The notes under the pieces: model-generated
Seen by the model: only the letters and a program-made list of their open reading frames with translations
Database searches by the model: none
Told to the model about the DNA's origin: nothing
Part shown: piece after piece, positions 1-64,000 of the stretch
Layout: every line of letters starts with the position of its first letter
Numbering within the stretch: the first letter of the stretch is position 1
Origin: a plasmid
DNA length: 64,000 bases
Reading direction: 5' to 3' (one strand)
Sequence record: NZ_CP145111.1
Position numbers and translations under genes: made by a program

Positions 1-1350
1 GGTGCTTACACCGCTCTTGCAGACAAGAGTCAAAATGTTACTGTAACTGGTACTAATGCCATTTACTCAAAGCCAGGTACTGTTAAGGGTGCCAAGGTCG
101 TTGCTTCTAAGAAGACAGTTGCTAAGTTAGCTGCTTCTAAGAAGTCTAGCGACACTTTCTACGCATACGGTACTAAGACTACTAACCGTGGTTCCGTATA
201 CTACAAGATCGTTACTATGGACAAGAAGTACCGTGGTTACATCTACGGTGGTAAGACTGCCGGTACTTTTGCTGGTGGTATCAAGACTACTGAAACTATG
301 ACCAAGGCAACTATGCCTAAGGAAACCACAGTTTACTTTGCAAATCCTGGTACTACTAATGTTACTTGGACTGCGCCAAAGAATACTGATATCCACGCGA
401 AGAAGAACGTTGTTAATACAACTCCATTTGCTGGTGATAAATTAACGATTACTGATGCAGCCACTAAGACAAAAGAAGGTAGCTTATACTACTACGTTAA
501 GGATGCTACTCATCCTTCAGTTAGTGGCTGGATCTACAGTGGCGCTGTTACTGCTGATTCGTCAGTCTCTTACAATCAAGCTACTGATGTTAAGGTTAAC
601 TTTGTAAGTCCTGAGGGTACTGCTGTTGCATCATCTACTTTACAAAAGCTTACCAAAAACAATGCAGCCAACAATGATATTTCTAAGCCAGCTGTAGCTG
701 CAAATGCTAAGGGTACACAAGTTGGTTTTGATGCTAAAACTAAGGCAAACGATGCTTGGGGTAAGACCGCATTAACTGGTACTGGCTATGTTTACTCCTC
801 AAAGACTGCAAGTAACCAGGCTGCACTTCTTGGTGCCAAGACCGGTGATACGATCACTTTGACGGTTACTAAGGGTACGCAAGTTGTTCAAGGACTTTCT
901 GCTTACTACCAAAAGGGTACTACGGTTACTCAATTAGTTGCTGAAGATAAGAGTGGTACTAGTACTGTTCCTTTGAACCTCCAAGTAAAGTTCCCTACTT
1001 TGGGTGCTGCATTTGCTGGTTCTGAAGGTGCTACTTACACTGCTGCTGATGTTCAAAGCTTCTTGACTACTAACAAGGCCGACACTTTGAACTCAGCTGA
1101 TTACGCTAAGAATAGTAAAGGTGAAATTGTTAAGCCTACGGATAATAGTGCGTTAGGCGTTGATGGAAAGGCTATTGGGTCTAGTTCCACCAAAAAGGCA
1201 CAAGTTTACCATACTGTTTACACGTTAACTTCTGGTGTTGCTGGTACCTATACTGCTAGTGGTAAGGCTTCTGCCTTCTACAACACTGCTAAGGAAGTTA
1301 AGGGTTCTGCTACTACTACTAATACTGGTGCCGTTAGCGTCTTCGGTTAA
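1..1350 (+). CDS. C-terminal portion of a repetitive extracellular/cell-surface protein (5' end outside window)
   Basis: Frame 1 open from base 1 to stop at 1348-1350. Thr/Ala/Gly/Lys/Ser-rich low-complexity repeats typical of Lactobacillales surface proteins. No LPXTG seen. Strong terminator follows. Confidence 0.55.
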   Translation, partial: GAYTALADKSQNVTVTGTNAIYSKPGTVKGAKVVASKKTVAKLAASKKSSDTFYAYGTKTTNRGSVYYKIVTMDKKYRGYIYGGKTAGTFAGGIKTTETMTKATMPKETTVYFANPGTTNVTWTAPKNTDIHAKKNVVNTTPFAGDKLTITDAATKTKEGSLYYYVKDATHPSVSGWIYSGAVTADSSVSYNQATDVKVNFVSPEGTAVASSTLQKLTKNNAANNDISKPAVAANAKGTQVGFDAKTKANDAWGKTALTGTGYVYSSKTASNQAALLGAKTGDTITLTVTKGTQVVQGLSAYYQKGTTVTQLVAEDKSGTSTVPLNLQVKFPTLGAAFAGSEGATYTAADVQSFLTTNKADTLNSADYAKNSKGEIVKPTDNSALGVDGKAIGSSSTKKAQVYHTVYTLTSGVAGTYTASGKASAFYNTAKEVKGSATTTNTGAVSVFG

Positions 1351-1374
1351 TAGTAAATATTTATTTATAGTAAG

Positions 1375-1407
1375 AAAGCCTGAATTTTTAGATTCAGGCT
1401 TTTTTAT
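1375..1407 (+). terminator. rho-independent terminator
   Basis: Hairpin AAGCCTGAATttttaGATTCAGGCTT followed by a T6 run. Confidence 0.65.
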
Positions 1408-1516
1408 ATTCAACTTGATTATATAATTTTGTATACGTAATACGGCAGTAGGCATCTGGCTGAACAGTGTGCGATCCATGGTATTTGCATATTTTTTGAT
1501 GATATAAAACATCCTT

Positions 1517-1828
1517 TTAAATAAATTCCAGATCCATTAGGGACTCTTCCAAGCTATCAATGGTTTCATTGCGTTCCATATAATCAACCCAGCCATCATA
1601 AGATTTTCGCTGACGGGGCTTCATGGCTGAACTCAATTTGGCTTGGATATTGCTAATGAATTTAATGACAGCACTGCTGGTCTCATTTTTAATGCGCAGG
1701 CTACTCCACTTTTTATTGGTGGGGCGGTCTGCGTTTTGTTCGTTTAAGAACGCAGCATATTTATCTCGAAAATTATCGACAATCTGACTGTTTGCTTCCA
1801 AGTATTCTTCTAATTCAAACGTTGTCAT
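1517..1828 (-). CDS. hypothetical protein (103 aa)
   Basis: ORF with RBS GGAGGCTG upstream of ATG (MTTFELEEY...). Sits where an integrase would be expected, but has no recombinase motifs. Confidence 0.45.
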   Translation of the reverse strand: MTTFELEEYLEANSQIVDNFRDKYAAFLNEQNADRPTNKKWSSLRIKNETSSAVIKFISNIQAKLSSAMKPRQRKSYDGWVDYMERNETIDSLEESLMDLEFI

Positions 1829-1954
1829 AATAGCAGCCTCCATATTTAAGTTGTGAATCAACTGATTACATAGGACTCGGACCCATGACCAACCACCCGG
1901 CTAATCAAACGTACGTTCTTTTGAAGTGCTAAGATAAGTCCCCATATAGGGGAC

Positions 1955-2632
1955 TTAAAGGATTACAATACCCTTTATTTTGAAGCTTTCATTCTCAGTG
2001 ACATCCATTGGCGCATATTCAGGGTTCAGGCTGATCAATTGGCATTCATAACTATTTCGATGGTACTTTTTAACGTATGCTTTTCCATCTACGTATGCAA
2101 TAATAATTTGGCCATTAAATGCTTCTTCGGCATATTTAACAAAAATTATTTGCTGATCAGTAAATAATGGTTTCATTGAATCGCCGTTAACTTGTAAAGC
2201 ATAATCGTAATCAGGAATTATACCGGTGTAATCAACTTCTGTTGTATCATCTTGTAACTCCTCACCAGTACCAGCAGATACGGCGCCGAGAAGCTTAATT
2301 TTAGTCCTAGGTATATGAATGACATTGCTGTTTTGCTCTTTTAGCTGCCTATTAGCATAATCATAGACGTTTTGTTGACGATCTGATGTTAGGTCAGACA
2401 CTATATTGTTTATCTTTTCAGGTAAACTGCCGTTAGAAAGCCCCATTAATTCAGCAAGGGAAACATGCAAAGCGCTTGCAACATGCGCAACCACTTCAAT
2501 TGGTAGTTTTTCTATATCGCCTTTTTCATATCTGAATATTGTAGACCTAGAAACACCAATGGCTTCTGCAAGCACGTCGGCACTTATACCTTGCTGTTTG
2601 CGAATAGCTTTCATTCTTTCACCAACATTCAT
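1955..2632 (-). CDS. phage CI-like repressor (HTH_XRE + S24 LexA-like peptidase)
   Basis: N-terminal HTH GISADVLAEAIGVSRSTIFRYEKG. C-terminal S24 motifs (GDSMKP ... K). Divergently arranged to the cro-like gene. Confidence 0.85.
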   Translation of the reverse strand: MNVGERMKAIRKQQGISADVLAEAIGVSRSTIFRYEKGDIEKLPIEVVAHVASALHVSLAELMGLSNGSLPEKINNIVSDLTSDRQQNVYDYANRQLKEQNSNVIHIPRTKIKLLGAVSAGTGEELQDDTTEVDYTGIIPDYDYALQVNGDSMKPLFTDQQIIFVKYAEEAFNGQIIIAYVDGKAYVKKYHRNSYECQLISLNPEYAPMDVTENESFKIKGIVIL

Positions 2633-2799
2633 TTACAATTCCCTCCTTAATATGATAATTTTAGTATACCATATTGTCGCAAAAATGCAACAATAAAAAG
2701 TCGCGTTTTTGCGATCTTGCTATTGCATTTTGCGAAGTTAAGCATTATACTTTATTCATTGAGTCGCAGCAATGCGACTAGGAAGGAGAGGCTACCTAT
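2633..2799. promoter_or_regulatory. genetic-switch intergenic region with operator repeats
   Basis: Four operator-like sites of consensus TCGCA-N4-5-TGCGA (about 2677-2691, 2701-2714, 2726-2738, 2765-2778), including the perfect palindrome GTCGCAGCAATGCGAC. AT-rich -10-like elements on both strands. Confidence 0.5.
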
Positions 2800-3048
2800 A
2801 TGTTAGATATTAAAATTGATCGTCTAAAAGGGCTGATGGTTGAACGGCATGTAACTCACGAAGCATTGTCAATGGCTTTGGGAATTAACCGGAGCACTTT
2901 ATCTAGAAAATTAAAAGATGGCGGAAACAAGTTTACAATTGATGAAATAAAAAAAATGCAAAATTTTATTCCTCTTACAAATGAAGAAGTAGTTGACATT
3001 TTTTTAACAGAAAAAGTCGCATTAACGCGACCAAAACAATCAGTATAG
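2800..3048 (+). CDS. Cro-like HTH regulator (82 aa)
   Basis: HTH ALSMALGINRSTLSRKL. First gene of the rightward early operon. RBS GGAAGGAGAG. Confidence 0.7.
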   Translation: MLDIKIDRLKGLMVERHVTHEALSMALGINRSTLSRKLKDGGNKFTIDEIKKMQNFIPLTNEEVVDIFLTEKVALTRPKQSV

Positions 3049-3054
3049 AAAGGA

Positions 3055-3291
3055 ATGATCCACATGACAGATAAAAACGATGCATATAAAAAAATTGCTA
3101 AAGGAGTTGCTTGTCTAAATCAAGTTGAGTGGGGCATGACTAAAAGCATTATTGATCGATTGTTTGAAAAAAAGATCTCCCATATTCAACTTAACGACTC
3201 TGATCTTCAAAAAAATTTGGCAGACTATTTTGAAGATCAGAATAAAAGCGAAATGGACGATCTTTTCAAAAGTTTCCCATCTAAACCATAA
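3055..3291 (+). CDS. hypothetical early protein (78 aa, N-terminus MIHM)
   Basis: Begins inside the conserved block GAAAGGAATGATCCACATGA. Confidence 0.45.
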   Translation: MIHMTDKNDAYKKIAKGVACLNQVEWGMTKSIIDRLFEKKISHIQLNDSDLQKNLADYFEDQNKSEMDDLFKSFPSKP

Positions 3292-3293
3292 AT

Positions 3294-3527
3294 TTAGTGA
3301 TAACTATTTGTTTTGGAAAATTTGAATTCTCTTATTAAATCTTCATCATTCATTTTTTCCAGAAGGTGTTTGATCACAGGAAGTTGGCTTTTTAGAAATG
3401 GAACTAAATTAGAGTCATCCGTAACTTCCGATTCGATTTTGGGATCATGAGTCAGATCCATAAGCATATAACCTGTTAAAGCTGAAATAATAAACTTTCG
3501 ATCAGATTCTAATAAAAATTTTGTCAT
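3294..3527 (-). CDS. hypothetical protein (78 aa)
   Basis: Minus-strand ORF MTKFLLESDRK... with RBS GAGGTG 6 nt before ATG. The longer track ORF to 3626 is an upstream extension. Confidence 0.45.
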   Translation of the reverse strand: MTKFLLESDRKFIISALTGYMLMDLTHDPKIESEVTDDSNLVPFLKSQLPVIKHLLEKMNDEDLIREFKFSKTNSYH

Positions 3528-3576
3528 ATTATTCACCTCGATCAATTGGAATAACTCAAGTATACAACTGAAAGGA

Positions 3577-4293
3577 ATGAACCACATGAATGACTTAGTA
3601 ATCATGAAAGACAAACAAGCAGTCACAAGTAGCTTGCAAGTAGCAGATACCTTTGGTAAGCGACATGATCACGTGGCAGATAGTATTGATAGCTTAAAAA
3701 AAGATGTCCCCAATTTTGGGGAGATGTTTATCGAAACCAATTTACCAGATTCTTATGGTCGGAACCGACGCGGATATTACATGAACCGTGATGGTTTCAC
3801 CTTACTAGCAATGGGATTCACTGGTAGCAAGGCGCTTCAATTCAAACTCCAGTACATTGATGCATTCAACGAGATGGAAGATCAAGTTAAATTTCAAGTT
3901 CCAGCTACGTTGCCAGAAGCATTACGTTTGGCCGCTGACCAAGCAGAGAAAATTTCAGTGCTGCAGCCTAAAGCAGACTACACCGACAAAATGTTAGCTA
4001 ATCCAGGATTGGAAACAACATCGGTAATCGCTAAGAACTACGGCTACTCAACACGTGAGTTTAATAAGCTGCTGCACGGACTGGGCATTCAATACAAGCA
4101 GGGTAAAACATGGCTGTTGTATGCCAAGTATCAGAATCAAGGATACACACACGTTGAGCCTTACGGATACACCAACAGTGATGGCATCGACAAGGTACGC
4201 AACACAATGAAGTGGACGCAAAAAGGGCAACATTTCCTTTATGACTTTCTTGAATCAAAGGGAATCATGCCTAAAGTTGAGCAGACATCATAA
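3577..4293 (+). CDS. phage antirepressor, Rha N-terminal / KilA-C (ANT) C-terminal
   Basis: N-terminus MNDLVIMKDKQAVTSSLQVADTFGKRHDHV is typical of the Rha family. C-terminal ANT-like region. Confidence 0.75.
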   Translation: MNHMNDLVIMKDKQAVTSSLQVADTFGKRHDHVADSIDSLKKDVPNFGEMFIETNLPDSYGRNRRGYYMNRDGFTLLAMGFTGSKALQFKLQYIDAFNEMEDQVKFQVPATLPEALRLAADQAEKISVLQPKADYTDKMLANPGLETTSVIAKNYGYSTREFNKLLHGLGIQYKQGKTWLLYAKYQNQGYTHVEPYGYTNSDGIDKVRNTMKWTQKGQHFLYDFLESKGIMPKVEQTS

Positions 4294-4305
4294 GGAGGTG
4301 AGCTG

Positions 4306-4491
4306 ATGAAGCTACTACGTCATCACATTACGTTGTACTTCAATGAAAAAAACGAGGCAGTTTTTGAATCTTGGATTCAATTGAGCCTGTTCGGCAGAAA
4401 CTTTTACTTTTCTGACGACAAGATTCTACTGAATCCAGAATCTGCAAACGACCTCGTCGTGTTAGAAAGATTAGTTAGAAATGCTAATTAA
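4306..4491 (+). CDS. small protein B1 (61 aa), paralog of 6014-6211
   Basis: Strong RBS AAGGAGGTGA. Shares NEKNEAVFESWIQL with the 6014 ORF. Convergent with 4484-4657, with overlapping stops. Confidence 0.45.
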   Translation: MKLLRHHITLYFNEKNEAVFESWIQLSLFGRNFYFSDDKILLNPESANDLVVLERLVRNAN

Positions 4492-4657
4492 CCTTTTTCC
4501 ACTTGTTGTGAGTTCCCTGACTAGTTGGCGGTAATGTTGAAGTATTGTTCTTCATCGTTGCGTGATGAGGATTAGATACTTTCCCGCCTCGTGGTCCCAC
4601 TTCAATGTATCGACCGGATTTGACATTATCAATACCCGGTTCAAATAGCTTGGCCAT
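4484..4657 (-). CDS. small protein A1 (57 aa), LFEPG..GPRGGK family
   Basis: RBS AAGGAGGTG 6 nt before ATG. Motif MAKLFEPGIDNVKSGRYIEVGPRGGK is shared with the 6208 and 6441 ORFs. Confidence 0.5.
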   Translation of the reverse strand: MAKLFEPGIDNVKSGRYIEVGPRGGKVSNPHHATMKNNTSTLPPTSQGTHNKWKKVN

Positions 4658-4751
4658 AATTTTCACCTCCTTTGTGACAATTATGCCACTTAAAAGGTGG
4701 ATAGAATTATTTTTTAAGCAAATCGAAGTTGAGCAGACAGAATAGAAAGGA

Positions 4752-5072
4752 ATGATCCACATGAATGACAGCTTAAACGAAAGCGTCATTAAAATCTTGT
4801 CTTCAAAAGAAAGAAGCCTTATGACTGCTGGCGTTTTACCTAAGCATGTAACCATCGCGATTGGCACGCTAGAAATTGATTTAACGATTGAAAGGGTTGG
4901 AGAGAGTGTAAATGCTGATTTTGATAATAAAAAAAGGCTCAAGACATTGTCCAAGTCTAATAGCCTTGAAGCTTTTCTAAGTGCCTCAAAATTGATTAAA
5001 GAGCTTTTTAACGATGAACAAATAACTGAAAGGAATGATCCACACGAAAGAACTAATCAAAGTAAACGTTAA
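4752..5072 (+). CDS. hypothetical early protein (MIHM N-terminus)
   Basis: Starts in the conserved block GAAAGGAATGATCCACATGAATGAC. The 3' end runs through the next copy of the block. Confidence 0.4.
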   Translation: MIHMNDSLNESVIKILSSKERSLMTAGVLPKHVTIAIGTLEIDLTIERVGESVNADFDNKKRLKTLSKSNSLEAFLSASKLIKELFNDEQITERNDPHERTNQSKR

Positions 5073-5301
5073 CACCAAAAAATACCTGCTGACTATTGTC
5101 CATCAGGAAATGAGAACTTTTGTTTTTGCAGATAATGTGTTGCTGAATGGTGTGTTTTATATTGATTTTGAAATTAAGCCCCATGATCCTGATGATTACT
5201 CTTCTGAAGCTAAATGTGTTTTGACAGTTGATAAGAACAAGTTTGCTCAGAATCATAAGGGCGCTAGGATTCTGTACGAAGATGGACAGTTATTTCAATA
5301 G
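5035..5301 (+). CDS. hypothetical early protein (88 aa, MIHT N-terminus)
   Basis: Uses the first ATG of a block copy in which the second ATG is mutated to ACG. Confidence 0.4.
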   Translation: MIHTKELIKVNVNTKKYLLTIVHQEMRTFVFADNVLLNGVFYIDFEIKPHDPDDYSSEAKCVLTVDKNKFAQNHKGARILYEDGQLFQ

Positions 5302-5503
5302 GGTCAATGTCAATGTGAGCAATTACGTCACGGCTAAACTGCCATTCTCTCATTGTTTCTTGAGCATCATGCATAGTCTCGAAATGCTGACGGCTAAATG
5401 AAAAACTTTTCCTATGATCATGTATAGCTTCTTTAACCAATGAATCAAAATATTTAAAATCGGCATCTTTAAGCTTTTCTTTGAAGCCATCTTCCAAACT
5501 CAT
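5264..5503 (-). CDS. hypothetical protein (~79 aa)
   Basis: MSLEDGFKEKLKDADFKYF... Convergent with 5035-5301 with a 38-nt 3' overlap. Confidence 0.4.
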   Translation of the reverse strand: MSLEDGFKEKLKDADFKYFDSLVKEAIHDHRKSFSFSRQHFETMHDAQETMREWQFSRDVIAHIDIDPIEITVHLRTES

Positions 5504-5558
5504 TTTTTTGATTTCCCCCCAACTTGATTTGCTTAATCCAATTATACAACTGAAAGGA

Positions 5559-5714
5559 ATGATCCACATGAAGAAACTGATCAACGTTTTATGGGCAATT
5601 GAAAAAGACCTCCATGTTATCGCAAGTAACACGGAAGCCCATAAGAATGGGAACAGCTCAGTAACCATAACCCCAAAAGGAACTATTGTTAGAAGCAAAA
5701 GGATAAATTACTAG
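5559..5714 (+). CDS. small hypothetical protein (51 aa, MIHM N-terminus)
   Basis: Starts in the conserved block. Stop overlaps the stop of 5711-5944 on the tetranucleotide CTAG. Confidence 0.35.
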   Translation: MIHMKKLINVLWAIEKDLHVIASNTEAHKNGNSSVTITPKGTIVRSKRINY

Positions 5715-5944
5715 TTCTGATCCTGAAAATTGTTATTTGGAGAATCGTAATTAGGTGTGAGGGATCCGTCTGCCTGTTTAATCCAATTGAAATTAGAGAG
5801 AAGCGTTGCTTTCCCAGCGGTTTGCTCAATGATTAGGATTAACCCATTGGAGTATTCATAACGTGCCTTGACGAAATCAGCACGTTGCTCAATTACTTTG
5901 AAATCCTTGGGCATTCCTTTTGGAGTATTAACTTTAATTTCCAT
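5711..5944 (-). CDS. hypothetical protein (77 aa)
   Basis: RBS GAGGTG 8 nt before ATG. The start lies within the conserved divergent block. Confidence 0.45.
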   Translation of the reverse strand: MEIKVNTPKGMPKDFKVIEQRADFVKARYEYSNGLILIIEQTAGKATLLSNFNWIKQADGSLTPNYDSPNNNFQDQN

Positions 5945-6013
5945 TATTTTATCACCTCGATTAATTGGAATAACTCAAGTATATAACTGAAAAAAGAAGA
6001 CAGCATAAGGTAG

Positions 6014-6211
6014 ATGATAAAAATGATTCATCATTACATTACAGAATATCGTAACGAAAAAAACGAAGTTGTATTTGAGTCTTGGATTCAACTTAATTTT
6101 TTAGGACTGGTGTGGTGCTATTCCATTAAAAGCTATGTTTTGGATCCTGGAAAAGACAGCTCCGGTGTAATTGAAAGCTTTTTAAAAACCGTGTCATATC
6201 ATGAACGCTAG
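6014..6211 (+). CDS. small protein B2 (65 aa), paralog of 4306-4491
   Basis: Shares NEKNEVVFESWIQL. Convergent with 6208-6393, with stops overlapping on CTAG. Confidence 0.45.
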   Translation: MIKMIHHYITEYRNEKNEVVFESWIQLNFLGLVWCYSIKSYVLDPGKDSSGVIESFLKTVSYHER

Positions 6212-6393
6212 TCTGTTTCCCTGCTAGCATGCTTCCACTTGTTGTGAGTATTGGCACTAACTGGTGGTAAACGATGACCAGATATGCGTATGGTAGCTTG
6301 TCTTGGATTCTTAAGCTTTCCACCTCGAGGGCCAACTTCAAGATATTTACCGATTGGAACGTTGTCAGTACCTGGTTCAAATAGTCTAACCAT
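6208..6393 (-). CDS. small protein A2 (60 aa), LFEPG..GPRGGK family
   Basis: RBS GAGGTG then ATG (MVRLFEPGTDNVPIGKYLEVGPRGGK). Coordinates follow the supplied ORF track frame. Confidence 0.5.
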   Translation of the reverse strand: MVRLFEPGTDNVPIGKYLEVGPRGGKLKNPRQATIRISGHRLPPVSANTHNKWKHASRETD

Positions 6394-6440
6394 ACTATTC
6401 ACCTCGATCAGTTTGAATAATGGCTATCGAACTAGCATAA

Positions 6441-6677
6441 CTATTTCGATTTTATGTGAGGATAAAAGAACTCTACTTTATTTGGATCGAAAATGATGCT
6501 GCTGAGAATATTTCCAGATTCATCGGTGAGATTGGCAGTTATAAGCAAATTGTCTGGTACACGTCCCTTACCGCCTAAAGGGCCTCTGATAAACAATTCG
6601 GTTCCACTATCAAAGTGAATGTTAAAAACGTTGTCGGTCTTTGAAAGAGCATTTTGCAAAATTTCTGAACTATTCAT
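6441..6677 (-). CDS. small protein A3 (78 aa), divergent member of the GP(R/L)GGK family
   Basis: RBS GAGGTG. Shares ELFIRGPLGGKG with A1/A2. Lies in tandem upstream of A2. Confidence 0.5.
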   Translation of the reverse strand: MNSSEILQNALSKTDNVFNIHFDSGTELFIRGPLGGKGRVPDNLLITANLTDESGNILSSIIFDPNKVEFFYPHIKSK

Positions 6678-6791
6678 AAAATCACCTCAAAATTAATTAT
6701 ACGCCTAAAAAGGAATGGTTATATGTAGCTTTAGAATCTTGGTAAATCAATAGGGTTAAGAACGTATCAACGGAAAGGAATGGTTATATAT

Positions 6792-6950
6792 ATGTACGAA
6801 GTTTACCTGCTAGTTGGCTTTCTAGCCTTCTGGCTAACAGTAATTGTATTGATCGCCTCAGCCGGTTATCAGCTACGGAAGTCAGTGGTACGTGCTGGCG
6901 GATGGGTACCATTTTGGAAAAACTTTTTTGGAATGGAGGAAAGCAAATGA
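6792..6950 (+). CDS. small hydrophobic membrane peptide (52 aa)
   Basis: MYEVYLLVGFLAFWLTVIVLIASAGYQL... One TM segment followed by a basic/aromatic tail. Preceded by the block variant GGAAAGGAATGGTTATATATATG. Not in the ORF track (<60 aa). Confidence 0.4.
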   Translation: MYEVYLLVGFLAFWLTVIVLIASAGYQLRKSVVRAGGWVPFWKNFFGMEESK

Positions 6951-7053
6951 AATTATGGCACAAAAAAAGAGTCCTGGGGGACAGCCCAGAACTCACCGAA
7001 AGATTACATGAATCAAGCATTTTCAATATGAATTCTACACTGAAAAAGGGGCG

Positions 7054-7314
7054 TTGGCAATGGCTTTAGGCGGAACTACCGCAGAATATGACCGGAAATT
7101 TTCTACGCCGGTAGTCACACACATCAATCGGACTGACGAGGAACAAGCGATCTTAGAGCATAACGCCCGCATTGCAGCGTTAAAAACATATGCAGTGGAA
7201 CTGCGCGCACACTTTAAAAATAGTGAGGACGAAAAGCATAAGCGGCATTTGGCATTGAAAATCGACCGCACTAATCAGCGATTGGAACAGCTACGAACGG
7301 AGGATACAAAATGA
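7054..7314 (+). CDS. hypothetical protein (86 aa)
   Basis: ORF with charged coiled-coil-like C-terminus. Overlaps the next gene by 4 nt. Confidence 0.45.
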   Translation: MAMALGGTTAEYDRKFSTPVVTHINRTDEEQAILEHNARIAALKTYAVELRAHFKNSEDEKHKRHLALKIDRTNQRLEQLRTEDTK

Positions 7315-7532
7315 AATTAGCTGAAATAATTGGCGAAAACTTACGTGTATTGATGGCTGTAAAGCAAGTAACCGTAAGCAAAGTACACCAAGAGACCAAC
7401 ATATCAAGATCAACCCTAGCAACGATTAAATCAGGGGAGTTCAAGATGATTCAAACAAGAATTTTGGAAACACTCGCTAATTATTTCGAAGTGCCCGTTG
7501 CTCAGCTAGTTACACCATTTGAGGAGGAATAG
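7311..7532 (+). CDS. HTH_XRE family DNA-binding protein (73 aa)
   Basis: HTH VHQETNISRSTLATIKSGE. Confidence 0.6.
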   Translation: MKLAEIIGENLRVLMAVKQVTVSKVHQETNISRSTLATIKSGEFKMIQTRILETLANYFEVPVAQLVTPFEEE

Positions 7533-7534
7533 GA

Positions 7535-8041
7535 ATGGCAAAAACCGCGTTAGAACTCTACCGACGTTACGAGCTTTTAAACGATCTGATGGGTAGCAAG
7601 ATCAGCAAATACAAAGACGAGATCGACTATGAAACGGATAAAAAGGCATTTGAACAAGATAAGACACTAGTTACAGCTCGTCAGCAGGCACTGCAAGCAG
7701 AAGTTGATGAAGCCTATGGCGAGTTCTTATCCGCTATGGACGGACATGAATCCTTAGATGGCGTTGATCGGGTTCGACATGATCCTTTTAAGAAAAACAG
7801 TTGGCAAGTTAAAGCTAAACTAACCCGTGCCAAGATTGGCAAGCTACCCGACGAGTCTGTACTACAGCAAGCGGTGCAAGAGTACCGGGAGCTTAATGAG
7901 TCACAAATTAAGCAAATGCTGGCTAATGGTGAAATTGCTAAGAGCGGTGATCATATTGTCGGGCCTGGCAATGAGAAGCTGGACGACTATATTTCCGTTG
8001 AAATCAAGCCAGACGAATTTAAAGAAACTAACTCAAAATAA
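7535..8041 (+). CDS. hypothetical protein of the recombination module (168 aa)
   Basis: ORF immediately upstream of the ERF-like gene, translationally coupled. Confidence 0.5.
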   Translation: MAKTALELYRRYELLNDLMGSKISKYKDEIDYETDKKAFEQDKTLVTARQQALQAEVDEAYGEFLSAMDGHESLDGVDRVRHDPFKKNSWQVKAKLTRAKIGKLPDESVLQQAVQEYRELNESQIKQMLANGEIAKSGDHIVGPGNEKLDDYISVEIKPDEFKETNSK

Positions 8042-8054
8042 GTAGGAGACAAAC

Positions 8055-8738
8055 ATGGAAAAAAGTGAATCAATTAAAAACTTGGCCACCAGCATGGCAC
8101 AATTCCGTAAGAATTTACTCAAAGCACAACCAAGTAAAGATGGAAAAAGTCATTATGGGAACTATGTAACTTTGGAAGACTTAACCGCTGCAGTAGATAG
8201 GGCGCTCCCAGAGTCGTTAGGTTATACGCAGGAAGCGACCAGCGATCCTAATGGTGTCTCTATTACGACTATGCTGTTTGATGCTAGTGGCGAGTACATC
8301 ATTTACAATCCACTTAGCATGCCAGTGCAGCGTAAAGACGCGCAGGCATTCGGCTCTGCTGAAACTTATGCACGACGATATAGTTTATCAGCAGCATTCG
8401 GTGTATCCGCTTCTAAAGATGACGATGGACAACAGGCAACTAAAGCGGCTCCTAACAACCGTACGGCACAACAACCAGCTCATAGGAATAACGGGACACA
8501 ACAAAGCAATCGTCAACCCCTGCCTGTAACTAAACAGCAGGCCACAACACTTAATGGATTGTTTGAGGCAATGAGTAAGGCAGCAAGCGCCCCAATTGAA
8601 GCTGTTAGAAACGGTTATCTGGAAAAATTAAACGTTAGCCAGGTCAAAGATTTGACGCATGATGGCGCTAACCAACTGATCAGCCTAGTGACTGTTCAAT
8701 TAAAAAATCAAAGTGAGAAGGGGAATTCTAATGATTAA
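8055..8738 (+). CDS. ERF-family single-strand annealing protein
   Basis: Motif [18 protein letters not shown] plus a Gln/Asn-rich C-terminus. Gene order ERF-SSB. Confidence 0.6.
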
Positions 8739-9162
8739 TCGAGTAGTTTTGACTGGACGACTAACCCGTGATGTGGATTTACGGTATACACAAGGCGGTG
8801 CCGCTGTAGCTACTTTCAATCTGGCCGTTGATCGGCGGTTCACCAACCAACAAGGTGAGCGCGAAGCTGATTTTGTTAGTTGCGTTATCTGGCGTAAGTC
8901 GGCGGAAAACTTTGCTAACTTCTTCCACAAAGGATCTCTGGTAGGTATTGAAGGCCGTATTCAAACACGCAACTATGAAAATCAGCAAGGCCAACGCGTA
9001 TACGTCACAGAAGTTATTGTTGAGAACTTCTCGTTCTTGGAATCAAAAAACTCTACTGGTAACGGTAGTTATCAAAATAATCGACCACAAAATAATACGA
9101 GTGATCCGTTTGCTAATAACGGTGGTTCCATTGATATTCAAGATGATCAGTTACCGTTCTGA
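8731..9162 (+). CDS. ssb: single-stranded DNA-binding protein
   Basis: OB-fold N-terminus [20 protein letters not shown]. Gly/Asn/Gln-rich tail ending DDQLPF. Confidence 0.85.
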
Positions 9163-9176
9163 TTTGAGGTGATTAA

Positions 9177-9893
9177 ATGCAGCGGTCACGATCAAAATAC
9201 TTTGAACGTAATGGAAAGTCATACTTGTTAGTCGAGCTTGATCATCATCCTAATTTAGACCATATCGAGACCATTAGCGGTTCACGTGACCAACTTTACC
9301 TGGATTGGGAACTAGCCGACACACGCAAAGCTAGGCCGCAACAACGACGTCTATTCTTTGCCCTGTTGAGTGACATTTATACCTGGTCAGGCATGCCTAC
9401 AGACTTTTTAAAAGAGCTGTTCTATCTGCAATATGAAGAATACACGTTTGGTAAACAGATTAGCCTGTCAGACACGACAGAATCGTCCGTAAGCGACGCT
9501 AACGTGTTACTCGACCTAGTTATCGACTTCATGTTTACGTGGCGTGTGCCGTTCAAGCAAGGCTATGAATTGCTACCGAGAGAGCAAGAGTATTACCAAT
9601 ATCAGTGTTGCCGGCATCGTCGGTGCATGGTGTGTGGCCGTGAACATTCGGATATTAATCACGTTGATACAGTTGGATCTGGCCGCAATCGTAATCATCT
9701 TGACCATACGCAACTACGAGTTAACTGTTTGTGTCGTGAGCACCATACAGAATGGCATAAGATTGGGCCGACAGCGTTTGGCGAGAAGTATCACATTCCA
9801 GTTGCTGGGATCAAGTTGGACGAAGAAACGTTGAGAAAGATTGGAGTTAGAGGAAATTATGGAAGTCACAGTAACGCGAGTCAAAAAGTATAA
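9177..9893 (+). CDS. Cys/His-cluster protein, putative HNH-like nuclease of the replication module
   Basis: C-terminal CCRHRRCMVCGREHSDINHVD...NHLDHTQLRVNCLCREHH motif. Confidence 0.4.
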   Translation: MQRSRSKYFERNGKSYLLVELDHHPNLDHIETISGSRDQLYLDWELADTRKARPQQRRLFFALLSDIYTWSGMPTDFLKELFYLQYEEYTFGKQISLSDTTESSVSDANVLLDLVIDFMFTWRVPFKQGYELLPREQEYYQYQCCRHRRCMVCGREHSDINHVDTVGSGRNRNHLDHTQLRVNCLCREHHTEWHKIGPTAFGEKYHIPVAGIKLDEETLRKIGVRGNYGSHSNASQKV

Positions 9894-10050
9894 CGCAGCT
9901 TGGAACAACGTTGTATCTGTAGACGGTGTACCGGTGGCCATCGCTAAATCAGCACATCGAGCTGGTCAGATTGCAGCATATATTCAAGGCTTGCCAGCTG
10001 AGGTTAATGACTTGTGGTTAAAACGTGAACTTAACAAACTACAAAAGTGA
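9859..10050 (+). CDS. hypothetical protein (63 aa)
   Basis: ORF MEVTVTRVKKYN... between the HNH-like gene and the replisome organizer gene. Confidence 0.3.
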   Translation: MEVTVTRVKKYNAAWNNVVSVDGVPVAIAKSAHRAGQIAAYIQGLPAEVNDLWLKRELNKLQK

Positions 10051-10065
10051 TTTGGAGGAATTGTT

Positions 10066-10764
10066 ATGGACAAACCAGAAAAGCCCAATTATTACGCTAT
10101 CATTCCTGCAAGCGTCAGATATGATAATAACCTTCCGAGCAAAGCTTCTTTGCTTTATGGAGAGATTACGGCTTTGTGCAATCAAAAGGGTTACTGCTGG
10201 GCAAGTGATAGCTACTTTGCCAATTTGTATGGAGTAGGGAAGTCAACTATTCAAACTTGGCTAAAAGCTTTAGAAGACGATGGACATATTTCACGAGACG
10301 TTATTTATAAAGAGGGTACACGTGAAATTGAGCATAGGTATATCAGAATTTCGGTGGAGGGTATACCGAAAAATCAGGGTACCCCTATACCGAAAAATCA
10401 GAGAGATAATATTACAAGTATTAATACTACAGTTAATACTACAAGTAATAAAAAGAATAGTGCAGCTGTCGCTGCACCTTCCTCAATTGAGTCTGACTTT
10501 GAGGAAATCTGGGCAGCTTATCCCAACAAAAAAGGAAAAAAGCAAGCGTTTAACCATTACAAAGCTTGGCGTAAAAAGTCAGCAAAGCATTCCAACGATT
10601 ATCTTTTCAACCAGTTAAAACTGTACAAGCAGTATATTTCTCAAAATAAAGATTGGTACAGCCCTATGGATGGATCTACATGGTTCAATGGCCGGTTTGA
10701 TGATGAGTATCAAGTATCGACTGAACAAAAACATGAGGGCCGCGAGTATTGGACGGGAGGTTAA
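10066..10764 (+). CDS. phage replisome organizer (DnaD-like N-terminal domain)
   Basis: N-terminus YYAIIPASVRYDNNLPSKASLLYGEITALCNQKGYCWASDSYFANLYGV is typical of phage_rep_org_N. Contains internal direct DNA repeats. Confidence 0.75.
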   Translation: MDKPEKPNYYAIIPASVRYDNNLPSKASLLYGEITALCNQKGYCWASDSYFANLYGVGKSTIQTWLKALEDDGHISRDVIYKEGTREIEHRYIRISVEGIPKNQGTPIPKNQRDNITSINTTVNTTSNKKNSAAVAAPSSIESDFEEIWAAYPNKKGKKQAFNHYKAWRKKSAKHSNDYLFNQLKLYKQYISQNKDWYSPMDGSTWFNGRFDDEYQVSTEQKHEGREYWTGG

Positions 10765-10765
10765 C

Positions 10766-11536
10766 ATGGAGCACGTTACTTTTGACCATGAATATATTCA
10801 ACGGCTAGCCAATGCCCACCATGTTGACCTGAACCACTTGCCAACTAAAGAAGAATTGGATCGTAAGACGGCTGAACAAGCAGCTCAACAATTGAAACGG
10901 GACAAAACGGCCCGGTACTATAGCTACTCGGTCTGGTCCGGAAACATACCGCTCAAGTTTTCGTTTGGCAACTGGGATATTGCTAAGCAGGACAATCCAC
11001 ACTTAGCTAAGTCATTAGGCAAGAAGGCATTCGTGTTGGCTAAGCAATTAGAAAACCAAAACTTCAATGTGGCTATGATGGGTGATCGTGGCGTTGGCAA
11101 AACGTCTTTAGCATTGGCCATGTTGGATCACCTGATGAGTCATGATCATAGTGGCATGTTTGTATCAACTGCTGAGCTGCTAAGAATGGTTAATGACAAA
11201 TATGAGGACACTTCAATTCGTTCCAAACTGATCAACATAACACGTTCGATGATTGAGGTTGATGTATTGGTACTAGATGATTTTGGCACGGAAGGCGGTA
11301 TGACTGGCAACATTAAACCGGTGCACAAGGATCTGCAAGACATCATGTATCGGGTATCTAACGCTAGAGTTGATTTTAATCACAACACCGCTAAAGGTAT
11401 CACCATCATTACGACCAACAATACCAAGGGACAGCTAAAAAATATGTATGAAGGCAAGTTCATTGATCGTGTATATCCAGATAACCCGGAACAGCAACTT
11501 ATTTTTGATGGCATGAAAGGGGTGCGTAACGTATGA
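10766..11536 (+). CDS. DnaC/IstB-like helicase loader ATPase
   Basis: Walker A GDRGVGKTSLA and Walker B VLVLDDFG. Confidence 0.75.
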   Translation: MEHVTFDHEYIQRLANAHHVDLNHLPTKEELDRKTAEQAAQQLKRDKTARYYSYSVWSGNIPLKFSFGNWDIAKQDNPHLAKSLGKKAFVLAKQLENQNFNVAMMGDRGVGKTSLALAMLDHLMSHDHSGMFVSTAELLRMVNDKYEDTSIRSKLINITRSMIEVDVLVLDDFGTEGGMTGNIKPVHKDLQDIMYRVSNARVDFNHNTAKGITIITTNNTKGQLKNMYEGKFIDRVYPDNPEQQLIFDGMKGVRNV

Positions 11537-11700
11537 GCGAATGTCCATTGTGTCATGGCACTGGCGTTGTTTACCACTGTACGGCAAGCACCGTCACAGC
11601 TAGCCCATGTCCCAATTGCAATGAAGTTTTGAGAGAACGGCGTAAACGTGAATTTGAAGAACTAAGGAACGAAGCAAAACGATTAGTAAGAAAGGAGTAG
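11533..11700 (+). CDS. small zinc-ribbon protein (55 aa)
   Basis: MSECPLCHGTGV...CPNC pairs. ATGA overlap with the upstream stop. Not in the ORF track. Confidence 0.4.
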   Translation: MSECPLCHGTGVVYHCTASTVTASPCPNCNEVLRERRKREFEELRNEAKRLVRKE

Positions 11701-11706
11701 AGGCGT

Positions 11707-12126
11707 ATGTCATCAAACAAGAAAATGGCAGCCACAATCAGAGCTGCTTACGCCAATTATGGCGATGATCCAGATAAGTGGCCGAAAGATGTTAAAAAAG
11801 AGATCCGCGGTCAAACTGAGGAAGGACACACGGCTGAAAATAAGATCCTACGCCACCTTATTTTACACGGATATACCAACAAATATATTTCACAAGAACG
11901 GTCGAAGACGCCGCAATATATCCAGCAACTACGTGGCAGAATGCGAAGACGTGATGAATTGGATTACCAAGCCACGCCAGATGAGCTGACGCAGCTTAAA
12001 TACAACGTCAAACACATGAATCGGCCTAACAACCAAGGAGTCGCTAGTGTTATGGGACGCGACAAAGATTGGGTGCGCTGTATGCGAGAGAAGCTACGGG
12101 AGGCAGGCAATGAGACACGGCGATAA
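11707..12126 (+). CDS. hypothetical protein (139 aa)
   Basis: ORF with a basic/acidic mix. Confidence 0.45.
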   Translation: MSSNKKMAATIRAAYANYGDDPDKWPKDVKKEIRGQTEEGHTAENKILRHLILHGYTNKYISQERSKTPQYIQQLRGRMRRRDELDYQATPDELTQLKYNVKHMNRPNNQGVASVMGRDKDWVRCMREKLREAGNETRR

Positions 12127-12298
12127 GGTGTATTACCACCGACACCATCACGTTAAGCAACCGGCCACATGGATATGCTGGATCACTCGTGGTGATAGGC
12201 GGATAGCAATGATAAAAGTTAAAGGTGGTCACAGGCATATTGAGGTGGCACCGAGTGATGTTGAGATTGTGAGGACAAATGATGGTACCAAAATTTAG
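12110..12298 (+). CDS. hypothetical His-rich small protein
   Basis: MRHGDKVYYHRHHH... Start overlaps the upstream gene. RBS GGAGG. Confidence 0.3.
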   Translation: MRHGDKVYYHRHHHVKQPATWICWITRGDRRIAMIKVKGGHRHIEVAPSDVEIVRTNDGTKI

Positions 12299-12674
12299 AG
12301 CGTGGCATATGCCGTTTGGACCTAAAGGGCCAATTCAAGAAATGGTACACGGAAAAGCTAGTAGTATTTTGGCGTTTGCTGAAATGTCTCCAGATGAGTA
12401 TATCGTAGAACAGTACACCGGAGTCAAAGATGAAAGTGACGTAGATATTTACGAGGGCGACATCGTGCGTGTGTCTGATGTTTATGGAGACTTAAGCTAT
12501 ATTGATGTCATTTGGGGTGGCAGTGATAGATACCCGGCGTTTGACATTAAAAATCACTCTAAATATTACGACTCAAATGCCCTGTTATCAATTGTCAACG
12601 GTGGCTTTGAAATTATTGAAGTTATTGGCAACGTACACACGAACCCAGAACTATTGGAGGCACAGCATGGATAA
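12279..12674 (+). CDS. YopX-family phage protein
   Basis: KFRAWH...YTGVKDESDVDIYEGDIV...VIGNVHTNPELLE is typical of YopX. Confidence 0.6.
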   Translation: MMVPKFRAWHMPFGPKGPIQEMVHGKASSILAFAEMSPDEYIVEQYTGVKDESDVDIYEGDIVRVSDVYGDLSYIDVIWGGSDRYPAFDIKNHSKYYDSNALLSIVNGGFEIIEVIGNVHTNPELLEAQHG

Positions 12675-13059
12675 AAGAATTAAAGAAATTGGAGAAGAAA
12701 CAACGAGTCATTTTTTAAAGCTGACTAAGAGTGTTTACGGATGGTCGGTTAAAGATGGCAAGTGCGTTCCACCAAAGATTATTTTTCCTAAACCAGTTGC
12801 CGACAGAATTGAGTATTTTGCAGAAGAAATGGAAAATGGTTTAACTTTCCAAGGCGCATTAGAATACATTTTTGCCAGAGACGAAGAAAATTGCAAAGAA
12901 GATTGTGAGCAGGTAATGGATTGGCTACCGGTCAGTGATGGATTCAAAAAATGGAGCGATGACTACTTCTCATACAATTTTAAAGAAGCACAGGTAATGC
13001 TTGCTTTGATTTATGGCAATTATCAAGTGGAGGCACAGCATGACACACGAACAGATTGA
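12667..13059 (+). CDS. hypothetical protein (130 aa)
   Basis: ORF MDKRIKEIGEETT... Confidence 0.45.
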   Translation: MDKRIKEIGEETTSHFLKLTKSVYGWSVKDGKCVPPKIIFPKPVADRIEYFAEEMENGLTFQGALEYIFARDEENCKEDCEQVMDWLPVSDGFKKWSDDYFSYNFKEAQVMLALIYGNYQVEAQHDTRTD

Positions 13060-13234
13060 GTATCGCGATTATATTATGCAAGGCATGGCAAGCTATGGCG
13101 GCGATGTGGCACAGGCGCTAGTGTGGTGCGGCAATCACTTTAACAATCTTAGCAACAGCAAACGCAACGCGATTAACAAGCTGTCAGCGAAGGAACGCAA
13201 CCAGGTTATTCATGAGCTGACGATGTTTATGTAG
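13040..13234 (+). CDS. hypothetical protein (64 aa)
   Basis: ORF MTHEQIEYRDYIMQ... Confidence 0.4.
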   Translation: MTHEQIEYRDYIMQGMASYGGDVAQALVWCGNHFNNLSNSKRNAINKLSAKERNQVIHELTMFM

Positions 13235-13242
13235 GAGGACGT

Positions 13243-13458
13243 ATGGATAAAACACGCGACGCAATGAACGGTAACCAGCGTATGCTGCTTAACTATCTGG
13301 AATCATTGGTGCCAGAAGACGATGTATTGATGGGGCTGGCTGAGTTTCAATCCAAATTAAGTGAGCACAGCGTGCCTAAGGAAGTTTACATTGCTTTGAG
13401 TATGCTGAGCAATGCGGAGATTACTAACGTGCTACACGAGCTTACACGGCCATTTTAG
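13243..13458 (+). CDS. hypothetical protein (71 aa)
   Basis: ORF with RBS GGAGGACG. Confidence 0.4.
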   Translation: MDKTRDAMNGNQRMLLNYLESLVPEDDVLMGLAEFQSKLSEHSVPKEVYIALSMLSNAEITNVLHELTRPF

Positions 13459-13467
13459 GAGGCATGA

Positions 13468-13887
13468 TTGGTGAAACGATCGACGATTAGAACGGTAGAG
13501 GATATTCTACGTGATTATCCTAAGATTGATAAGTTAATTAAGGCTAGAGAAGAGGAATTGCGCCATCCAATAAAACAGGAAGATGACAATGTTGGTGGTG
13601 GCAGATCATCTATGATAGGCGATAGTGTAACTACGGTATTGATAAAGCTAGAAGAAGATGGTCCACTAAATCTTTTGAAACGAAAAAAGAGTGCAGTTCA
13701 AGAGTGTTATGCTAGTTCTGATGAGGATACTCAGGTAATAATCAAAGAATTGTATTTTAAAAAACGGCCACGGCTTAGTGTAGAGGGAATAGTTGCTAAT
13801 GGGCTAGTTAATTGTAGCCGAAGCAGTGCTTTTCTTTTAAAAAAGGAGTTCATTGAAAAGTGTGCCAAAATGCTAGGAATATACTGA
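13468..13887 (+). CDS. ArpU-family late transcriptional regulator
   Basis: ~139 aa. Lies immediately upstream of the packaging module. TTG start 6 nt after AGGAGG. Confidence 0.5.
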   Translation: MVKRSTIRTVEDILRDYPKIDKLIKAREEELRHPIKQEDDNVGGGRSSMIGDSVTTVLIKLEEDGPLNLLKRKKSAVQECYASSDEDTQVIIKELYFKKRPRLSVEGIVANGLVNCSRSSAFLLKKEFIEKCAKMLGIY

Positions 13888-14012
13888 ATTGAAAAAACAC
13901 AAGATTATCATGATACTATTTTGATATTAATCCGATACTATTGTGATATTATTTTGATACTTTTGACCCCTAATTTGGGTGTAAATTAGTATCATAGATG
14001 AAAACCGTTAAG

Positions 14013-14072
14013 GCACGTGCATAGCTCAACGGCAGAGCAAAGAAGATACGGGTTCGACTCCCGTTGCACGTA
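14013..14072 (+). tRNA. truncated tRNA-like element (acceptor, D-arm, T-arm; no anticodon arm)
   Basis: Acceptor pairing ACGTGCA/TGCACGT. D-arm GCTC-AACGGCA-GAGC. Canonical T-arm CGGGTTCGACTCCCG. Only ~60 nt. Confidence 0.3.
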
Positions 14073-14136
14073 TTGGGCGCAAATAAACCCGAGGAGATGA
14101 ACTCTCCCGTTCGTCCAAGGCTATAGCGTCCATCGT

Positions 14137-14213
14137 GTGATTGTAACTGGCGTTGGCCTGCCAGAAGAGGGCGGTTTGAACCCCGTGTGTGGTTCGATTC
14201 CACGCCAATCACA
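14137..14213 (+). tRNA. tRNA-like gene, 77 nt, with non-canonical anticodon arm
   Basis: Perfect 7-bp acceptor GTGATTG/CAATCAC. D-stem CTGG/CCAG. Canonical T-arm TGTGGTTCGATTCCACG. Anticodon stem not resolvable by eye. Confidence 0.4.
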
Positions 14214-14220
14214 TTTAACA

Positions 14221-14256
14221 AGCGTTATCTGATACTTATGCGAAGATAACGCTTAC
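14221..14256 (+). terminator. strong hairpin 3' of the tRNA-like pair
   Basis: AAGCGTTATCTgatacttatgcgaAGATAACGCTT, an 11-bp stem. Confidence 0.4.
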
Positions 14257-14626
14257 AATGGAACTGTATTAGGGAATACCCCCAAAAACATTTCCTAATA
14301 CAGCGCCATTTGCATTAGCCAGCATTGCATCGCTGGCAATCATACACCTGGTCGTCTCTAACGAGGCGGCCTTTTAATTTGGAGGAATGGTAATGAGAAA
14401 CTATCAACGGGACAACTTAATATTCGGCCTGCTGATGGTGCTGCTCATTATCGTGTTGGGAGTGTGGCTACATGCGACACACTGAGTATGGCTACGTTAG
14501 CCCAACAGAAAATCACTGCTATCGTGACTTAGAACGTTGGTTGGCTGACAAGAAGAAACGTGAGCGTCGTGCTAAGAAGCGTGGCGCTTTTAGTTTGGAA
14601 AAGAAGCGGAGGCGTGGTGGTATGTA

Positions 14627-15352
14627 ATGAATAACCAGAAACAAGCTGAGAAGGATTATCTATCAGGAATGAAGTATAAGGACATTGCTGAAAAGTACCA
14701 AGTATCGATAAACACGGTTAAATCATGGAAAAAACGGTATGGTTGGCAACGCACACAAAATAAAAAGGGTGCACACAAAGTTACAAAAAGGGTGCACACA
14801 AAACCGAAAAAGGGTGCACACAAAAAAGAAGATAATTCTGATGAATTAACTCCCCAACAGGAATTGTTTGCACAATTGGTTGGCGGTCATAGAATTCCTT
14901 TATACCGAGCATATCAAGAAGCTTATTCAGCAACTAAGCCTTCACTGGCTACAGCTATGACGAATGGGTCTAAACTTGCCAAAAACGATAAAGTTAAGCT
15001 CAGAATAACTGAGATTTCCCAAGAGATAGCTCGTAAATATAATTGGTCAATTGAAAGTGTGGTTGACTCATATACTTTCCTGCATGATGAATCTAAGGCT
15101 GATATTCTAACCAATGGTGTCAGGAAAGCAACGGCGGATGCCATGATTCAGTCCCTCGAAGATATTACTGATGTCCTTGGATTGAAACAATCGTCTAAGG
15201 CTCAGGTCCGTAAAGCAAATGCAGAAGTTAAGATTGTTGAAGCTAAATTGGCAGGCCTCGAAGATGATAAAGATGATCAGATGGATGCATTAACCAACAT
15301 GATGAGCAAGCTTGCTAAGAACGTTCCGAAGGATGATCAGAATGACGATTGA
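14627..15352 (+). CDS. terS: terminase small subunit
   Basis: N-terminal [27 protein letters not shown]. Immediately upstream of TerL. Confidence 0.7.
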
Positions 15353-16661
15353 TAATCTATTTACTAAGAAGCAACAGCAGGTTTTAAACCAAGAACTGAA
15401 TAATCGTCATTGGAAATTGATGATTAATTACGGTGCCGTTCGTGCTGGTAAAACATTTGTTGATAATTTTGTTTTTCTATATGAAGTTAAACATGCTGCT
15501 GAAATTGCACGATCTAAGAAAGTTAAATATCCAATGTACATTTTGGCTGGAGTTTCAAGCAAATCAATTGCCAATAACATCTTGAATGAAATTGCTAATA
15601 CATTTGGATTGACCTTTAAATTTGATAAACACAATTCGTTCAAGATTAAATTTCCTGGTTTGCCGGCAGTTAAAATAGTTCAGACGTTTACAGGATCTAT
15701 ATCTGGATTGGGAGCTATTCGTGGAATGACTTCGTTTGGAGCCTACATTAATGAAGCCTCACTTGCCAACAAAGAAGTATTCGAAGAGATCCGTTCACGA
15801 TGCTCTACACCAGGTGCACGAGTTGTTTGTGATACTAACCCTGATGTGCCCACACATTGGCTCAAAACGGATTATATAGATAATCCTAAGCATTCTAGCG
15901 AAATCATCAGTAATCACTTTACAATGGACGATAACACCTTATTAGATCCGGAATACGTGGCTGGTCAAAAATCAACAACTCCATCTGGTATGTTTTATGA
16001 TCGTAAGATACTCGGATTATGGGTTGCCGGTGAAGGCCTGGTCTATCAAGACTTTGACAAATCAAAGAATCTAATTACTCGCGCCGAGTTTGATAAACGT
16101 ACCGCGGATCAAACACTTAACTACTATTGTGGCGTCGATTGGGGCTACGAGCACGATACGTCGCTTGTGGTGCTTGCTGACGACAATCAGGGTAATACGT
16201 ACTTGGTTGAGGAACACACCGGTAATTTACAACAGATTGACCATTGGGTTAGTGTCGCTAAGCAGATACAACAAGACTATGGGTACAATATTCCGTTTTA
16301 TTGTGACACGGCCCGGGTTGAACATATTGATGAGTTTCAAGCTAATCATATTAACGCCTTGTATGCCTATAAGTCAGTTCTAAAAGGTATTGAAACGGTT
16401 GCCGGTAAAATTAAGCAACGCCAGTTTATGGCCGTTCAAGAAGGCATGCAACAATTCTTAGACGAGGTTTATCAGTATGTCTGGAATGACAAAACGGGTG
16501 AGCCAGTTAAAGAGCATGACCATGTCATGGACGCTGTACGATATGCGATTGCAACCAAGCTGTGGAATCAAAATAACAAACAACCGGATAACAGTTATAA
16601 CGATCAGACTAAGCTATTAGCTGATAACGGATTGATCGATTACCCTGATGATTTTTGGTAA
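15342..16661 (+). CDS. terL: terminase large subunit
   Basis: ATPase Walker A GAVRAGKT plus a C-terminal nuclease domain. ~440 aa. Confidence 0.85.
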
Positions 16662-16824
16662 TTTATTCATGCCTAAAATAGACACTCAAAATGGACAGTT
16701 GATTAAACAATTAAAAAGCAGGTCTTAAGCTTACGGGTTTTGATTTTATAGGGGATTTGGCCTTTTAAGTTGTAATGTCTATATAGAGTACACCTAGATT
16801 AGACATTTAAGCATAGGTTTTGAG

Positions 16825-17178
16825 GTGACATTGATGGCAAAGCTAATGACAATGGAAGAGTGGAAAAAACAAGCAACTACCAAGGACACAGCACCGCTTG
16901 ATATGAATGTGTTTGAACCAATGCTGAATGGCAAGCCACTAGAATTTACCGATAGAGGCATTACTTATTCAGTACCAATTGGTTTAGATGTTAAATATAT
17001 TATTGAAGCAATGGCAGAATTGATTAACGATAATATTAACGAAGAAGATAAAACGGTCAGCGACTCTAATAGGTTGCTGGCCGTTAAGTTTGCACACAAT
17101 TATTGCCAACTGCATGAAAGCGAGGTGAACAATGATGGCAGAGACAAACGACAAAACAGCTCACAGCCTGTCGATTAA
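16825..17178 (+). CDS. hypothetical protein (117 aa)
   Basis: ORF between TerL and the portal gene. Confidence 0.4.
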   Translation: MTLMAKLMTMEEWKKQATTKDTAPLDMNVFEPMLNGKPLEFTDRGITYSVPIGLDVKYIIEAMAELINDNINEEDKTVSDSNRLLAVKFAHNYCQLHESEVNNDGRDKRQNSSQPVD

Positions 17179-18922
17179 TCCTAAGCCAAACTCGATTAGT
17201 TTGTTAAATGGTAAGCGTTATGGTGGGCGATATTCGTTCGATACTAATCAAAGATACAGCATTCCACAAGCAAGATGGGACGCTATTAAAGATACCCCAG
17301 CGGCGTTTGAAGAGTTAGTGCAGTGGTACGTTAACGATCACTACACAAATCAATTGCCACGAATTCTTGAATTGGAACGTTATTACCAAGCAGACAATAA
17401 CATTCATTACTGGTTGTCTAACAAGAAGAGCCATCGAGCAGATAACCGTATCTCTAGTGCATTGGCACGCTATATTACTAACATTCAAGTAGGATATGAG
17501 TTCGGCACGCCATTAACGTTCGGGTACCAAAACAAAGATGATGACACCGACACTGGCGAAGGGCCAATGCAAGCACTAGATGACTTTAATCAAACCAATG
17601 ATGAGCCGTATCACGAAAAGATTATGGGCAAGAACTTAGCGAATACTGGTCGTGCGTATGAGCTGCTATATGTAGCAGACGGTTCAAAAGATCCACGAGT
17701 AACGGCAATCGATCCCAATAGTGCGTTCGTAGTCTGGTCTACCGACGTAGAACCCGTAGAACTATTCGCTGTGCGTTATTACGTCGTTAAGGTGGCAGAT
17801 GAAACAAACTATCAAGTTGAAGTCTATACGGATAAGAACATTTATCACTTTACAGCGGGCGACGAACCCGATAGTGATTGGACTCTGACAGACACTGAAG
17901 AACACTTTTTCCAACAAGTGCCGTTAACTGAATATGGCTTAAATGAAGAACGCGTGGGCGCTTGGGAGACTAAACTTGATGAAATTGACGCCTATGACCA
18001 AGCGTTGTCTGAGATGGCTAACAGCCAAGAAGACTTTAGCAATTCAATGCTGATGATCAACGGAAAAGTTGCCAACAATTCTGGCAAGTCAGAGCAAAAA
18101 ATAGGACCAGACGGTCAGCCAGTTTACATTGACAATGTGAGTGGTGGATATACAAATGAATCCACAACCAACGGGAAAAGTAATGCACCCGTTATGGTTG
18201 AAAAGGTGCTTGATAGCAACACAAACGTTTTGTATCTACGGCCATATGTCCAGAAGAATCCAAACGGATCGCCAACTATTGTGCCAACATCGGCAGCTTA
18301 TCTGACTAAGTCGTTGAATGCTAGTGAGTGGCAAATTTACATTAACCAATTGTTATCCGATATTCATAAGGACACAAATACACCCGACACAACTGACCAA
18401 AACTTCGCGGCCAATGCGTCGGGTGTTGCCATGGCTTACAAGCTATGGGGTAGTGACCAAGAGATGGCTATGTCGGAGACACTTTATCAGCGTGGCATAC
18501 GGCGTCGGTTGCGGTTGCTAATGACGTATTGGAGCTATCTCAAAAATAACGACGTTACGATCACCGATGAAAACAATCCGGCCGACAATGTGACAATCAC
18601 ATTCACGCCTAATCTGCCTAAGAACAATCAGGAAACGATGACGCTTATTCAAGGTCTCAATCAGACGGGCAAGTTTTCTGCAGAAACATTGCGTAATTTG
18701 GCTGAACCGATTACTGGGATTCCGGCTGATCAAGAAAAACAACAAGTAGATGATGAGTCTGGCGATCAAGATGAACGAACAACAAATATGATTGCTGCTG
18801 CGCAAGCCAAACTGCAGAACGTGAATGGGGTAGGTGATAGCGTTGACAACGGTCAAGAAGGAGCGCCAGAAGATTCACCAACTGGTCAAACAGGACAAGG
18901 CGAACAGTCAGACGATCAATAG
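17132..18922 (+). CDS. portal protein (SPP1 gp6-like)
   Basis: 596 aa with an acidic C-terminus, following TerL. Confidence 0.85.
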   Translation: MMAETNDKTAHSLSINPKPNSISLLNGKRYGGRYSFDTNQRYSIPQARWDAIKDTPAAFEELVQWYVNDHYTNQLPRILELERYYQADNNIHYWLSNKKSHRADNRISSALARYITNIQVGYEFGTPLTFGYQNKDDDTDTGEGPMQALDDFNQTNDEPYHEKIMGKNLANTGRAYELLYVADGSKDPRVTAIDPNSAFVVWSTDVEPVELFAVRYYVVKVADETNYQVEVYTDKNIYHFTAGDEPDSDWTLTDTEEHFFQQVPLTEYGLNEERVGAWETKLDEIDAYDQALSEMANSQEDFSNSMLMINGKVANNSGKSEQKIGPDGQPVYIDNVSGGYTNESTTNGKSNAPVMVEKVLDSNTNVLYLRPYVQKNPNGSPTIVPTSAAYLTKSLNASEWQIYINQLLSDIHKDTNTPDTTDQNFAANASGVAMAYKLWGSDQEMAMSETLYQRGIRRRLRLLMTYWSYLKNNDVTITDENNPADNVTITFTPNLPKNNQETMTLIQGLNQTGKFSAETLRNLAEPITGIPADQEKQQVDDESGDQDERTTNMIAAAQAKLQNVNGVGDSVDNGQEGAPEDSPTGQTGQGEQSDDQ

Positions 18923-19778
18923 CTTCTATCAGCAATCCTTAAGCATTATCGCCAACCATCTAAAAGAGTTCTATAACGAGTACGCTGATGATAGTGGGTT
19001 AACTCTTAATCAAGTATCGTCAGCAGTTAGTTCATGGGACACGCAACACTTTTACGCTGCTATTAACGAAATGTTAACGGACGTTCAACCCGACGATAAA
19101 CTATCTAAGCAGTTACAGGCTGCTTATGTTAAAGCATCATTAACCAAACGAGATATGTTGGGTGCAATGATTGGGGCTGGTATGAGTATTGCGACAGCGA
19201 GAAGCGAACTATATGGTGTCACGGAACTGAATAGACAGCGTTCGGCAGCGTATGCAGATAACTCTTCACGTTCGCAGCAAAACGTTCCACAGAGCACTGA
19301 TCAGGCCGAATACGTGCAACGATTATGGGTGCACCAAGATGTTATGGCTAATCGCATGATTGAGACCTTAAATAAAGGTCTGAGTCGAGGAGTTTCAGTA
19401 ACTGCAATGAACAAGCTAACTAGGAGCATTCCACAGTCTGGCGATCGAATTGATGATAACTTGGCAACACCAATGAATCAGCTATTATCTCGAATTGATG
19501 GATTAATGCAGACACAATCGGTTGAGAACACCAACGAAGGTAAACGACAAGCTTACGAAGATAGCGACGTTAAATTTGTAATGTGGCTAACCGAAGAAGA
19601 CTACCATGTTTGTGATATTTGCCAACCATTAGACAAGCAGATATTTCCATTCGGCCAAGCACCGATTCCTCAAGAAGATACGCACCCACGTTGTCGATGC
19701 CAATTGGTAGCGTGCGATGAAGATGGTAATTTACTTGATGGCCAACTAGACGGCATGATGACAGGTGAATTTGATTAG
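18834..19778 (+). CDS. minor head protein (Mu F-like / SPP1 gp7 head morphogenesis)
   Basis: Follows the portal gene. C-terminal CDICQP...HPRCRC Cys motif. The start overlaps the portal gene and is uncertain. Confidence 0.65.
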   Translation: MIALTTVKKERQKIHQLVKQDKANSQTINSFYQQSLSIIANHLKEFYNEYADDSGLTLNQVSSAVSSWDTQHFYAAINEMLTDVQPDDKLSKQLQAAYVKASLTKRDMLGAMIGAGMSIATARSELYGVTELNRQRSAAYADNSSRSQQNVPQSTDQAEYVQRLWVHQDVMANRMIETLNKGLSRGVSVTAMNKLTRSIPQSGDRIDDNLATPMNQLLSRIDGLMQTQSVENTNEGKRQAYEDSDVKFVMWLTEEDYHVCDICQPLDKQIFPFGQAPIPQEDTHPRCRCQLVACDEDGNLLDGQLDGMMTGEFD

Positions 19779-19990
19779 GGGCTATTTCTGAATAATAGCC
19801 CCTTAAAAACACTTACAAATAAGGGTAGTTAACAAAGAATCGAAATTATAGGAGTTATTTATCTGTTTTATATGATAATAACTCCTATTTTTGTGGGCTT
19901 TTTCTTACTTGCAGCCCTAAAAGAACAAGCAATTTAGTCATTCGGACTTTAACTGATCTAGTCTGCGGACTTTAAAAAGGAGCTTTTACG

Positions 19991-20629
19991 ATGAAGATGA
20001 ACTTGCAATATTTTGCTGAACCTGGTGAAGAACCAAAGCCAATCGATCCTAATAAGGATCAGCAACAAGAACCTAAAGGTCAGGAACCATCCGGTAAAGC
20101 ATATTCACAAGATGACGTGAATAAAATGATGGGTGCTAAAGCTAAGCAGCTGGAAGAAAAGTTTAATGGTCAGCTGGAATCCCTGAAAGAAGAATGGATG
20201 TCTAAAGGGGAAGAACGCGCTGGCATGAATGCACAACAGAAGGCCGAAGCAGAACTCGATGACAAGCGACAAGCCCTGGCAGACCAAGAGAAACGGTTGC
20301 AGGAACGACTAGACGCCGTTGATGAGAAAAATGCTTTGGCTGCAACTAAGTCAGCCTTAACGGATAGCAAGATTCCTGTTGAATTTGCAGAATTTGTTAC
20401 TTCTAAAGATGACGATGTACGTAAGAACAATATCGACAAGTTTATCGACTTGTTCAACAAGGCTGTTCAAGATGGCGTAGAACAACGTGTCCAGGGCACA
20501 CATACGCCACAAAACGGTGGTCAAACAGTTCCTGGATCGCTGACACGCGAAGATTTTGCCAAGCTCAACATGGATCAGCAAACTCAAATTTATCGTGAGA
20601 ATCCAGATTTATACAACAAACTTAAATAG
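19991..20629 (+). CDS. scaffolding protein
   Basis: Acidic, coiled-coil-rich, 212 aa. Lies directly upstream of the capsid gene. Confidence 0.7.
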   Translation: MKMNLQYFAEPGEEPKPIDPNKDQQQEPKGQEPSGKAYSQDDVNKMMGAKAKQLEEKFNGQLESLKEEWMSKGEERAGMNAQQKAEAELDDKRQALADQEKRLQERLDAVDEKNALAATKSALTDSKIPVEFAEFVTSKDDDVRKNNIDKFIDLFNKAVQDGVEQRVQGTHTPQNGGQTVPGSLTREDFAKLNMDQQTQIYRENPDLYNKLK

Positions 20630-20641
20630 GAGGTGTAGGTA

Positions 20642-21718
20642 ATGGCTGTAATTAACGGCAATCCTACGAATTTTAGTAACTTAATTGAACCAAAAGTATT
20701 TCTTGATTGGGTCTATCGACAAAATACGCAAACTAATCGTTTTGTGGCGTCTGGTGTTTTAAAGAACGATCCCATTTTAGGTGGACGTTTGCTTCAACCG
20801 GGTCGGACTGTAGAGATCCCAGCAATGAATGACTTGTCCGGCGATGCTGATGAATGGAACGATACGCATGACATTCAAACGAATGGTGTCGACTCTGCAA
20901 TGGAACACGGCATTAAGATGTATCAAAGTAAGTCGTTTGGTAATACTGACTGGGGCGATTTGATTTCTGGTGCAAGTACACAGCAACAGATTGCTAATCG
21001 TTTCGGCAATTGGTGGACGCGCCAAGATACTGGTCTACTGCTGAATACGGTAAAAGCAACTTTCAACAACGCAGATATTGCAACTGCAAAGTCTTTCGGT
21101 GTTGGCGCTGAAAAGGAATTATCTGCCGCAGACTTTGTTAAGGCACTCGCACGTATGGGCGATGTGATGGATAACACCTTATCGACATTAGTTGTTAACT
21201 CAGCAGCTTATTCAGAAATGCGTGAACAACAATTGATTGAATACCTGCAACCTGCTGGTGCAGCAACTCCAATTGCTACGTACCAAGGCATGAGTATCGT
21301 TCAAGATGATAGTATTCCGGTTGCTTCTGATGGAACTACTTATGCACTCATCTTCGGTCCAGGAGCCATTGATTATGCAACTGCTACTCCAAATAATGGC
21401 CTAGTTGTACAACGCGATGAGTTCCAAAAGGGCGGCATGGTAGCCATTATTCAGAAACGAGTAGTTACTTGCCACGTTGCCGGAACAAACGTTGACCTGA
21501 CTCAAACTAATCCTGACACCTACCAAGCTGATTTGAAGGCCGGCACTAAGCCACTGTTTGCCGTGTCTTATGATCCACGACAGATTCAATTGGTTAAGTA
21601 TGGATTCAAGGTTGGCACAGATTACGTAGTGCCAACAATTAATGCGCCTAAGAAGGCAGCAAGCACTGGATCAAGTTCTACAGGTAGTGGATCAAGTTCA
21701 TCAGGTAGCGGCAAGTAG
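20642..21718 (+). CDS. major capsid protein
   Basis: 358 aa following the scaffold gene. Gly/Ser-rich C-terminal tail. Confidence 0.75.
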   Translation: MAVINGNPTNFSNLIEPKVFLDWVYRQNTQTNRFVASGVLKNDPILGGRLLQPGRTVEIPAMNDLSGDADEWNDTHDIQTNGVDSAMEHGIKMYQSKSFGNTDWGDLISGASTQQQIANRFGNWWTRQDTGLLLNTVKATFNNADIATAKSFGVGAEKELSAADFVKALARMGDVMDNTLSTLVVNSAAYSEMREQQLIEYLQPAGAATPIATYQGMSIVQDDSIPVASDGTTYALIFGPGAIDYATATPNNGLVVQRDEFQKGGMVAIIQKRVVTCHVAGTNVDLTQTNPDTYQADLKAGTKPLFAVSYDPRQIQLVKYGFKVGTDYVVPTINAPKKAASTGSSSTGSGSSSSGSGK

Positions 21719-21734
21719 AAAAAGGTGATTAGGT

Positions 21735-22076
21735 ATGGAAGACGCACTTATGCCGGAAAATATCAAGAGTGATATTAATATCTTCCAAGGATTTAGCGAT
21801 GCTCATATTAAAGAGCGGTTAGATGACGCGGCGCTTAAGGCTAGTCACGATCAAATTTCAGAGGACGCGTTAATCAACGCCACAAGAGCTTGGACGCGTC
21901 ATCTGCTATACAATGATTGGTTCATGAACTATGGTGGCGTTCAATCCGCAAGTACGTTTGGTAACTCGCAGACAATGGTCAACTTTAATGGATATGACGA
22001 CTACCGTGCTGAGTATGATGACATCGTTGATGATTATGGTGTGTCGGACTCAATGGGAGCCGTGTGGACAGAATGA
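21735..22076 (+). CDS. head-tail connector protein (gp6-like)
   Basis: Position and size (113 aa) after the capsid gene. Confidence 0.45.
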   Translation: MEDALMPENIKSDINIFQGFSDAHIKERLDDAALKASHDQISEDALINATRAWTRHLLYNDWFMNYGGVQSASTFGNSQTMVNFNGYDDYRAEYDDIVDDYGVSDSMGAVWTE

Positions 22077-22675
22077 CAGAAGACTTTGATAATACTGCAG
22101 AGGCAATTAGACGATTACAGGAGTTGCAGTCAGTTAGATTGTCCGTGGGTGTGCCGTGGCTTAATAATCATTTGAACATGATTGCTTTGGTCCAGGAATA
22201 CGGTAAGACTATTGTTCCAGTCAATCGACAGTGGCTGGCGTTGCCAACACCGAACTCAGGTGATAAACGGCCAGCAGATTTTCAAAACCTTTTCTTCATG
22301 TTAGGAAAAACTGCTGATCAAGCTTATTTAGCCATGCCGGATGCTAATAGTGGTTTTAAAATCATGTTTATTCTGCGCAAGAGTGTTGTGATTCCACCAC
22401 GGCCATTCTTGCGTTATTCGTTTAATCACCATCTCGGTCGGTGGACAGAGTTGGGAGCCGACTTGGCTTTTAAGCGTATGGTCGGTGAAATTGAGCCGAA
22501 AGATGTGTACTCAGTATTGGGAGAAGCGATGGTCAAAGACATTAAGCAAACCATTGCTGACTTCAGCACACCAAGTAACGCGCCATTAACTGCCAAGAAT
22601 AAAGGATTTAATGATCCGTTAATTGATAGTGGAGAACTGCGTGACTCGATCACATGGATTACAGAAAGGATTTGA
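22064..22675 (+). CDS. head completion / XkdH-like protein
   Basis: Position in the head-tail joining block. Confidence 0.4.
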   Translation: MDRMTEDFDNTAEAIRRLQELQSVRLSVGVPWLNNHLNMIALVQEYGKTIVPVNRQWLALPTPNSGDKRPADFQNLFFMLGKTADQAYLAMPDANSGFKIMFILRKSVVIPPRPFLRYSFNHHLGRWTELGADLAFKRMVGEIEPKDVYSVLGEAMVKDIKQTIADFSTPSNAPLTAKNKGFNDPLIDSGELRDSITWITERI

Positions 22676-22679
22676 GTTT

Positions 22680-23000
22680 ATGAGTATGGAATTAGTTATT
22701 GTTGCAGCAAAGACGGGGACAGACGGTGCTTATATCACGCCAAGTCGTGACACGGAACAAACGAGTGACATTGCCTTCTTCCCAGAAGATGATCCAAAGG
22801 TTGTCAAGATTACGGGGTACGCACCTGGCGATACAATTCCTAGTGGCAAATATTTTGCTGCTTTCTATAATCCAGACACTAAAAAGTTCCTGGGACAATT
22901 TGTGTCAGTATCTGGATTCACGGTTGCAGGCGAATCAACACCAAGTGATCTTAAAGTAAAACCAACCGATACTGGTGCTGAAGTCACATCAGGCAACTAG
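22680..23000 (+). CDS. head-tail joining protein (106 aa)
   Basis: ORF MSMELVIVAAKTG... Confidence 0.4.
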   Translation: MSMELVIVAAKTGTDGAYITPSRDTEQTSDIAFFPEDDPKVVKITGYAPGDTIPSGKYFAAFYNPDTKKFLGQFVSVSGFTVAGESTPSDLKVKPTDTGAEVTSGN

Positions 23001-23002
23001 CG

Positions 23003-23374
23003 ATGAATTTTCAAAATTTTGGGAATTTTGGATTCATGAATGACATGCTAGCTGAAGACCTGACAATCACCATTCCAGGTCATGACACCGGGGATTCTGA
23101 TGAATTAGGCCGACCAATCATGGCCCCAGCTACGGTAAAAAAGGTGCATGAGCCGATTGTTAATTCGACTAATCCAAACATGACGTATACCCCAGAATTG
23201 GGTGGTCAATTGCCTGTAGGCACACTTTATTGGTTATCAGGTCTAGTTGGCTGCCCCAAAGGAACAAAGGTGCAACGAGCTTCTGGTGCGACCTATGAGG
23301 TCATTAATCACGGTGATGATTTTGCAGCTGGACGTGTGTACTACCAGTTGAAGGAGGTTGGCACTGATGAGTGA
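23003..23374 (+). CDS. head-tail joining protein (123 aa)
   Basis: ORF in the structural block. Confidence 0.4.
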   Translation: MNFQNFGNFGFMNDMLAEDLTITIPGHDTGDSDELGRPIMAPATVKKVHEPIVNSTNPNMTYTPELGGQLPVGTLYWLSGLVGCPKGTKVQRASGATYEVINHGDDFAAGRVYYQLKEVGTDE

Positions 23375-23852
23375 GTTCAACCTGTATGATGCTGTTTCAG
23401 CAGCACTCGTAAAACAAATTAAAACGTATATGCCACAAGTTACGGTTCGTCCGGAGAGTGTTAAACACTTTACGCCTGATTATCCGTATGTTACGTACAA
23501 AATTTATGACGATTATGACCGAGTGCTTTTCAATACCGTGAATGAAGAAGTTTTTGATATTCACGTTCAATTTAAAGCCGTCTCAAATGACGAAGGAGAA
23601 GCTAAAACACTCGGGCACGAGTTGCGGAAGCTTTTTTTCTTGCAACAACCAGCGTATGAGCTGTTTCAGCAACACATCGTTGCCAAGGATTGTAACACGA
23701 TTCCATCAACTGACACGTTTCTTGACGTTGATTGGCAGTTTATGTCTGGTGCTGACTACACGTTTGGTGTTCAAGACAACTTCACTGATGAGACGCAAAC
23801 GGGAAGTATTGCGAGTGTTGACCCGCAAATTAATACAAAAGGAGCTGAATAA
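23367..23852 (+). CDS. tail completion protein (XkdJ-like)
   Basis: ORF MSEFNLYDAVS... upstream of the sheath gene. Confidence 0.4.
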   Translation: MSEFNLYDAVSAALVKQIKTYMPQVTVRPESVKHFTPDYPYVTYKIYDDYDRVLFNTVNEEVFDIHVQFKAVSNDEGEAKTLGHELRKLFFLQQPAYELFQQHIVAKDCNTIPSTDTFLDVDWQFMSGADYTFGVQDNFTDETQTGSIASVDPQINTKGAE

Positions 23853-23855
23853 ATT

Positions 23856-24944
23856 TTGGCAATTAAACAAACAACAGACGTCCACTTTACTGTTGCTATT
23901 CATGCGTTAAAGAACCCAAATGGCACGCCAGCCGTTGGTATTGCAACTAAAGGGGCAGACGCAACAACTAAGGCGTCTATTTATACAGACTTATATAGTC
24001 TGTCAGCAGATTTTGATGAAACAACTGGCGTTTACTCCCAAGCGGAGGCAATGTTTGACGCTGACAACTTCAAGGGCCCAGTGGAAGTTATCACCTATCC
24101 CAATGTTGACTCAAAGACCCCAGCCAATGTTCAAACAACGGGAACAACTACTGGTGCAACTGTCACGGCAACGACCACACCTGGGATTGTGGTTGGCCTG
24201 GCTGAACACTTATTTGATGGATTCAAGTATTTAGTTCTTGACGGGGCTACTGAAGCAGAGACTGAGGCCGTATCAGACTTTTTGTATGACAACCAACGTA
24301 TCATGCTGGTTACGCAACCTAAGTCGGTTGCTGATCTCCAAACGTTGTCCACCCATGTTAAGGGCATTCAAACAAAAAAGAATTCACTTGGGAATACAGC
24401 AGCTATTGTTGAAACGGCTAGTGATCGTTTCGTGGCTGCTCAAGCGGCCGCATACGCTGCAGCCAACTTACCAGTTGATTTTCAGCATATTGGTAATCAG
24501 ACACAGTTCGAACCAGACGCCGATTTATCAACCGATGATTACGACACGATTGCTGCAGCTAATGGGACAGTAGTTGTAAACAAGTCTGGTGATTACATGT
24601 TGCTGAACGGCCTAGCTTTGGCTGGAAACTACGTCGACCAATTTGTTCATACACAACTGGTCATCGATACGTTCCAGACGGCATTGCAGAAATATCTTAA
24701 CCGTCATAACTTCCCAATCTTCAATGACGCCACGATTAAAGAAATGGCACAAACCATTGAAGCTTGCGGTCAGCAACTGCAACAGCAAGGCGTATTGGCT
24801 AGTGCTGTTAAGATTACTAGCGTGCCTCGTTCTAATGTGTCTAGCAGTGATGTGGCCGCACGTAAGTACAACGGATTCGGGTTCAATGTTCAGATTGCCG
24901 ATGATATTGATACGATCAACGCCAAGATTGATTTGACGCTTTAA
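23856..24944 (+). CDS. tail sheath protein (XkdK-like)
   Basis: 362 aa, followed by a 166-aa tube-like gene and then chaperone/tape measure genes. TTG start after AAGGAG. Confidence 0.5.
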   Translation: MAIKQTTDVHFTVAIHALKNPNGTPAVGIATKGADATTKASIYTDLYSLSADFDETTGVYSQAEAMFDADNFKGPVEVITYPNVDSKTPANVQTTGTTTGATVTATTTPGIVVGLAEHLFDGFKYLVLDGATEAETEAVSDFLYDNQRIMLVTQPKSVADLQTLSTHVKGIQTKKNSLGNTAAIVETASDRFVAAQAAAYAAANLPVDFQHIGNQTQFEPDADLSTDDYDTIAAANGTVVVNKSGDYMLLNGLALAGNYVDQFVHTQLVIDTFQTALQKYLNRHNFPIFNDATIKEMAQTIEACGQQLQQQGVLASAVKITSVPRSNVSSSDVAARKYNGFGFNVQIADDIDTINAKIDLTL

Positions 24945-24957
24945 GGAGGGATAAGTT

Positions 24958-25458
24958 ATGGCAATCACTTTATCAAACGGAAAAGAAGTCAATTTATATT
25001 CCGCACGGTTCTTACACATTTATTTGTTGTGGAAAGGCCAATCGAAAGAATTAGGTGGCTTCCAAAACGGTGAAGCTTTTAGTTCACAACGTACGGCTGC
25101 AGATACAACTATGCAAGGCGATTTTCACTCAAACGTTATGTTCTTCGACACTGACGACGAGACGGGGACCCTAACGTTGAATACCTATCCTGGCACTTCA
25201 ACCACTGATATTCTGTTCAAGCTCTATCATTTACAACACGATGAAATGCAAGCAGGACTATTGAGTGCTGACCAAATGTTTGGCCTCAATATCGTCAATG
25301 ATTCTACTGGTGAAAAGATCACTGCAGAAGGCTGCCGGTTAGCCGGCCTGCCTAATAACCAAGGTAATGAGCAAGCATACTCGCTGGCCTGGACAGTACT
25401 GGCAGGTTACTACCAAAACACCGGTGCCGATGTTGACGACTCAATGTTTACAAACTAA
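24958..25458 (+). CDS. tail tube protein (XkdM-like)
   Basis: 166 aa with RBS AAGGAGGG. Lies between the sheath and chaperone genes. Confidence 0.5.
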   Translation: MAITLSNGKEVNLYSARFLHIYLLWKGQSKELGGFQNGEAFSSQRTAADTTMQGDFHSNVMFFDTDDETGTLTLNTYPGTSTTDILFKLYHLQHDEMQAGLLSADQMFGLNIVNDSTGEKITAEGCRLAGLPNNQGNEQAYSLAWTVLAGYYQNTGADVDDSMFTN

Positions 25459-25767
25459 AAGCGCACTAACCGTCCGTTAAGGGCAGATTAGCGCGTTGTT
25501 TTCACGTTAAATGACTGAACAAGAAGTACATCGACAAACGCGACAAATAAAAAATCCGCCCCTTAAATAACTTTGGCTAGTTACGGGCGGAATTTTATTT
25601 GTCGTGTTTAACTTGCCACCGCCTTTAAAGCGGCTTGCAGGGGGCGGTGTGATAGCACCGGCCTTTTTCTATGCCCATATTATAACACATTTTCAAATCG
25701 CAATCTTACAAATAGACTATGAGGCCACCAGACGGTGTCCTCTTTTTAAATAAGGAGAGACTTTTAT

Positions 25768-26397
25768 ATGTCAGAAAAAGATGAACAAGCTATTGCAGCG
25801 TTTATGGATAATCAATTTGAACGAACGGTAGAATATACCGATTCGAAGGGTGACAAGAAGACACGTAAGATCACGCTACAAGATCCTGGATTTGATATTG
25901 CCTCACAAGCAATTGATGCCCTAAACGTTGGTGAAGATACCGGAGACGCAGGTCGACTGTTTGACCTTATTATGCACAACGTATTAGTTAATCCACATAT
26001 GGATTATGAATCATTGAATGCAGACGTTCCAGACGACATTAAGAAGAAAACTGTTACTAAGAAAAATCGTAGCGGTAAAGACGTGCATATCAACATGGTT
26101 TGGCCAGGTTATCGTACTGCTTTGCAGATTGTTTTCATGTCGACGCGGCCATCTGGGGCATCTAATATGAACGGTACGATGACCAAGCTTAATAGTGAAG
26201 TTTTCCGCACAGATAAGAATGAAGTACTGAAGATGAACTTCTGGGACGCTACAGGAGATGGCAGTGGACTAGGTATGATTGCCATGCAGGATGCTACGAA
26301 GTTCTTAGCAGAAATCACGGACCGTAACGGTGATCAATCGGTATTAGGTAAAGCGTTTCAGTTTCTTATGGAGTCGTTACAACAAGTTAAACTCTAA
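25768..26397 (+). CDS. tail assembly chaperone (XkdN-like)
   Basis: Position upstream of the tape measure gene. Confidence 0.45.
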   Translation: MSEKDEQAIAAFMDNQFERTVEYTDSKGDKKTRKITLQDPGFDIASQAIDALNVGEDTGDAGRLFDLIMHNVLVNPHMDYESLNADVPDDIKKKTVTKKNRSGKDVHINMVWPGYRTALQIVFMSTRPSGASNMNGTMTKLNSEVFRTDKNEVLKMNFWDATGDGSGLGMIAMQDATKFLAEITDRNGDQSVLGKAFQFLMESLQQVKL

Positions 26398-26443
26398 GTT
26401 TACCGACGCTCATGGCAATGTTGATCAGTCATTATTAGACAAG

Positions 26444-26656
26444 GTGGTTGACAAGCGCATGGCCTTTGTTAACCCAGCGCTGTTTCTAGGAATGACAGAA
26501 CATGATATACGGCAACAGACCCAAGATGAATTTTTGGTAAGCAATGAGATTGCTGAACGGATTGGTAAGGAATTAAAAACAATCATTGCAAAAGGCGTGT
26601 CTGATGGAGTCCTGATGGCACTAGGAAAAATATTAGGTCAGAAAGGAGGAAAATGA
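26444..26656 (+). CDS. small tail assembly protein
   Basis: 70-aa ORF overlapping the tape measure start. Confidence 0.35.
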   Translation: MVDKRMAFVNPALFLGMTEHDIRQQTQDEFLVSNEIAERIGKELKTIIAKGVSDGVLMALGKILGQKGGK

Positions 26657-29600
26657 TGACAGAAACTAAAGAGTTGCGGCATGCCGGTATTGGCATTGAT
26701 CTTAACGTCAATGGACTAGAGGAATTTCGTAAGGCAAACTCGATGCTTGATGACTTCATGCGTTCGTTTCATGAAATCACTGGTCAGGCTGATAAACTAA
26801 AAGAATCACTAGGTTCTGGGCTTAACATATCTCGTGATGTTAATCAGTCTAAAGACAGCATGGCTGGATTTCGAAGTGAGTTCCGCAAGACGGCCCAGCA
26901 GGCTGATACCTTTAAACACAATCTGGACTTTTCCAACGTAGGGGCTAAAGACACTGAATCGATGCGTAAGCTCAACGATCAAGTCGGCAAGCTACGTTCT
27001 GACAAGATCACGCAGATCAAGGCTGAGATGCAGGGATCAAATAAGTCAACGAACGATGGTTCTGAGGCAATTAAAAAATATAGTAATCACGTAGATGAAG
27101 CTCATCATCGCATGCGTCGGCTACATGACATTATCTTCGGCAGCTTTGTAGGAACAGCCATTTCTAATGGCTTGCAGAACATGGCATCAGGTATTCAAAA
27201 CGTCGTCAAATCGGGCTATGAATTAGCTGAAGGTGGCGAACAAATTCGCAATCAGTGGAAAGATATTGGGCTAAGCAAAGCACAAGCCAAGGGCATGACC
27301 GATCAGATTGGTGAGATTCGTAGTAAGTCAAATATGGCTGGTTCAGCAATTGATGCGATGCAAAAGAAGTTTTATGCAGTGACGAACAGTGTGCCACAGG
27401 CAAAGAAGTTTACGAATGAAATTGCAGCGTTCGGTGCAGCTGCAAACAAGTCCAGTCAGCAGATTCAGCAAATCTCTATGGGTGTTGCTAAATTAGCTGG
27501 ATCTAAGAAAGTTTCGGCTGGATTTTTTCAACGTTCAATTGGACAGCTACCAGCATTCCAAAAAGCAATCATTTCAGCTAGCGGCATGACAACCAAGGCC
27601 TTTAACGATCAGTTGAAGAATGGCAAACTGACTGGTGCTAAGCTACAGCAGTACATGACAACTGCCGCTAAGATGAGCAGTAAGGAATGGGCCAATTTTA
27701 GCAAGACGACTAAGGGGCAACTGGCCGGAATTGAAGGGACTTGGCAAAACTTAAAAGCAAAATTCGCTGGTCCCCTCGTTGAGGGTATGGCTAAGGCCTT
27801 AGAATCGGTTGATAGCAAGAAAGGTGGCCTAGGCGACGTTAAAAAGCAATTGCAAGGCATTGCAGAAGCTTTGGGCGCTAAGATGGGCAATTATATTGGT
27901 GAGGCCATCAAATTCTTGGTTAAAAACCGGAAGGCTTTGTCTGAGATCGCTAGTTCTGTATTTACCATTGGTAAAAATTTAGCTATTGGGGCTTGGAAGC
28001 CTATTGCGTCGATCATCAAAACTATTGGTGGTCAAAGCGGCAAAGCTTCTAAAGGTTTGCGTGGATTTGGGGACGCGTTAAATGCTATTTCTAAACACAA
28101 GAGTGCTATTCAGTCTGTAGGTAAGGTTCTTATGGGTATGTTTGCCGCCAAGAAGCTTTTAGGCATGGGTACTAGGATTCTGGGACTAAGAAAGCACATT
28201 TTAGAGTTCACATCATCAACGAGATTAATGGGATCAGCCATTAAATTGCTTCCCTGGGCTTTGTGGATTGCAGGTATTGCCGCGGCAATTGCAATCTTAG
28301 TTAAGCTATACCAGCATGATAAAAAATTCCGCAAGTTTGTTAATGGCATTATAGCATCAACTAGAAAGATGGCTAAGTCGTTTAAAAATTTGTGGGGAGA
28401 CGCCAAAGGTATCTTTAAAAATGGATTTAAGACAATTGAAAGCATTGTTAATGTTGGAATTGATGTTCTAACTGGCGATTGGAAAGGCTTTAAGAAAGAC
28501 GGCGTTAAGCTGATCAAATCATTTTGGTCCTTAGCCAAAGACGTCTTTAAGGCTGACTTTGACTTTATCAATGATCTGACTGGTGGAAAATTAGAAAAAA
28601 TGACTAAGGCATTTAGAAATACTTGGAAAGATATTGGCAAGGGCTGGAAATCATTTTGGAATGGTATATCTGATTGGTTTGGCGATCTCTGGAAAGGTAT
28701 CGTTAACCACGTTCAAGATGGTATCAACAATGTCATCAAAGTTCTTAACTCAGGAATCAGCGGTATTGATTCAGTCATTCACGCATTTGGTGGATCTAGC
28801 AAAGCAATTGGAAAAATTAATCCAGTTCACTTAGCAACAGGGACTGGTGCTCTGTCTGGTCAGCGTAGAGCGATTACTAAGCCAACCATGGCGATGCTGA
28901 ATGATGGCCATGATTCGCCAGAAACTGGTAATCGAGAAATGCTAATTCACCCTAATGGTATGGGTGAACTGATTAAGGGAACCAATATTATGCGCATGTT
29001 AGAGCCGGGCGCTGAAGTGCTGAATGCCACGGAAACCAAAATGGCTATGAGCATGCAACACTTTGCTTCGGGTACTGGCTTCTTTAATAATCTCTGGAAG
29101 GGGACTAAAAAGGTGGCTGCTGACGCAGTCGGTGGTGTCGAATCAGGCATTTCAGGCATTGGTAATTTTGCGTCGAAAGCTTGGCATGGTACGACACACT
29201 TGCTGAGCACGATTCAAAAGATTATTTCCGGACCTGGCAAGTATTTAAATAGTCTTATGGGCAAGAAGCCATCAGGACAAGGCACTATTCTTAGCGACTT
29301 TGCCGGTGGCTTTTATAATTCCATGAAAAAACAAGCCTCGACTTGGTGGTCCTCACTTTGGTCAATGGCATCTGGAGTGCTAGATAGTAGTGGAACTGGT
29401 GGCAGTTGGCGTCATGATCCAGGATTGACTAAGACCAATGGATTTGGAGCATCTCGTAGCTTTGGATCACATGACGGCGTGGATTTTTCTGGGCCGTTGG
29501 GATCTCCTATTTTAGCAGTTCATGGTGGTAAAGTTACACACACCGGTCGGCCATTACACGGATGGCCTTATAGTCAGCTTGGAGATGTTATCACAGTTGC

Positions 29601-30606
29601 TAGTGATGATGGGTACCAAGAAATTTATCAAGAATTTGGCGGAATGAACAATATTAAAACTAGTACGGGAGATATCATCAAGACTGGACAGAAGATTGCT
29701 ACTTTAGGTCGCTTGAATGGGGCTGGTAGCGGATCACACGTTCATATTGGGGTGTCTCATGGTTCCCTTTGGGACCATGGTGGATCTAATACTAGTGGGT
29801 GGTATGACGTTACTAAGATGCATGGTAAGGATAATGGGTCATCAAAACTAAGCCACTCTCACACTGGTGGAGCTATGTATAAGCTCATTCAACAGGAAAC
29901 TGGTGGAATGATGGGGTGGATTAAGAAGCATCTATCACCGCTTATGGATGATGGTGGTGGTTCGATGGGTAATCCCGGTGGCGCCGGTGTTCAGCGTTGG
30001 AGATCTTATGTCAAAAAGGCCTTGAATGCTTTGAATCTGTCTACTTCCGGATCAATGGTCGATAGAATTCTACGTCAGATAAATACGGAATCTAGTGGTA
30101 ATCCAAAGGCTATGGGTGGTACAGATGGATTGAGTGATGGTCATGCAGAAGGACTTATGCAAGTAAAACCGGGAACTTTTGCTGCCAATAAATTATCCGG
30201 ACATGGCAACATTTGGAATGGATATGACAATATCCTTGCTGGACTTAACTACGCCAAGCACCGATATGGAAGTGGCCTAAGCTTTTTGGGAAATGGACAT
30301 GGTTATGCTAAGGGCGGAAAAATACCAAAGGGCCAACTTTCAGTTGTTGGGGAAAAAGGTTGGGAACTTTTCCAGCCCAACACTTCGGGAACAGTGATTC
30401 CACACGAAGCTTCAGAGAGATTGATTAATGGTAGCGGCAAAGGCAAAGTCTCAATTAGTGCACCCACTAAGGTGGTTATTCAAGGTAACGCTGACAAGTC
30501 AGCAATTGACGAGTTAGATAGTCGGTTAGAAAAACGTAATGATGATTTAGTTGAAAAGCTCCGAGAACTTTGGGGACTAAACGATGAAGGAGGGCTTACT
30601 GTCTGA
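26653..30606 (+). CDS. tail tape measure protein with M23 peptidase and lytic transglycosylase domains
   Basis: 1317 aa. M23 motifs HDGVDFSG...GSHVHIGV. SLT-like ESSGNPKAMG...EGLMQVKPGTF. Confidence 0.9.
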   Translation: MMTETKELRHAGIGIDLNVNGLEEFRKANSMLDDFMRSFHEITGQADKLKESLGSGLNISRDVNQSKDSMAGFRSEFRKTAQQADTFKHNLDFSNVGAKDTESMRKLNDQVGKLRSDKITQIKAEMQGSNKSTNDGSEAIKKYSNHVDEAHHRMRRLHDIIFGSFVGTAISNGLQNMASGIQNVVKSGYELAEGGEQIRNQWKDIGLSKAQAKGMTDQIGEIRSKSNMAGSAIDAMQKKFYAVTNSVPQAKKFTNEIAAFGAAANKSSQQIQQISMGVAKLAGSKKVSAGFFQRSIGQLPAFQKAIISASGMTTKAFNDQLKNGKLTGAKLQQYMTTAAKMSSKEWANFSKTTKGQLAGIEGTWQNLKAKFAGPLVEGMAKALESVDSKKGGLGDVKKQLQGIAEALGAKMGNYIGEAIKFLVKNRKALSEIASSVFTIGKNLAIGAWKPIASIIKTIGGQSGKASKGLRGFGDALNAISKHKSAIQSVGKVLMGMFAAKKLLGMGTRILGLRKHILEFTSSTRLMGSAIKLLPWALWIAGIAAAIAILVKLYQHDKKFRKFVNGIIASTRKMAKSFKNLWGDAKGIFKNGFKTIESIVNVGIDVLTGDWKGFKKDGVKLIKSFWSLAKDVFKADFDFINDLTGGKLEKMTKAFRNTWKDIGKGWKSFWNGISDWFGDLWKGIVNHVQDGINNVIKVLNSGISGIDSVIHAFGGSSKAIGKINPVHLATGTGALSGQRRAITKPTMAMLNDGHDSPETGNREMLIHPNGMGELIKGTNIMRMLEPGAEVLNATETKMAMSMQHFASGTGFFNNLWKGTKKVAADAVGGVESGISGIGNFASKAWHGTTHLLSTIQKIISGPGKYLNSLMGKKPSGQGTILSDFAGGFYNSMKKQASTWWSSLWSMASGVLDSSGTGGSWRHDPGLTKTNGFGASRSFGSHDGVDFSGPLGSPILAVHGGKVTHTGRPLHGWPYSQLGDVITVASDDGYQEIYQEFGGMNNIKTSTGDIIKTGQKIATLGRLNGAGSGSHVHIGVSHGSLWDHGGSNTSGWYDVTKMHGKDNGSSKLSHSHTGGAMYKLIQQETGGMMGWIKKHLSPLMDDGGGSMGNPGGAGVQRWRSYVKKALNALNLSTSGSMVDRILRQINTESSGNPKAMGGTDGLSDGHAEGLMQVKPGTFAANKLSGHGNIWNGYDNILAGLNYAKHRYGSGLSFLGNGHGYAKGGKIPKGQLSVVGEKGWELFQPNTSGTVIPHEASERLINGSGKGKVSISAPTKVVIQGNADKSAIDELDSRLEKRNDDLVEKLRELWGLNDEGGLTV

Positions 30607-31790
30607 TGGCTAGAAAAACGAAGAAGCTTAATTTAAAGGGTAAGAGTGACAAGAAGATTGCCAACGAAGCGCAGAAATGGAAGAAAACTGTTTCTGCTGA
30701 TGCGGCCAAGATTTCCAAGGCCGGTAAGGCGATTACTGCCGCCCAAAAGAAAATTGACACAGCTAATGACTATCTAAACAAATCCGATGGCTATAAAGCT
30801 AAGAGTTCAGCTTACGACGCTCTTGAAACTCAAATCGAAGCGCAAGAGAAGTTGCTTGCTAAGACAAAGAGTTCTTCCAAGAAGAAAACAATTACTTCCA
30901 AAATTACGTCACTGAAAAAAGATAAAAAATCATTAGTAAGTGATATGAAGAAGATTGCCTCCTCAGCTGGTTACCAGAAACAAATGTCAGCAAAAGCCAA
31001 AGCACAAGCGAACATTAAAACGGAAAAAAGCAAGATTAGCAGTTTAAAGGCTAAGAAGTCTAAAGACAAAAAAATTTATGGTCAATATTCTTCTACAAAT
31101 GCTGCACGCAAGTTAGCTGCACGGAAAAAGCTTCAAAAGGCTAATGGCAAGCGTATTAGTTCTAAGATTAAAGCAGTCAAGAAAAAGTATGGTGGCCAAA
31201 CGGCTATCTATCGTGCTGATTTAAAGACTAGTCGAGTATTTATGCTAGGGGAATTTGATCCGTCAGAAACTAATGATCAAGATGTGCCAACTAATGCAGT
31301 TGACAAGTCTGATCCACGAACTAACTACAGCGTACGTAATTCTAAACAATTATCCGGGACTTACTATTTATTTGGTAAGTCTTTTTCTGATTGTGATAAG
31401 CAGTATGAAATCTTACAAGGTTGGGCACGTAAGGGCGTTGAGGTCACTGTACGAGGCTTCTCTAAGTGGAATCATGCTTATCTATCGTCAGTTGGCAAGA
31501 CGGCTTATACAGCAGGCAATAAAAATAGCATGCAGCTATCAATTACCTTCACGTATGCCCAAAAAGACAAAATTGCTTATGCCAATAAAAAGACTAAAAA
31601 GAAGTCGAAGTCTTCGACGGGAGCAAAGAGCGGTACCAAGAAAACAACGCATAAAACAGTAACGGTAAAGTCTGGTATGACTTATTGGTCAATTGCCCAA
31701 AGCCATAATGTGTCAGTTTCCAGCCTGGAAAAGATGAATAAGTGGCCCGCTGCTAAGTTGCCGGTTGGTGTGAAAGTGAGGTATCAATGA
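30606..31790 (+). CDS. LysM-domain tail protein (XkdP-like) with Lys-rich N-terminal half
   Basis: C-terminal LysM YTVKSGMTYWSIAQSHNVSVSSLEKMN. Confidence 0.65.
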   Translation: MARKTKKLNLKGKSDKKIANEAQKWKKTVSADAAKISKAGKAITAAQKKIDTANDYLNKSDGYKAKSSAYDALETQIEAQEKLLAKTKSSSKKKTITSKITSLKKDKKSLVSDMKKIASSAGYQKQMSAKAKAQANIKTEKSKISSLKAKKSKDKKIYGQYSSTNAARKLAARKKLQKANGKRISSKIKAVKKKYGGQTAIYRADLKTSRVFMLGEFDPSETNDQDVPTNAVDKSDPRTNYSVRNSKQLSGTYYLFGKSFSDCDKQYEILQGWARKGVEVTVRGFSKWNHAYLSSVGKTAYTAGNKNSMQLSITFTYAQKDKIAYANKKTKKKSKSSTGAKSGTKKTTHKTVTVKSGMTYWSIAQSHNVSVSSLEKMNKWPAAKLPVGVKVRYQ

Positions 31791-32125
31791 TGACTGTTCA
31801 TGACACGATACCAATCGAACCAGATGATATGCCATATAATCGTCAAGTAGATTTAGATTCAGGAAGTTATATCTTTGGATTTCAATGGAATGAAATTGAT
31901 CGTACCTTTACGATAGACGTTTCCACGCTTGATGGTGTTGCTATTCGTCAAGGCGAAGTGCTGGTGCTTAACCAACCACTTTGGCGGAATATTAACATTG
32001 ATGGCTTGCCGGCAGAAACGATTATTCCTCTGGACGAGTCCGGAAATGAAATTGAAATCGATCCAGGCAATCTGGGTGATACCGTTAATTTATGCATTGA
32101 TGATATTCCTGATGGCGAGGTGTGA
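31787..32125 (+). CDS. hypothetical tail protein (112 aa)
   Basis: ORF within the baseplate block. Confidence 0.4.
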   Translation: MMTVHDTIPIEPDDMPYNRQVDLDSGSYIFGFQWNEIDRTFTIDVSTLDGVAIRQGEVLVLNQPLWRNINIDGLPAETIIPLDESGNEIEIDPGNLGDTVNLCIDDIPDGEV

Positions 32126-32130
32126 TTGTA

Positions 32131-33063
32131 ATGTCAGTAAAAGTTAAAAGTGACGGTTACTATTGGGGATATACGACAACTATCGTGATTACTCACAACG
32201 GGGCCAAACTCACTTTATCTGAAAAAAACAGTGTTCCGATCAATTATGAAGTACCGTCTGATGACGGTGGCAGTCCGGCAACGTGTACAGTCACCGTTTT
32301 TAATTTGGCCAAAACACACCTCAATAAGATTCATAAAGGCGACCATATAACGCTGCATACGGGACCAACAGGGCTCTATGGTCTACTTACCGAGGGGACC
32401 ATTTCGCAAGTCTCACCGGAGACGAGAGACGGCATGGATAAGGAAACACAGATTACGTTCACTGAAGGTAAGGACTACAGCAAAGAAAAACGATTGTACA
32501 GCAAATTTAATGGTTCAAAAATGGTTACACATAAGGTTAAGACGAGCGACGGTAAGACAATTTCTTATCAAACTAAGCAAGTTAAAAAGGTAAACATTGC
32601 CTTTAAAAAGAATGTTAAAGCTAGTCAAATTATCGCTAGGATTAAACGCGACGCTAAGATTGACATTTCCACAGTGCATTTAAAAAAGAACAAGGTTTAC
32701 AAGAAAGGATACTCGCTTTCATCTAAGCCATTGGCCGCTATTAAATCAATCGCTAAGGATTGTGGGAGCAAGGTCTACTATCGACGAGGTGCAATTTATA
32801 TTGATGATTGGCAGAAGCCTAACCCATACAATGAGCATTTATATCTAGCGATGACTAATGGGCTAACGCAAGAGCCAACCTATAACAGCACTGACGATGG
32901 TTCAGCAACCTGGACGCTAGAGTGTTTCGATGATCCACGAATACTAGCTGGCTCAGCTGTCTATGTAAAATCGACGGAGATTACTGGATTGAAACGAGTG
33001 AAGAGTGTTACCCATACGCACGATCGAGATAGTTACAAAATGGAGGTGGTTGTTTATGCCTAA
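32131..33063 (+). CDS. XkdQ / late control D-like tail protein
   Basis: ~310 aa, in the position of XkdQ in PBSX-like order. Confidence 0.5.
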   Translation: MSVKVKSDGYYWGYTTTIVITHNGAKLTLSEKNSVPINYEVPSDDGGSPATCTVTVFNLAKTHLNKIHKGDHITLHTGPTGLYGLLTEGTISQVSPETRDGMDKETQITFTEGKDYSKEKRLYSKFNGSKMVTHKVKTSDGKTISYQTKQVKKVNIAFKKNVKASQIIARIKRDAKIDISTVHLKKNKVYKKGYSLSSKPLAAIKSIAKDCGSKVYYRRGAIYIDDWQKPNPYNEHLYLAMTNGLTQEPTYNSTDDGSATWTLECFDDPRILAGSAVYVKSTEITGLKRVKSVTHTHDRDSYKMEVVVYA

Positions 33064-33469
33064 AGTTAAAAAGAAAGTGGTTGATCCCAAGCACAAGATG
33101 TCTGATTTTCTGGAAAAAGAACTAATCCCGTTGATTTCGTCGCAGATTAATTGCACCATGATTGGCCGGGTCATTTCATACAGAAAAACTGATCATCGTT
33201 GTAGTGTTCAACCGTTGCCGCTACAGTCTGACGGGGACAAGCGCGCGCCTCTAGTTGAGTGCGTGGTGCCATCGTCAATTTGGCAACTTGATGAAGTTCT
33301 TGGGAAACTAAGCAAAAGTTGGAAGCCAATGAAAGTCGGTTCAGTTGTGAGCATTGGCTTTTGCGATCGTGAAATGGACAACTGGACGGGTAAGAGCAAC
33401 TACAAAATTGAAACCAAACGGGTTCACAGCCTACAAGACACAATTATACAGGCGGTGATTTTACCATGA
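33056..33469 (+). CDS. XkdR-like baseplate protein
   Basis: 137-aa ORF MPKVKKKVVDPK... Confidence 0.45.
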   Translation: MPKVKKKVVDPKHKMSDFLEKELIPLISSQINCTMIGRVISYRKTDHRCSVQPLPLQSDGDKRAPLVECVVPSSIWQLDEVLGKLSKSWKPMKVGSVVSIGFCDREMDNWTGKSNYKIETKRVHSLQDTIIQAVILP

Positions 33470-33864
33470 TTGCTTTTGGATTAGATGACACCGGTGACCT
33501 GGATTTTGATGCCAACACTGGTGTTTTTAATTTGGTTGAAGATGACGACGAGTTGGCACAAAAGCTAAGCTTATTGCTCAATATCAACACGGCAGAACTT
33601 ATGTGGAACGAGGATATTGGGATTGATCATAATGATCTACTAGCCAATGCAGACGATCAAGGGGTTATCCAGTCAATTCTCGCTGATTACTTACAGGAAC
33701 AATGGCCCGAAGAATTTGATGCGGTTGAGATCACTGACTTTGAGGTGAATGCTGAACAGCGAATCACTAACTTGTCAGCGACAGTAACCCTTAATGGCGG
33801 CACCACAATTGCGGCAACAGTCGGAGTAGATGAAGGAGGCGACGTTGATGCCACTAACGACTGA
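33466..33864 (+). CDS. XkdS-like baseplate protein
   Basis: 132 aa, acidic. Precedes the baseplate J gene. Confidence 0.45.
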   Translation: MIAFGLDDTGDLDFDANTGVFNLVEDDDELAQKLSLLLNINTAELMWNEDIGIDHNDLLANADDQGVIQSILADYLQEQWPEEFDAVEITDFEVNAEQRITNLSATVTLNGGTTIAATVGVDEGGDVDATND

Positions 33865-35083
33865 TACAGGATTTGACCGAAAAGAATTAGACGACTTACG
33901 TGATGATATTAATGCACTATTCATTAAGCGGTTTGGTGACGGCATTGACTTAGATGACAGTCAGACACCCGGCATGCTGGCAGGCGTGTTATCTGAGGTA
34001 GACGATACATTGGAAAAACTGGCCCAAGGCGTTTATAACTCATTCTTTGTGCTGAAAAGTTCCGGTGCTAACTTAGACGACTTGGCGGCAGAACTTAAGG
34101 TCTATCGTAAGCCTGCAACGAATGCTTATGTAGACTTGCAAATTGACGGGTACGTAGACCCAGATTCACCAACAATCATTCCAGAAGAAACGCAATTTTC
34201 CACACCAGATGGACAGGTATTTTCGACCGTTGCTGACACGACGATTACACAACAAGCTACTTACGTTGATAGTGGGGGTAATACGCAACCATTAGAAGAC
34301 GACGACGGTAATGCATTAGGCAGGAAGATCGTTCAAGCGGTAGCCATCGAGACGGGCACAGCTTCGAATGTCATGCCCAATACGATCATTAATCCGGAAG
34401 ACTCAATTGACGGTTTTTATGCGGTGACAAATCCTTCCGCAGCAACCGGTGGTGGTGATCCAGAAACGGATGACGAGCTACGTCAGCGCGTACTAGCTAA
34501 CCGTTTAAATACACCCAATTCAACGCCAAATGGCATTCAAACCGCTGTTAAAAATCTATCTGGGGTTACCGACGTCCGACTGATTAACAACAACACCATG
34601 AGCAAAGATAGTTACGGCAATCCGGCCAAGTCAGTACATTTGTATGTCATTGGCGGTGCTGATGCTGATATTATCCAAACTTACTTTGATTACTTACCAC
34701 CGCAATCCAACACGATTGGCTCAGTGATGGGGACTGCGACGGATATTGGTGGCCGTCAACACATTGTGGCTTTTGATCGAGCAGAAACGGTCCCTGTCTT
34801 CATTAAAGTCGATATTCATATTGATGATACAAAGTTTGATACGGACAATGGACCGGCCAGCATTAAAACAAACATCGTTAATTACTTTGACACATTGGGC
34901 ATGGGCGATAAGGTACTTTATTCTAAATTATTTGCTCCCGCGTATTCGCCGGTTGGTGTCACTGATGTGACACTAACACTGGGAACCAGTTTAGATAAAT
35001 TAACGGAGGCTGATGTAAGCGTTAGTGATTTTCAACTAGCGGTAACCAGTTCAACTAATATCACGGTCAATATAATCAAGTGA
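33848..35083 (+). CDS. baseplate J-like protein (XkdT)
   Basis: 411 aa. Position and size match baseplate J. Confidence 0.6.
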   Translation: MPLTTDTGFDRKELDDLRDDINALFIKRFGDGIDLDDSQTPGMLAGVLSEVDDTLEKLAQGVYNSFFVLKSSGANLDDLAAELKVYRKPATNAYVDLQIDGYVDPDSPTIIPEETQFSTPDGQVFSTVADTTITQQATYVDSGGNTQPLEDDDGNALGRKIVQAVAIETGTASNVMPNTIINPEDSIDGFYAVTNPSAATGGGDPETDDELRQRVLANRLNTPNSTPNGIQTAVKNLSGVTDVRLINNNTMSKDSYGNPAKSVHLYVIGGADADIIQTYFDYLPPQSNTIGSVMGTATDIGGRQHIVAFDRAETVPVFIKVDIHIDDTKFDTDNGPASIKTNIVNYFDTLGMGDKVLYSKLFAPAYSPVGVTDVTLTLGTSLDKLTEADVSVSDFQLAVTSSTNITVNIIK

Positions 35084-35092
35084 GGTGACTAG

Positions 35093-35695
35093 ATGTACCA
35101 AACTGAAGCAGATTTATCAAACGATTCGCTACGCGATTGGATAACGGCCATGCTGCCTGGAAAGCTTAATCAAGAAGATGATTCCAACAACCAACGGCTT
35201 CTCAATATTATCAGCGATATTTTTTTGGCACATAAGAATGACTTGCTCAACATTTCGGACCAATTGCGACTGTCAAAAGCTTCTGGTCAAGTTTTAACTG
35301 AAATTGCGGCAGATTACGGTGTCACACGGCTTGATGACGATGATGATTTTTTGCGCTTTCAGGTACGGTTACAGTTGCTTAAAAATCATAGTGGTGTGAC
35401 AACCAATGACATCAAAAAGCTCATTGCAACGGTCTTAAGCATTGATCCTAGCGTGTTTGATATTGATGGCACAGATAATCCAGAAGAGATCGAAGTGACC
35501 AATATTCCGTTTGACTTCAACTCTGGCGATAAGGCTGAGATCAAACGGAAGATTTTAACAAACGCGATTCAGTCAATGCTACCGCCAGAATATTTGTTGA
35601 AAGACTTACAGTACGCCGTAACGGCCAATAAGCCATTATATGTGGCTGTACATGCCCAAGCATATTCACAGATAACCGTAAAGGAGACGATATAA
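35093..35695 (+). CDS. XkdU-like tail protein
   Basis: 200 aa after the baseplate J gene. Confidence 0.5.
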   Translation: MYQTEADLSNDSLRDWITAMLPGKLNQEDDSNNQRLLNIISDIFLAHKNDLLNISDQLRLSKASGQVLTEIAADYGVTRLDDDDDFLRFQVRLQLLKNHSGVTTNDIKKLIATVLSIDPSVFDIDGTDNPEEIEVTNIPFDFNSGDKAEIKRKILTNAIQSMLPPEYLLKDLQYAVTANKPLYVAVHAQAYSQITVKETI

Positions 35696-37374
35696 TGGCA
35701 ACACCAAACGTTGGTATCTTAACCACCGCCGGTAAAGCTTTAATTGATAAGGTGAATTCCGGTCAAGCAAAAATAAGTTTCAGCAAAATTGTCTTTTCAT
35801 CGATGGATAATTCCCAATTATCCGATATGCAAGTCAAGGCTTTAACCGCAATTGCCCCACAAGAGGTGGTGGTTAGTTCACCAGAAACGACACTGGACAC
35901 CAATTCTGGAGAGACTCGTATTCGAGCTACCGGGACTAATGAAAAATTAGCCGACGGCGTATACGTTAAAACCTACGGGGTCTTCGCCAAAGACGATACC
36001 GGCAGCGAAATTTTATATGGTGTGACCGTATCACCCAACCCCAACTACTTCCCTGCTTATGATGGTGTCACCCCACAAGCAGTGACTTACAGCTACAAAA
36101 CTGTCATTCAAGAGACTAGCAATATTACCATGACGAACTCGAATGATGTGTATGCCAGTCAGGAAGACTTAACAGAAGCATTACAGCCTTATATCAAGAC
36201 AGTTGACGTTAATCAGCAACTGGATAAAAAAGTGAATATTGCTGATATGCGTAAACCAGCCAGCGATGTAGCGGGAATTGAAGAAGTTAACGCCAAACAA
36301 GATAAAATTGGCTACACACCTGCCGACGATTCCAAAGTTTTGCATTCAACTGTAACTCCATTAAATTCAACGGATATGAATACTGTTTTAACTGCTGGAT
36401 TTTATCAGTTATTTAATGGAACTAATGGAATACCGAATGGAGATAATTGGACTCTTTATCAGGTAATTCCTTTAGGTAGTTCAAATAGTACAAATGGGAT
36501 TCAACTTGCATACGAAACAAATAACACTGTTTTAGGAATACGTTCTTGGGATACTTGGGGTAGTGGTACTCATTTTTCTAATTGGGTTCAGTTTGCTGAC
36601 GATTCCAAAGTTGTTCACAGTTCAGATATGCGTAAACCAGCCAGTGATGTGGCAGGAATTGAAGAAGTTAATGCTAAACAGGATAAAATTGGTTACACGC
36701 CTGCTGATGATTCCAAAGTTGCCCACCTATCTGGCACAAACAATTTTGATACCGTCCCAACGGTCAAAAATAATCCGTTATTACTAGCAAGCAGTTTACC
36801 GTCTGACCTAGCACGAACGACTAAGGATGCCAATTTTACAGGAAAACTTCAAAAGTCTGGAATTGACGTGGCTACCAAGTCTGATGTTACAACGGCTGTC
36901 AGCACTGCTACTGCTAATATGGTTGATTCCAGCAAGCCTACAAACTTCACGGCCGGATTACAGTCAGGAGGTGTCGATGTCGCAACCGCGGCTGACTTAA
37001 AAAGCATTGAAGACAGTGCTTGGCGTCAGCTAGATAATAAGTATATTACAGTTCGTTCTGGGAAACTTTCGTCAAATACAAATATTATCTATAAAATTGA
37101 CCAAATAACAAAGCGAATATACTTATCAGGTTTTGTTATCGCATCGGAGGGGGCAGCAGTAACGGTTAATCTTAGTCATATTATTAAAGCCTCAACGAGT
37201 ACAGGCAACGGTATAACCTATTATAACGGTGATAGCAACAGTTTTGGCGTATCAGGACTTGACACTGGTAATACCTTTACAATAGATACAACCGATGATG
37301 ACTATTGTTTAATTGGATTTAGAATAGGTGGAAATTCTGACCCTGCATATTTTGAATATACTGAATTAGTATAA
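35695..37374 (+). CDS. tail fiber / receptor-binding protein
   Basis: 559 aa. Contains an internal ~100-bp direct repeat (36241-36340 and 36617-36716). Confidence 0.6.
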   Translation: MATPNVGILTTAGKALIDKVNSGQAKISFSKIVFSSMDNSQLSDMQVKALTAIAPQEVVVSSPETTLDTNSGETRIRATGTNEKLADGVYVKTYGVFAKDDTGSEILYGVTVSPNPNYFPAYDGVTPQAVTYSYKTVIQETSNITMTNSNDVYASQEDLTEALQPYIKTVDVNQQLDKKVNIADMRKPASDVAGIEEVNAKQDKIGYTPADDSKVLHSTVTPLNSTDMNTVLTAGFYQLFNGTNGIPNGDNWTLYQVIPLGSSNSTNGIQLAYETNNTVLGIRSWDTWGSGTHFSNWVQFADDSKVVHSSDMRKPASDVAGIEEVNAKQDKIGYTPADDSKVAHLSGTNNFDTVPTVKNNPLLLASSLPSDLARTTKDANFTGKLQKSGIDVATKSDVTTAVSTATANMVDSSKPTNFTAGLQSGGVDVATAADLKSIEDSAWRQLDNKYITVRSGKLSSNTNIIYKIDQITKRIYLSGFVIASEGAAVTVNLSHIIKASTSTGNGITYYNGDSNSFGVSGLDTGNTFTIDTTDDDYCLIGFRIGGNSDPAYFEYTELV

Positions 37375-37391
37375 AAAGAAAGGACGATTAA

Positions 37392-37778
37392 ATGTTTATT
37401 TACATCAAATATGATACAGATGGTTTCATTACGGCTTATCAGAATAACGAAGCAGACGGGTACACGAAGGTGTTCATTCTCGATTCATGGATTACTAAGT
37501 TTGCCCAGCATTCTGACAAATTCCGGTACGATACCGATAAAAAGGTGATACTCAATCCGGGTAACCTTCCAGACGTATCCCTTGAGGAGTTGAATACCAA
37601 GTATTCCAGCGTGTTGGAAACTAGTCAGCAAGCGGTACAGTCGGCAACGGCTTTAGCACAACAGCAAACGGTATCCACAACGAGTATCAACCAGTTACAG
37701 AAGTCAATTACAGAACTTGCACTTAGTCAATCAGAAAAGAAACTTGCACTCAGTCAATCAGCAAAGGAGACGGTATAA
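37392..37778 (+). CDS. XkdW-like protein
   Basis: 128 aa following the fiber gene. Confidence 0.4.
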   Translation: MFIYIKYDTDGFITAYQNNEADGYTKVFILDSWITKFAQHSDKFRYDTDKKVILNPGNLPDVSLEELNTKYSSVLETSQQAVQSATALAQQQTVSTTSINQLQKSITELALSQSEKKLALSQSAKETV

Positions 37779-37779
37779 T

Positions 37780-37953
37780 ATGGTTCAAATTTATACATGG
37801 GCATATCAAGATTGGAAGACAATTACCAAGGAAACGTTAGCAACAGTCGTGGGATTACCCGCTGGGATTACTGCTGAAGATTACAAGGCCATCACTGGTG
37901 ATGATTATGTAGCACCAACAACTGAAGCAACGACCACAAGCACCACTAACTAG
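37780..37953 (+). CDS. XkdX-family small protein
   Basis: MVQIYTWAYQDWKTITKETL...AITGDDY is typical of XkdX. Confidence 0.55.
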   Translation: MVQIYTWAYQDWKTITKETLATVVGLPAGITAEDYKAITGDDYVAPTTEATTTSTTN

Positions 37954-38010
37954 CAGTCACTCAGCCAGTTAGTCAGTGCTTTTAATTTGTCCAAAATTAG
38001 GAGGAATATT

Positions 38011-38439
38011 ATGTTCAAAGAAATCACAGATGTGTTCAATTGGCTTAGTAATGCGGGAGTATTCGCTTTCTTACTAGTATTAATTCCCGCCGTATATAAG
38101 TTGGTAAAGCCAGTTTTAACTCACAAGGTACAGACAGAGAAGAATACTCACGTTAAGCAAGGCTTAGAATTTGGCTTAAACTTGGCGAATACGATTGTTC
38201 CAGAAATGGCAGTCATGGCTAGTTTATCCCTATCTGATCGCAAGAAGGAAGCAATCCGCTTCGTTAACGCTCAATTGACGGCCAATGGTTTCGACTTAGA
38301 TGGTCAAACTATCTCAGGACTGGTTGAGAAGGCTTACCAAACTTACAAGGTATCCGGTGGGGATAATCATGCCCCAATCTCTGTACCAGCACCAACGGAG
38401 GTCATGACCCCATCAGAAGGGACTGACAGCAATGACTAA
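38011..38439 (+). CDS. putative holin (142 aa, one TM segment)
   Basis: TM VFAFLLVLIPAVY. RBS AGGAGG. Directly upstream of the endolysin gene. Confidence 0.45.
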   Translation: MFKEITDVFNWLSNAGVFAFLLVLIPAVYKLVKPVLTHKVQTEKNTHVKQGLEFGLNLANTIVPEMAVMASLSLSDRKKEAIRFVNAQLTANGFDLDGQTISGLVEKAYQTYKVSGGDNHAPISVPAPTEVMTPSEGTDSND

Positions 38440-39247
38440 GAAAATTGTTGACCTATCCTCGTACCAATCCGACTCTTTGGCTTACATGAAGCAACTCAAG
38501 AAGTGGGGTGCTGATGGGATTATGGTCAAGTTAACCGAAGGTACTGGTTATCTCAGTCCCAAGGCTGGTACCCAGATTACCAATGGCTTCAAAGTGTTTG
38601 ATACCGTTGGGGTTTACCACTTCTTCCATGGCCGAGGAACAGCTGAAGCTCAATACTTTCTGGCTTGGGTTAAGAAGATGGGATTAGATAAGTCCACAGT
38701 ATTAGCCATTGATGTTGAAGCGCCTGATTTACCATGGAAGACGACCAGTCAGGTTAATGCCTTCCTTCGATACCTGATTATTCACGGGTACAAGAACGTG
38801 ATTACGTACGGTTCAGGTAGCTGGTTCAATGCTGGCCGAATTAATCGTTCCCAACTGGTAGATAAGGCAATCTGGGTGGCGGCTTATGGTGTTAGTCAAC
38901 CGGGAGTTAATAATGCCAACGCTTGGCAATATACTGATAACTGGCACGGCGTAGATTGCAGTTATGACTTCGACGGTAAGCTGTCTGATAAATCTAAAGT
39001 AGCGCATAAGAAAGCCTCATATTGGGCTGATAACGGCTTGTACGAGGTAATTACCAGTGAAGTTAACGTGTATGGTAAGCCAGCCCTGGACAAGGCTAAT
39101 AAGCGCCGTGTTCACTTCTCAAAGGGCAGTACCATTTACGGTAAGGCTGTCAAGTATGGCAAGGTGTACCGGATTAAGACTGATGTTGGTTACATCTCAG
39201 CTAACAAGAATTATGTGAAGCTGATTAGAAAGTCGGGTGGTAAATAA
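38432..39247 (+). CDS. endolysin, GH25 muramidase with C-terminal cell-wall-binding region
   Basis: N-terminus IVDLSSYQSDSLAYMKQLKKWGADGIMVKLTEGTGY is typical of GH25. Confidence 0.8.
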   Translation: MTKKIVDLSSYQSDSLAYMKQLKKWGADGIMVKLTEGTGYLSPKAGTQITNGFKVFDTVGVYHFFHGRGTAEAQYFLAWVKKMGLDKSTVLAIDVEAPDLPWKTTSQVNAFLRYLIIHGYKNVITYGSGSWFNAGRINRSQLVDKAIWVAAYGVSQPGVNNANAWQYTDNWHGVDCSYDFDGKLSDKSKVAHKKASYWADNGLYEVITSEVNVYGKPALDKANKRRVHFSKGSTIYGKAVKYGKVYRIKTDVGYISANKNYVKLIRKSGGK

Positions 39248-39519
39248 TGACTTTTGATCGTTGGATCGAATTAATCACCTTGGCTTTGGCTGTAGTCACG
39301 GGTATCTATGCGGCTTTGATGGTTGTCATGAAGCCTTTTACAGATCGGCTACAAGACATTGCCCAAAGTATGAAGGATAGCAGCCAGCGAATTGAACGGC
39401 TGTTTGATTCGCAAAATACACTGCGTGAAGACTTAATTACTAGCAGAAGTGAGCATAAAGTTATCAACGAACGCTTAGACAATGTCGAAGGCGATGTACG
39501 TGAATTGAAAAATAAATAG
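39247..39519 (+). CDS. XhlA-family membrane protein (holin-associated)
   Basis: 90 aa. N-terminal TM LITLALAVVTGIYAALMVV followed by a coiled coil. Confidence 0.55.
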   Translation: MTFDRWIELITLALAVVTGIYAALMVVMKPFTDRLQDIAQSMKDSSQRIERLFDSQNTLREDLITSRSEHKVINERLDNVEGDVRELKNK

Positions 39520-39551
39520 TGATAAACTAAGTTTTATCCAGGTACTATTTA

Positions 39552-39588
39552 TAAACTGAAAAGGCCACTCATCTCTTACGAGGTGGGT
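39552..39588 (+). terminator. rho-independent terminator ending the lysis operon
   Basis: GCCACTCatctcttacGAGGTGGGTGGC hairpin followed by T7. Confidence 0.6.
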
Positions 39589-39702
39589 GGCTTTTTTTAG
39601 TGAGTTGAGTGACATTTTCAATTGATTGCTATATAATTGATACGCCTTAATTAGGCACAAGCATTCCCCTAAATAATGTTTGTATAGATTGGCTTTAAAA
39701 AA

Positions 39703-39735
39703 AGTCCCCTACTTCGCATGGTAGAGGGCTTTTTT
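39703..39735. terminator. bidirectional terminator-like hairpin
   Basis: A7-AGTCCCCTAC...GTAGAGGGCT-T6. Confidence 0.4.
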
Positions 39736-39824
39736 GCGTGCATTCTGCTTAATTTAAACGGACAAGTATACGTCTAAAAGGTGAACGTGTCGTCTGAGAG
39801 CACGTAAGCATGGATAAAATAATA

Positions 39825-39862
39825 AAAAATAAATAATTTATTTTTTATTATTTATTATTAAA
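39825..39862. repeat. AT-rich palindromic repeat flanking par cassette 1 (left copy)
   Basis: AAATAAATAATTTATTTTTTATTATTTATTATTAAA, containing the palindrome AAATAAATAATTTATTT. Confidence 0.45.
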
Positions 39863-40090
39863 TTCGTCTGAATTGATTGCGAACTTTAGCATAGAGTCTA
39901 TGACATCAACTATCTTGGATTCTTGTCGATAGGCAATGTCTTTTACTTGCTTGTAAGTGGTTTCTCGGACTTGCACTGGACGAGTACTTTCTTTTTTTTG
40001 CTTAAATGGGCTTTCGTTATCGCCTAGTTGTTGGTTAGCCTGCTTTGCTAACTTGCCTAAAAAGTCATTAGCCATTTTCCATTTCTCCAA
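39848..40090 (-). CDS. small ParB/ParG-like partition partner (80 aa)
   Basis: Overlaps the 3' end of the ParA gene. Basic N-terminus. Confidence 0.45.
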   Translation of the reverse strand: MEKWKMANDFLGKLAKQANQQLGDNESPFKQKKESTRPVQVRETTYKQVKDIAYRQESKIVDVIDSMLKFAINSDEFNNK

Positions 40091-40856
40091 TCCGCTTTAA
40101 TTGTTCTTTTAGTACCATATCGTACATTCCAATTGCTCGTTTATCCCAATGGTCTTCATTCTTAATTCCTTCATTTGAAAAAAGCTTAACTCGCTCTTGT
40201 TGCCAAATTCTGTTAGCAAATACAGCATCTCCAAATGAATCTACGGCGGCTTGCGTTATTTCTTTATCAACTTTGGCGTCCTTTTTAACGAGATAAAGAA
40301 TAACACCGGCAACGTTAAATGATGCTTGATAATCGCTCTTTAATTGAAACATGTACTGAGCAGTTTTAAGAACGGATGTGTAAGCTTGTTTTTGAGTTTG
40401 TAATACTAATGATATATAGTCACTGGCTAAGATGGCGTTGTTAGTAAAAATTGAAAGTGTTGGTGGAACATCGATGATAATGTAATCAAATTGTTCCTTA
40501 AATTTTTTAATCAGCTCGCTTAGTATAAGCATGCGATCATGAGATTTAATCTTTTCAGCTTTACCGGGCCATAAGCTTAGTTCCCAATCAGCTGGAATTA
40601 TTGAAATATTATCAGTCAGAGCAACTACTGATTTGCTTAGATCAAAATTTAGAAGCCCGTTATAAAGAGATACAGTTGGTTCGATTTCTTTGTTAAAAGT
40701 AGCTTTCATAATTTCAGTTGCGTTAGCCTGCGGATCAAGGTCAATTAGCAAAACCTTGTTTTTATTAGAGCCTAATAAATATGTGTTCATGACGCTCAAT
40801 GTGGTCTTACCTACGCCACCTTTAAAGTTGAAATGTAATAACGTTTTAGCGCTCAT
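40068..40856 (-). CDS. parA: ParA-family partition ATPase
   Basis: Deviant Walker A NFKGGVGKTT. 262 aa. Confidence 0.85.
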   Translation of the reverse strand: MSAKTLLHFNFKGGVGKTTLSVMNTYLLGSNKNKVLLIDLDPQANATEIMKATFNKEIEPTVSLYNGLLNFDLSKSVVALTDNISIIPADWELSLWPGKAEKIKSHDRMLILSELIKKFKEQFDYIIIDVPPTLSIFTNNAILASDYISLVLQTQKQAYTSVLKTAQYMFQLKSDYQASFNVAGVILYLVKKDAKVDKEITQAAVDSFGDAVFANRIWQQERVKLFSNEGIKNEDHWDKRAIGMYDMVLKEQLKRIGEMENG

Positions 40857-40924
40857 AGCATATCCTCCTAATAAGATTAGAATAACACAAGCACGGAGTA
40901 ATTTAAAATAAATAATAAGTAATT

Positions 40925-40960
40925 TAAAATAAATAATTTATTATTTATAATTTATTATAA
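40925..40960. repeat. AT-rich palindromic repeat flanking par cassette 1 (right copy)
   Basis: AAAATAAATAATTTATTATTTATAATTTATTATAAA, a direct repeat of 39825-39862. Confidence 0.45.
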
Positions 40961-41039
40961 AGTTGACAAGCCACAGCTTAAGGGTTACTCTTACAGCATA
41001 GAGGTTGCTAAGCAAAGAGACTATTAAAATACATACAAA

Positions 41040-41590
41040 AAAACACCCACCAACGGGAATTGGTGAGCGCCACAAAAGTCTATTGAATTTATAGAGTATT
41101 ATATCATGGCCGGTGCGATTTTTAAAGCCCTAGGGGACAAGCTGGGGTCTAAATCCAAGGGGACACGTTTGCCAGTGCGACTTCAATAAGTCTGGCTATA
41201 CCACAACAAGGTCATCTGTACGGCTGGGTGGTGAATGGTGAGCGCGACCATTAACGGCGCGGGTGGTAAAACGAAGCTTCGGCTTGGTGCCACTGATTAG
41301 TTGGTGATCGAACAAAAATAAATACGTATCATCAACGCCTTCTAGGGCGTTTTTTAGTAGGCTAAACCGAAAACGTAGGTTTATAATGAGTGGTGGTAGC
41401 AATACCGCAATTGTACAGACAAGCGACGGGCGTTAACGACCGACGAACTAAGGGGAAACTTTTAGTAGTAGAATTGTACTCTGGTTCAGTTATTCCAAAT
41501 AGCTGATTCCAGGGAACAATTCTGCGCTCAAAACGTCACTCCCTCTAAACTGAATGGAAAACCGTAACCCGTCAAGTCAAAAACAAAAGA
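41040..41590 (+). ncRNA. conserved noncoding, probably structured element (copy A)
   Basis: Near-identical copy at 58280-58817. No credible ORF. Internal intrinsic terminator AACGCCttctaGGGCGTTTTTT (~41335-41358). Multiple hairpins. Confidence 0.35.
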
Positions 41591-42002
41591 TAATTAAATG
41601 GGGAGTGTTTATTTTTGGGGACATGGCTGTGGTATTTTGGTATAACTATTGTTTTTGTAGCATATTTTGTAATACTTGCTCGTAATAAACGGCTAACTAA
41701 GGTTAATCTAGTTTTATTTTTTATAAGCTATTTGATTATGATTTTTGCGCAAGTTATTGCTAGTCATTTTTGAGATACTTGGTTAATGATAAGTGGGAAT
41801 GGTCTAGGGAGAAACTAAGAAAATTTCACAAAGACGGTTTACCCAATTAAAGCCAAGCTGCAACCTATACCACTTCTTTTTTGGACAAGTTCACAATCAA
41901 AAAATAACGGATCGTTGTTTTATCAGGGCATGAAGGGGTTACTTGGGATAAGCCCCATTATGTAAAGTAAGAATCGGTATAGCTAATAGATGAGGTGATC
42001 AC

Positions 42003-42206
42003 ATGATTAATCGGGTTAATATTGCAGTTTTAATTCCATTCTTAATTTTAATTGGGGTTATTTGTCTAATTGTGGGATTCTGGCATGATTTTAAGGACTT
42101 AACCGTTATTCAAAAGACCGGTATTATCTTGTGTGTCATTGGCTACGTCGTTCCTGTTGTGTTAAGTCAGGTAATGAGAATTAAGAGCGTAAAATATCTT
42201 GTGTAA
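42003..42206 (+). CDS. small two-TM membrane protein (67 aa), C-terminus ends inside the IS256 terminal repeat
   Basis: MINRVNIAVLIPFLILIGVICLIVGFW... The homologous copy at ~59300-59515 has lost the ATG. Confidence 0.35.
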   Translation: MINRVNIAVLIPFLILIGVICLIVGFWHDFKDLTVIQKTGIILCVIGYVVPVVLSQVMRIKSVKYLV

Positions 42207-43513
42207 ATGCATAAAAGATTTCTGAATTGTATAGAAATAGGGAATGCCTTCCCTTATGATATTTAGTAACCACAGAAAACATCACAGGAGGCATTCCCCA
42301 TCAATGAACTTACCACAGAAATTATCGCTGCACTAGCCCAAAAGCAAGATTTGGACGAAATTTTTCGTCACCACCTCGAAATTGCGATTAACCAGCTGCT
42401 TCAAACCGAATTGGCAGAGTTTTTGGGTTACGAACGCTACTCATACGCTGGGATTAACACTGGTAATAACCGCAACGGCAGTTATGAGCGCTCGTTTGAT
42501 ACGAAGTACGGCCAACTTAACTTAACCATTCCTCGAGATCGCAATGGCCGGTTTGAAAATCATACCTTGCCAGCCTACGGTCGGCACAGTGATAATTTAG
42601 AAACAACGGTCATTCAGTTGTATACCAAGGGAATTACCACTGCTGAAATTGCCGAACTCATTGAGAAAATGTACGGTGCTCACTACTCCAAAGCCACGGT
42701 TTCCAATATGACTAAAGCCGTCAATGAACAGGTTCAAGCTTTCCAGCAACGTCGACTGGCTTCACAATATGCGGCCATCTTCTTAGATGCCACTTACTTG
42801 CCGTTAAAGCGGGATACCGTTCAAAAAGAAGCCGTTCATATTGCGATTGGCATTCGTCCAGATGGTACGAAAGAAGTGCTGAACTACCAAGTGGCGCCAA
42901 CGGAATCGACTGGAATCTGGACTGAACTGCTGGGAACCTTGATCAAGCAGGGCGTTAAAGATGTGCTGTTGTTTGTGGCCGATGGGTTAGTTGGTTTGGA
43001 TGAAGGCTTGAATCGGCATTTCCCTAAAGCCAAACGACAACGTTGCCTGGTTCATGTTGGGCGGAATCTGATGAACAAAGTTCGCGTAAAAGACCGCAAG
43101 GCCGTGATCAGTGACTTTAAACAAGTTCATCGGGCCGCCAACCGTGAAGCAGCCAAACTGAAACTGAATGAGTTCGCCAACAACTGGCATCAGACCTATC
43201 CCAAATTAATCAAAGATCTGCTTAAAATGCCGAATTTACTCACTTTCATGGACTTTCCACCAGCTATCCGGCAATCACTATACTCCACTAACCTGATTGA
43301 GAACTTTAATAAGCATCTCAAGCGCACCACCCACCACAAAGAACAATTTCCAACGGAAGATTCACTGGATCGCTTCCTGGTTTCTCAGTTTAATGTTTAT
43401 AACGAGAAGTCTCTGAAGCGGATCCACCGAGGGTTCAAAGGACTCCAGGACACCTTGGAAGCATCATTTATTTAAGTTAGATACATATTATATGTACGAA
43501 GGCATTTCATTTA
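42197..43513 (+). mobile_element. IS256-family insertion sequence, copy A
   Basis: Terminal inverted repeats ATCTTGTGTAAATG at 42197-42212 and 43499-43513. Mutator-type transposase inside. Confidence 0.7.
42304..43475 (+). CDS. IS256-family transposase (start codon ATG mutated to ATC relative to copy B)
   Basis: Identical to 59609-60784 except for a few SNPs. Only a TTG at 42351 is available as a start. Confidence 0.75.
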
Positions 43514-43586
43514 CACAAGATTCTTGACGCTACCCTATTTTTTTTGTTACAGTCAAAATAAAGCCAGCGAAAGCGAGGAGGACGTC

Positions 43587-44036
43587 ATGAAACAATACAC
43601 GAAATTTTTACTGATGATTCTTGTCTCTACAGTTATTATGTATGGGTTAATGTACCTTAATGTGTTCCAATTAGATCATATTTTTCTAAGCCAAACGCGA
43701 CTGTATATGGCGCTAATTATGGGCGCCACCATGGCCATTGTAATGCTGTTATTCATGTGGTCAATGTACCAGAATAAACGTTTGAACCGCCTGATCCTAC
43801 TTGGTAGTGCGGTGATATTTGCTGGCTCGCTTTATCTAGTTCGTAGCCAAGCGACCGTGCACGATGCAGCTTGGATGCAAGAAATGATCCCCCATCACTC
43901 GACCGCGATTCTAACCAGTGAACGCGCGCAACTCAGCGATCCGGAAGTCAAAGCCCTCGCACAGAAGATCGCTAAAACGCAACGTGAAGAGATCACGGAG
44001 ATGAAACGATTATTGAAAAAAGTTGCCGATCAATAG
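43587..44036 (+). CDS. DUF305-family membrane-anchored protein (possible metal homeostasis)
   Basis: N-terminal TM helices plus HDAAWMQEMIPHHSTAI motif. Promoter-like TTGACG-N17-TACAGT upstream. Confidence 0.55.
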   Translation: MKQYTKFLLMILVSTVIMYGLMYLNVFQLDHIFLSQTRLYMALIMGATMAIVMLLFMWSMYQNKRLNRLILLGSAVIFAGSLYLVRSQATVHDAAWMQEMIPHHSTAILTSERAQLSDPEVKALAQKIAKTQREEITEMKRLLKKVADQ

Positions 44037-44093
44037 CTGATAAAAAATAAGGAAGTTGACCAATCGGGCCAACTTCCTTATTTTTTAGGCTTA

Positions 44094-44660
44094 TTAATCA
44101 ACCGCAACGATCTGACCAGTCGCGATCGGTAACGTAACGTGTGCATCATAGTGGCCGACCATTCCGGCAACACTTTCTGGCAAGTGCACGTTAGCAGTCA
44201 CGCCGTGAATATAGATCACGCGTTTTTCAAGGTGTAATTCCGACTCACCAAATGCTTTTTTAAAGTTAGCTTGTAGCTCACTTAATGGGACTTTCTTCTC
44301 ATAAGTAAAATCACCGTGCTCATCCGCAGTTGGATAGCGGTCATGGGGAATATCCATATGTTCTGGGGCATCGTCAAAAGGTACCATCGTCGTCCCCGAA
44401 ACGGCTTCAGTCTCCATGAGATCAACAAAACCATCTGCATTCGCATCCTGTGCAGCCGTTGCGATCAACGCCTGCTTACCATCCGGAAAGCCATGAAAAT
44501 GTTCCCAATGCTGCATATTGGCCGGCGTGTTGTGCATTGTGATCTTAATCGTTAATTCATCATCTGCAATTGCGAACGTCGCTTCGCCATAAGCAGCCGT
44601 TCCAATCTTATCCGCATTCAATGGTACAATTTGTGCTGCATAGTGTGTGGTCATCAGCAA
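44094..44660 (-). CDS. His-rich hypothetical protein (188 aa), possible metal-binding
   Basis: Many His: HWEHFHGF, HMDIPHDRYPTADEHGDF, IHGVTANVHLP. Convergent with the DUF305 gene. Confidence 0.45.
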   Translation of the reverse strand: MLMTTHYAAQIVPLNADKIGTAAYGEATFAIADDELTIKITMHNTPANMQHWEHFHGFPDGKQALIATAAQDANADGFVDLMETEAVSGTTMVPFDDAPEHMDIPHDRYPTADEHGDFTYEKKVPLSELQANFKKAFGESELHLEKRVIYIHGVTANVHLPESVAGMVGHYDAHVTLPIATGQIVAVD

Positions 44661-44881
44661 AACCTCCTTGTATTACCTGAACAACGATCAATAGCTACGC
44701 CGCTAGTATAACACAGTTCAGCGCTTGCAAGTACCTGATTAGGCCAAGCAAGCAGTTATAGCATATTTTTAATTATGCTATGTGTAAAGTACCTACGGCG
44801 TAAAAATAGCGCAATTCAGCACGTCCTTAAAAGAACGAGTTTCCTTGCGCTTACATAAAAGCGGACAACTTTTATTCGATA

Positions 44882-45917
44882 TGGCAAATTACAAGTTTAA
44901 TCCGAACAAGCCCGGAATCTTTCAATGGCAGTCTGTTGATGATGTATTTTTAATGGTCGTTGATTAATTAGTTCAAGTGCTGCTAGGATCTCATCAGTCG
45001 TTACTTGGCTAAAATTGGTCTTTTTCGGGAAGAACCAGCGTAACCGTCTATTAAAATATTCATTGGAACCTCGCTCCCATGGTGAATATGGATGGCAAAA
45101 ATAAACTTTGATCTGATAATCCTGTTCTAAGGCCTGATAATTGGCAAACTCTTTACCATGATCAACAGTAATGGATTTTACTTGGGGACCGAAGGCCCCC
45201 ATAAACTTGCCAAAGGCGGTGTTTAGAGCCTTAGCCGTTCTATTAGGGGCTTTGATGGCCCATAGAAGTCGGGTCTTACGTTCTACGAATGTAACCAGAC
45301 ATGATCGTGACTCACTTCGACTAGAAAGCACCGTATCTACTTCCCAATGACCAAAAGCTAACCGTTGATTAACAGTTGTTGGCCGTTGTTCGATGGAAGT
45401 CCCACTTGTAAATTTCCCACGATTTTCGCTCACTCGGTGCTGGCGGACATTCCGATTGGGTAGATCAGTCAATTTGAAGGGGAGCCAGCCACGATTAAGC
45501 CAATTATAAATTGACGCAGTGCTCAAGTTATAAGCGGCCGCAATGGTTTCTGGTGACCAGGTTAATCGTAAGTGATTGGTAATTAAAGTCGCTAATGCTG
45601 CCGTCAGCATCGAACGACGACCGCAATTCCGCCTTTTGCGATCTGCATCTTGCTGAGCTAATTCTGGATCATAAGGTTTAACCCGGTCCAACTCATAGCT
45701 AATCGTAGCTTTGGCGACGCCTAAGGCGTCAGCCATTACTTGGTAAGATTTATTCCCCTCATTGACCAGTTGTGCTAGTGCGCCACGTTGAAAACGTGAT
45801 AAAGTAGATGTACCCAAAGTAATCACTCCCTATATTGGTTGGAATTAGCTACTACCATTGTAAGTGATTGCTTTGGGCTTTTTAATTTCTGTTCGGATTA
45901 ATTATAGAATTTGCCAA
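44882..45917 (-). mobile_element. IS30-family insertion sequence, copy A (~1036 bp)
   Basis: Inverted repeats TGGCAAATT...TAATCCGAACA at both ends. Confidence 0.75.
44897..45826 (-). CDS. IS30-family transposase
   Basis: 309 aa. N-terminal HTH. DDE region HWEVDTV...DHGKEF. Confidence 0.85.
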   Translation of the reverse strand: MITLGTSTLSRFQRGALAQLVNEGNKSYQVMADALGVAKATISYELDRVKPYDPELAQQDADRKRRNCGRRSMLTAALATLITNHLRLTWSPETIAAAYNLSTASIYNWLNRGWLPFKLTDLPNRNVRQHRVSENRGKFTSGTSIEQRPTTVNQRLAFGHWEVDTVLSSRSESRSCLVTFVERKTRLLWAIKAPNRTAKALNTAFGKFMGAFGPQVKSITVDHGKEFANYQALEQDYQIKVYFCHPYSPWERGSNEYFNRRLRWFFPKKTNFSQVTTDEILAALELINQRPLKIHHQQTAIERFRACSD

Positions 45918-46118
45918 ATAATATTATTTTATGCTGTGTTATCCGCAATTCTAAATCTGGATCATAGTGATATTTGATAGCTTTGTAGCAGTATGTAAAT
46001 AAAATTATTATTCTGATAAAAGCAAGCAACGATTGACAATTCTGATCGTTATTTTTTGAATCATGGCGTTTTTATATTACAATGATCCTAGAAAAAGTAA
46101 AGTTATGGAGGCGATTAG

Positions 46119-47324
46119 ATGAGTGATTTGGATCAGACAAACAGCTATCGATACGTCATTGTTGGTGGCGGAGTGGTTGCTGGCTATGCCATCAAGGGAA
46201 TTCGACAGGAAGATTCAGAGGGTGAGATCTTAATTATTTCGCAAGAGGCGGATGTCCCATATGAACGACCGGCACTGAGTAAAAAACTATGGCTAGATGA
46301 TGAATTTACTGAAGAGAACATTCAGATTGGTGCTGAAAATTATCCCAATGTGACTTTTAAGTTCAAGACAACGGTTACGGCTATTAATCGGCAAGATAAG
46401 GTCATTACATTGGCCGATAGTGAGCAAATCAAGTATGAACAGCTATTGCTAGCAACTGGCGGAGAACCTAGACAAATCCAGGGACCTTCTGATCCACATG
46501 TGCTAGTCTTTAGACAGTGGTCAGATTATCGCAAGTTACGTAAATTTAGTGGTCCGAACAAGCGAGTTGTGATCATTGGTGGTGGATATGTTGGTACAGA
46601 GCTCGCATCGTCACTGACCCAAAATGAGACTGAAGTTACGATGATTTTTCCAGAAAAAGCGCTGGGTGAGGGTAAATTTCCTGAGTCTATTCGGACTGAG
46701 TATGAAGCCACGTTCAAACGCAATGGTGTCACACTGATGAGTGGTCAGTTTGTCCAATCATATCAACGCCAAGGTGACCACTTGACTCTATTGACAAAGG
46801 ATGGTACGGTGATCGCAGCCGATACGATCATTGTTGGGTTAGGCGTTACGCCGCGGATTAGTTTAGCTGAAGACAGTTGTTTGGATTTAGCTGATGGTGG
46901 TGTGAAAGTTAATGAGTATCTCAATACTAGTGACCCAGCCATCTGGTCTGCTGGAGATATTGCCTCTTATCCAGATCACATCTTGGGTCGGCAACGGATT
47001 GAGCACGTGGACCATGCCCGACTTTCTGGTGAATTAGTTGGCCGTAATATGGCAGGTGCTCACATGAGCTATCAGCATACCCCATACTTCTATTCCATGA
47101 TTTTTGATATTTCCTGGCAAGCAATCGGTAATATTGATCCTAAATTGCAATTGATTTTTGATCGGCGAACGCATGGATCGCTTGTCTATTTCATAGATAC
47201 CGATAAGTTAGTTGGTGTTTTAGTTTGGAATGTTAAGGTGAATCTTGATGATGTTCGCGCATTGCTTGCGAACGCTCCAGCTACAGATGATCTGGTGGGC
47301 TCCATTCGAGAGAAGAAGGCTTAG
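46119..47324 (+). CDS. FAD-dependent pyridine nucleotide-disulfide oxidoreductase
   Basis: Two Rossmann GXGXXG motifs: VIVGGGVVAGYA and VVIIGGGYVGTE. Confidence 0.75.
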   Translation: MSDLDQTNSYRYVIVGGGVVAGYAIKGIRQEDSEGEILIISQEADVPYERPALSKKLWLDDEFTEENIQIGAENYPNVTFKFKTTVTAINRQDKVITLADSEQIKYEQLLLATGGEPRQIQGPSDPHVLVFRQWSDYRKLRKFSGPNKRVVIIGGGYVGTELASSLTQNETEVTMIFPEKALGEGKFPESIRTEYEATFKRNGVTLMSGQFVQSYQRQGDHLTLLTKDGTVIAADTIIVGLGVTPRISLAEDSCLDLADGGVKVNEYLNTSDPAIWSAGDIASYPDHILGRQRIEHVDHARLSGELVGRNMAGAHMSYQHTPYFYSMIFDISWQAIGNIDPKLQLIFDRRTHGSLVYFIDTDKLVGVLVWNVKVNLDDVRALLANAPATDDLVGSIREKKA

Positions 47325-47483
47325 TATCTGGATGAGATATCGGTGAATCATTGCGTCATCACGAATGTACTTTAGAACAAAATGGCCATCATTAACGATG
47401 GCTCAGTAGCAAATAAAAACTAGCCTTGAGTCATTTTAAAGTGCATGAAGTGCAACACAAAAGTTAGACAAAAGTAAATATTA

Positions 47484-48390
47484 TTATGCCGCTAAGGTAT
47501 GTTCTCGATATTCACACGGGGACATACCCTTTGTTTTTGATGAGATTCGTCGGTAATTGAACCAATTAACATATTCTAAAGAAACTGCTTTTAATTCGGC
47601 TAAGCCTTTACACGGTGGGAATCCAGCCAAACATTCGGTCTTATAAAGGTGAAAAAAGCTTTCAATCGGGGCATTATCATGACAATTTCCCTTGCGGGAC
47701 ATACTTTGGATAAATTCATGTTCAGATAATTTTTTTGTATAGGAATCTAGTTGGTAATGCCATCCTTGATCGGAATGAGTGATGGGTTGAACATTACTTG
47801 GTAACTTATTGATTAATTCATCAACGGTCTTGGTTATTAGAATGCAATTGGGACTATTACTGATTTGAAATGCTAAAATTTCCTTGCTGGCCTCGTCGGT
47901 AATAGCTGAGATATAAGCCCATCGTGGTTCGCTAAGCGAATTTGCGTAATATCTGTATGGAGTACTATATAAGGCTTAGCCTGTTTAAAGTCTTGTTCCA
48001 AGAGATTTTCGGCGATCTTACCGACGGTACCCTTATAAGAGGAATATTTACTACTGTTCTTGTTCCGGTTATAAAGACTCACTTGTACGCCCAATTCATC
48101 CATTAGTCGGCGTACAACCGCATCTGCGATATGAACATCAAGCTTAATTAGTTCATCTTGAACCCACCGGTAACCGTAGGTTAACCGACCACGATACTTA
48201 CCATTTTTAGCATATTTATCATTATGATTTTTGATCCTTTTACGTTCATCATGATGCGTGGCCTTCTTAAGCGCAATGGCACTAAGTATATCGCCAATTC
48301 TATAACGTTGTTTCTTGGGTAACTTGACTTGATCCGCCCTGATCTGATCAACTATTTCTTTTTTTGATGCCCTTTGAAGGTCCGAACAGG
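47484..48390 (-). pseudogene. IS3-family transposase orfB, disrupted
   Basis: Fragments YKGTVGKIAENLL...HTDITQ and NCHDNAPIESFF... lie in different frames with intervening stops. Confidence 0.6.
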
Positions 48391-48391
48391 G

Positions 48392-48883
48392 TCATTGATT
48401 TTTTAGGATGTCATTCTCCAACTTTGTGTCATAGAATTCCTGATTCTTTTGAGCGATCTCGCTTCGTAAACGCTCGATTTCACTCTGTTTTTCTAATTGA
48501 CGAATCTGTTTTTTAGAACGTTTCGTTTTGGTTGACCTACCTTTGGGATGAGGCTCTAAGCTAGAATAGCCGTCTCGAATAAGCGTTTTTCGCCAAACAC
48601 TAATCTGACAGGCTAAAACGTTGTATTTTCCGGCAACCTCGGCTAAAGACTCATCATGAGTTTGGTAGTAGTTTATCACATACCATTTAAATTCTGCCGA
48701 GAACTTACGCCGAGTTTTGTACCGCTTAAGTGTTTCAATGCCGTTCAGATGATATTGTTGAAGCCATCGATTAACTTGTCGCTTGGGTAATTGATGATTT
48801 CTTGCTAGTTCCGCTCCGGAAGTACCGTCGCTGAGATGTTCATTTATAATTTGAGCTTTTAAAACAGAACTATATTTAACCAT
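48392..48883 (-). CDS. IS3-family transposase OrfA (HTH + leucine zipper)
   Basis: 163 aa with the typical OrfA N-terminal HTH. Confidence 0.75.
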   Translation of the reverse strand: MVKYSSVLKAQIINEHLSDGTSGAELARNHQLPKRQVNRWLQQYHLNGIETLKRYKTRRKFSAEFKWYVINYYQTHDESLAEVAGKYNVLACQISVWRKTLIRDGYSSLEPHPKGRSTKTKRSKKQIRQLEKQSEIERLRSEIAQKNQEFYDTKLENDILKNQ

Positions 48884-49498
48884 GAAAAAAGTACCTCACA
48901 ATCGTTAGACTTCTTTGTCTAACAATTATGAAGCACTTCACTAAAGGGCATTTTTAACTCTGCACAAATTGATGAAGGTAGTATCTGAGGTGATTGGTAC
49001 AAGCAATATAATAACACGGATTAAGGCATAAGAAAAGCCCCTACAAGACCAAGAGTAAGGGCCAACGAATCATACATGAAAGGGCATTTTCATGCACTTA
49101 AATATTAACACTTTTTTACGTAATAAAAAAGCACTCTAGAAAGGAACTAGCGAGCTTTTTTAAGGCAAAGATTTTCTGGAATAAAATCTAAGCAAGAGGT
49201 AGATTAACTCTGGGACACTCAGAGTATAACACTTCTTCAGAACAAGAAAAGCCCCCTACCAGACTGATAGCAAGTACTCACAAAACGTAAATGAAAGAGC
49301 ATCCTCATGCAAACAATATGATATCACAGATGAAAGTAATAAAAAAGCCCTTACCCATGGGGGATAGGGACTCCTTCAATCAAGGGTCTAAAATTTTTGG
49401 GATTGATACCGTAAGGTATCAATCTTTTTTTGCATATAAATAGGGCATCGCCCTACTATTGAATTAGCCAATAATTCAGATAGAAAGAAGTAAAAACG

Positions 49499-50755
49499 AT
49501 GTCCCAAGACAAGCTTATCTTAAATTTAGTTGGTTTAAAAGACCCCCACATTCACTTCGAGGCTGATGTTAAAACCCAAACCGGGCTATATCACGGTCAT
49601 CCGGCAATATTTATCAATGCTAAATTGCTTAAAAAGATTTCACGGTGTCCAAATTGCGGGTTTGCTGATTGCCTTGTAAAAGACGGTCATAAGACCGTTA
49701 ATTTAAAATTATCCCCACAGAGATTCCACTTATTAATTCTCCGGTTAGCTAAGCAACGGTTTCTTTGTAAACACTGTGGTTCAATCCTTACTTCGCAAAC
49801 GGATGCTGTTAAGCCTAACTGCCAAATTTCCAAGAACGTTTGGCAATCAGTGGTGATGGACTTTCATGATAATATGGCAGCAACACTGATTGCTAAACAA
49901 AACGGGGTTTCTGCCAGTACCGTCAATCGAGCATATCCGCAAGCAGCGCAAATGATCAGTAATCGGTTTGTTCGCTTACCGAAACATCTCAGTTTTGATG
50001 AGTTTACCTCTTCGCACCAAAATCGGCGCATGCGGTTTATCTTTCAAGATGCCGATCATCACAATCAAGTTGTTATTCTGTATGGCCGCCGTAAGGCGTT
50101 CCTCAGGAGCTACTTCATGCAGTACTCACACAAAGAACGAGCTCGCGTTAAAACCATTTCTGTCGATCTAAACGCTGGCTACGTTCACCTAATCCCAGAG
50201 CTTTTCCCTAAAGCCAAAATTATAATTGACCGCTTCCACATCATTCAAATGACTCAAAGGTCACTAAATGAGGTACGTTTGTCAGTCGCGAAAAAGCAAC
50301 CTCATTCCTCGCGTGAATATCGGATGATTAAGAAATATTGGCGTTTATTCGACAAGCCCTTTGATAAGCTGGAAGCTAAACGACTCTATTATCGGACACC
50401 GTTAAAACGAGAGATGACTAGTCAACGAATTGTGACAGATGCCGTTGCCCTTAGCCCTAAATTTACCAGTGTTTACTTGGTTTATCAGGATATTTTAACG
50501 GCTGTTCAAAGACATGACCAGGATTTACTTGCCAAGACGATCTGTGACTATCGAAAACTCAATTGTTCAATGGATACCACTATTCGTAGCCTAAAACAAA
50601 ACTTAAAAGCAGTTACCAATTCCTTGAAATATGCTTACTCCAATGGACCTCTTGAAGGAGTTAACCGCAAAATTAAAGCTATTGGTAGAACTGCTTACGG
50701 TTATCGGAATTTTAACCATTATCGAACTAGGATTCAAATGGAATTATTTGCTTAA
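49499..50755 (+). CDS. ISL3-family transposase
   Basis: 418 aa. N-terminal zinc-finger CPNCGF...CKHCG. ISL3-like C-terminus GYRNFNHY. Confidence 0.8.
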   Translation: MSQDKLILNLVGLKDPHIHFEADVKTQTGLYHGHPAIFINAKLLKKISRCPNCGFADCLVKDGHKTVNLKLSPQRFHLLILRLAKQRFLCKHCGSILTSQTDAVKPNCQISKNVWQSVVMDFHDNMAATLIAKQNGVSASTVNRAYPQAAQMISNRFVRLPKHLSFDEFTSSHQNRRMRFIFQDADHHNQVVILYGRRKAFLRSYFMQYSHKERARVKTISVDLNAGYVHLIPELFPKAKIIIDRFHIIQMTQRSLNEVRLSVAKKQPHSSREYRMIKKYWRLFDKPFDKLEAKRLYYRTPLKREMTSQRIVTDAVALSPKFTSVYLVYQDILTAVQRHDQDLLAKTICDYRKLNCSMDTTIRSLKQNLKAVTNSLKYAYSNGPLEGVNRKIKAIGRTAYGYRNFNHYRTRIQMELFA

Positions 50756-51163
50756 TTCAATTAATGCAAAAGAAAAAGCAAATCCTTTCGGATTTGCTAT
50801 ATAAGCTGATATCAACCTCAGTTGACAAAGAGCCTCAATCAATCAACACACATGCACGTACACAGAGATACCTCTCCATGCACTTATATACTACCACCAA
50901 CTAGTACAGGATTGCAATAATCCATAACCCAATCCAGTCAATGGCACATACAGCACCAATGAATCCCCAGTTGAGAAAAGTGGATACCAGAAATATCCAA
51001 AAGCAGGATTTCCGTAGCGTTTTCAAGTCGGCATAACTAAGTTGTGACTTACATTCCTCTTTTCTACGTTTGGATCTCTGTACCCGATTTTCATGATGAT
51101 ACCATCTGGACATTGACGCAATCTTAAAAATATCTCGAAATATTTCTATTACTTTCTTCTTAT

Positions 51164-51734
51164 GGTTCTGGTGCAAAATTATAAATGGGCTCACATGAAT
51201 TGATCGTTCTGGGCTATAGGCAGTTTACGCTGCCAGCATTTGTTTTAATTCATTGATCACTGAAAAACCAAGGAGACTTCCGTTTCTTCGGTTTTCTTTC
51301 CTCATTGCGTGAATAACTTCAACTCCAGCCAGGGTACTTGCTGCCGTGCGTATGTTTTGAAATCCTGCTGACTGACGATGTCTTTTGATAAATCGATGAT
51401 CTTGTTCAATTAAATTGTTGCGCTATTTGGAACATTGATGGGCCTTTAGGTCCATCAAACCGTCTTTAGCCACAGGTTTAATTGCTCTGAGCGTTGCGCC
51501 ATAGTGGTGAACTCAGCGCATGATCGTTGTATGGTTTACCGAAACACCCCGATCATCCATAATTTCAACGATATCACGATAGCTTAAATTAAATCTAAAA
51601 TAATAGCCAACGGCTAATGTGATGATATCTCGATTAAAATGACGACCTTTAAACCCAATTCATGTCATCAACTCTCAAGAAATTTCTTTCATTCTACCAA
51701 ATTATGGGTGCTACTAAAGCTTTGCACCAGAACC
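51164..51734 (-). pseudogene. IS6-family (IS1216/ISS1-like) element remnant with internally deleted transposase
   Basis: Inverted repeats GGTTCTGGTGCAAA at 51164-51179 and 51719-51734. Minus-strand MTWIGFKGRHFNRDIITLAVGYYF...HTTIMR(stop)V, then C-terminal DHRFIKRH...AASTLAGVEVIHA. Confidence 0.6.
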
Positions 51735-51933
51735 GTTTCTTGTTGGTGGACGATCTAGATTGTTAAAATAGTAAATTTCTTTCTCAACAAATTTCATTAG
51801 TTCCTAAAAGGAGTATTTTTAGTTGAATTTGATTGACTTATTTTTAGAATGATTCTAAACTATATTTGGACCTTTTTTGTAAGTAGATTCATCTTATTAT
51901 TTGTCACCCATCTATTAGGAGGCTATATTTTTT

Positions 51934-53310
51934 ATGTCGAAGACAAAAGTTATTGTTGTTGGTGCCTCGCACGGCGGCCATCAGTCGGTTTTGGAACTTA
52001 CTCACAAATACTCAAACCTAGATATTAAACTATTCGAAGCGGGAGATTTTATTTCTTTTATGTCCTGTGGTATGGAATTATATTTAGAAAACAGTGTAAC
52101 GAGTATTAATGATGTCCGTAATTTTAAACCTGCAGATCTCGAAAAATTTGGGACAGAAGTATATGCCAATCATGAAGTGACCAAAATAAATCCAGAAAAT
52201 AAGCAAGTTACCGTGAAAGATTTAAGATCCGGTAAGATACAGAGCTATGATTACGATAAATTAATCTTAAGCTCAGGCGTAACTCCAAACGATTTACCCG
52301 TTCCTGGTCATGAGCTAAAAAACGTTTATTCAATGCGCGGCAAGGATTGGGCAGAAAAGATCAAAGCAAAATTATCTGACCCAGATGTTAAAAATATTAC
52401 TGTTATTGGTGCTGGTTACATTGGTGTTGAAGCTGCTGAAGCCAGCATCAAAGCTGGAAAGAATGTTACATTAATCGACATGATTAATCGGCCTCTGGGC
52501 AACTACCTAGATACCGAATTAACAGATATTTTATCAAAAGAATTGACTAGCAAAGGCGTTCAAGTTGTCACTGGCGCTAAGATTGAATGCTATGAAGGGA
52601 CTGAATCGGTTTCTGCTGTTAAGACCAACGATGCAGAATATCCTAGTGACTTGATCATTCAAGCTGTTGGAGTTAAACCTAATACTGATTGGTTAAAGGG
52701 AACGGTTGAACTAGATAAGCGCGGGTGGATTAAAACTGACAAATATTTGAGAACTAATCTGCCTGATGTCTATGCCATAGGTGATGCGGTGTTGGCCTAT
52801 TCAATTCCTGCTCAGAGGAACATGCCGATAGCTTTAGCCACGGTTGCCCGACGTGAAGCCCGTTATGTAGTGGAACACATCTTTGAGAACACACCGTCTA
52901 TGCCATTTTCAGGAGTAGTCGGCTCATCAGCATTAAGTGTTTTCGACTATCACTTTGCCACATCAGGTCTGAATATGACCACAGCCCAAAAGGCCGATAT
53001 TAAGATTAACACATCTTTTTACAAAGACACTTTACGTCCAGCTTATGTCCCTATGGAGAAGGGAAATACAGAGGTCTACGTAGAGCTGGATTACAATCCA
53101 AACACTCATCAACTATTAGGTGGTGCTGTATTGTCAACTTATGATATCACTGCCCAAGGTAATGTTATTTCATTAGCCATCCAACAAGGATTAAAACTGG
53201 AAGATTTAGCCGAAGCTGACTTTTTCTTCCAGCCAGGCTTTGACCGACAGTGGAGCCTATTGAACTTAGCAGCCCAACGTGCTCTTGGTGAACTTGAGTT
53301 TACAAAATAG
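51934..53310 (+). CDS. NADH oxidase / NADH peroxidase family flavoprotein (Cys-sulfenic acid type)
   Basis: VIVVGASHGG FAD motif. Redox Cys in SFMSCGM. Second Rossmann VIGAGYIGVE. Confidence 0.8.
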   Translation: MSKTKVIVVGASHGGHQSVLELTHKYSNLDIKLFEAGDFISFMSCGMELYLENSVTSINDVRNFKPADLEKFGTEVYANHEVTKINPENKQVTVKDLRSGKIQSYDYDKLILSSGVTPNDLPVPGHELKNVYSMRGKDWAEKIKAKLSDPDVKNITVIGAGYIGVEAAEASIKAGKNVTLIDMINRPLGNYLDTELTDILSKELTSKGVQVVTGAKIECYEGTESVSAVKTNDAEYPSDLIIQAVGVKPNTDWLKGTVELDKRGWIKTDKYLRTNLPDVYAIGDAVLAYSIPAQRNMPIALATVARREARYVVEHIFENTPSMPFSGVVGSSALSVFDYHFATSGLNMTTAQKADIKINTSFYKDTLRPAYVPMEKGNTEVYVELDYNPNTHQLLGGAVLSTYDITAQGNVISLAIQQGLKLEDLAEADFFFQPGFDRQWSLLNLAAQRALGELEFTK

Positions 53311-53510
53311 AAATTGTAACGACCACTTATAACTTGCTGTTTAGGATCACGAATAAATCAAAAAGAGGCTGTGACATAAGTCTCCACAAATAAGACGGTC
53401 TAGTGAGAATCTTCGGATTCTCACTAGACCGCCTTTTGATATAATGGAAAATAAAAAAGGCATCGGTCACACCCGATACCCACAGATTATCCCCGAAAGG
53501 ACATCTAAAT

Positions 53511-55234
53511 ATGCAAGACTATTATAACATGAATCAAACCACTTTGAGTATCACTTTAGACTATCTTCCTGAAGAAAACCATCCGGCAAGATACATCAAT
53601 CAACTCGTGGAAAGCTTAAAACTGACCTATACATACCAGTTTGGCCGGCCCCGGGAATACGATCTAGGAGCTCTACTAAAATTGGTTCTTTTGGCATACA
53701 GTTATGGTATTTTTAGCAGTCGTCAGATTGAAAGATTCGCGCGTGAAAATAAGCCAGCCGGATGGCTGGTCAGCAACCAAGTTCCTTCGTATCGAACCAT
53801 TTGTCGTTTTAGAATTTCCGATGAACTTGCGAAATTGACCGAAGCAGGGTTAACGCAACTGACCACTTTTCTTCGTCAAAATAAGCTGATTGATGACGTC
53901 TCATTCATTGATGGTACTAAGATTCTAGCCGATGCGAACAAGTATAGCTTCGTTTGGAAAAAGAATACAATTCGGTTCGATGAAATGAACCGTGAAAAGC
54001 TGGTTGAACTGTTAGGTGAGCTACATGAGGCAAAAATCATCGGTGAAGTTCCGGCTGGGTCGAACTTAACACCAGAGCTTTTGGATATGATGATCAGTAA
54101 GGTTGAAGACCATTTAGTGGTTTTAGAGCAGAAAATGGCGGAGACCGAAAAGGTCTCGCCAAATCCAGCAAAACAAAAACGTCGCACGTTCCGAGCAAAG
54201 AAACGGAAACTAGTTGAACGACGGGATAAGATGCGGGAGCATCAAGACCAACAGTCAATCTATGGGCAACGAAACAGCTATTCCAAGACCGATCATGACG
54301 CCACCTTTATGCGGGTCAAGGAAGATCCGATGCAAAATGGTCAATTGAAACCAGCGTACAATCTTCAAATTGCCACAAGCGGTCAGTTCATCACGGGTTA
54401 CCAACTCTTTCAAAACCCAACAGATACCCGCACACTACAGCCATTCATCAAACATTTACAGCAACACAGAACGTTAGGCACTACTATCGTGGCAGATGCT
54501 GGGTACGGCTCGGAAAGTAACTACCGTTTTCTAGAAGACAGCTTGCCTGAACATACGGCCCTAATACCTTATGGGACAATGATCAAAGAAAATAGTCGGA
54601 AGTGGAAAAGCGATGACCGCAAGGTCATGACCTGGGACTACTATGAAGCCGATGATTACTATATTGATAGTAAAGGCGTACGGCTCAACTTTAATGCGTA
54701 TCGGAAAGGACTGATAAGTAGGGATTTATACGTGATTTTAAAGAGTACGTCGCCGAAAAACTAGATGAGAATCAGAATGTGATTTCCGAAGCCCTCACGC
54801 CAAAAGGAAACCCACGAAGAATCCAAGTTAACAGCGCTTGGGAATACTTTAAAGCCAAGCAACGCGACCTTCTATCAACATCCCAAGCAGCGGCCATCTA
54901 CGCCCAACGAAAAATAGACGTGGATCCAATTTTTAGGAAAATGAAGGCCTCTTTAAGGTTCCATCGATTCTCGGTTCGTGGCCTAGACAGGGTCCGTAAG
55001 GAAGCCGGGATCGTGATTATGGCCTTGAATATCCGGAAACTGGTTACACTGGTAGCCAACTCCAAGAGCAAAAGAATAGGACGAGAAACCAAAGATCGTT
55101 TTCTCGTCCTATTCCATTATAAAGAGACTAGTTATGTCACAGCCTCTTTTTTGATTTGCTTTCATGTCAAACTCACAAATCTTTTAACTGATAAATATAT
55201 AATCATATATATCAAATACAAATATAAATTTTGA
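53511..55234 (+). pseudogene. IS1182-family transposase split by a frameshift (53511-54764 and 54779-55234)
   Basis: N-terminal DUF772-like region. DDE region IVADAGYGSESNY. The C-terminal part continues in another frame. Confidence 0.6.
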
Positions 55235-55918
55235 AAAAAGGTAGATTGCAAATTTAATCTGAATTTTTTGCCAAATTATCCAGCAAGACTTGATACGGTG
55301 TTTGCCAATTTAAAACTTTAAACAGTCGTTAATTAATTTCCAGCAATGCTGTACTCAGTTTTGTGCCCACAACGTGCTAATTCATATAAAACTATTGCCG
55401 GTGCCCGATTTAAGTAATTGGCAATGATCACCTGCGGTAACTCTAGATGACAAAGATTTCAATTTTTACGCGCTTCAACTAGGTTATACTAGATAAAAGT
55501 TCAGCTCCTTAAAATGGGGTTGTGATAAACACTATCTTAAGGGAGGATGGTCTTTTTTGATTCGAACTTCGTTCGGATTAATTTACAATCTACCACTAAC
55601 TTAAAATATTCAGATATAGCAAAACGGGGGAAAATACCATAACTCATTCAAGCAAACCATTTGTTAATGTGAATAACGAAATTAGTATTCGCTGTTAACT
55701 CACTTTTTAGTCTGATTAAGTTCACAATAACTAACCTAAAGATTGATAACGACAGGCAATAACTCATAATAAGGATATGAAACTCCGCTTAGATCAAACA
55801 ATTTCCAAGGCTCACCTTTCTAACTGTCTATCCCCTGAGGGGTAGATATCTGTTCATCATATTATAATATCCCCGTCAAAAATAATGAACGTGTACTCAG
55901 AATACGCCTATTTAACAG

Positions 55919-56541
55919 CTATACCAACCGATTTTTAATATTAATCACTGTCTGAACCGAGACGCCAGTTTCGGCCGCAATCGCACGATAGCTGATTTTA
56001 GCCCCGGTTGCTTTGGTTCTTAACTGATCAACGATTCGATGATAAATAAACCGTTTTTGTGGGTTAGGTGCGTCTGCAGCGTATGCCGGTCTAGTTCCTC
56101 GATATTTCCCATTAGCCTTAGCAATCTCAATTCCTTGACGCTGACGCTCACGAATTTTCTTCCGCTCCGTCTGGGCCATATAAGCTAGCAGCTTGGTTAG
56201 CATATCGAACATAAATTTGTCCATATCTGAATCGCCAGTTTGCATTGAAAGAAATGGGGCGTCTAAGACTTCCATTCTAACTTGTTTATCTCTAATCTGT
56301 TTGATTATATCACTGGCATCGTCATAGTTTCGACTAAGCCGATCCAATGAGGCCACCACTAATGTATCTCCTTGCCGCACATAAGCAATCGTCGCCTGTA
56401 ATTCTGGTCGGTTCTGGGTCGACTTGCCCGATTGTTTTTCTTCAAATATTTTCTCACATCTGGCCACTTTCAAGGCTTTAATTTGGCGGGCCAAATTTTG
56501 ATCAGTTGAGCTAACCCGTGCATAACCAACTTTCATCAATA
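55919..56541 (-). CDS. serine recombinase (resolvase/invertase)
   Basis: MKVGYARVSSTDQN catalytic N-terminus. C-terminal HTH. RBS GAAAGGAGAG. Confidence 0.85.
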
Positions 56542-56740
56542 ACTCTCCTTTCAGAAGATCAGTCTCCCCCCACTCTACTACATTTTGTTTAGACACTCTA
56601 ATTAGACAGTTTGACAAAAACAAAGAACTGCTTGTTATCCTAAGTAGAATCTAAGCTTTTCTTCATAAGTTGATTATACTGCTTTTCGTCCATTTAGGGT
56701 ATACATCTAAAAGCTGAACGTGTTGTCTGAGAGCGCGTAA

Positions 56741-57070
56741 TTATTTACTTTTTACGCGTACATCACGTTTTTCTAAAGAATCAATTTGAAATTCTAATTC
56801 TTTACGTTCGTCTGAAGTCAAAGATTCAATATAAACAGATAAAGCTACTTCAATAGCTGCCTTTTGATTGTCACTATACCCTAATACAGCCATTGCTTGC
56901 AATTTGTTTCTAATGTGGTTGTTGATTTTTAGGTTTGTGTCAAAAGTAACCGAAGCAACTTGATTTTGTGGGGTTTTAATTCCTTTATTTGAATTTGAAA
57001 AATCCGAAATTTCAGCCTGCTTATCTGGCTTAATTGGGTTGCGGTTAGACCGAATCAATTTATTAGCCAT
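56741..57070 (-). CDS. small ParB/ParG-like partition partner (109 aa)
   Basis: Overlaps the ParA stop. Basic N-terminal tail. Confidence 0.45.
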   Translation of the reverse strand: MANKLIRSNRNPIKPDKQAEISDFSNSNKGIKTPQNQVASVTFDTNLKINNHIRNKLQAMAVLGYSDNQKAAIEVALSVYIESLTSDERKELEFQIDSLEKRDVRVKSK

Positions 57071-57872
57071 TTTCGATTGCCTCCATTCTTTTTAACATCT
57101 CGTCAGTTACGTCTTTGTATACTTTGAACACACGTCTATCAAACTGAGTGTTGAAAGTAATACCGGTTATTCCGTAACGTTTGATCCTCTGCATCGAGTG
57201 GATTTTGTGTTTAAAAATGTTTTCAGTTCCAAACTGATTAATAGCATTTTGAATAGTTGCTTCGTCTACAGGAGCTCCGGCTTGCAATAGAACAGCCAAT
57301 ATACCAACGATTTCTAAACGAGGAGCCTTGTAGGTATCAATAACTTGTTCCTGGATGTACTCTATAAATGCTTGAGCTCCCTCAAAACTATGTTCATGAG
57401 TTTGCATAACAATTACACAATAATCGCTGGCATACAATGCTGAATCGGTGATTAACGAGATAGTAGGTGGCGTATCTATGATGACATAATCATATTTATC
57501 TTTAATTGGTTTGATAAGATTACTGAATTCTTTGACGCGTTCATTATAGTCTTTGATTTTTTCCATATAGCGTGGGAAAAGAGCAAAGTCAGGTGCAGAA
57601 GCTAGGATATCGAAGTTTTCTTTTATATGTATTAAAGACTGAGTTAAATCACCATCTTCAATACTAGCCATGAGAGATTTTTTAAAATGGCCAACTTTTC
57701 CATCAATATTAACTTTAGTATTCAAGAGTAGATTTGTGGCGTTTCCTTGGGGATCCAAATCAACTAGTAGTGTTTTGTAACCACGATTGCTAAGGTCTAG
57801 AGCTACTAATGTTGAATTACTAGTTTTTCCAACTCCGCCTTTAAAATTTCCAAATGTTATGGTTTGTGTCAT
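57063..57872 (-). CDS. parA: ParA-family partition ATPase
   Basis: Deviant Walker A NFKGGVGKTS. The C-terminus ...RMEAIENG resembles that of the 40068-40856 ParA (...RIGEMENG). Confidence 0.85.
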   Translation of the reverse strand: MTQTITFGNFKGGVGKTSNSTLVALDLSNRGYKTLLVDLDPQGNATNLLLNTKVNIDGKVGHFKKSLMASIEDGDLTQSLIHIKENFDILASAPDFALFPRYMEKIKDYNERVKEFSNLIKPIKDKYDYVIIDTPPTISLITDSALYASDYCVIVMQTHEHSFEGAQAFIEYIQEQVIDTYKAPRLEIVGILAVLLQAGAPVDEATIQNAINQFGTENIFKHKIHSMQRIKRYGITGITFNTQFDRRVFKVYKDVTDEMLKRMEAIENG

Positions 57873-57942
57873 GATAACGCCTCCTAACGATTGTTGTTAT
57901 ATTAGCACTATATCGTTTTTGAATCAACACGATATAGTGCTA

Positions 57943-58203
57943 TAGTGCGTTAGTTCTTTAGTTCTATAATGCTGTTGTTCTGTAGTGCTTATGTTCTACA
58001 GTGCTATAGTGCTGTAGTTCTATAGTGCTGTAGTGCTAGCACTACCGTATAGTTTCAAGCCTCATGTGTAAGCATTTTCTAAACAAGAAAATAGTGCTGT
58101 AGTTCTTTAGTTCCGTAGTTCTATAGTTCTATAGTTCTGTAGTGCTTATATTCTGTAGTGCTGTAGTTCTTTTGTTCTATAGTGCTGTAGTGCTGTAGTG
58201 CTA
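57943..58203. repeat. two arrays of ~13 tandem 8-bp iterons (TKCTRTAG), putative partition centromere
   Basis: Arrays at 57943-58040 and 58092-58203, made of TTCTATAG/TGCTGTAG units separated by ~50 bp. Immediately upstream of parA. Confidence 0.6.
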
Positions 58204-58279
58204 GTTTTTAAAACCATTGACTTTTGTTGTGGTTGAGCTATAATTCTAAATGAAATCGATAAATAGAACATAAAAAAAC

Positions 58280-58817
58280 ACCCACCAACAGCCATTGGTG
58301 AGCGCCACAAAAAAGTCATCATTGTTTAATGACTATTATATCATGGCCGGTGCGATTTTTAAAGCCCTAGGGGACAAGCTGGGGTCTAAATCCAAGGGGA
58401 CACGTTTGCCAGTGCGACTTCAATAAGTCTGGCTATACCACAACAAGGCTATCTGTACGGCTGGGTGGTGAATGGTGAGCGCGACCATTAACGGCGCGGG
58501 TGGTAAAACGAAGCTTCGGCTTGGTGCCATTGATTAGTTGGTGATCGAACAAAAATAAATACGTATCATCAACGCCTGCTAGGGCGTTTTTAAGTAGGTT
58601 AAACCGAAAACGTAGGTTTATAATGAGTGGTGGTAGCAATACCGCAATTGTACAGACAAGTGACGGGCGTTAACGACCGACGAACTAAGGGGAAACTTTT
58701 AGTAGTAGAATTGTACTCTGGTTCAGTTATTTCAAATAGCTGTTTCCAGGGAACAATTCTGCGCTCAAAACGTCACTCCCTCTAAACTGAATGGAAAACC
58801 GTAACCCGTCAAGTCAA
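58280..58817 (+). ncRNA. conserved noncoding, probably structured element (copy B)
   Basis: ~98% identical to 41040-41580. Its SNPs fall as nonsynonymous changes in the only ORF, arguing against a coding function. Confidence 0.35.
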
Positions 58818-58853
58818 AACCAACATTAGAATCAAGAAAGTTGATGATTTAAA

Positions 58854-59132
58854 ATGCTTGATTTAAGAGATTGTGAGATTGCTTTTACCGGACGTCTAAC
58901 TACCATGAATCGGGATCAAGCTTTTAGTTTGGCGAAAGTCTTTGGGGCGAAACCACAAAATTGGGTTACGAAACAGACAGATTATTTAGTGGTTGGGTTA
59001 ATTGAGACGGCTTTAGGTGAGGAGCCCATCACAAAAAAGTTATTGACGGGAACACCAACGATTTCAGAACGGGATTTTTTGGACTGGTGTCAGGCACGAT
59101 TGGCGCAATGGTCTAGGAGTTTAGGCGGTTAA
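58854..59132 (+). CDS. stand-alone BRCT-domain protein (resembles LigA C-terminal BRCT)
   Basis: FTGRLTTMNRDQAFSLAKVFGAKPQNWVTKQTDYLVVG pattern. Present only in copy B of the duplication. Confidence 0.45.
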   Translation: MLDLRDCEIAFTGRLTTMNRDQAFSLAKVFGAKPQNWVTKQTDYLVVGLIETALGEEPITKKLLTGTPTISERDFLDWCQARLAQWSRSLGG

Positions 59133-59505
59133 ATTCACAAAGTGAGTTTACTGATTTTTGGGGGATTTTTCATCTAGACCACTCCTCTCCCGTCAAATTT
59201 CACAAAGGAAAAATAACGGATCGTTGTTTTATCAGGGAGTGAGGGGGTTACTTGGGATAAGCCCCATTATGTGAAGTAGAAATTGGTATAGCTAGTTGAT
59301 GAGGTGATCATACGATTAATTGGGTTAATATTGCAGTTTTAATTCCATTCTTAATTTTAATTGGTGTTATTTGTCTAATTGTGGGATTCTGGCATGATTT
59401 TAAGGACTTAACCGTTATTCAAAAGACCGGTATTATCTTGTGTGTCATTGGCTACGTCGTTCCTGTTGTGTTAAATCAGGTAATGAGAATTAAGAGCGTA
59501 AAATA

Positions 59506-60822
59506 TCTTGTGTAAATGCATAAAAGATTTCTGAATTGTATAGAAATAGGGAATGCCTTCCCTTATGATATTTAGTAACCACAGAAAACATCACAGGAGG
59601 CATTCCCCATGAATGAACTTACCACAGAAATTATCGCTGCACTAGCCCAAAAGCAAGATTTGGACGAAGTTTTTCGTCACCACCTCGAAATTGCGATTAA
59701 CCAGCTGCTTCAAACCGAATTGGCAGAGTTTTTGGGTTACGAACGCTACTCATACGCTGGGATTAACACTGGTAATAACCGCAACGGCAGTTATGAGCGC
59801 TCGTTTGATACGAAGTACGGCCAACTTAACTTAACCATTCCTCGAGATCGCAATGGCCGGTTTGAAAATCATACCTTGCCAGCCTACGGTCGGCACAGTG
59901 ATAATTTAGAAACAACGGTCATTCAGTTGTATACCAAGGGAATTACCACTGCTGAAATTGCCGAACTCATTGAGAAAATGTACGGTGCTCACTACTCCAA
60001 AGCCACGGTTTCCAACATGACTAAAGCCGTCAATGAACAGGTTCAAGCTTTCCAGCAACGTCGACTGGCTTCACAATATGCGGCCATCTTCTTAGATGCC
60101 ACTTACTTGCCGTTAAAGCGGGATACCGTTCAAAAAGAAGCCGTTCATATTGCGATTGGCATTCGTCCAGATGGTACGAAAGAAGTGCTGAACTACCAAG
60201 TGGCGCCAACGGAATCGACTGGAATCTGGACTGAACTGCTGGGAACCTTGATCAAGCAGGGCGTTAAAGATGTGCTGTTGTTTGTGGCCGATGGGTTAGT
60301 TGGTTTGGATGAAGGCTTGAATCGGCATTTCCCTAAAGCCAAACGACAACGTTGCCTGGTTCATGTTGGGCGGAATCTGATGAACAAAGTTCGCGTAAAA
60401 GACCGCAAGGCCGTGATCAGTGACTTTAAACAAGTTCATCGGGCCGCCAACCGTGAAGCAGCCAAACTGAAACTGAATGAGTTCGCCAACAACTGGCATC
60501 AGACCTATCCCAAATTAATCAAAGATCTGCTTAAAATGCCGAATTTACTCACTTTCATGGACTTTCCACCAGCTATCCGGCAATCACTATACTCCACTAA
60601 CCTGATTGAGAACTTTAATAAGCATCTCAAGCGCACCACCCACCACAAAGAACAATTTCCAACGGAAGATTCACTGGATCGCTTCCTGGTTTCTCAGTTT
60701 AATGTTTATAACGAGAAGTCTCTGAAGCGGATCCACCGAGGGTTCAAAGGACTCCAGGACACCTTGGAAGCATCATTTATTTAAGTTAGATACATATTAT
60801 ATGTACGAAGGCATTTCATTTA
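59506..60822 (+). mobile_element. IS256-family insertion sequence, copy B
   Basis: Same inverted repeats as copy A. Intact ATG. Confidence 0.7.
59609..60784 (+). CDS. IS256-family transposase (intact)
   Basis: 391 aa. Full N-terminus MNELTTEIIAALAQKQDLDE. Confidence 0.85.
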   Translation: MNELTTEIIAALAQKQDLDEVFRHHLEIAINQLLQTELAEFLGYERYSYAGINTGNNRNGSYERSFDTKYGQLNLTIPRDRNGRFENHTLPAYGRHSDNLETTVIQLYTKGITTAEIAELIEKMYGAHYSKATVSNMTKAVNEQVQAFQQRRLASQYAAIFLDATYLPLKRDTVQKEAVHIAIGIRPDGTKEVLNYQVAPTESTGIWTELLGTLIKQGVKDVLLFVADGLVGLDEGLNRHFPKAKRQRCLVHVGRNLMNKVRVKDRKAVISDFKQVHRAANREAAKLKLNEFANNWHQTYPKLIKDLLKMPNLLTFMDFPPAIRQSLYSTNLIENFNKHLKRTTHHKEQFPTEDSLDRFLVSQFNVYNEKSLKRIHRGFKGLQDTLEASFI

Positions 60823-60895
60823 CACAAGATTCTTGACGCTACCCTATTTTTTTTGTTACAGTCAAAATAAAGCCAGCGAAAGCGAGGAGGACGTC

Positions 60896-61345
60896 ATGAA
60901 ACAATACACGAAATTTTTACTGATGATTCTTGTCTCTACAGTTATTATGTATGGGTTAATGTACCTTAATGTGTTCCAATTAGATCATATTTTTCTAAGC
61001 CAAACGCGACTGTATATGGCGCTAATTATGGGCGCCACCATGGCCATTGTAATGCTGTTATTCATGTGGTCAATGTACCAGAATAAACGTTTGAACCGCC
61101 TGATCCTACTTGGTAGTGCGGTGATATTTGCTGGCTCGCTTTATCTAGTTCGTAGCCAAGCGACCGTGCACGATGCAGCTTGGATGCAAGAAATGATCCC
61201 CCATCACTCGACCGCGATTCTAACCAGTGAACGCGCGCAACTCAGCGATCCGGAAGTCAAAGCCCTCGCACAGAAGATCGCTAAAACGCAACGTGAAGAG
61301 ATCACGGAGATGAAACGATTATTGAAAAAAGTTGCCGATCAATAG
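60896..61345 (+). CDS. DUF305-family protein (copy B)
   Basis: Identical to 43587-44036. Confidence 0.55.
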   Translation: MKQYTKFLLMILVSTVIMYGLMYLNVFQLDHIFLSQTRLYMALIMGATMAIVMLLFMWSMYQNKRLNRLILLGSAVIFAGSLYLVRSQATVHDAAWMQEMIPHHSTAILTSERAQLSDPEVKALAQKIAKTQREEITEMKRLLKKVADQ

Positions 61346-61402
61346 CTGATAAAAAATAAGGAAGTTGACCAATCGGGCCAACTTCCTTATTTTTTAGGCT
61401 TA

Positions 61403-61969
61403 TTAATCAACCGCAACGATCTGACCAGTCGCGATCGGTAACGTAACGTGTGCATCATAGTGGCCGACCATTCCGGCAACACTTTCTGGCAAGTGCACGT
61501 TAGCAGTCACGCCGTGAATATAGATCACGCGTTTTTCAAGGTGTAATTCCGACTCACCAAATGCTTTTTTAAAGTTAGCTTGTAGCTCACTTAATGGGAC
61601 TTTCTTCTCATAAGTAAAATCACCGTGCTCATCCGCAGTTGGATAGCGGTCATGGGGAATATCCATATGTTCTGGGGCATCGTCAAAAGGTACCATCGTC
61701 GTCCCCGAAACGGCTTCAGTCTCCATGAGATCAACAAAACCATCTGCATTCGCATCCTGTGCAGCCGTTGCGATCAACGCCTGCTTACCATCCGGAAAGC
61801 CATGAAAATGTTCCCAATGCTGCATATTGGCCGGCGTGTTGTGCATTGTGATCTTAATCGTTAATTCATCATCTGCAATTGCGAACGTCGCTTCGCCATA
61901 AGCAGCCGTTCCAATCTTATCCGCATTCAATGGTACAATTTGTGCTGCATAGTGTGTGGTCATCAGCAA
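61403..61969 (-). CDS. His-rich hypothetical protein (copy B)
   Basis: Identical to 44094-44660. Confidence 0.45.
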   Translation of the reverse strand: MLMTTHYAAQIVPLNADKIGTAAYGEATFAIADDELTIKITMHNTPANMQHWEHFHGFPDGKQALIATAAQDANADGFVDLMETEAVSGTTMVPFDDAPEHMDIPHDRYPTADEHGDFTYEKKVPLSELQANFKKAFGESELHLEKRVIYIHGVTANVHLPESVAGMVGHYDAHVTLPIATGQIVAVD

Positions 61970-62190
61970 AACCTCCTTGTATTACCTGAACAACGATCAA
62001 TAGCTACGCCGCTAGTATAACACAGTTCAGCGCTTGCAAGTACCTGATTAGGCCAAGCAAGCAGTTATAGCATATTTTTAATTATGCTATGTGTAAAGTA
62101 CCTACGGCGTAAAAATAGCGCAATTCAGCACGTCCTTAAAAGAACGAGTTTCCTTGCGCTTACATAAAAGCGGACAACTTTTATTCGATA

Positions 62191-63226
62191 TGGCAAATTA
62201 CAAGTTTAATCCGAACAAGCCCGGAATCTTTCAATGGCAGTCTGTTGATGATGTATTTTTAATGGTCGTTGATTAATTAGTTCAAGTGCTGCTAGGATCT
62301 CATCAGTCGTTACTTGGCTAAAATTGGTCTTTTTCGGGAAGAACCAGCGTAACCGTCTATTAAAATATTCATTGGAACCTCGCTCCCATGGTGAATATGG
62401 ATGGCAAAAATAAACTTTGATCTGATAATCCTGTTCTAAGGCCTGATAATTGGCAAACTCTTTACCATGATCAACAGTAATGGATTTTACTTGGGGACCG
62501 AAGGCCCCCATAAACTTGCCAAAGGCGGTGTTTAGAGCCTTAGCCGTTCTATTAGGGGCTTTGATGGCCCATAGAAGTCGGGTCTTACGTTCTACGAATG
62601 TAACCAGACATGATCGTGACTCACTTCGACTAGAAAGCACCGTATCTACTTCCCAATGACCAAAAGCTAACCGTTGATTAACAGTTGTTGGCCGTTGTTC
62701 GATGGAAGTCCCACTTGTAAATTTCCCACGATTTTCGCTCACTCGGTGCTGGCGGACATTCCGATTGGGTAGATCAGTCAATTTGAAGGGGAGCCAGCCA
62801 CGATTAAGCCAATTATAAATTGACGCAGTGCTCAAGTTATAAGCGGCCGCAATGGTTTCTGGTGACCAGGTTAATCGTAAGTGATTGGTAATTAAAGTCG
62901 CTAATGCTGCCGTCAGCATCGAACGACGACCGCAATTCCGCCTTTTGCGATCTGCATCTTGCTGAGCTAATTCTGGATCATAAGGTTTAACCCGGTCCAA
63001 CTCATAGCTAATCGTAGCTTTGGCGACGCCTAAGGCGTCAGCCATTACTTGGTAAGATTTATTCCCCTCATTGACCAGTTGTGCTAGTGCGCCACGTTGA
63101 AAACGTGATAAAGTAGATGTACCCAAAGTAATCACTCCCTATATTGGTTGGAATTAGCTACTACCATTGTAAGTGATTGCTTTGGGCTTTTTAATTTCTG
63201 TTCGGATTAATTATAGAATTTGCCAA
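62191..63226 (-). mobile_element. IS30-family insertion sequence, copy B
   Basis: Identical to 44882-45917. Confidence 0.75.
62206..63135 (-). CDS. IS30-family transposase (copy B)
   Basis: Identical to 44897-45826. Confidence 0.85.
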   Translation of the reverse strand: MITLGTSTLSRFQRGALAQLVNEGNKSYQVMADALGVAKATISYELDRVKPYDPELAQQDADRKRRNCGRRSMLTAALATLITNHLRLTWSPETIAAAYNLSTASIYNWLNRGWLPFKLTDLPNRNVRQHRVSENRGKFTSGTSIEQRPTTVNQRLAFGHWEVDTVLSSRSESRSCLVTFVERKTRLLWAIKAPNRTAKALNTAFGKFMGAFGPQVKSITVDHGKEFANYQALEQDYQIKVYFCHPYSPWERGSNEYFNRRLRWFFPKKTNFSQVTTDEILAALELINQRPLKIHHQQTAIERFRACSD

Positions 63227-63427
63227 ATAATATTATTTTATGCTGTGTTATCCGCAATTCTAAATCTGGATCATAGTGATATTTGATAGCTTTGTAGCAG
63301 TATGTAAATAAAATTATTATTCTGATAAAAGCAAGCAACGATTGACAATTCTGATCGTTATTTTTTGAATCATGGCGTTTTTATATTACAATGATCCTAG
63401 AAAAAGTAAAGTTATGGAGGCGATTAG

Positions 63428-64000
63428 ATGAGTGATTTGGATCAGACAAACAGCTATCGATACGTCATTGTTGGTGGCGGAGTGGTTGCTGGCTATGCCA
63501 TCAAGGGAATTCGACAGGAAGATTCAGAGGGTGAGATCTTAATTATTTCGCAAGAGGCGGATGTCCCATATGAACGACCGGCACTGAGTAAAAAACTATG
63601 GCTAGATGATGAATTTACTGAAGAGAACATTCAGATTGGTGCTGAAAATTATCCCAATGTGACTTTTAAGTTCAAGACAACGGTTACGGCTATTAATCGG
63701 CAAGATAAGGTCATTACATTGGCCGATAGTGAGCAAATCAAGTATGAACAGCTATTGCTAGCAACTGGCGGAGAACCTAGACAAATCCAGGGACCTTCTG
63801 ATCCACATGTGCTAGTCTTTAGACAGTGGTCAGATTATCGCAAGTTACGTAAATTTAGTGGTCCGAACAAGCGAGTTGTGATCATTGGTGGTGGATATGT
63901 TGGTACAGAGCTCGCATCGTCACTGACCCAAAATGAGACTGAAGTTACGATGATTTTTCCAGAAAAAGCGCTGGGTGAGGGTAAATTTCCTGAGTCTATT
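63428..64000 (+). CDS. FAD-dependent oxidoreductase, copy B (3' end outside window)
   Basis: Identical to the 5' part of 46119-47324. Confidence 0.7.
   Translation, partial: MSDLDQTNSYRYVIVGGGVVAGYAIKGIRQEDSEGEILIISQEADVPYERPALSKKLWLDDEFTEENIQIGAENYPNVTFKFKTTVTAINRQDKVITLADSEQIKYEQLLLATGGEPRQIQGPSDPHVLVFRQWSDYRKLRKFSGPNKRVVIIGGGYVGTELASSLTQNETEVTMIFPEKALGEGKFPESI

Follow-up and report, generated by a model that had tools for sequence, protein, structure and literature searches.

A duplicated structured RNA element beside parA in Lactobacillaceae plasmids and its possible role as a replicon without a Rep protein

A 64,000-nt stretch of plasmid DNA from record NZ_CP145111.1, referred to here as the window, carries two near-identical copies of a segment of about 0.5 kb, each lying beside a parA gene. 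The initial annotation took this segment to be noncoding and proposed several identities for it: a structured non-coding RNA, a leader or riboswitch-like regulator, a replication origin with control RNA, or a resolution site. Which of these can account for an element that is shared by two partition loci, and what might it do there?

The two copies and their neighbourhood

The duplication is confirmed by blastn, which matches 41037-41586 to 58272-58823 at 96.0% identity. The copies had been thought to differ by about ten substitutions; they are indeed nearly identical, but the alignment contains 16 mismatches and five gap openings. Of the 24 columns that differ, 15 lie within 41053-41097, and the remaining ~490 nt hold only nine substitutions. 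Scored with a covariance model of the core, the two copies reach 195 and 194 bits and the next best match in the window 8.5 bits; the two-copy core match is far above chance. In alignments A1 and A2 conservation stops at ...GTCAAGTCAA, and the homology of pl12112-1 to copy 1 ends at 41588. A separate 4.8-kb block (41887-46691 = 59196-64000) is 99.6% identical by blastn and differs in history from the element duplication. The features of the window are collected in Table 1.

Table 1. Positions of the element, its predicted parts and adjacent features in the window
Feature	Position	Strand	Basis and remarks
Element copy 1, entire conserved block	41037..41586	+	blastn against copy 2; homology to 431 plasmids; sharp homology edges at both ends
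Element copy 2	58272..58823	+	nhmmer E=1.9e-187
5' core domain, copy 1	41127..41292	+	Helices H3-H8, H10; CM R1 194.7 bits; covariation
5' core domain, copy 2	58364..58529	+	CM R1 193.9 bits
3' domain, copy 1	41363..41528	+	H14, H15, H16/H17 and 3' strands of H11, H9, H2; covariation and fold
Helix H15, GCAA-capped	41395-41406	+	3' domain, copy 1
Helices H16/H17	41471-41522	+	3' domain, copy 1
Long-range helix H11	41289-41299/41384-41394	+	Copy 1
Long-range helix H9	41262-41267/41436-41441	+	Copy 1
Long-range helix H2	41112-41116/41524-41528	+	Copy 1
Putative attenuator region, copy 1	41300..41362	+	Terminator hairpin versus competing helices H12, H13
Helix H12	41300-41310/41325-41336	+	2 compensatory pairs; competes with terminator hairpin
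Helix H13	41337-41346/41353-41362	+	4 compensatory pairs; competes with terminator hairpin
Putative attenuator region, copy 2	58537..58599 (terminator stem 58571-58588)	+	Coordinates mapped from alignment A2
Candidate sense promoter, copy 1	40923-40951	+	TTTAAA-17-TATAAT; promoter scan
Candidate sense promoter, copy 1	40964-40992	+	TTGACA-17-TACTCT; by eye
Candidate sense promoter, copy 2	58217..58244	+	TTGACT-16-TATAAT, 11/12; promoter scan
Predicted ~55-nt antisense RNA, copy 1	41036..41091	-	Terminator scan; transcript ends estimated
Predicted antisense RNA promoter, copy 1	41098..41126	-	TTTAAA-17-TG-TATAAT; promoter scan 10/12, extended -10 (TATAAT at 41098-41103)
Predicted antisense RNA, copy 2	58271..58328	-	Terminator 58306 to 58277; scan and fold
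Predicted antisense RNA promoter, copy 2	58363 to 58335	-	Promoter scan; just outside 58271..58328
Spurious 68-aa ORF	41196-41402 (copy 1); 58433-58639 (copy 2)	-	ORF inspection; comparison with relatives
Partition operon 1	39848..40856	-	ParA (40068-40856) and 80-aa partner; Pfam AAA_31/CbiA/ParA; divergent from copy 1
Partition operon 2	56741..57872	-	ParA (57063-57872) and DUF5388 partner (56741-57070); Pfam; divergent from copy 2
Two arrays of 8-bp-period repeats (ctatagtg/ctgtagtt)	57894..58226		Between parA2 and copy 2; repeat search, family D1
ATTTCACAAAG motif	41823..41833 (copy 1); 59132-59142, 59197-59207 (copy 2)	+	Downstream of elements

The element adjoins parA in every locus inspected. 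In the window it starts 181 and 400 nt from the two parA start codons and points away from them. The arrangement of operon 1 is also found in pl12112-1 and phage Lb, and that of operon 2 in pWCFS103 (NC_006377.1). The repeat arrays between the second parA gene and copy 2 are probably a centromere. Downstream of the element gene content varies, and may comprise a BRCT ORF, orf110, a surface-protein gene or IS elements; in pl12112-1, the 480-aa gene that follows the element resembles a secreted Thr/Ser-rich surface protein. The ATTTCACAAAG motif has three matches in the window, all of them downstream of elements, where 0.38 would be expected, and 15 of 22 loci have it on the same strand, at most 1.5 kb downstream, against a background of one per ~24 kb. 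A resolvase gene (55919-56623) is located near copy 2; it is not linked to copy 1.

The 68-aa minus-strand ORF within the element is spurious: stops or frameshifts disrupt the frame in diverged relatives (five of the seven aligned sequences from outside the main clade). The initial view that this ORF is not under purifying selection at the protein level is thus borne out, although one of its details is not: the copies differ at six nucleotides, within the five to six SNPs first counted, but of the five codons affected four are changed nonsynonymously and one synonymously. That the frame encodes a protein, or forms part of a small toxin-antitoxin locus, can practically be dismissed. It is intact in all 12 main-clade sequences, but it has no Pfam or NCBIfam family match, and most of the substitutions that distinguish the copies change an amino acid, while RNA pairs persist. 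An ORF beginning ATGGAAAACCG at 41554 was likewise rejected, being 12 aa long in copy 2 and missing from the other clade. With the longer ORF disrupted and no Pfam domain in six-frame translations of the element, its description as noncoding stands.

RNA structure and control signals on the two strands

The element specifies a conserved structured non-coding RNA of ~450-550 nt on the plus strand. For 19 distinct homologues RNAalifold predicts 107 pairs, 38 of which show compensatory double changes. Across this alignment 97.3% of cells are paired, compared with 32-42% when the partners are slid, and the 38 pairs changed on both sides compare with 3-8 for slid partners; none of 500 shuffles reached the observed values for pairing or double changes. 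The pairing is also strand-specific, with 14% of cells being G-U on the plus strand and a minus-strand reading lowering the paired fraction to 83.5%. The covariation spans mainly three or four clades and therefore represents a limited number of independent events. Folded as a single sequence, 41098-41590 gives -161 kcal/mol (z=-5.1). Compensatory, strand-specific pairing and the lack of a conserved ORF are the general marks of a structured non-coding RNA, and that candidate is favoured.

This RNA extends from upstream of 41112 to ~41530-41586 and contains ~17 conserved helices, among them UNCG- and GNRA-capped hairpins and long-range closing helices; a UUCG-capped hairpin occupies 41271-41288 in the 5' core domain of copy 1. 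Since helix H2 needs 41112-41116, the sense RNA must start upstream of 41112. Promoter-like sites on the plus strand lie upstream of the hairpin in 17 of 20 scanned family members, whose flanks are non-homologous, and in the window the predicted sense promoters are ~570-630 nt from the sharp 3' boundary of the element. The positions of a candidate pseudoknot, AAUGGU/ACCAUU (41234-41239 with 41247-41252), are invariant. The motif GGTGAGCGC, initially pointed out as a repeat, does occur twice in copy 1 (41062-41070 and 41237-41245) but is not kept as a repeat in the other clade.

The element might instead act as DNA, as an iteron or DnaA-box origin, a multimer-resolution site or an oriT, with its folding being incidental. 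Its location beside par genes and near the resolvase gene is typical of such sites, and the pair of GGTGAGCGC sequences would be in keeping with one. However, no direct repeat is conserved, and the other clade lacks even the GGTGAGCGC pair; the resolvase is unlinked to copy 1, and pl12112-1 is typed as non-mobilizable. Moreover, G-U-dependent strand-specific pairing and the 38 compensatory pairs indicate selection on RNA. A role as a DNA site is thus highly improbable, and with it the resolution site that had been listed among the candidates.

Searches of Rfam 15 connect the RNA to no known family: nothing relevant to the element was found at the gathering score over the whole window, nor at E<=10 over 40860-41900, the sole matches being a SpF11-like one of 19.6 bits on the antisense terminator and a chance snoRNA match. 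A riboswitch, T-box or other cis-regulatory leader, a further initial suggestion, is not supported; Rfam gives no aptamer-family match, and the downstream content is varied, with no conserved gene.

Inside the element the terminator scan places a terminator-like hairpin on the plus strand at 41334-41351, followed by a T-run to 41357. This had been called a canonical internal terminator, and the hairpin is conserved, its stem being 97% paired across homologues with changes that are one-sided and wobble-preserving only. Its reading as a simple transcript end is not supported, however, the alternative helices H12 and H13 showing covariation. Because its two halves also pair in these covarying helices, the terminator resembles an attenuator, and from the aligned sequences it looks like one state of an alternative-structure switch.

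The CACCAA hairpin CACCAAcgggaaTTGGTG, originally assigned to the plus strand, exists but is the top of a 13-bp terminator of the minus strand, running from 41071 to 41042. Together with an upstream promoter it forms a minus-strand cassette which, according to the scans, probably yields a ~55-nt RNA at the 5' edge of the element. In copy 1 the predicted antisense RNA consists of a variable 5' tail and the terminator hairpin, which has a variable 4-nt loop; its predicted fold has an energy of -17 kcal/mol (z=-3.0). Pairing in the hairpin (helix 1) is maintained by compensatory changes in the other clade. The promoter at 41098-41126 shows no variation within the main clade, and at the equivalent place the diverged clade has a different minus-strand promoter, TTGCAA-17-TACAAT, recognized by eye on the alignment. 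The scan detects both promoter and terminator in both copies, and the diverged clade retains both with different sequence. Pairwise difference amounts to 23% in the antisense loop and 32.5% in the 5' tail, against 0-4% in other parts, and 41 main-type sequences comprise 11 hairpin variants and 21 tail variants. The differences between copies 1 and 2 likewise concentrate in the antisense RNA gene; the cassette had been overlooked in the initial annotation.

Carriers of the element and its proposed function

At least 430 plasmids of Lactobacillaceae carry the element, as do phage-plasmids of the phage Lb type, and its hosts are Lactobacillaceae only. Phage Lb is a virion-forming temperate phage, and the element is also found in IMG/VR contigs. 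Six complete circular carriers (20.7-44.6 kb) have no annotated Rep gene. PLSDB gene tables omit pseudogenes, a gap partly offset by our own ORF scans, and no Rep domain was found in these plasmids among the scanned unannotated ORFs of at least 100 aa and the scanned hypothetical proteins. The element core (~41130-41413) is the sole DNA common to all six, and the 5' core domain lies within it. Since some carriers do have Rep genes (KLDS1.0386 p5 and the NCIMB700965 plasmid) and the phage-plasmids possess a phage replication module, the element is not always the sole possible replicon. The smallest carrier found measures 20.4 kb; no small plasmid made up almost entirely of the element turned up, and none of 25 metagenome contigs with the element has the terminal overlaps of a small circle. 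In the six complete plasmids the GC-skew extrema lie off the element, with mosaic gene orientation dominating the signal.

All that main-clade loci retain of a RepA_N-type initiator, downstream of the element, is its C-terminal ~108 aa (PF18008, E=2e-36). The breakpoint is identical in all of these loci and full-length genes of 365 aa occur elsewhere; on this sequence evidence, the main-clade element has taken the place of the 5' portion of a repA gene of RepA_N type. The RepA_C remnant is absent from the window, pl12112-1 and PC518 u5, and neither a RepA_N nor a Bac_RepA_C domain occurs in the ORFs or six-frame translations of the window.

In RepA_N replicons such as pSK41, the rep leader is the target of an antisense RNA. 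The element could conceivably be the control region of such a replicon, antisense RNA and attenuator leader included, which now regulates downstream genes (the BRCT ORF, orf110, the repA remnant) or is a relic, with replication depending on RepA in trans or on another replicon. The repA remnant of the main clade and the intact repA found 650 nt downstream of the element in KLDS p5 would fit this, as would the several plasmids per strain that are usual in L. plantarum. In KLDS p5, however, the element is not the leader of repA, since a gene on the opposite strand and a terminator-like hairpin lie between the two, and elsewhere the downstream genes vary or are missing, the RepA_C remnant included. 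Furthermore, the origin of RepA_N replicons is located inside the rep gene, and would fall in the part that is missing here. A relic would not be expected to keep ~17 helices under strong purifying selection across clades, and the 450-nt structured domain is much bigger than known rep leaders. A descent of this kind is therefore considered improbable.

The best explanation is that the element is an RNA-based replicon that works without a Rep protein and has antisense control of copy number and incompatibility, analogous but not homologous to ColE1 and MRB; we put the probability of this at roughly 0.55. We infer a replication function; the point at which the sense RNA starts, the antisense RNA itself and activity as an origin are likewise predicted. 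Among the identities proposed at the outset, a replication origin with control RNA is also favoured by the evidence. Each copy would be a non-coding unit that by itself provides one backbone with replication and copy control, placed back-to-back with the parAB of that backbone. The long RNA would be made from the upstream promoters, and the short RNA would be fully complementary to its 5' leader. Acting in cis, the long RNA might serve as a replication primer or an R-loop-forming RNA, and host RNA polymerase, an RNase H and Pol I would begin theta replication without a plasmid-encoded initiator; the switch from RNA to DNA may lie near 41586 or at TTTCACAAAG motifs.

By pairing with the leader, the antisense RNA would favour folding of the long RNA into the terminator at 41334-41357. 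Transcripts would end without reaching the 3' domain and replication would be initiated less often, which would amount to copy-number control by attenuation. The proposed antisense target is ~250 nt upstream of the terminator, whereas in known attenuation systems it is nearer. The antisense loop and tail would be the incompatibility determinant, which would explain both why ~45 nt are hypervariable in an otherwise near-invariant element and how two copies with different loops, GGGA in copy 1 and AGCC in copy 2, coexist in one molecule. The Rep-less carriers could instead use an unrecognised initiator, or a Rep protein supplied in trans by co-resident plasmids.

The element might also be a large ‘ornate’ RNA of mobile elements, like ROOL and GOLLD, with a job other than replication, be it in partition, gene expression or something else, the small RNA being its regulator or an unrelated sRNA. 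Its structure is certain and its function is not; the element occurs in IMG/VR contigs and in a temperate phage that forms virions, it coexists with ordinary Rep genes in some plasmids, and L. salivarius has an abundant, deletable 520-nt megaplasmid RNA of unknown function (PMC5643018). Nevertheless, the element matches neither ROOL, GOLLD nor any other Rfam family, even at E<=10, and such a role would explain neither why the element is strictly linked to parA nor why the Rep-less carriers have no other DNA in common, nor the replacement of repA, nor an antisense gene that is hypervariable in the manner of an incompatibility determinant. This alternative is considered rather unlikely.

Returning to the Rep-less replicon, it can be suggested more tentatively that the element represents an independent family of Rep-independent, RNA-driven replicons, possibly the first Gram-positive one to be defined at the RNA level. 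An attenuator-bearing ornate RNA of ~0.5 kb would act as the initiator alongside a fast-evolving antisense RNA; it would have displaced RepA_N in the ancestor from which several hundred plasmids of Lactobacillaceae descend, and been adopted by phage Lb as a plasmid prophage.

If it is a replicon, the element would explain the replication of a large share of the plasmids of Lactiplantibacillus, Levilactobacillus, Pediococcus and Loigolactobacillus, including pWCFS103 of the model strain WCFS1 and plasmids of beer spoilage and food fermentation. Annotation pipelines report no initiator gene in the carriers checked, some of which have no replicon type. It would also add a Gram-positive case to the very few replicons known to be initiated by RNA (ColE1, MRB), provide about a dozen natural antisense variants for mutually compatible food-grade vectors, and present a phage that employs an RNA replicon for plasmid lysogeny. 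Whatever its function, it is an uncatalogued RNA family of ~0.5 kb with unusually clear covariation, which can be added to Rfam and to plasmid typing.

Comparison with known systems

ROOL, GOLLD and the 520-nt lncRNA of L. salivarius share with the element a size of ~0.5 kb, many helices and an occurrence in plasmids and phages of lactic acid bacteria (PMC5643018). The element differs in having no Rfam match, a fixed parA neighbour, an antisense partner and an internal attenuator. With RepA_N replicons of the pSK41 type it has in common the back-to-back arrangement of the par region and the rep region, whose former repA 5' part it occupies, and a small antisense RNA that is proposed to attenuate a leader. 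Unlike them, the copies in the window have no RepA_N domain in or near them, and some relatives have a C-terminal remnant only.

In L. plantarum itself, a minimal origin of p256 was reportedly described by Sorvig and colleagues in 2005, RNA-initiated replication is said to have been suggested for pCD033 by Heiss and colleagues in 2015, and the replicon of pWCFS103 was reportedly cloned by van Kranenburg and colleagues in 2005. The Rep-less minimal origin of p256, ~0.7 kb long, functions in L. plantarum, and the miniori together with cat makes up the 1690-bp plasmid pCD256dEc (PMC3526553; for the p256/pCD033 minimal origin see also PMC4247782). Host group and low copy number are shared with the element, as theta-type replication would be, but p256 (NC_006278) is a 7.2-kb plasmid with a gene table that lacks ParA. 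Comparison of p256 with the element gave nothing by blastn at E<=1, a best nhmmer match of E=11 and a best CM R1 score of 4.7 bits (E=6.7). The published miniori primer is located at 6229-6247 of p256, and a scan of genome contigs with it gave chance matches only, in unrelated MAGs.

The MRB plasmids of the Vibrionaceae, such as pB1067, have an ORF-free ori with two partly complementary RNAs (Le Roux et al. 2011; PMC3035462). The ~68-nt RNA I is a negative regulator and incompatibility determinant, and related origins are mutually compatible (PMC3035462). The resemblance of the element to this system, with which it shares an ORF-free region, two predicted RNAs and a family restricted to one bacterial family, is functional: MRB plasmids belong to another phylum, pB1067 was compared by description only, and the long RNA of the element has an architecture supported by covariation as well as an attenuator.

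ColE1 differs from the element in several respects. ColE1 plasmids are small and high-copy, whereas the element sits beside parAB on low-copy plasmids of 20-140 kb in Gram-positive hosts; its antisense RNA, of ~55 nt, is mainly one terminator hairpin, as opposed to the 108 nt and three stem-loops of that of ColE1, and it has an internal attenuator, its primer role being a proposal. The element has no Rfam match, although which ColE1 RNA families Rfam contains was left unchecked. What the two would share is the general plan set by the RNA II primer and the RNA I antisense of ColE1: no plasmid initiator protein, as proposed here, a long folded sense RNA (~550 nt) transcribed upstream of where DNA synthesis begins, and a short antisense RNA directed to the 5' end of the sense RNA, the loops of which in ColE1 set copy number and incompatibility.

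A conserved RNA on the plus strand

The duplicated non-coding element of about 550 bp that lies beside parA occupies 41037-41586 and 58272-58823. The recurrence reported in the initial annotation stands, at 96.0% identity by blastn, but with 16 mismatches and 5 gap openings instead of some 10 substitutions. In an alignment of 19 distinct homologues (A2), drawn from about four clades, RNAalifold finds 107 pairs in 17 helices, and in 38 of these pairs both sides have changed with the pair kept in at least one sequence. Standard pairs fill 97.3% of cells, compared with 32-42% in slid controls, in which the 3' partners are shifted along by 1-3 columns; these controls contain 3-8 pairs with double-sided changes, and none of 500 column shuffles reached the observed values. 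A few clades supply this covariation, so there are fewer independent events than cells. Compensatory changes are found at 41171-41196 (GCCAG/CUGGC to ACCGG/CCGGU), 41242-41260 (GCGC/GCGC to GGGC/GCCC to UGAC/GUCA), 41271-41288 (AAGC-UUCG-GCUU to AUGC-UUCG-GCAU to GUGCU-UACG-AGCAC) and 41471-41522 (GAAUUG/CAAUUC to GAGUUG/CAACUC). Two hairpins are capped by UNCG and GNRA tetraloops. The RNA is assigned to the plus strand because 14% of paired cells are G-U in that reading, whilst pairing drops to 83.5% on the minus strand.

The copy-1 sequence alone folds at -161 kcal/mol (z=-5.1), and a core covariance model (169 positions, 36 pairs) gives the two copies 195 and 194 bits, with no other site in the window above 8.5 bits. 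A structured non-coding RNA had been one of the candidates initially put forward, with an Rfam search and a covariation analysis suggested as checks. No Rfam 15 family matched the element, either at the gathering score or at E<=10; the covariation bears the candidate out, and the element is almost certainly a structured RNA.

ORFs of 68 aa are found on the minus strand of both copies. The view that they do not encode a conserved protein is upheld: of seven aligned sequences that lie outside the main clade of window-like sequences, five have stops or a frameshift in this frame, and six-frame translations of the element contain no Pfam domain. The copies were said to differ here by nonsynonymous changes only; in fact, six nucleotide differences fall in five codons, four of them nonsynonymous and one synonymous.

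The predicted antisense gene and the putative attenuator

In both copies a minus-strand promoter is followed, about 30 nt on, by a 13-bp terminator and a U-run. This cassette is predicted to produce an RNA of ~55 nt (roughly 41091->41036), made up of a loosely folded 5' tail and a terminator hairpin. The CACCAA...TTGGTG hairpin, first described as a plus-strand feature, is actually the top of this minus-strand terminator. The diverged clade has the same design in other sequence, with a promoter read by eye as TTGCAA-17-TACAAT, then CCCGCGA...UCGCGGG and a U-run. Upstream of the cassette, plus-strand promoter-like sites occur in 17 of 20 family members, whose flanks are mutually non-homologous. 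Since the long-range helix H2 pairs 41112-41116 with 41524-41528, the long RNA must start upstream of 41112; if so, the predicted short RNA is a perfect antisense partner of its leader.

Main-clade sequences are 95% identical, and their variation is concentrated in the antisense stretch. Pairwise difference averages 23% in the loop of the terminator and 32.5% across the tail/SL1 stretch, against 3-4% in the stem arms, 0% in the promoter and 1-4% in the remainder. In a set of 41 main-type sequences the hairpin has 11 variants and the tail 21, and changes at the stem top preserve pairing. Between the window copies, 15 of 24 differences lie in the ~45 nt that make up this antisense loop and tail.

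The internal terminator of the initial annotation is recovered by a terminator scan as a plus-strand hairpin at 41334-41351 followed by a T-run; it is not, however, a plain terminator but an alternative-fold switch. Its stem, AACGCC/GGCGUU, is kept in 97% of cells, and the changes in it are one-sided and wobble-compatible only (A-U to G-U, C-G to U-G). The 5' half can pair instead in helix H12 (41300-41310 with 41325-41336), and the 3' half and U-run in H13 (41337-41346 with 41353-41362); both helices show compensatory changes. Two mutually exclusive, selected folds at this site look like the anatomy of an attenuator. The model that emerges is of an uncatalogued, strongly supported structured RNA of ~0.5 kb, with a probable antisense partner and a putative attenuator, tied to partition loci.

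Features of the element, its neighbours and related loci
Feature	Position	Strand	Basis or detail
13-bp terminator, copy 1	41071->41042	minus	terminator scan
13-bp terminator, copy 2	58306->58277	minus	terminator scan
Antisense promoter, copy 1	41126->41098	minus	TTTAAA-17-TG-TATAAT
Antisense promoter, copy 2	58363->58335	minus	TTTAAA-17-TG-TATAAT
Candidate sense promoter, copy 1	40923-40951	plus	TTTAAA-17-TATAAT
Candidate sense promoter, copy 2	58217-58244	plus	TTGACT-16-TATAAT
parA, operon 1	40068-40856	minus	
parA, operon 2	57063-57872	minus	
Motif (A/T)ATTTCACAAA(G/C)	41823-41833, 59132-59142, 59197-59207	plus	other loci: L008, L010, L011, L031, L034, L036, L038
Truncated repA, pWCFS103 (L003)	302-610	minus	
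Truncated repA, locus L037	15331-15792		also in L033, L034, L035, L011

Distribution and plasmid context

The element matches 365 plasmid records by megablast and 431 by blastn, all from Lactobacillaceae (Lactiplantibacillus 304, Levilactobacillus 70, Pediococcus 20, Loigolactobacillus 19, and others), mostly at 90-99% identity and nearly always without annotation. The diverged clade matches at ~78%, limited to 41130-41443, and a third, more distant form with further variants occurs in Paucilactobacillus oligofermentans. The element is also present in 17 IMG/VR contigs, most of 42-46 kb, and in 25 metagenome contigs. Lactobacillus phage Lb, an isolated temperate phage of 43.4 kb with a CI-like repressor and a ParA-like gene, carries it too. 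The finding is real and not an ordinary one, and the family of plasmids and phage-plasmids that carry the element is very large.

Chimeric elements in L. coryniformis pLDW-4 (L032) and loci L009/L017 have a 5' part (antisense gene and first helices) of main-clade type and a remainder of diverged-clade type; the sequences indicate recombination between variants within the RNA gene. A second, partial copy in the NCIMB700965 plasmid, at 14601-15181(-) beside another ParA gene, is homologous up to the terminator only, with unrelated sequence beyond.

In every locus examined, a ParA gene and a small partner adjoin the element, divergently. The placement of both window copies beside par loci is likewise confirmed, and as both parA genes are on the minus strand, each element faces away from its partition operon. 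A small partner gene follows each parA, that of operon 2 encoding a DUF5388 protein. Between parA2 and copy 2 lie two tandem arrays (57894-58061 and 58067-58226) of ~9 and ~8 units of 8 bp (ctatagtg/ctgtagtt), which probably serve the ParA/DUF5388 system as its centromere; upstream of parA1 their place is taken by AT-rich ~21-bp repeats (40880-40960).

A second duplication (41887-46691 and 59196-64000, 99.6% identity) extends to the end of the window and contains a 67-aa membrane ORF, an IS256-family transposase, a DUF305 protein and an IS30-type transposase. This 4.8-kb duplication is much younger than the 96% element repeat. Because it is distinct and begins ~300 nt past the element, the latter is regarded as a separate unit with its own history.

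The window is collinear over 25-41588 with the L. brevis phage-plasmid pl12112-1 (44,555 bp; no annotated integrase) at 87-98% identity, and the match breaks off precisely at the element's 3' boundary. Window 1-41588 is a phage-plasmid with head, tail and lysis genes, a CI-like repressor and ParA, close to phage Lb (genus Heilongjiangvirus). At least 22 kb of IS-rich plasmid DNA follow 41588, and the window appears to unite a phage-plasmid and another plasmid backbone in a cointegrate. The phage part also holds a 58-nt tRNA-like sequence at 14015-14072 (+) (Rfam tRNA, 48 bits), with acceptor, D and T arms and only 4 nt at the anticodon-arm position, and a 96-bp direct repeat (36244-36339 and 36625-36720, 89.6% identity) within a 559-aa ORF (35695-37374).

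Proposed role in replication and copy control

Six complete circular carriers have no initiator gene in their annotations, taken from PLSDB gene tables that leave out pseudogenes: pWCFS103 (36.1 kb), pl12112-1 (44.6 kb), L. plantarum P47 unnamed3 (20.7 kb), L. backii pL11991-6 (22.4 kb), L. plantarum PC518 unnamed5 (25.3 kb) and L. plantarum X7021 unnamed1 (30.8 kb). The four smaller plasmids contain no Rep domain in unannotated ORFs of at least 100 aa or in selected hypothetical proteins, and a seventh carrier, L. backii L11988-9, no initiator gene in the 19 kb inspected. An all-against-all blastn of the six plasmids leaves a single segment common to all, the element core (pWCFS103 1398-1681, equal to window ~41130-41413).

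A short ORF downstream of main-clade elements matches PF18008 (Bac_RepA_C; E=2e-36), the C-terminal domain of RepA_N-type initiators. By tblastn it is the last ~108 aa of a 365-aa 'replication initiator protein A', found full-length in many other Lactobacillaceae plasmids. The homology in element carriers always starts at the same residue, with stop codons before it; the remnant is frameshifted in L. backii L11988-9, and not even a remnant is present at the window copies, in pl12112-1 or in PC518 unnamed5. The simplest history suggested by these sequences is a single event, in which repA lost its 5' two-thirds to the element and an accompanying ORF, either a small one with a BRCT domain or an unrelated one of 110 aa, and after which the plasmids would have kept replicating. 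The BRCT-domain ORF (92 aa; 58854-59132, plus strand) directly follows copy 2, and follows the element in several other plasmids; it weakly matches the BRCT of LigA and of a Pol III epsilon-like protein. The 110-aa ORF takes its place in pWCFS103-type plasmids.

An intact repA is present in KLDS1.0386 p5, 650 nt downstream; a gene on the opposite strand and a terminator-like hairpin lie between it and the element. The NCIMB700965 plasmid has Rep genes alongside the element, and phage-plasmids with the element also have phage replication genes. No minimal natural plasmid occurs among the carriers in plasmid records and metagenome contigs, and GC skew is uninformative. Of 22 loci, 15 have the motif (A/T)ATTTCACAAA(G/C), whose background frequency is 1 per ~24 kb. 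It is present singly or as two occurrences 61-65 nt apart, in every case on the same strand as the element; its distance beyond the element is 58-130 nt in diverged-clade loci and 243-380 nt in main-clade ones. It could mark where DNA synthesis starts, bind a protein or be a recombination junction.

Overall, the element is somewhat more probably than not (about 0.55) a Rep-independent replicon and copy-control unit. Transcription of the long RNA would begin upstream and cross the antisense gene; folding of H12 and H13 would let transcription pass the U-run, and the 3' domain and tail (to ~41586) would form a structure or RNA-DNA hybrid where host enzymes start DNA synthesis. Pairing of the antisense RNA with the leader would shift folding toward the terminator, end the transcript early and so set copy number, whilst the antisense loop and tail would define incompatibility. 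Such a role would account for their rapid diversification, and for the presence of two variants (loops GGGA and AGCC) in the apparent cointegrate.

Rep-less replication of this kind has precedents. The 'miniori' of L. plantarum p256, of ~0.7 kb, replicates with only a cat gene (PMC3526553, PMC4247782); p256 is not related to the element by blastn, nhmmer or covariance model. Rep-less replicons based on a long RNA and a short antisense incompatibility RNA are exemplified by ColE1 and the MRB family of Vibrionaceae (PMC3035462). The element is a member of neither family, but it is to these replicons that its proposed working is likened.
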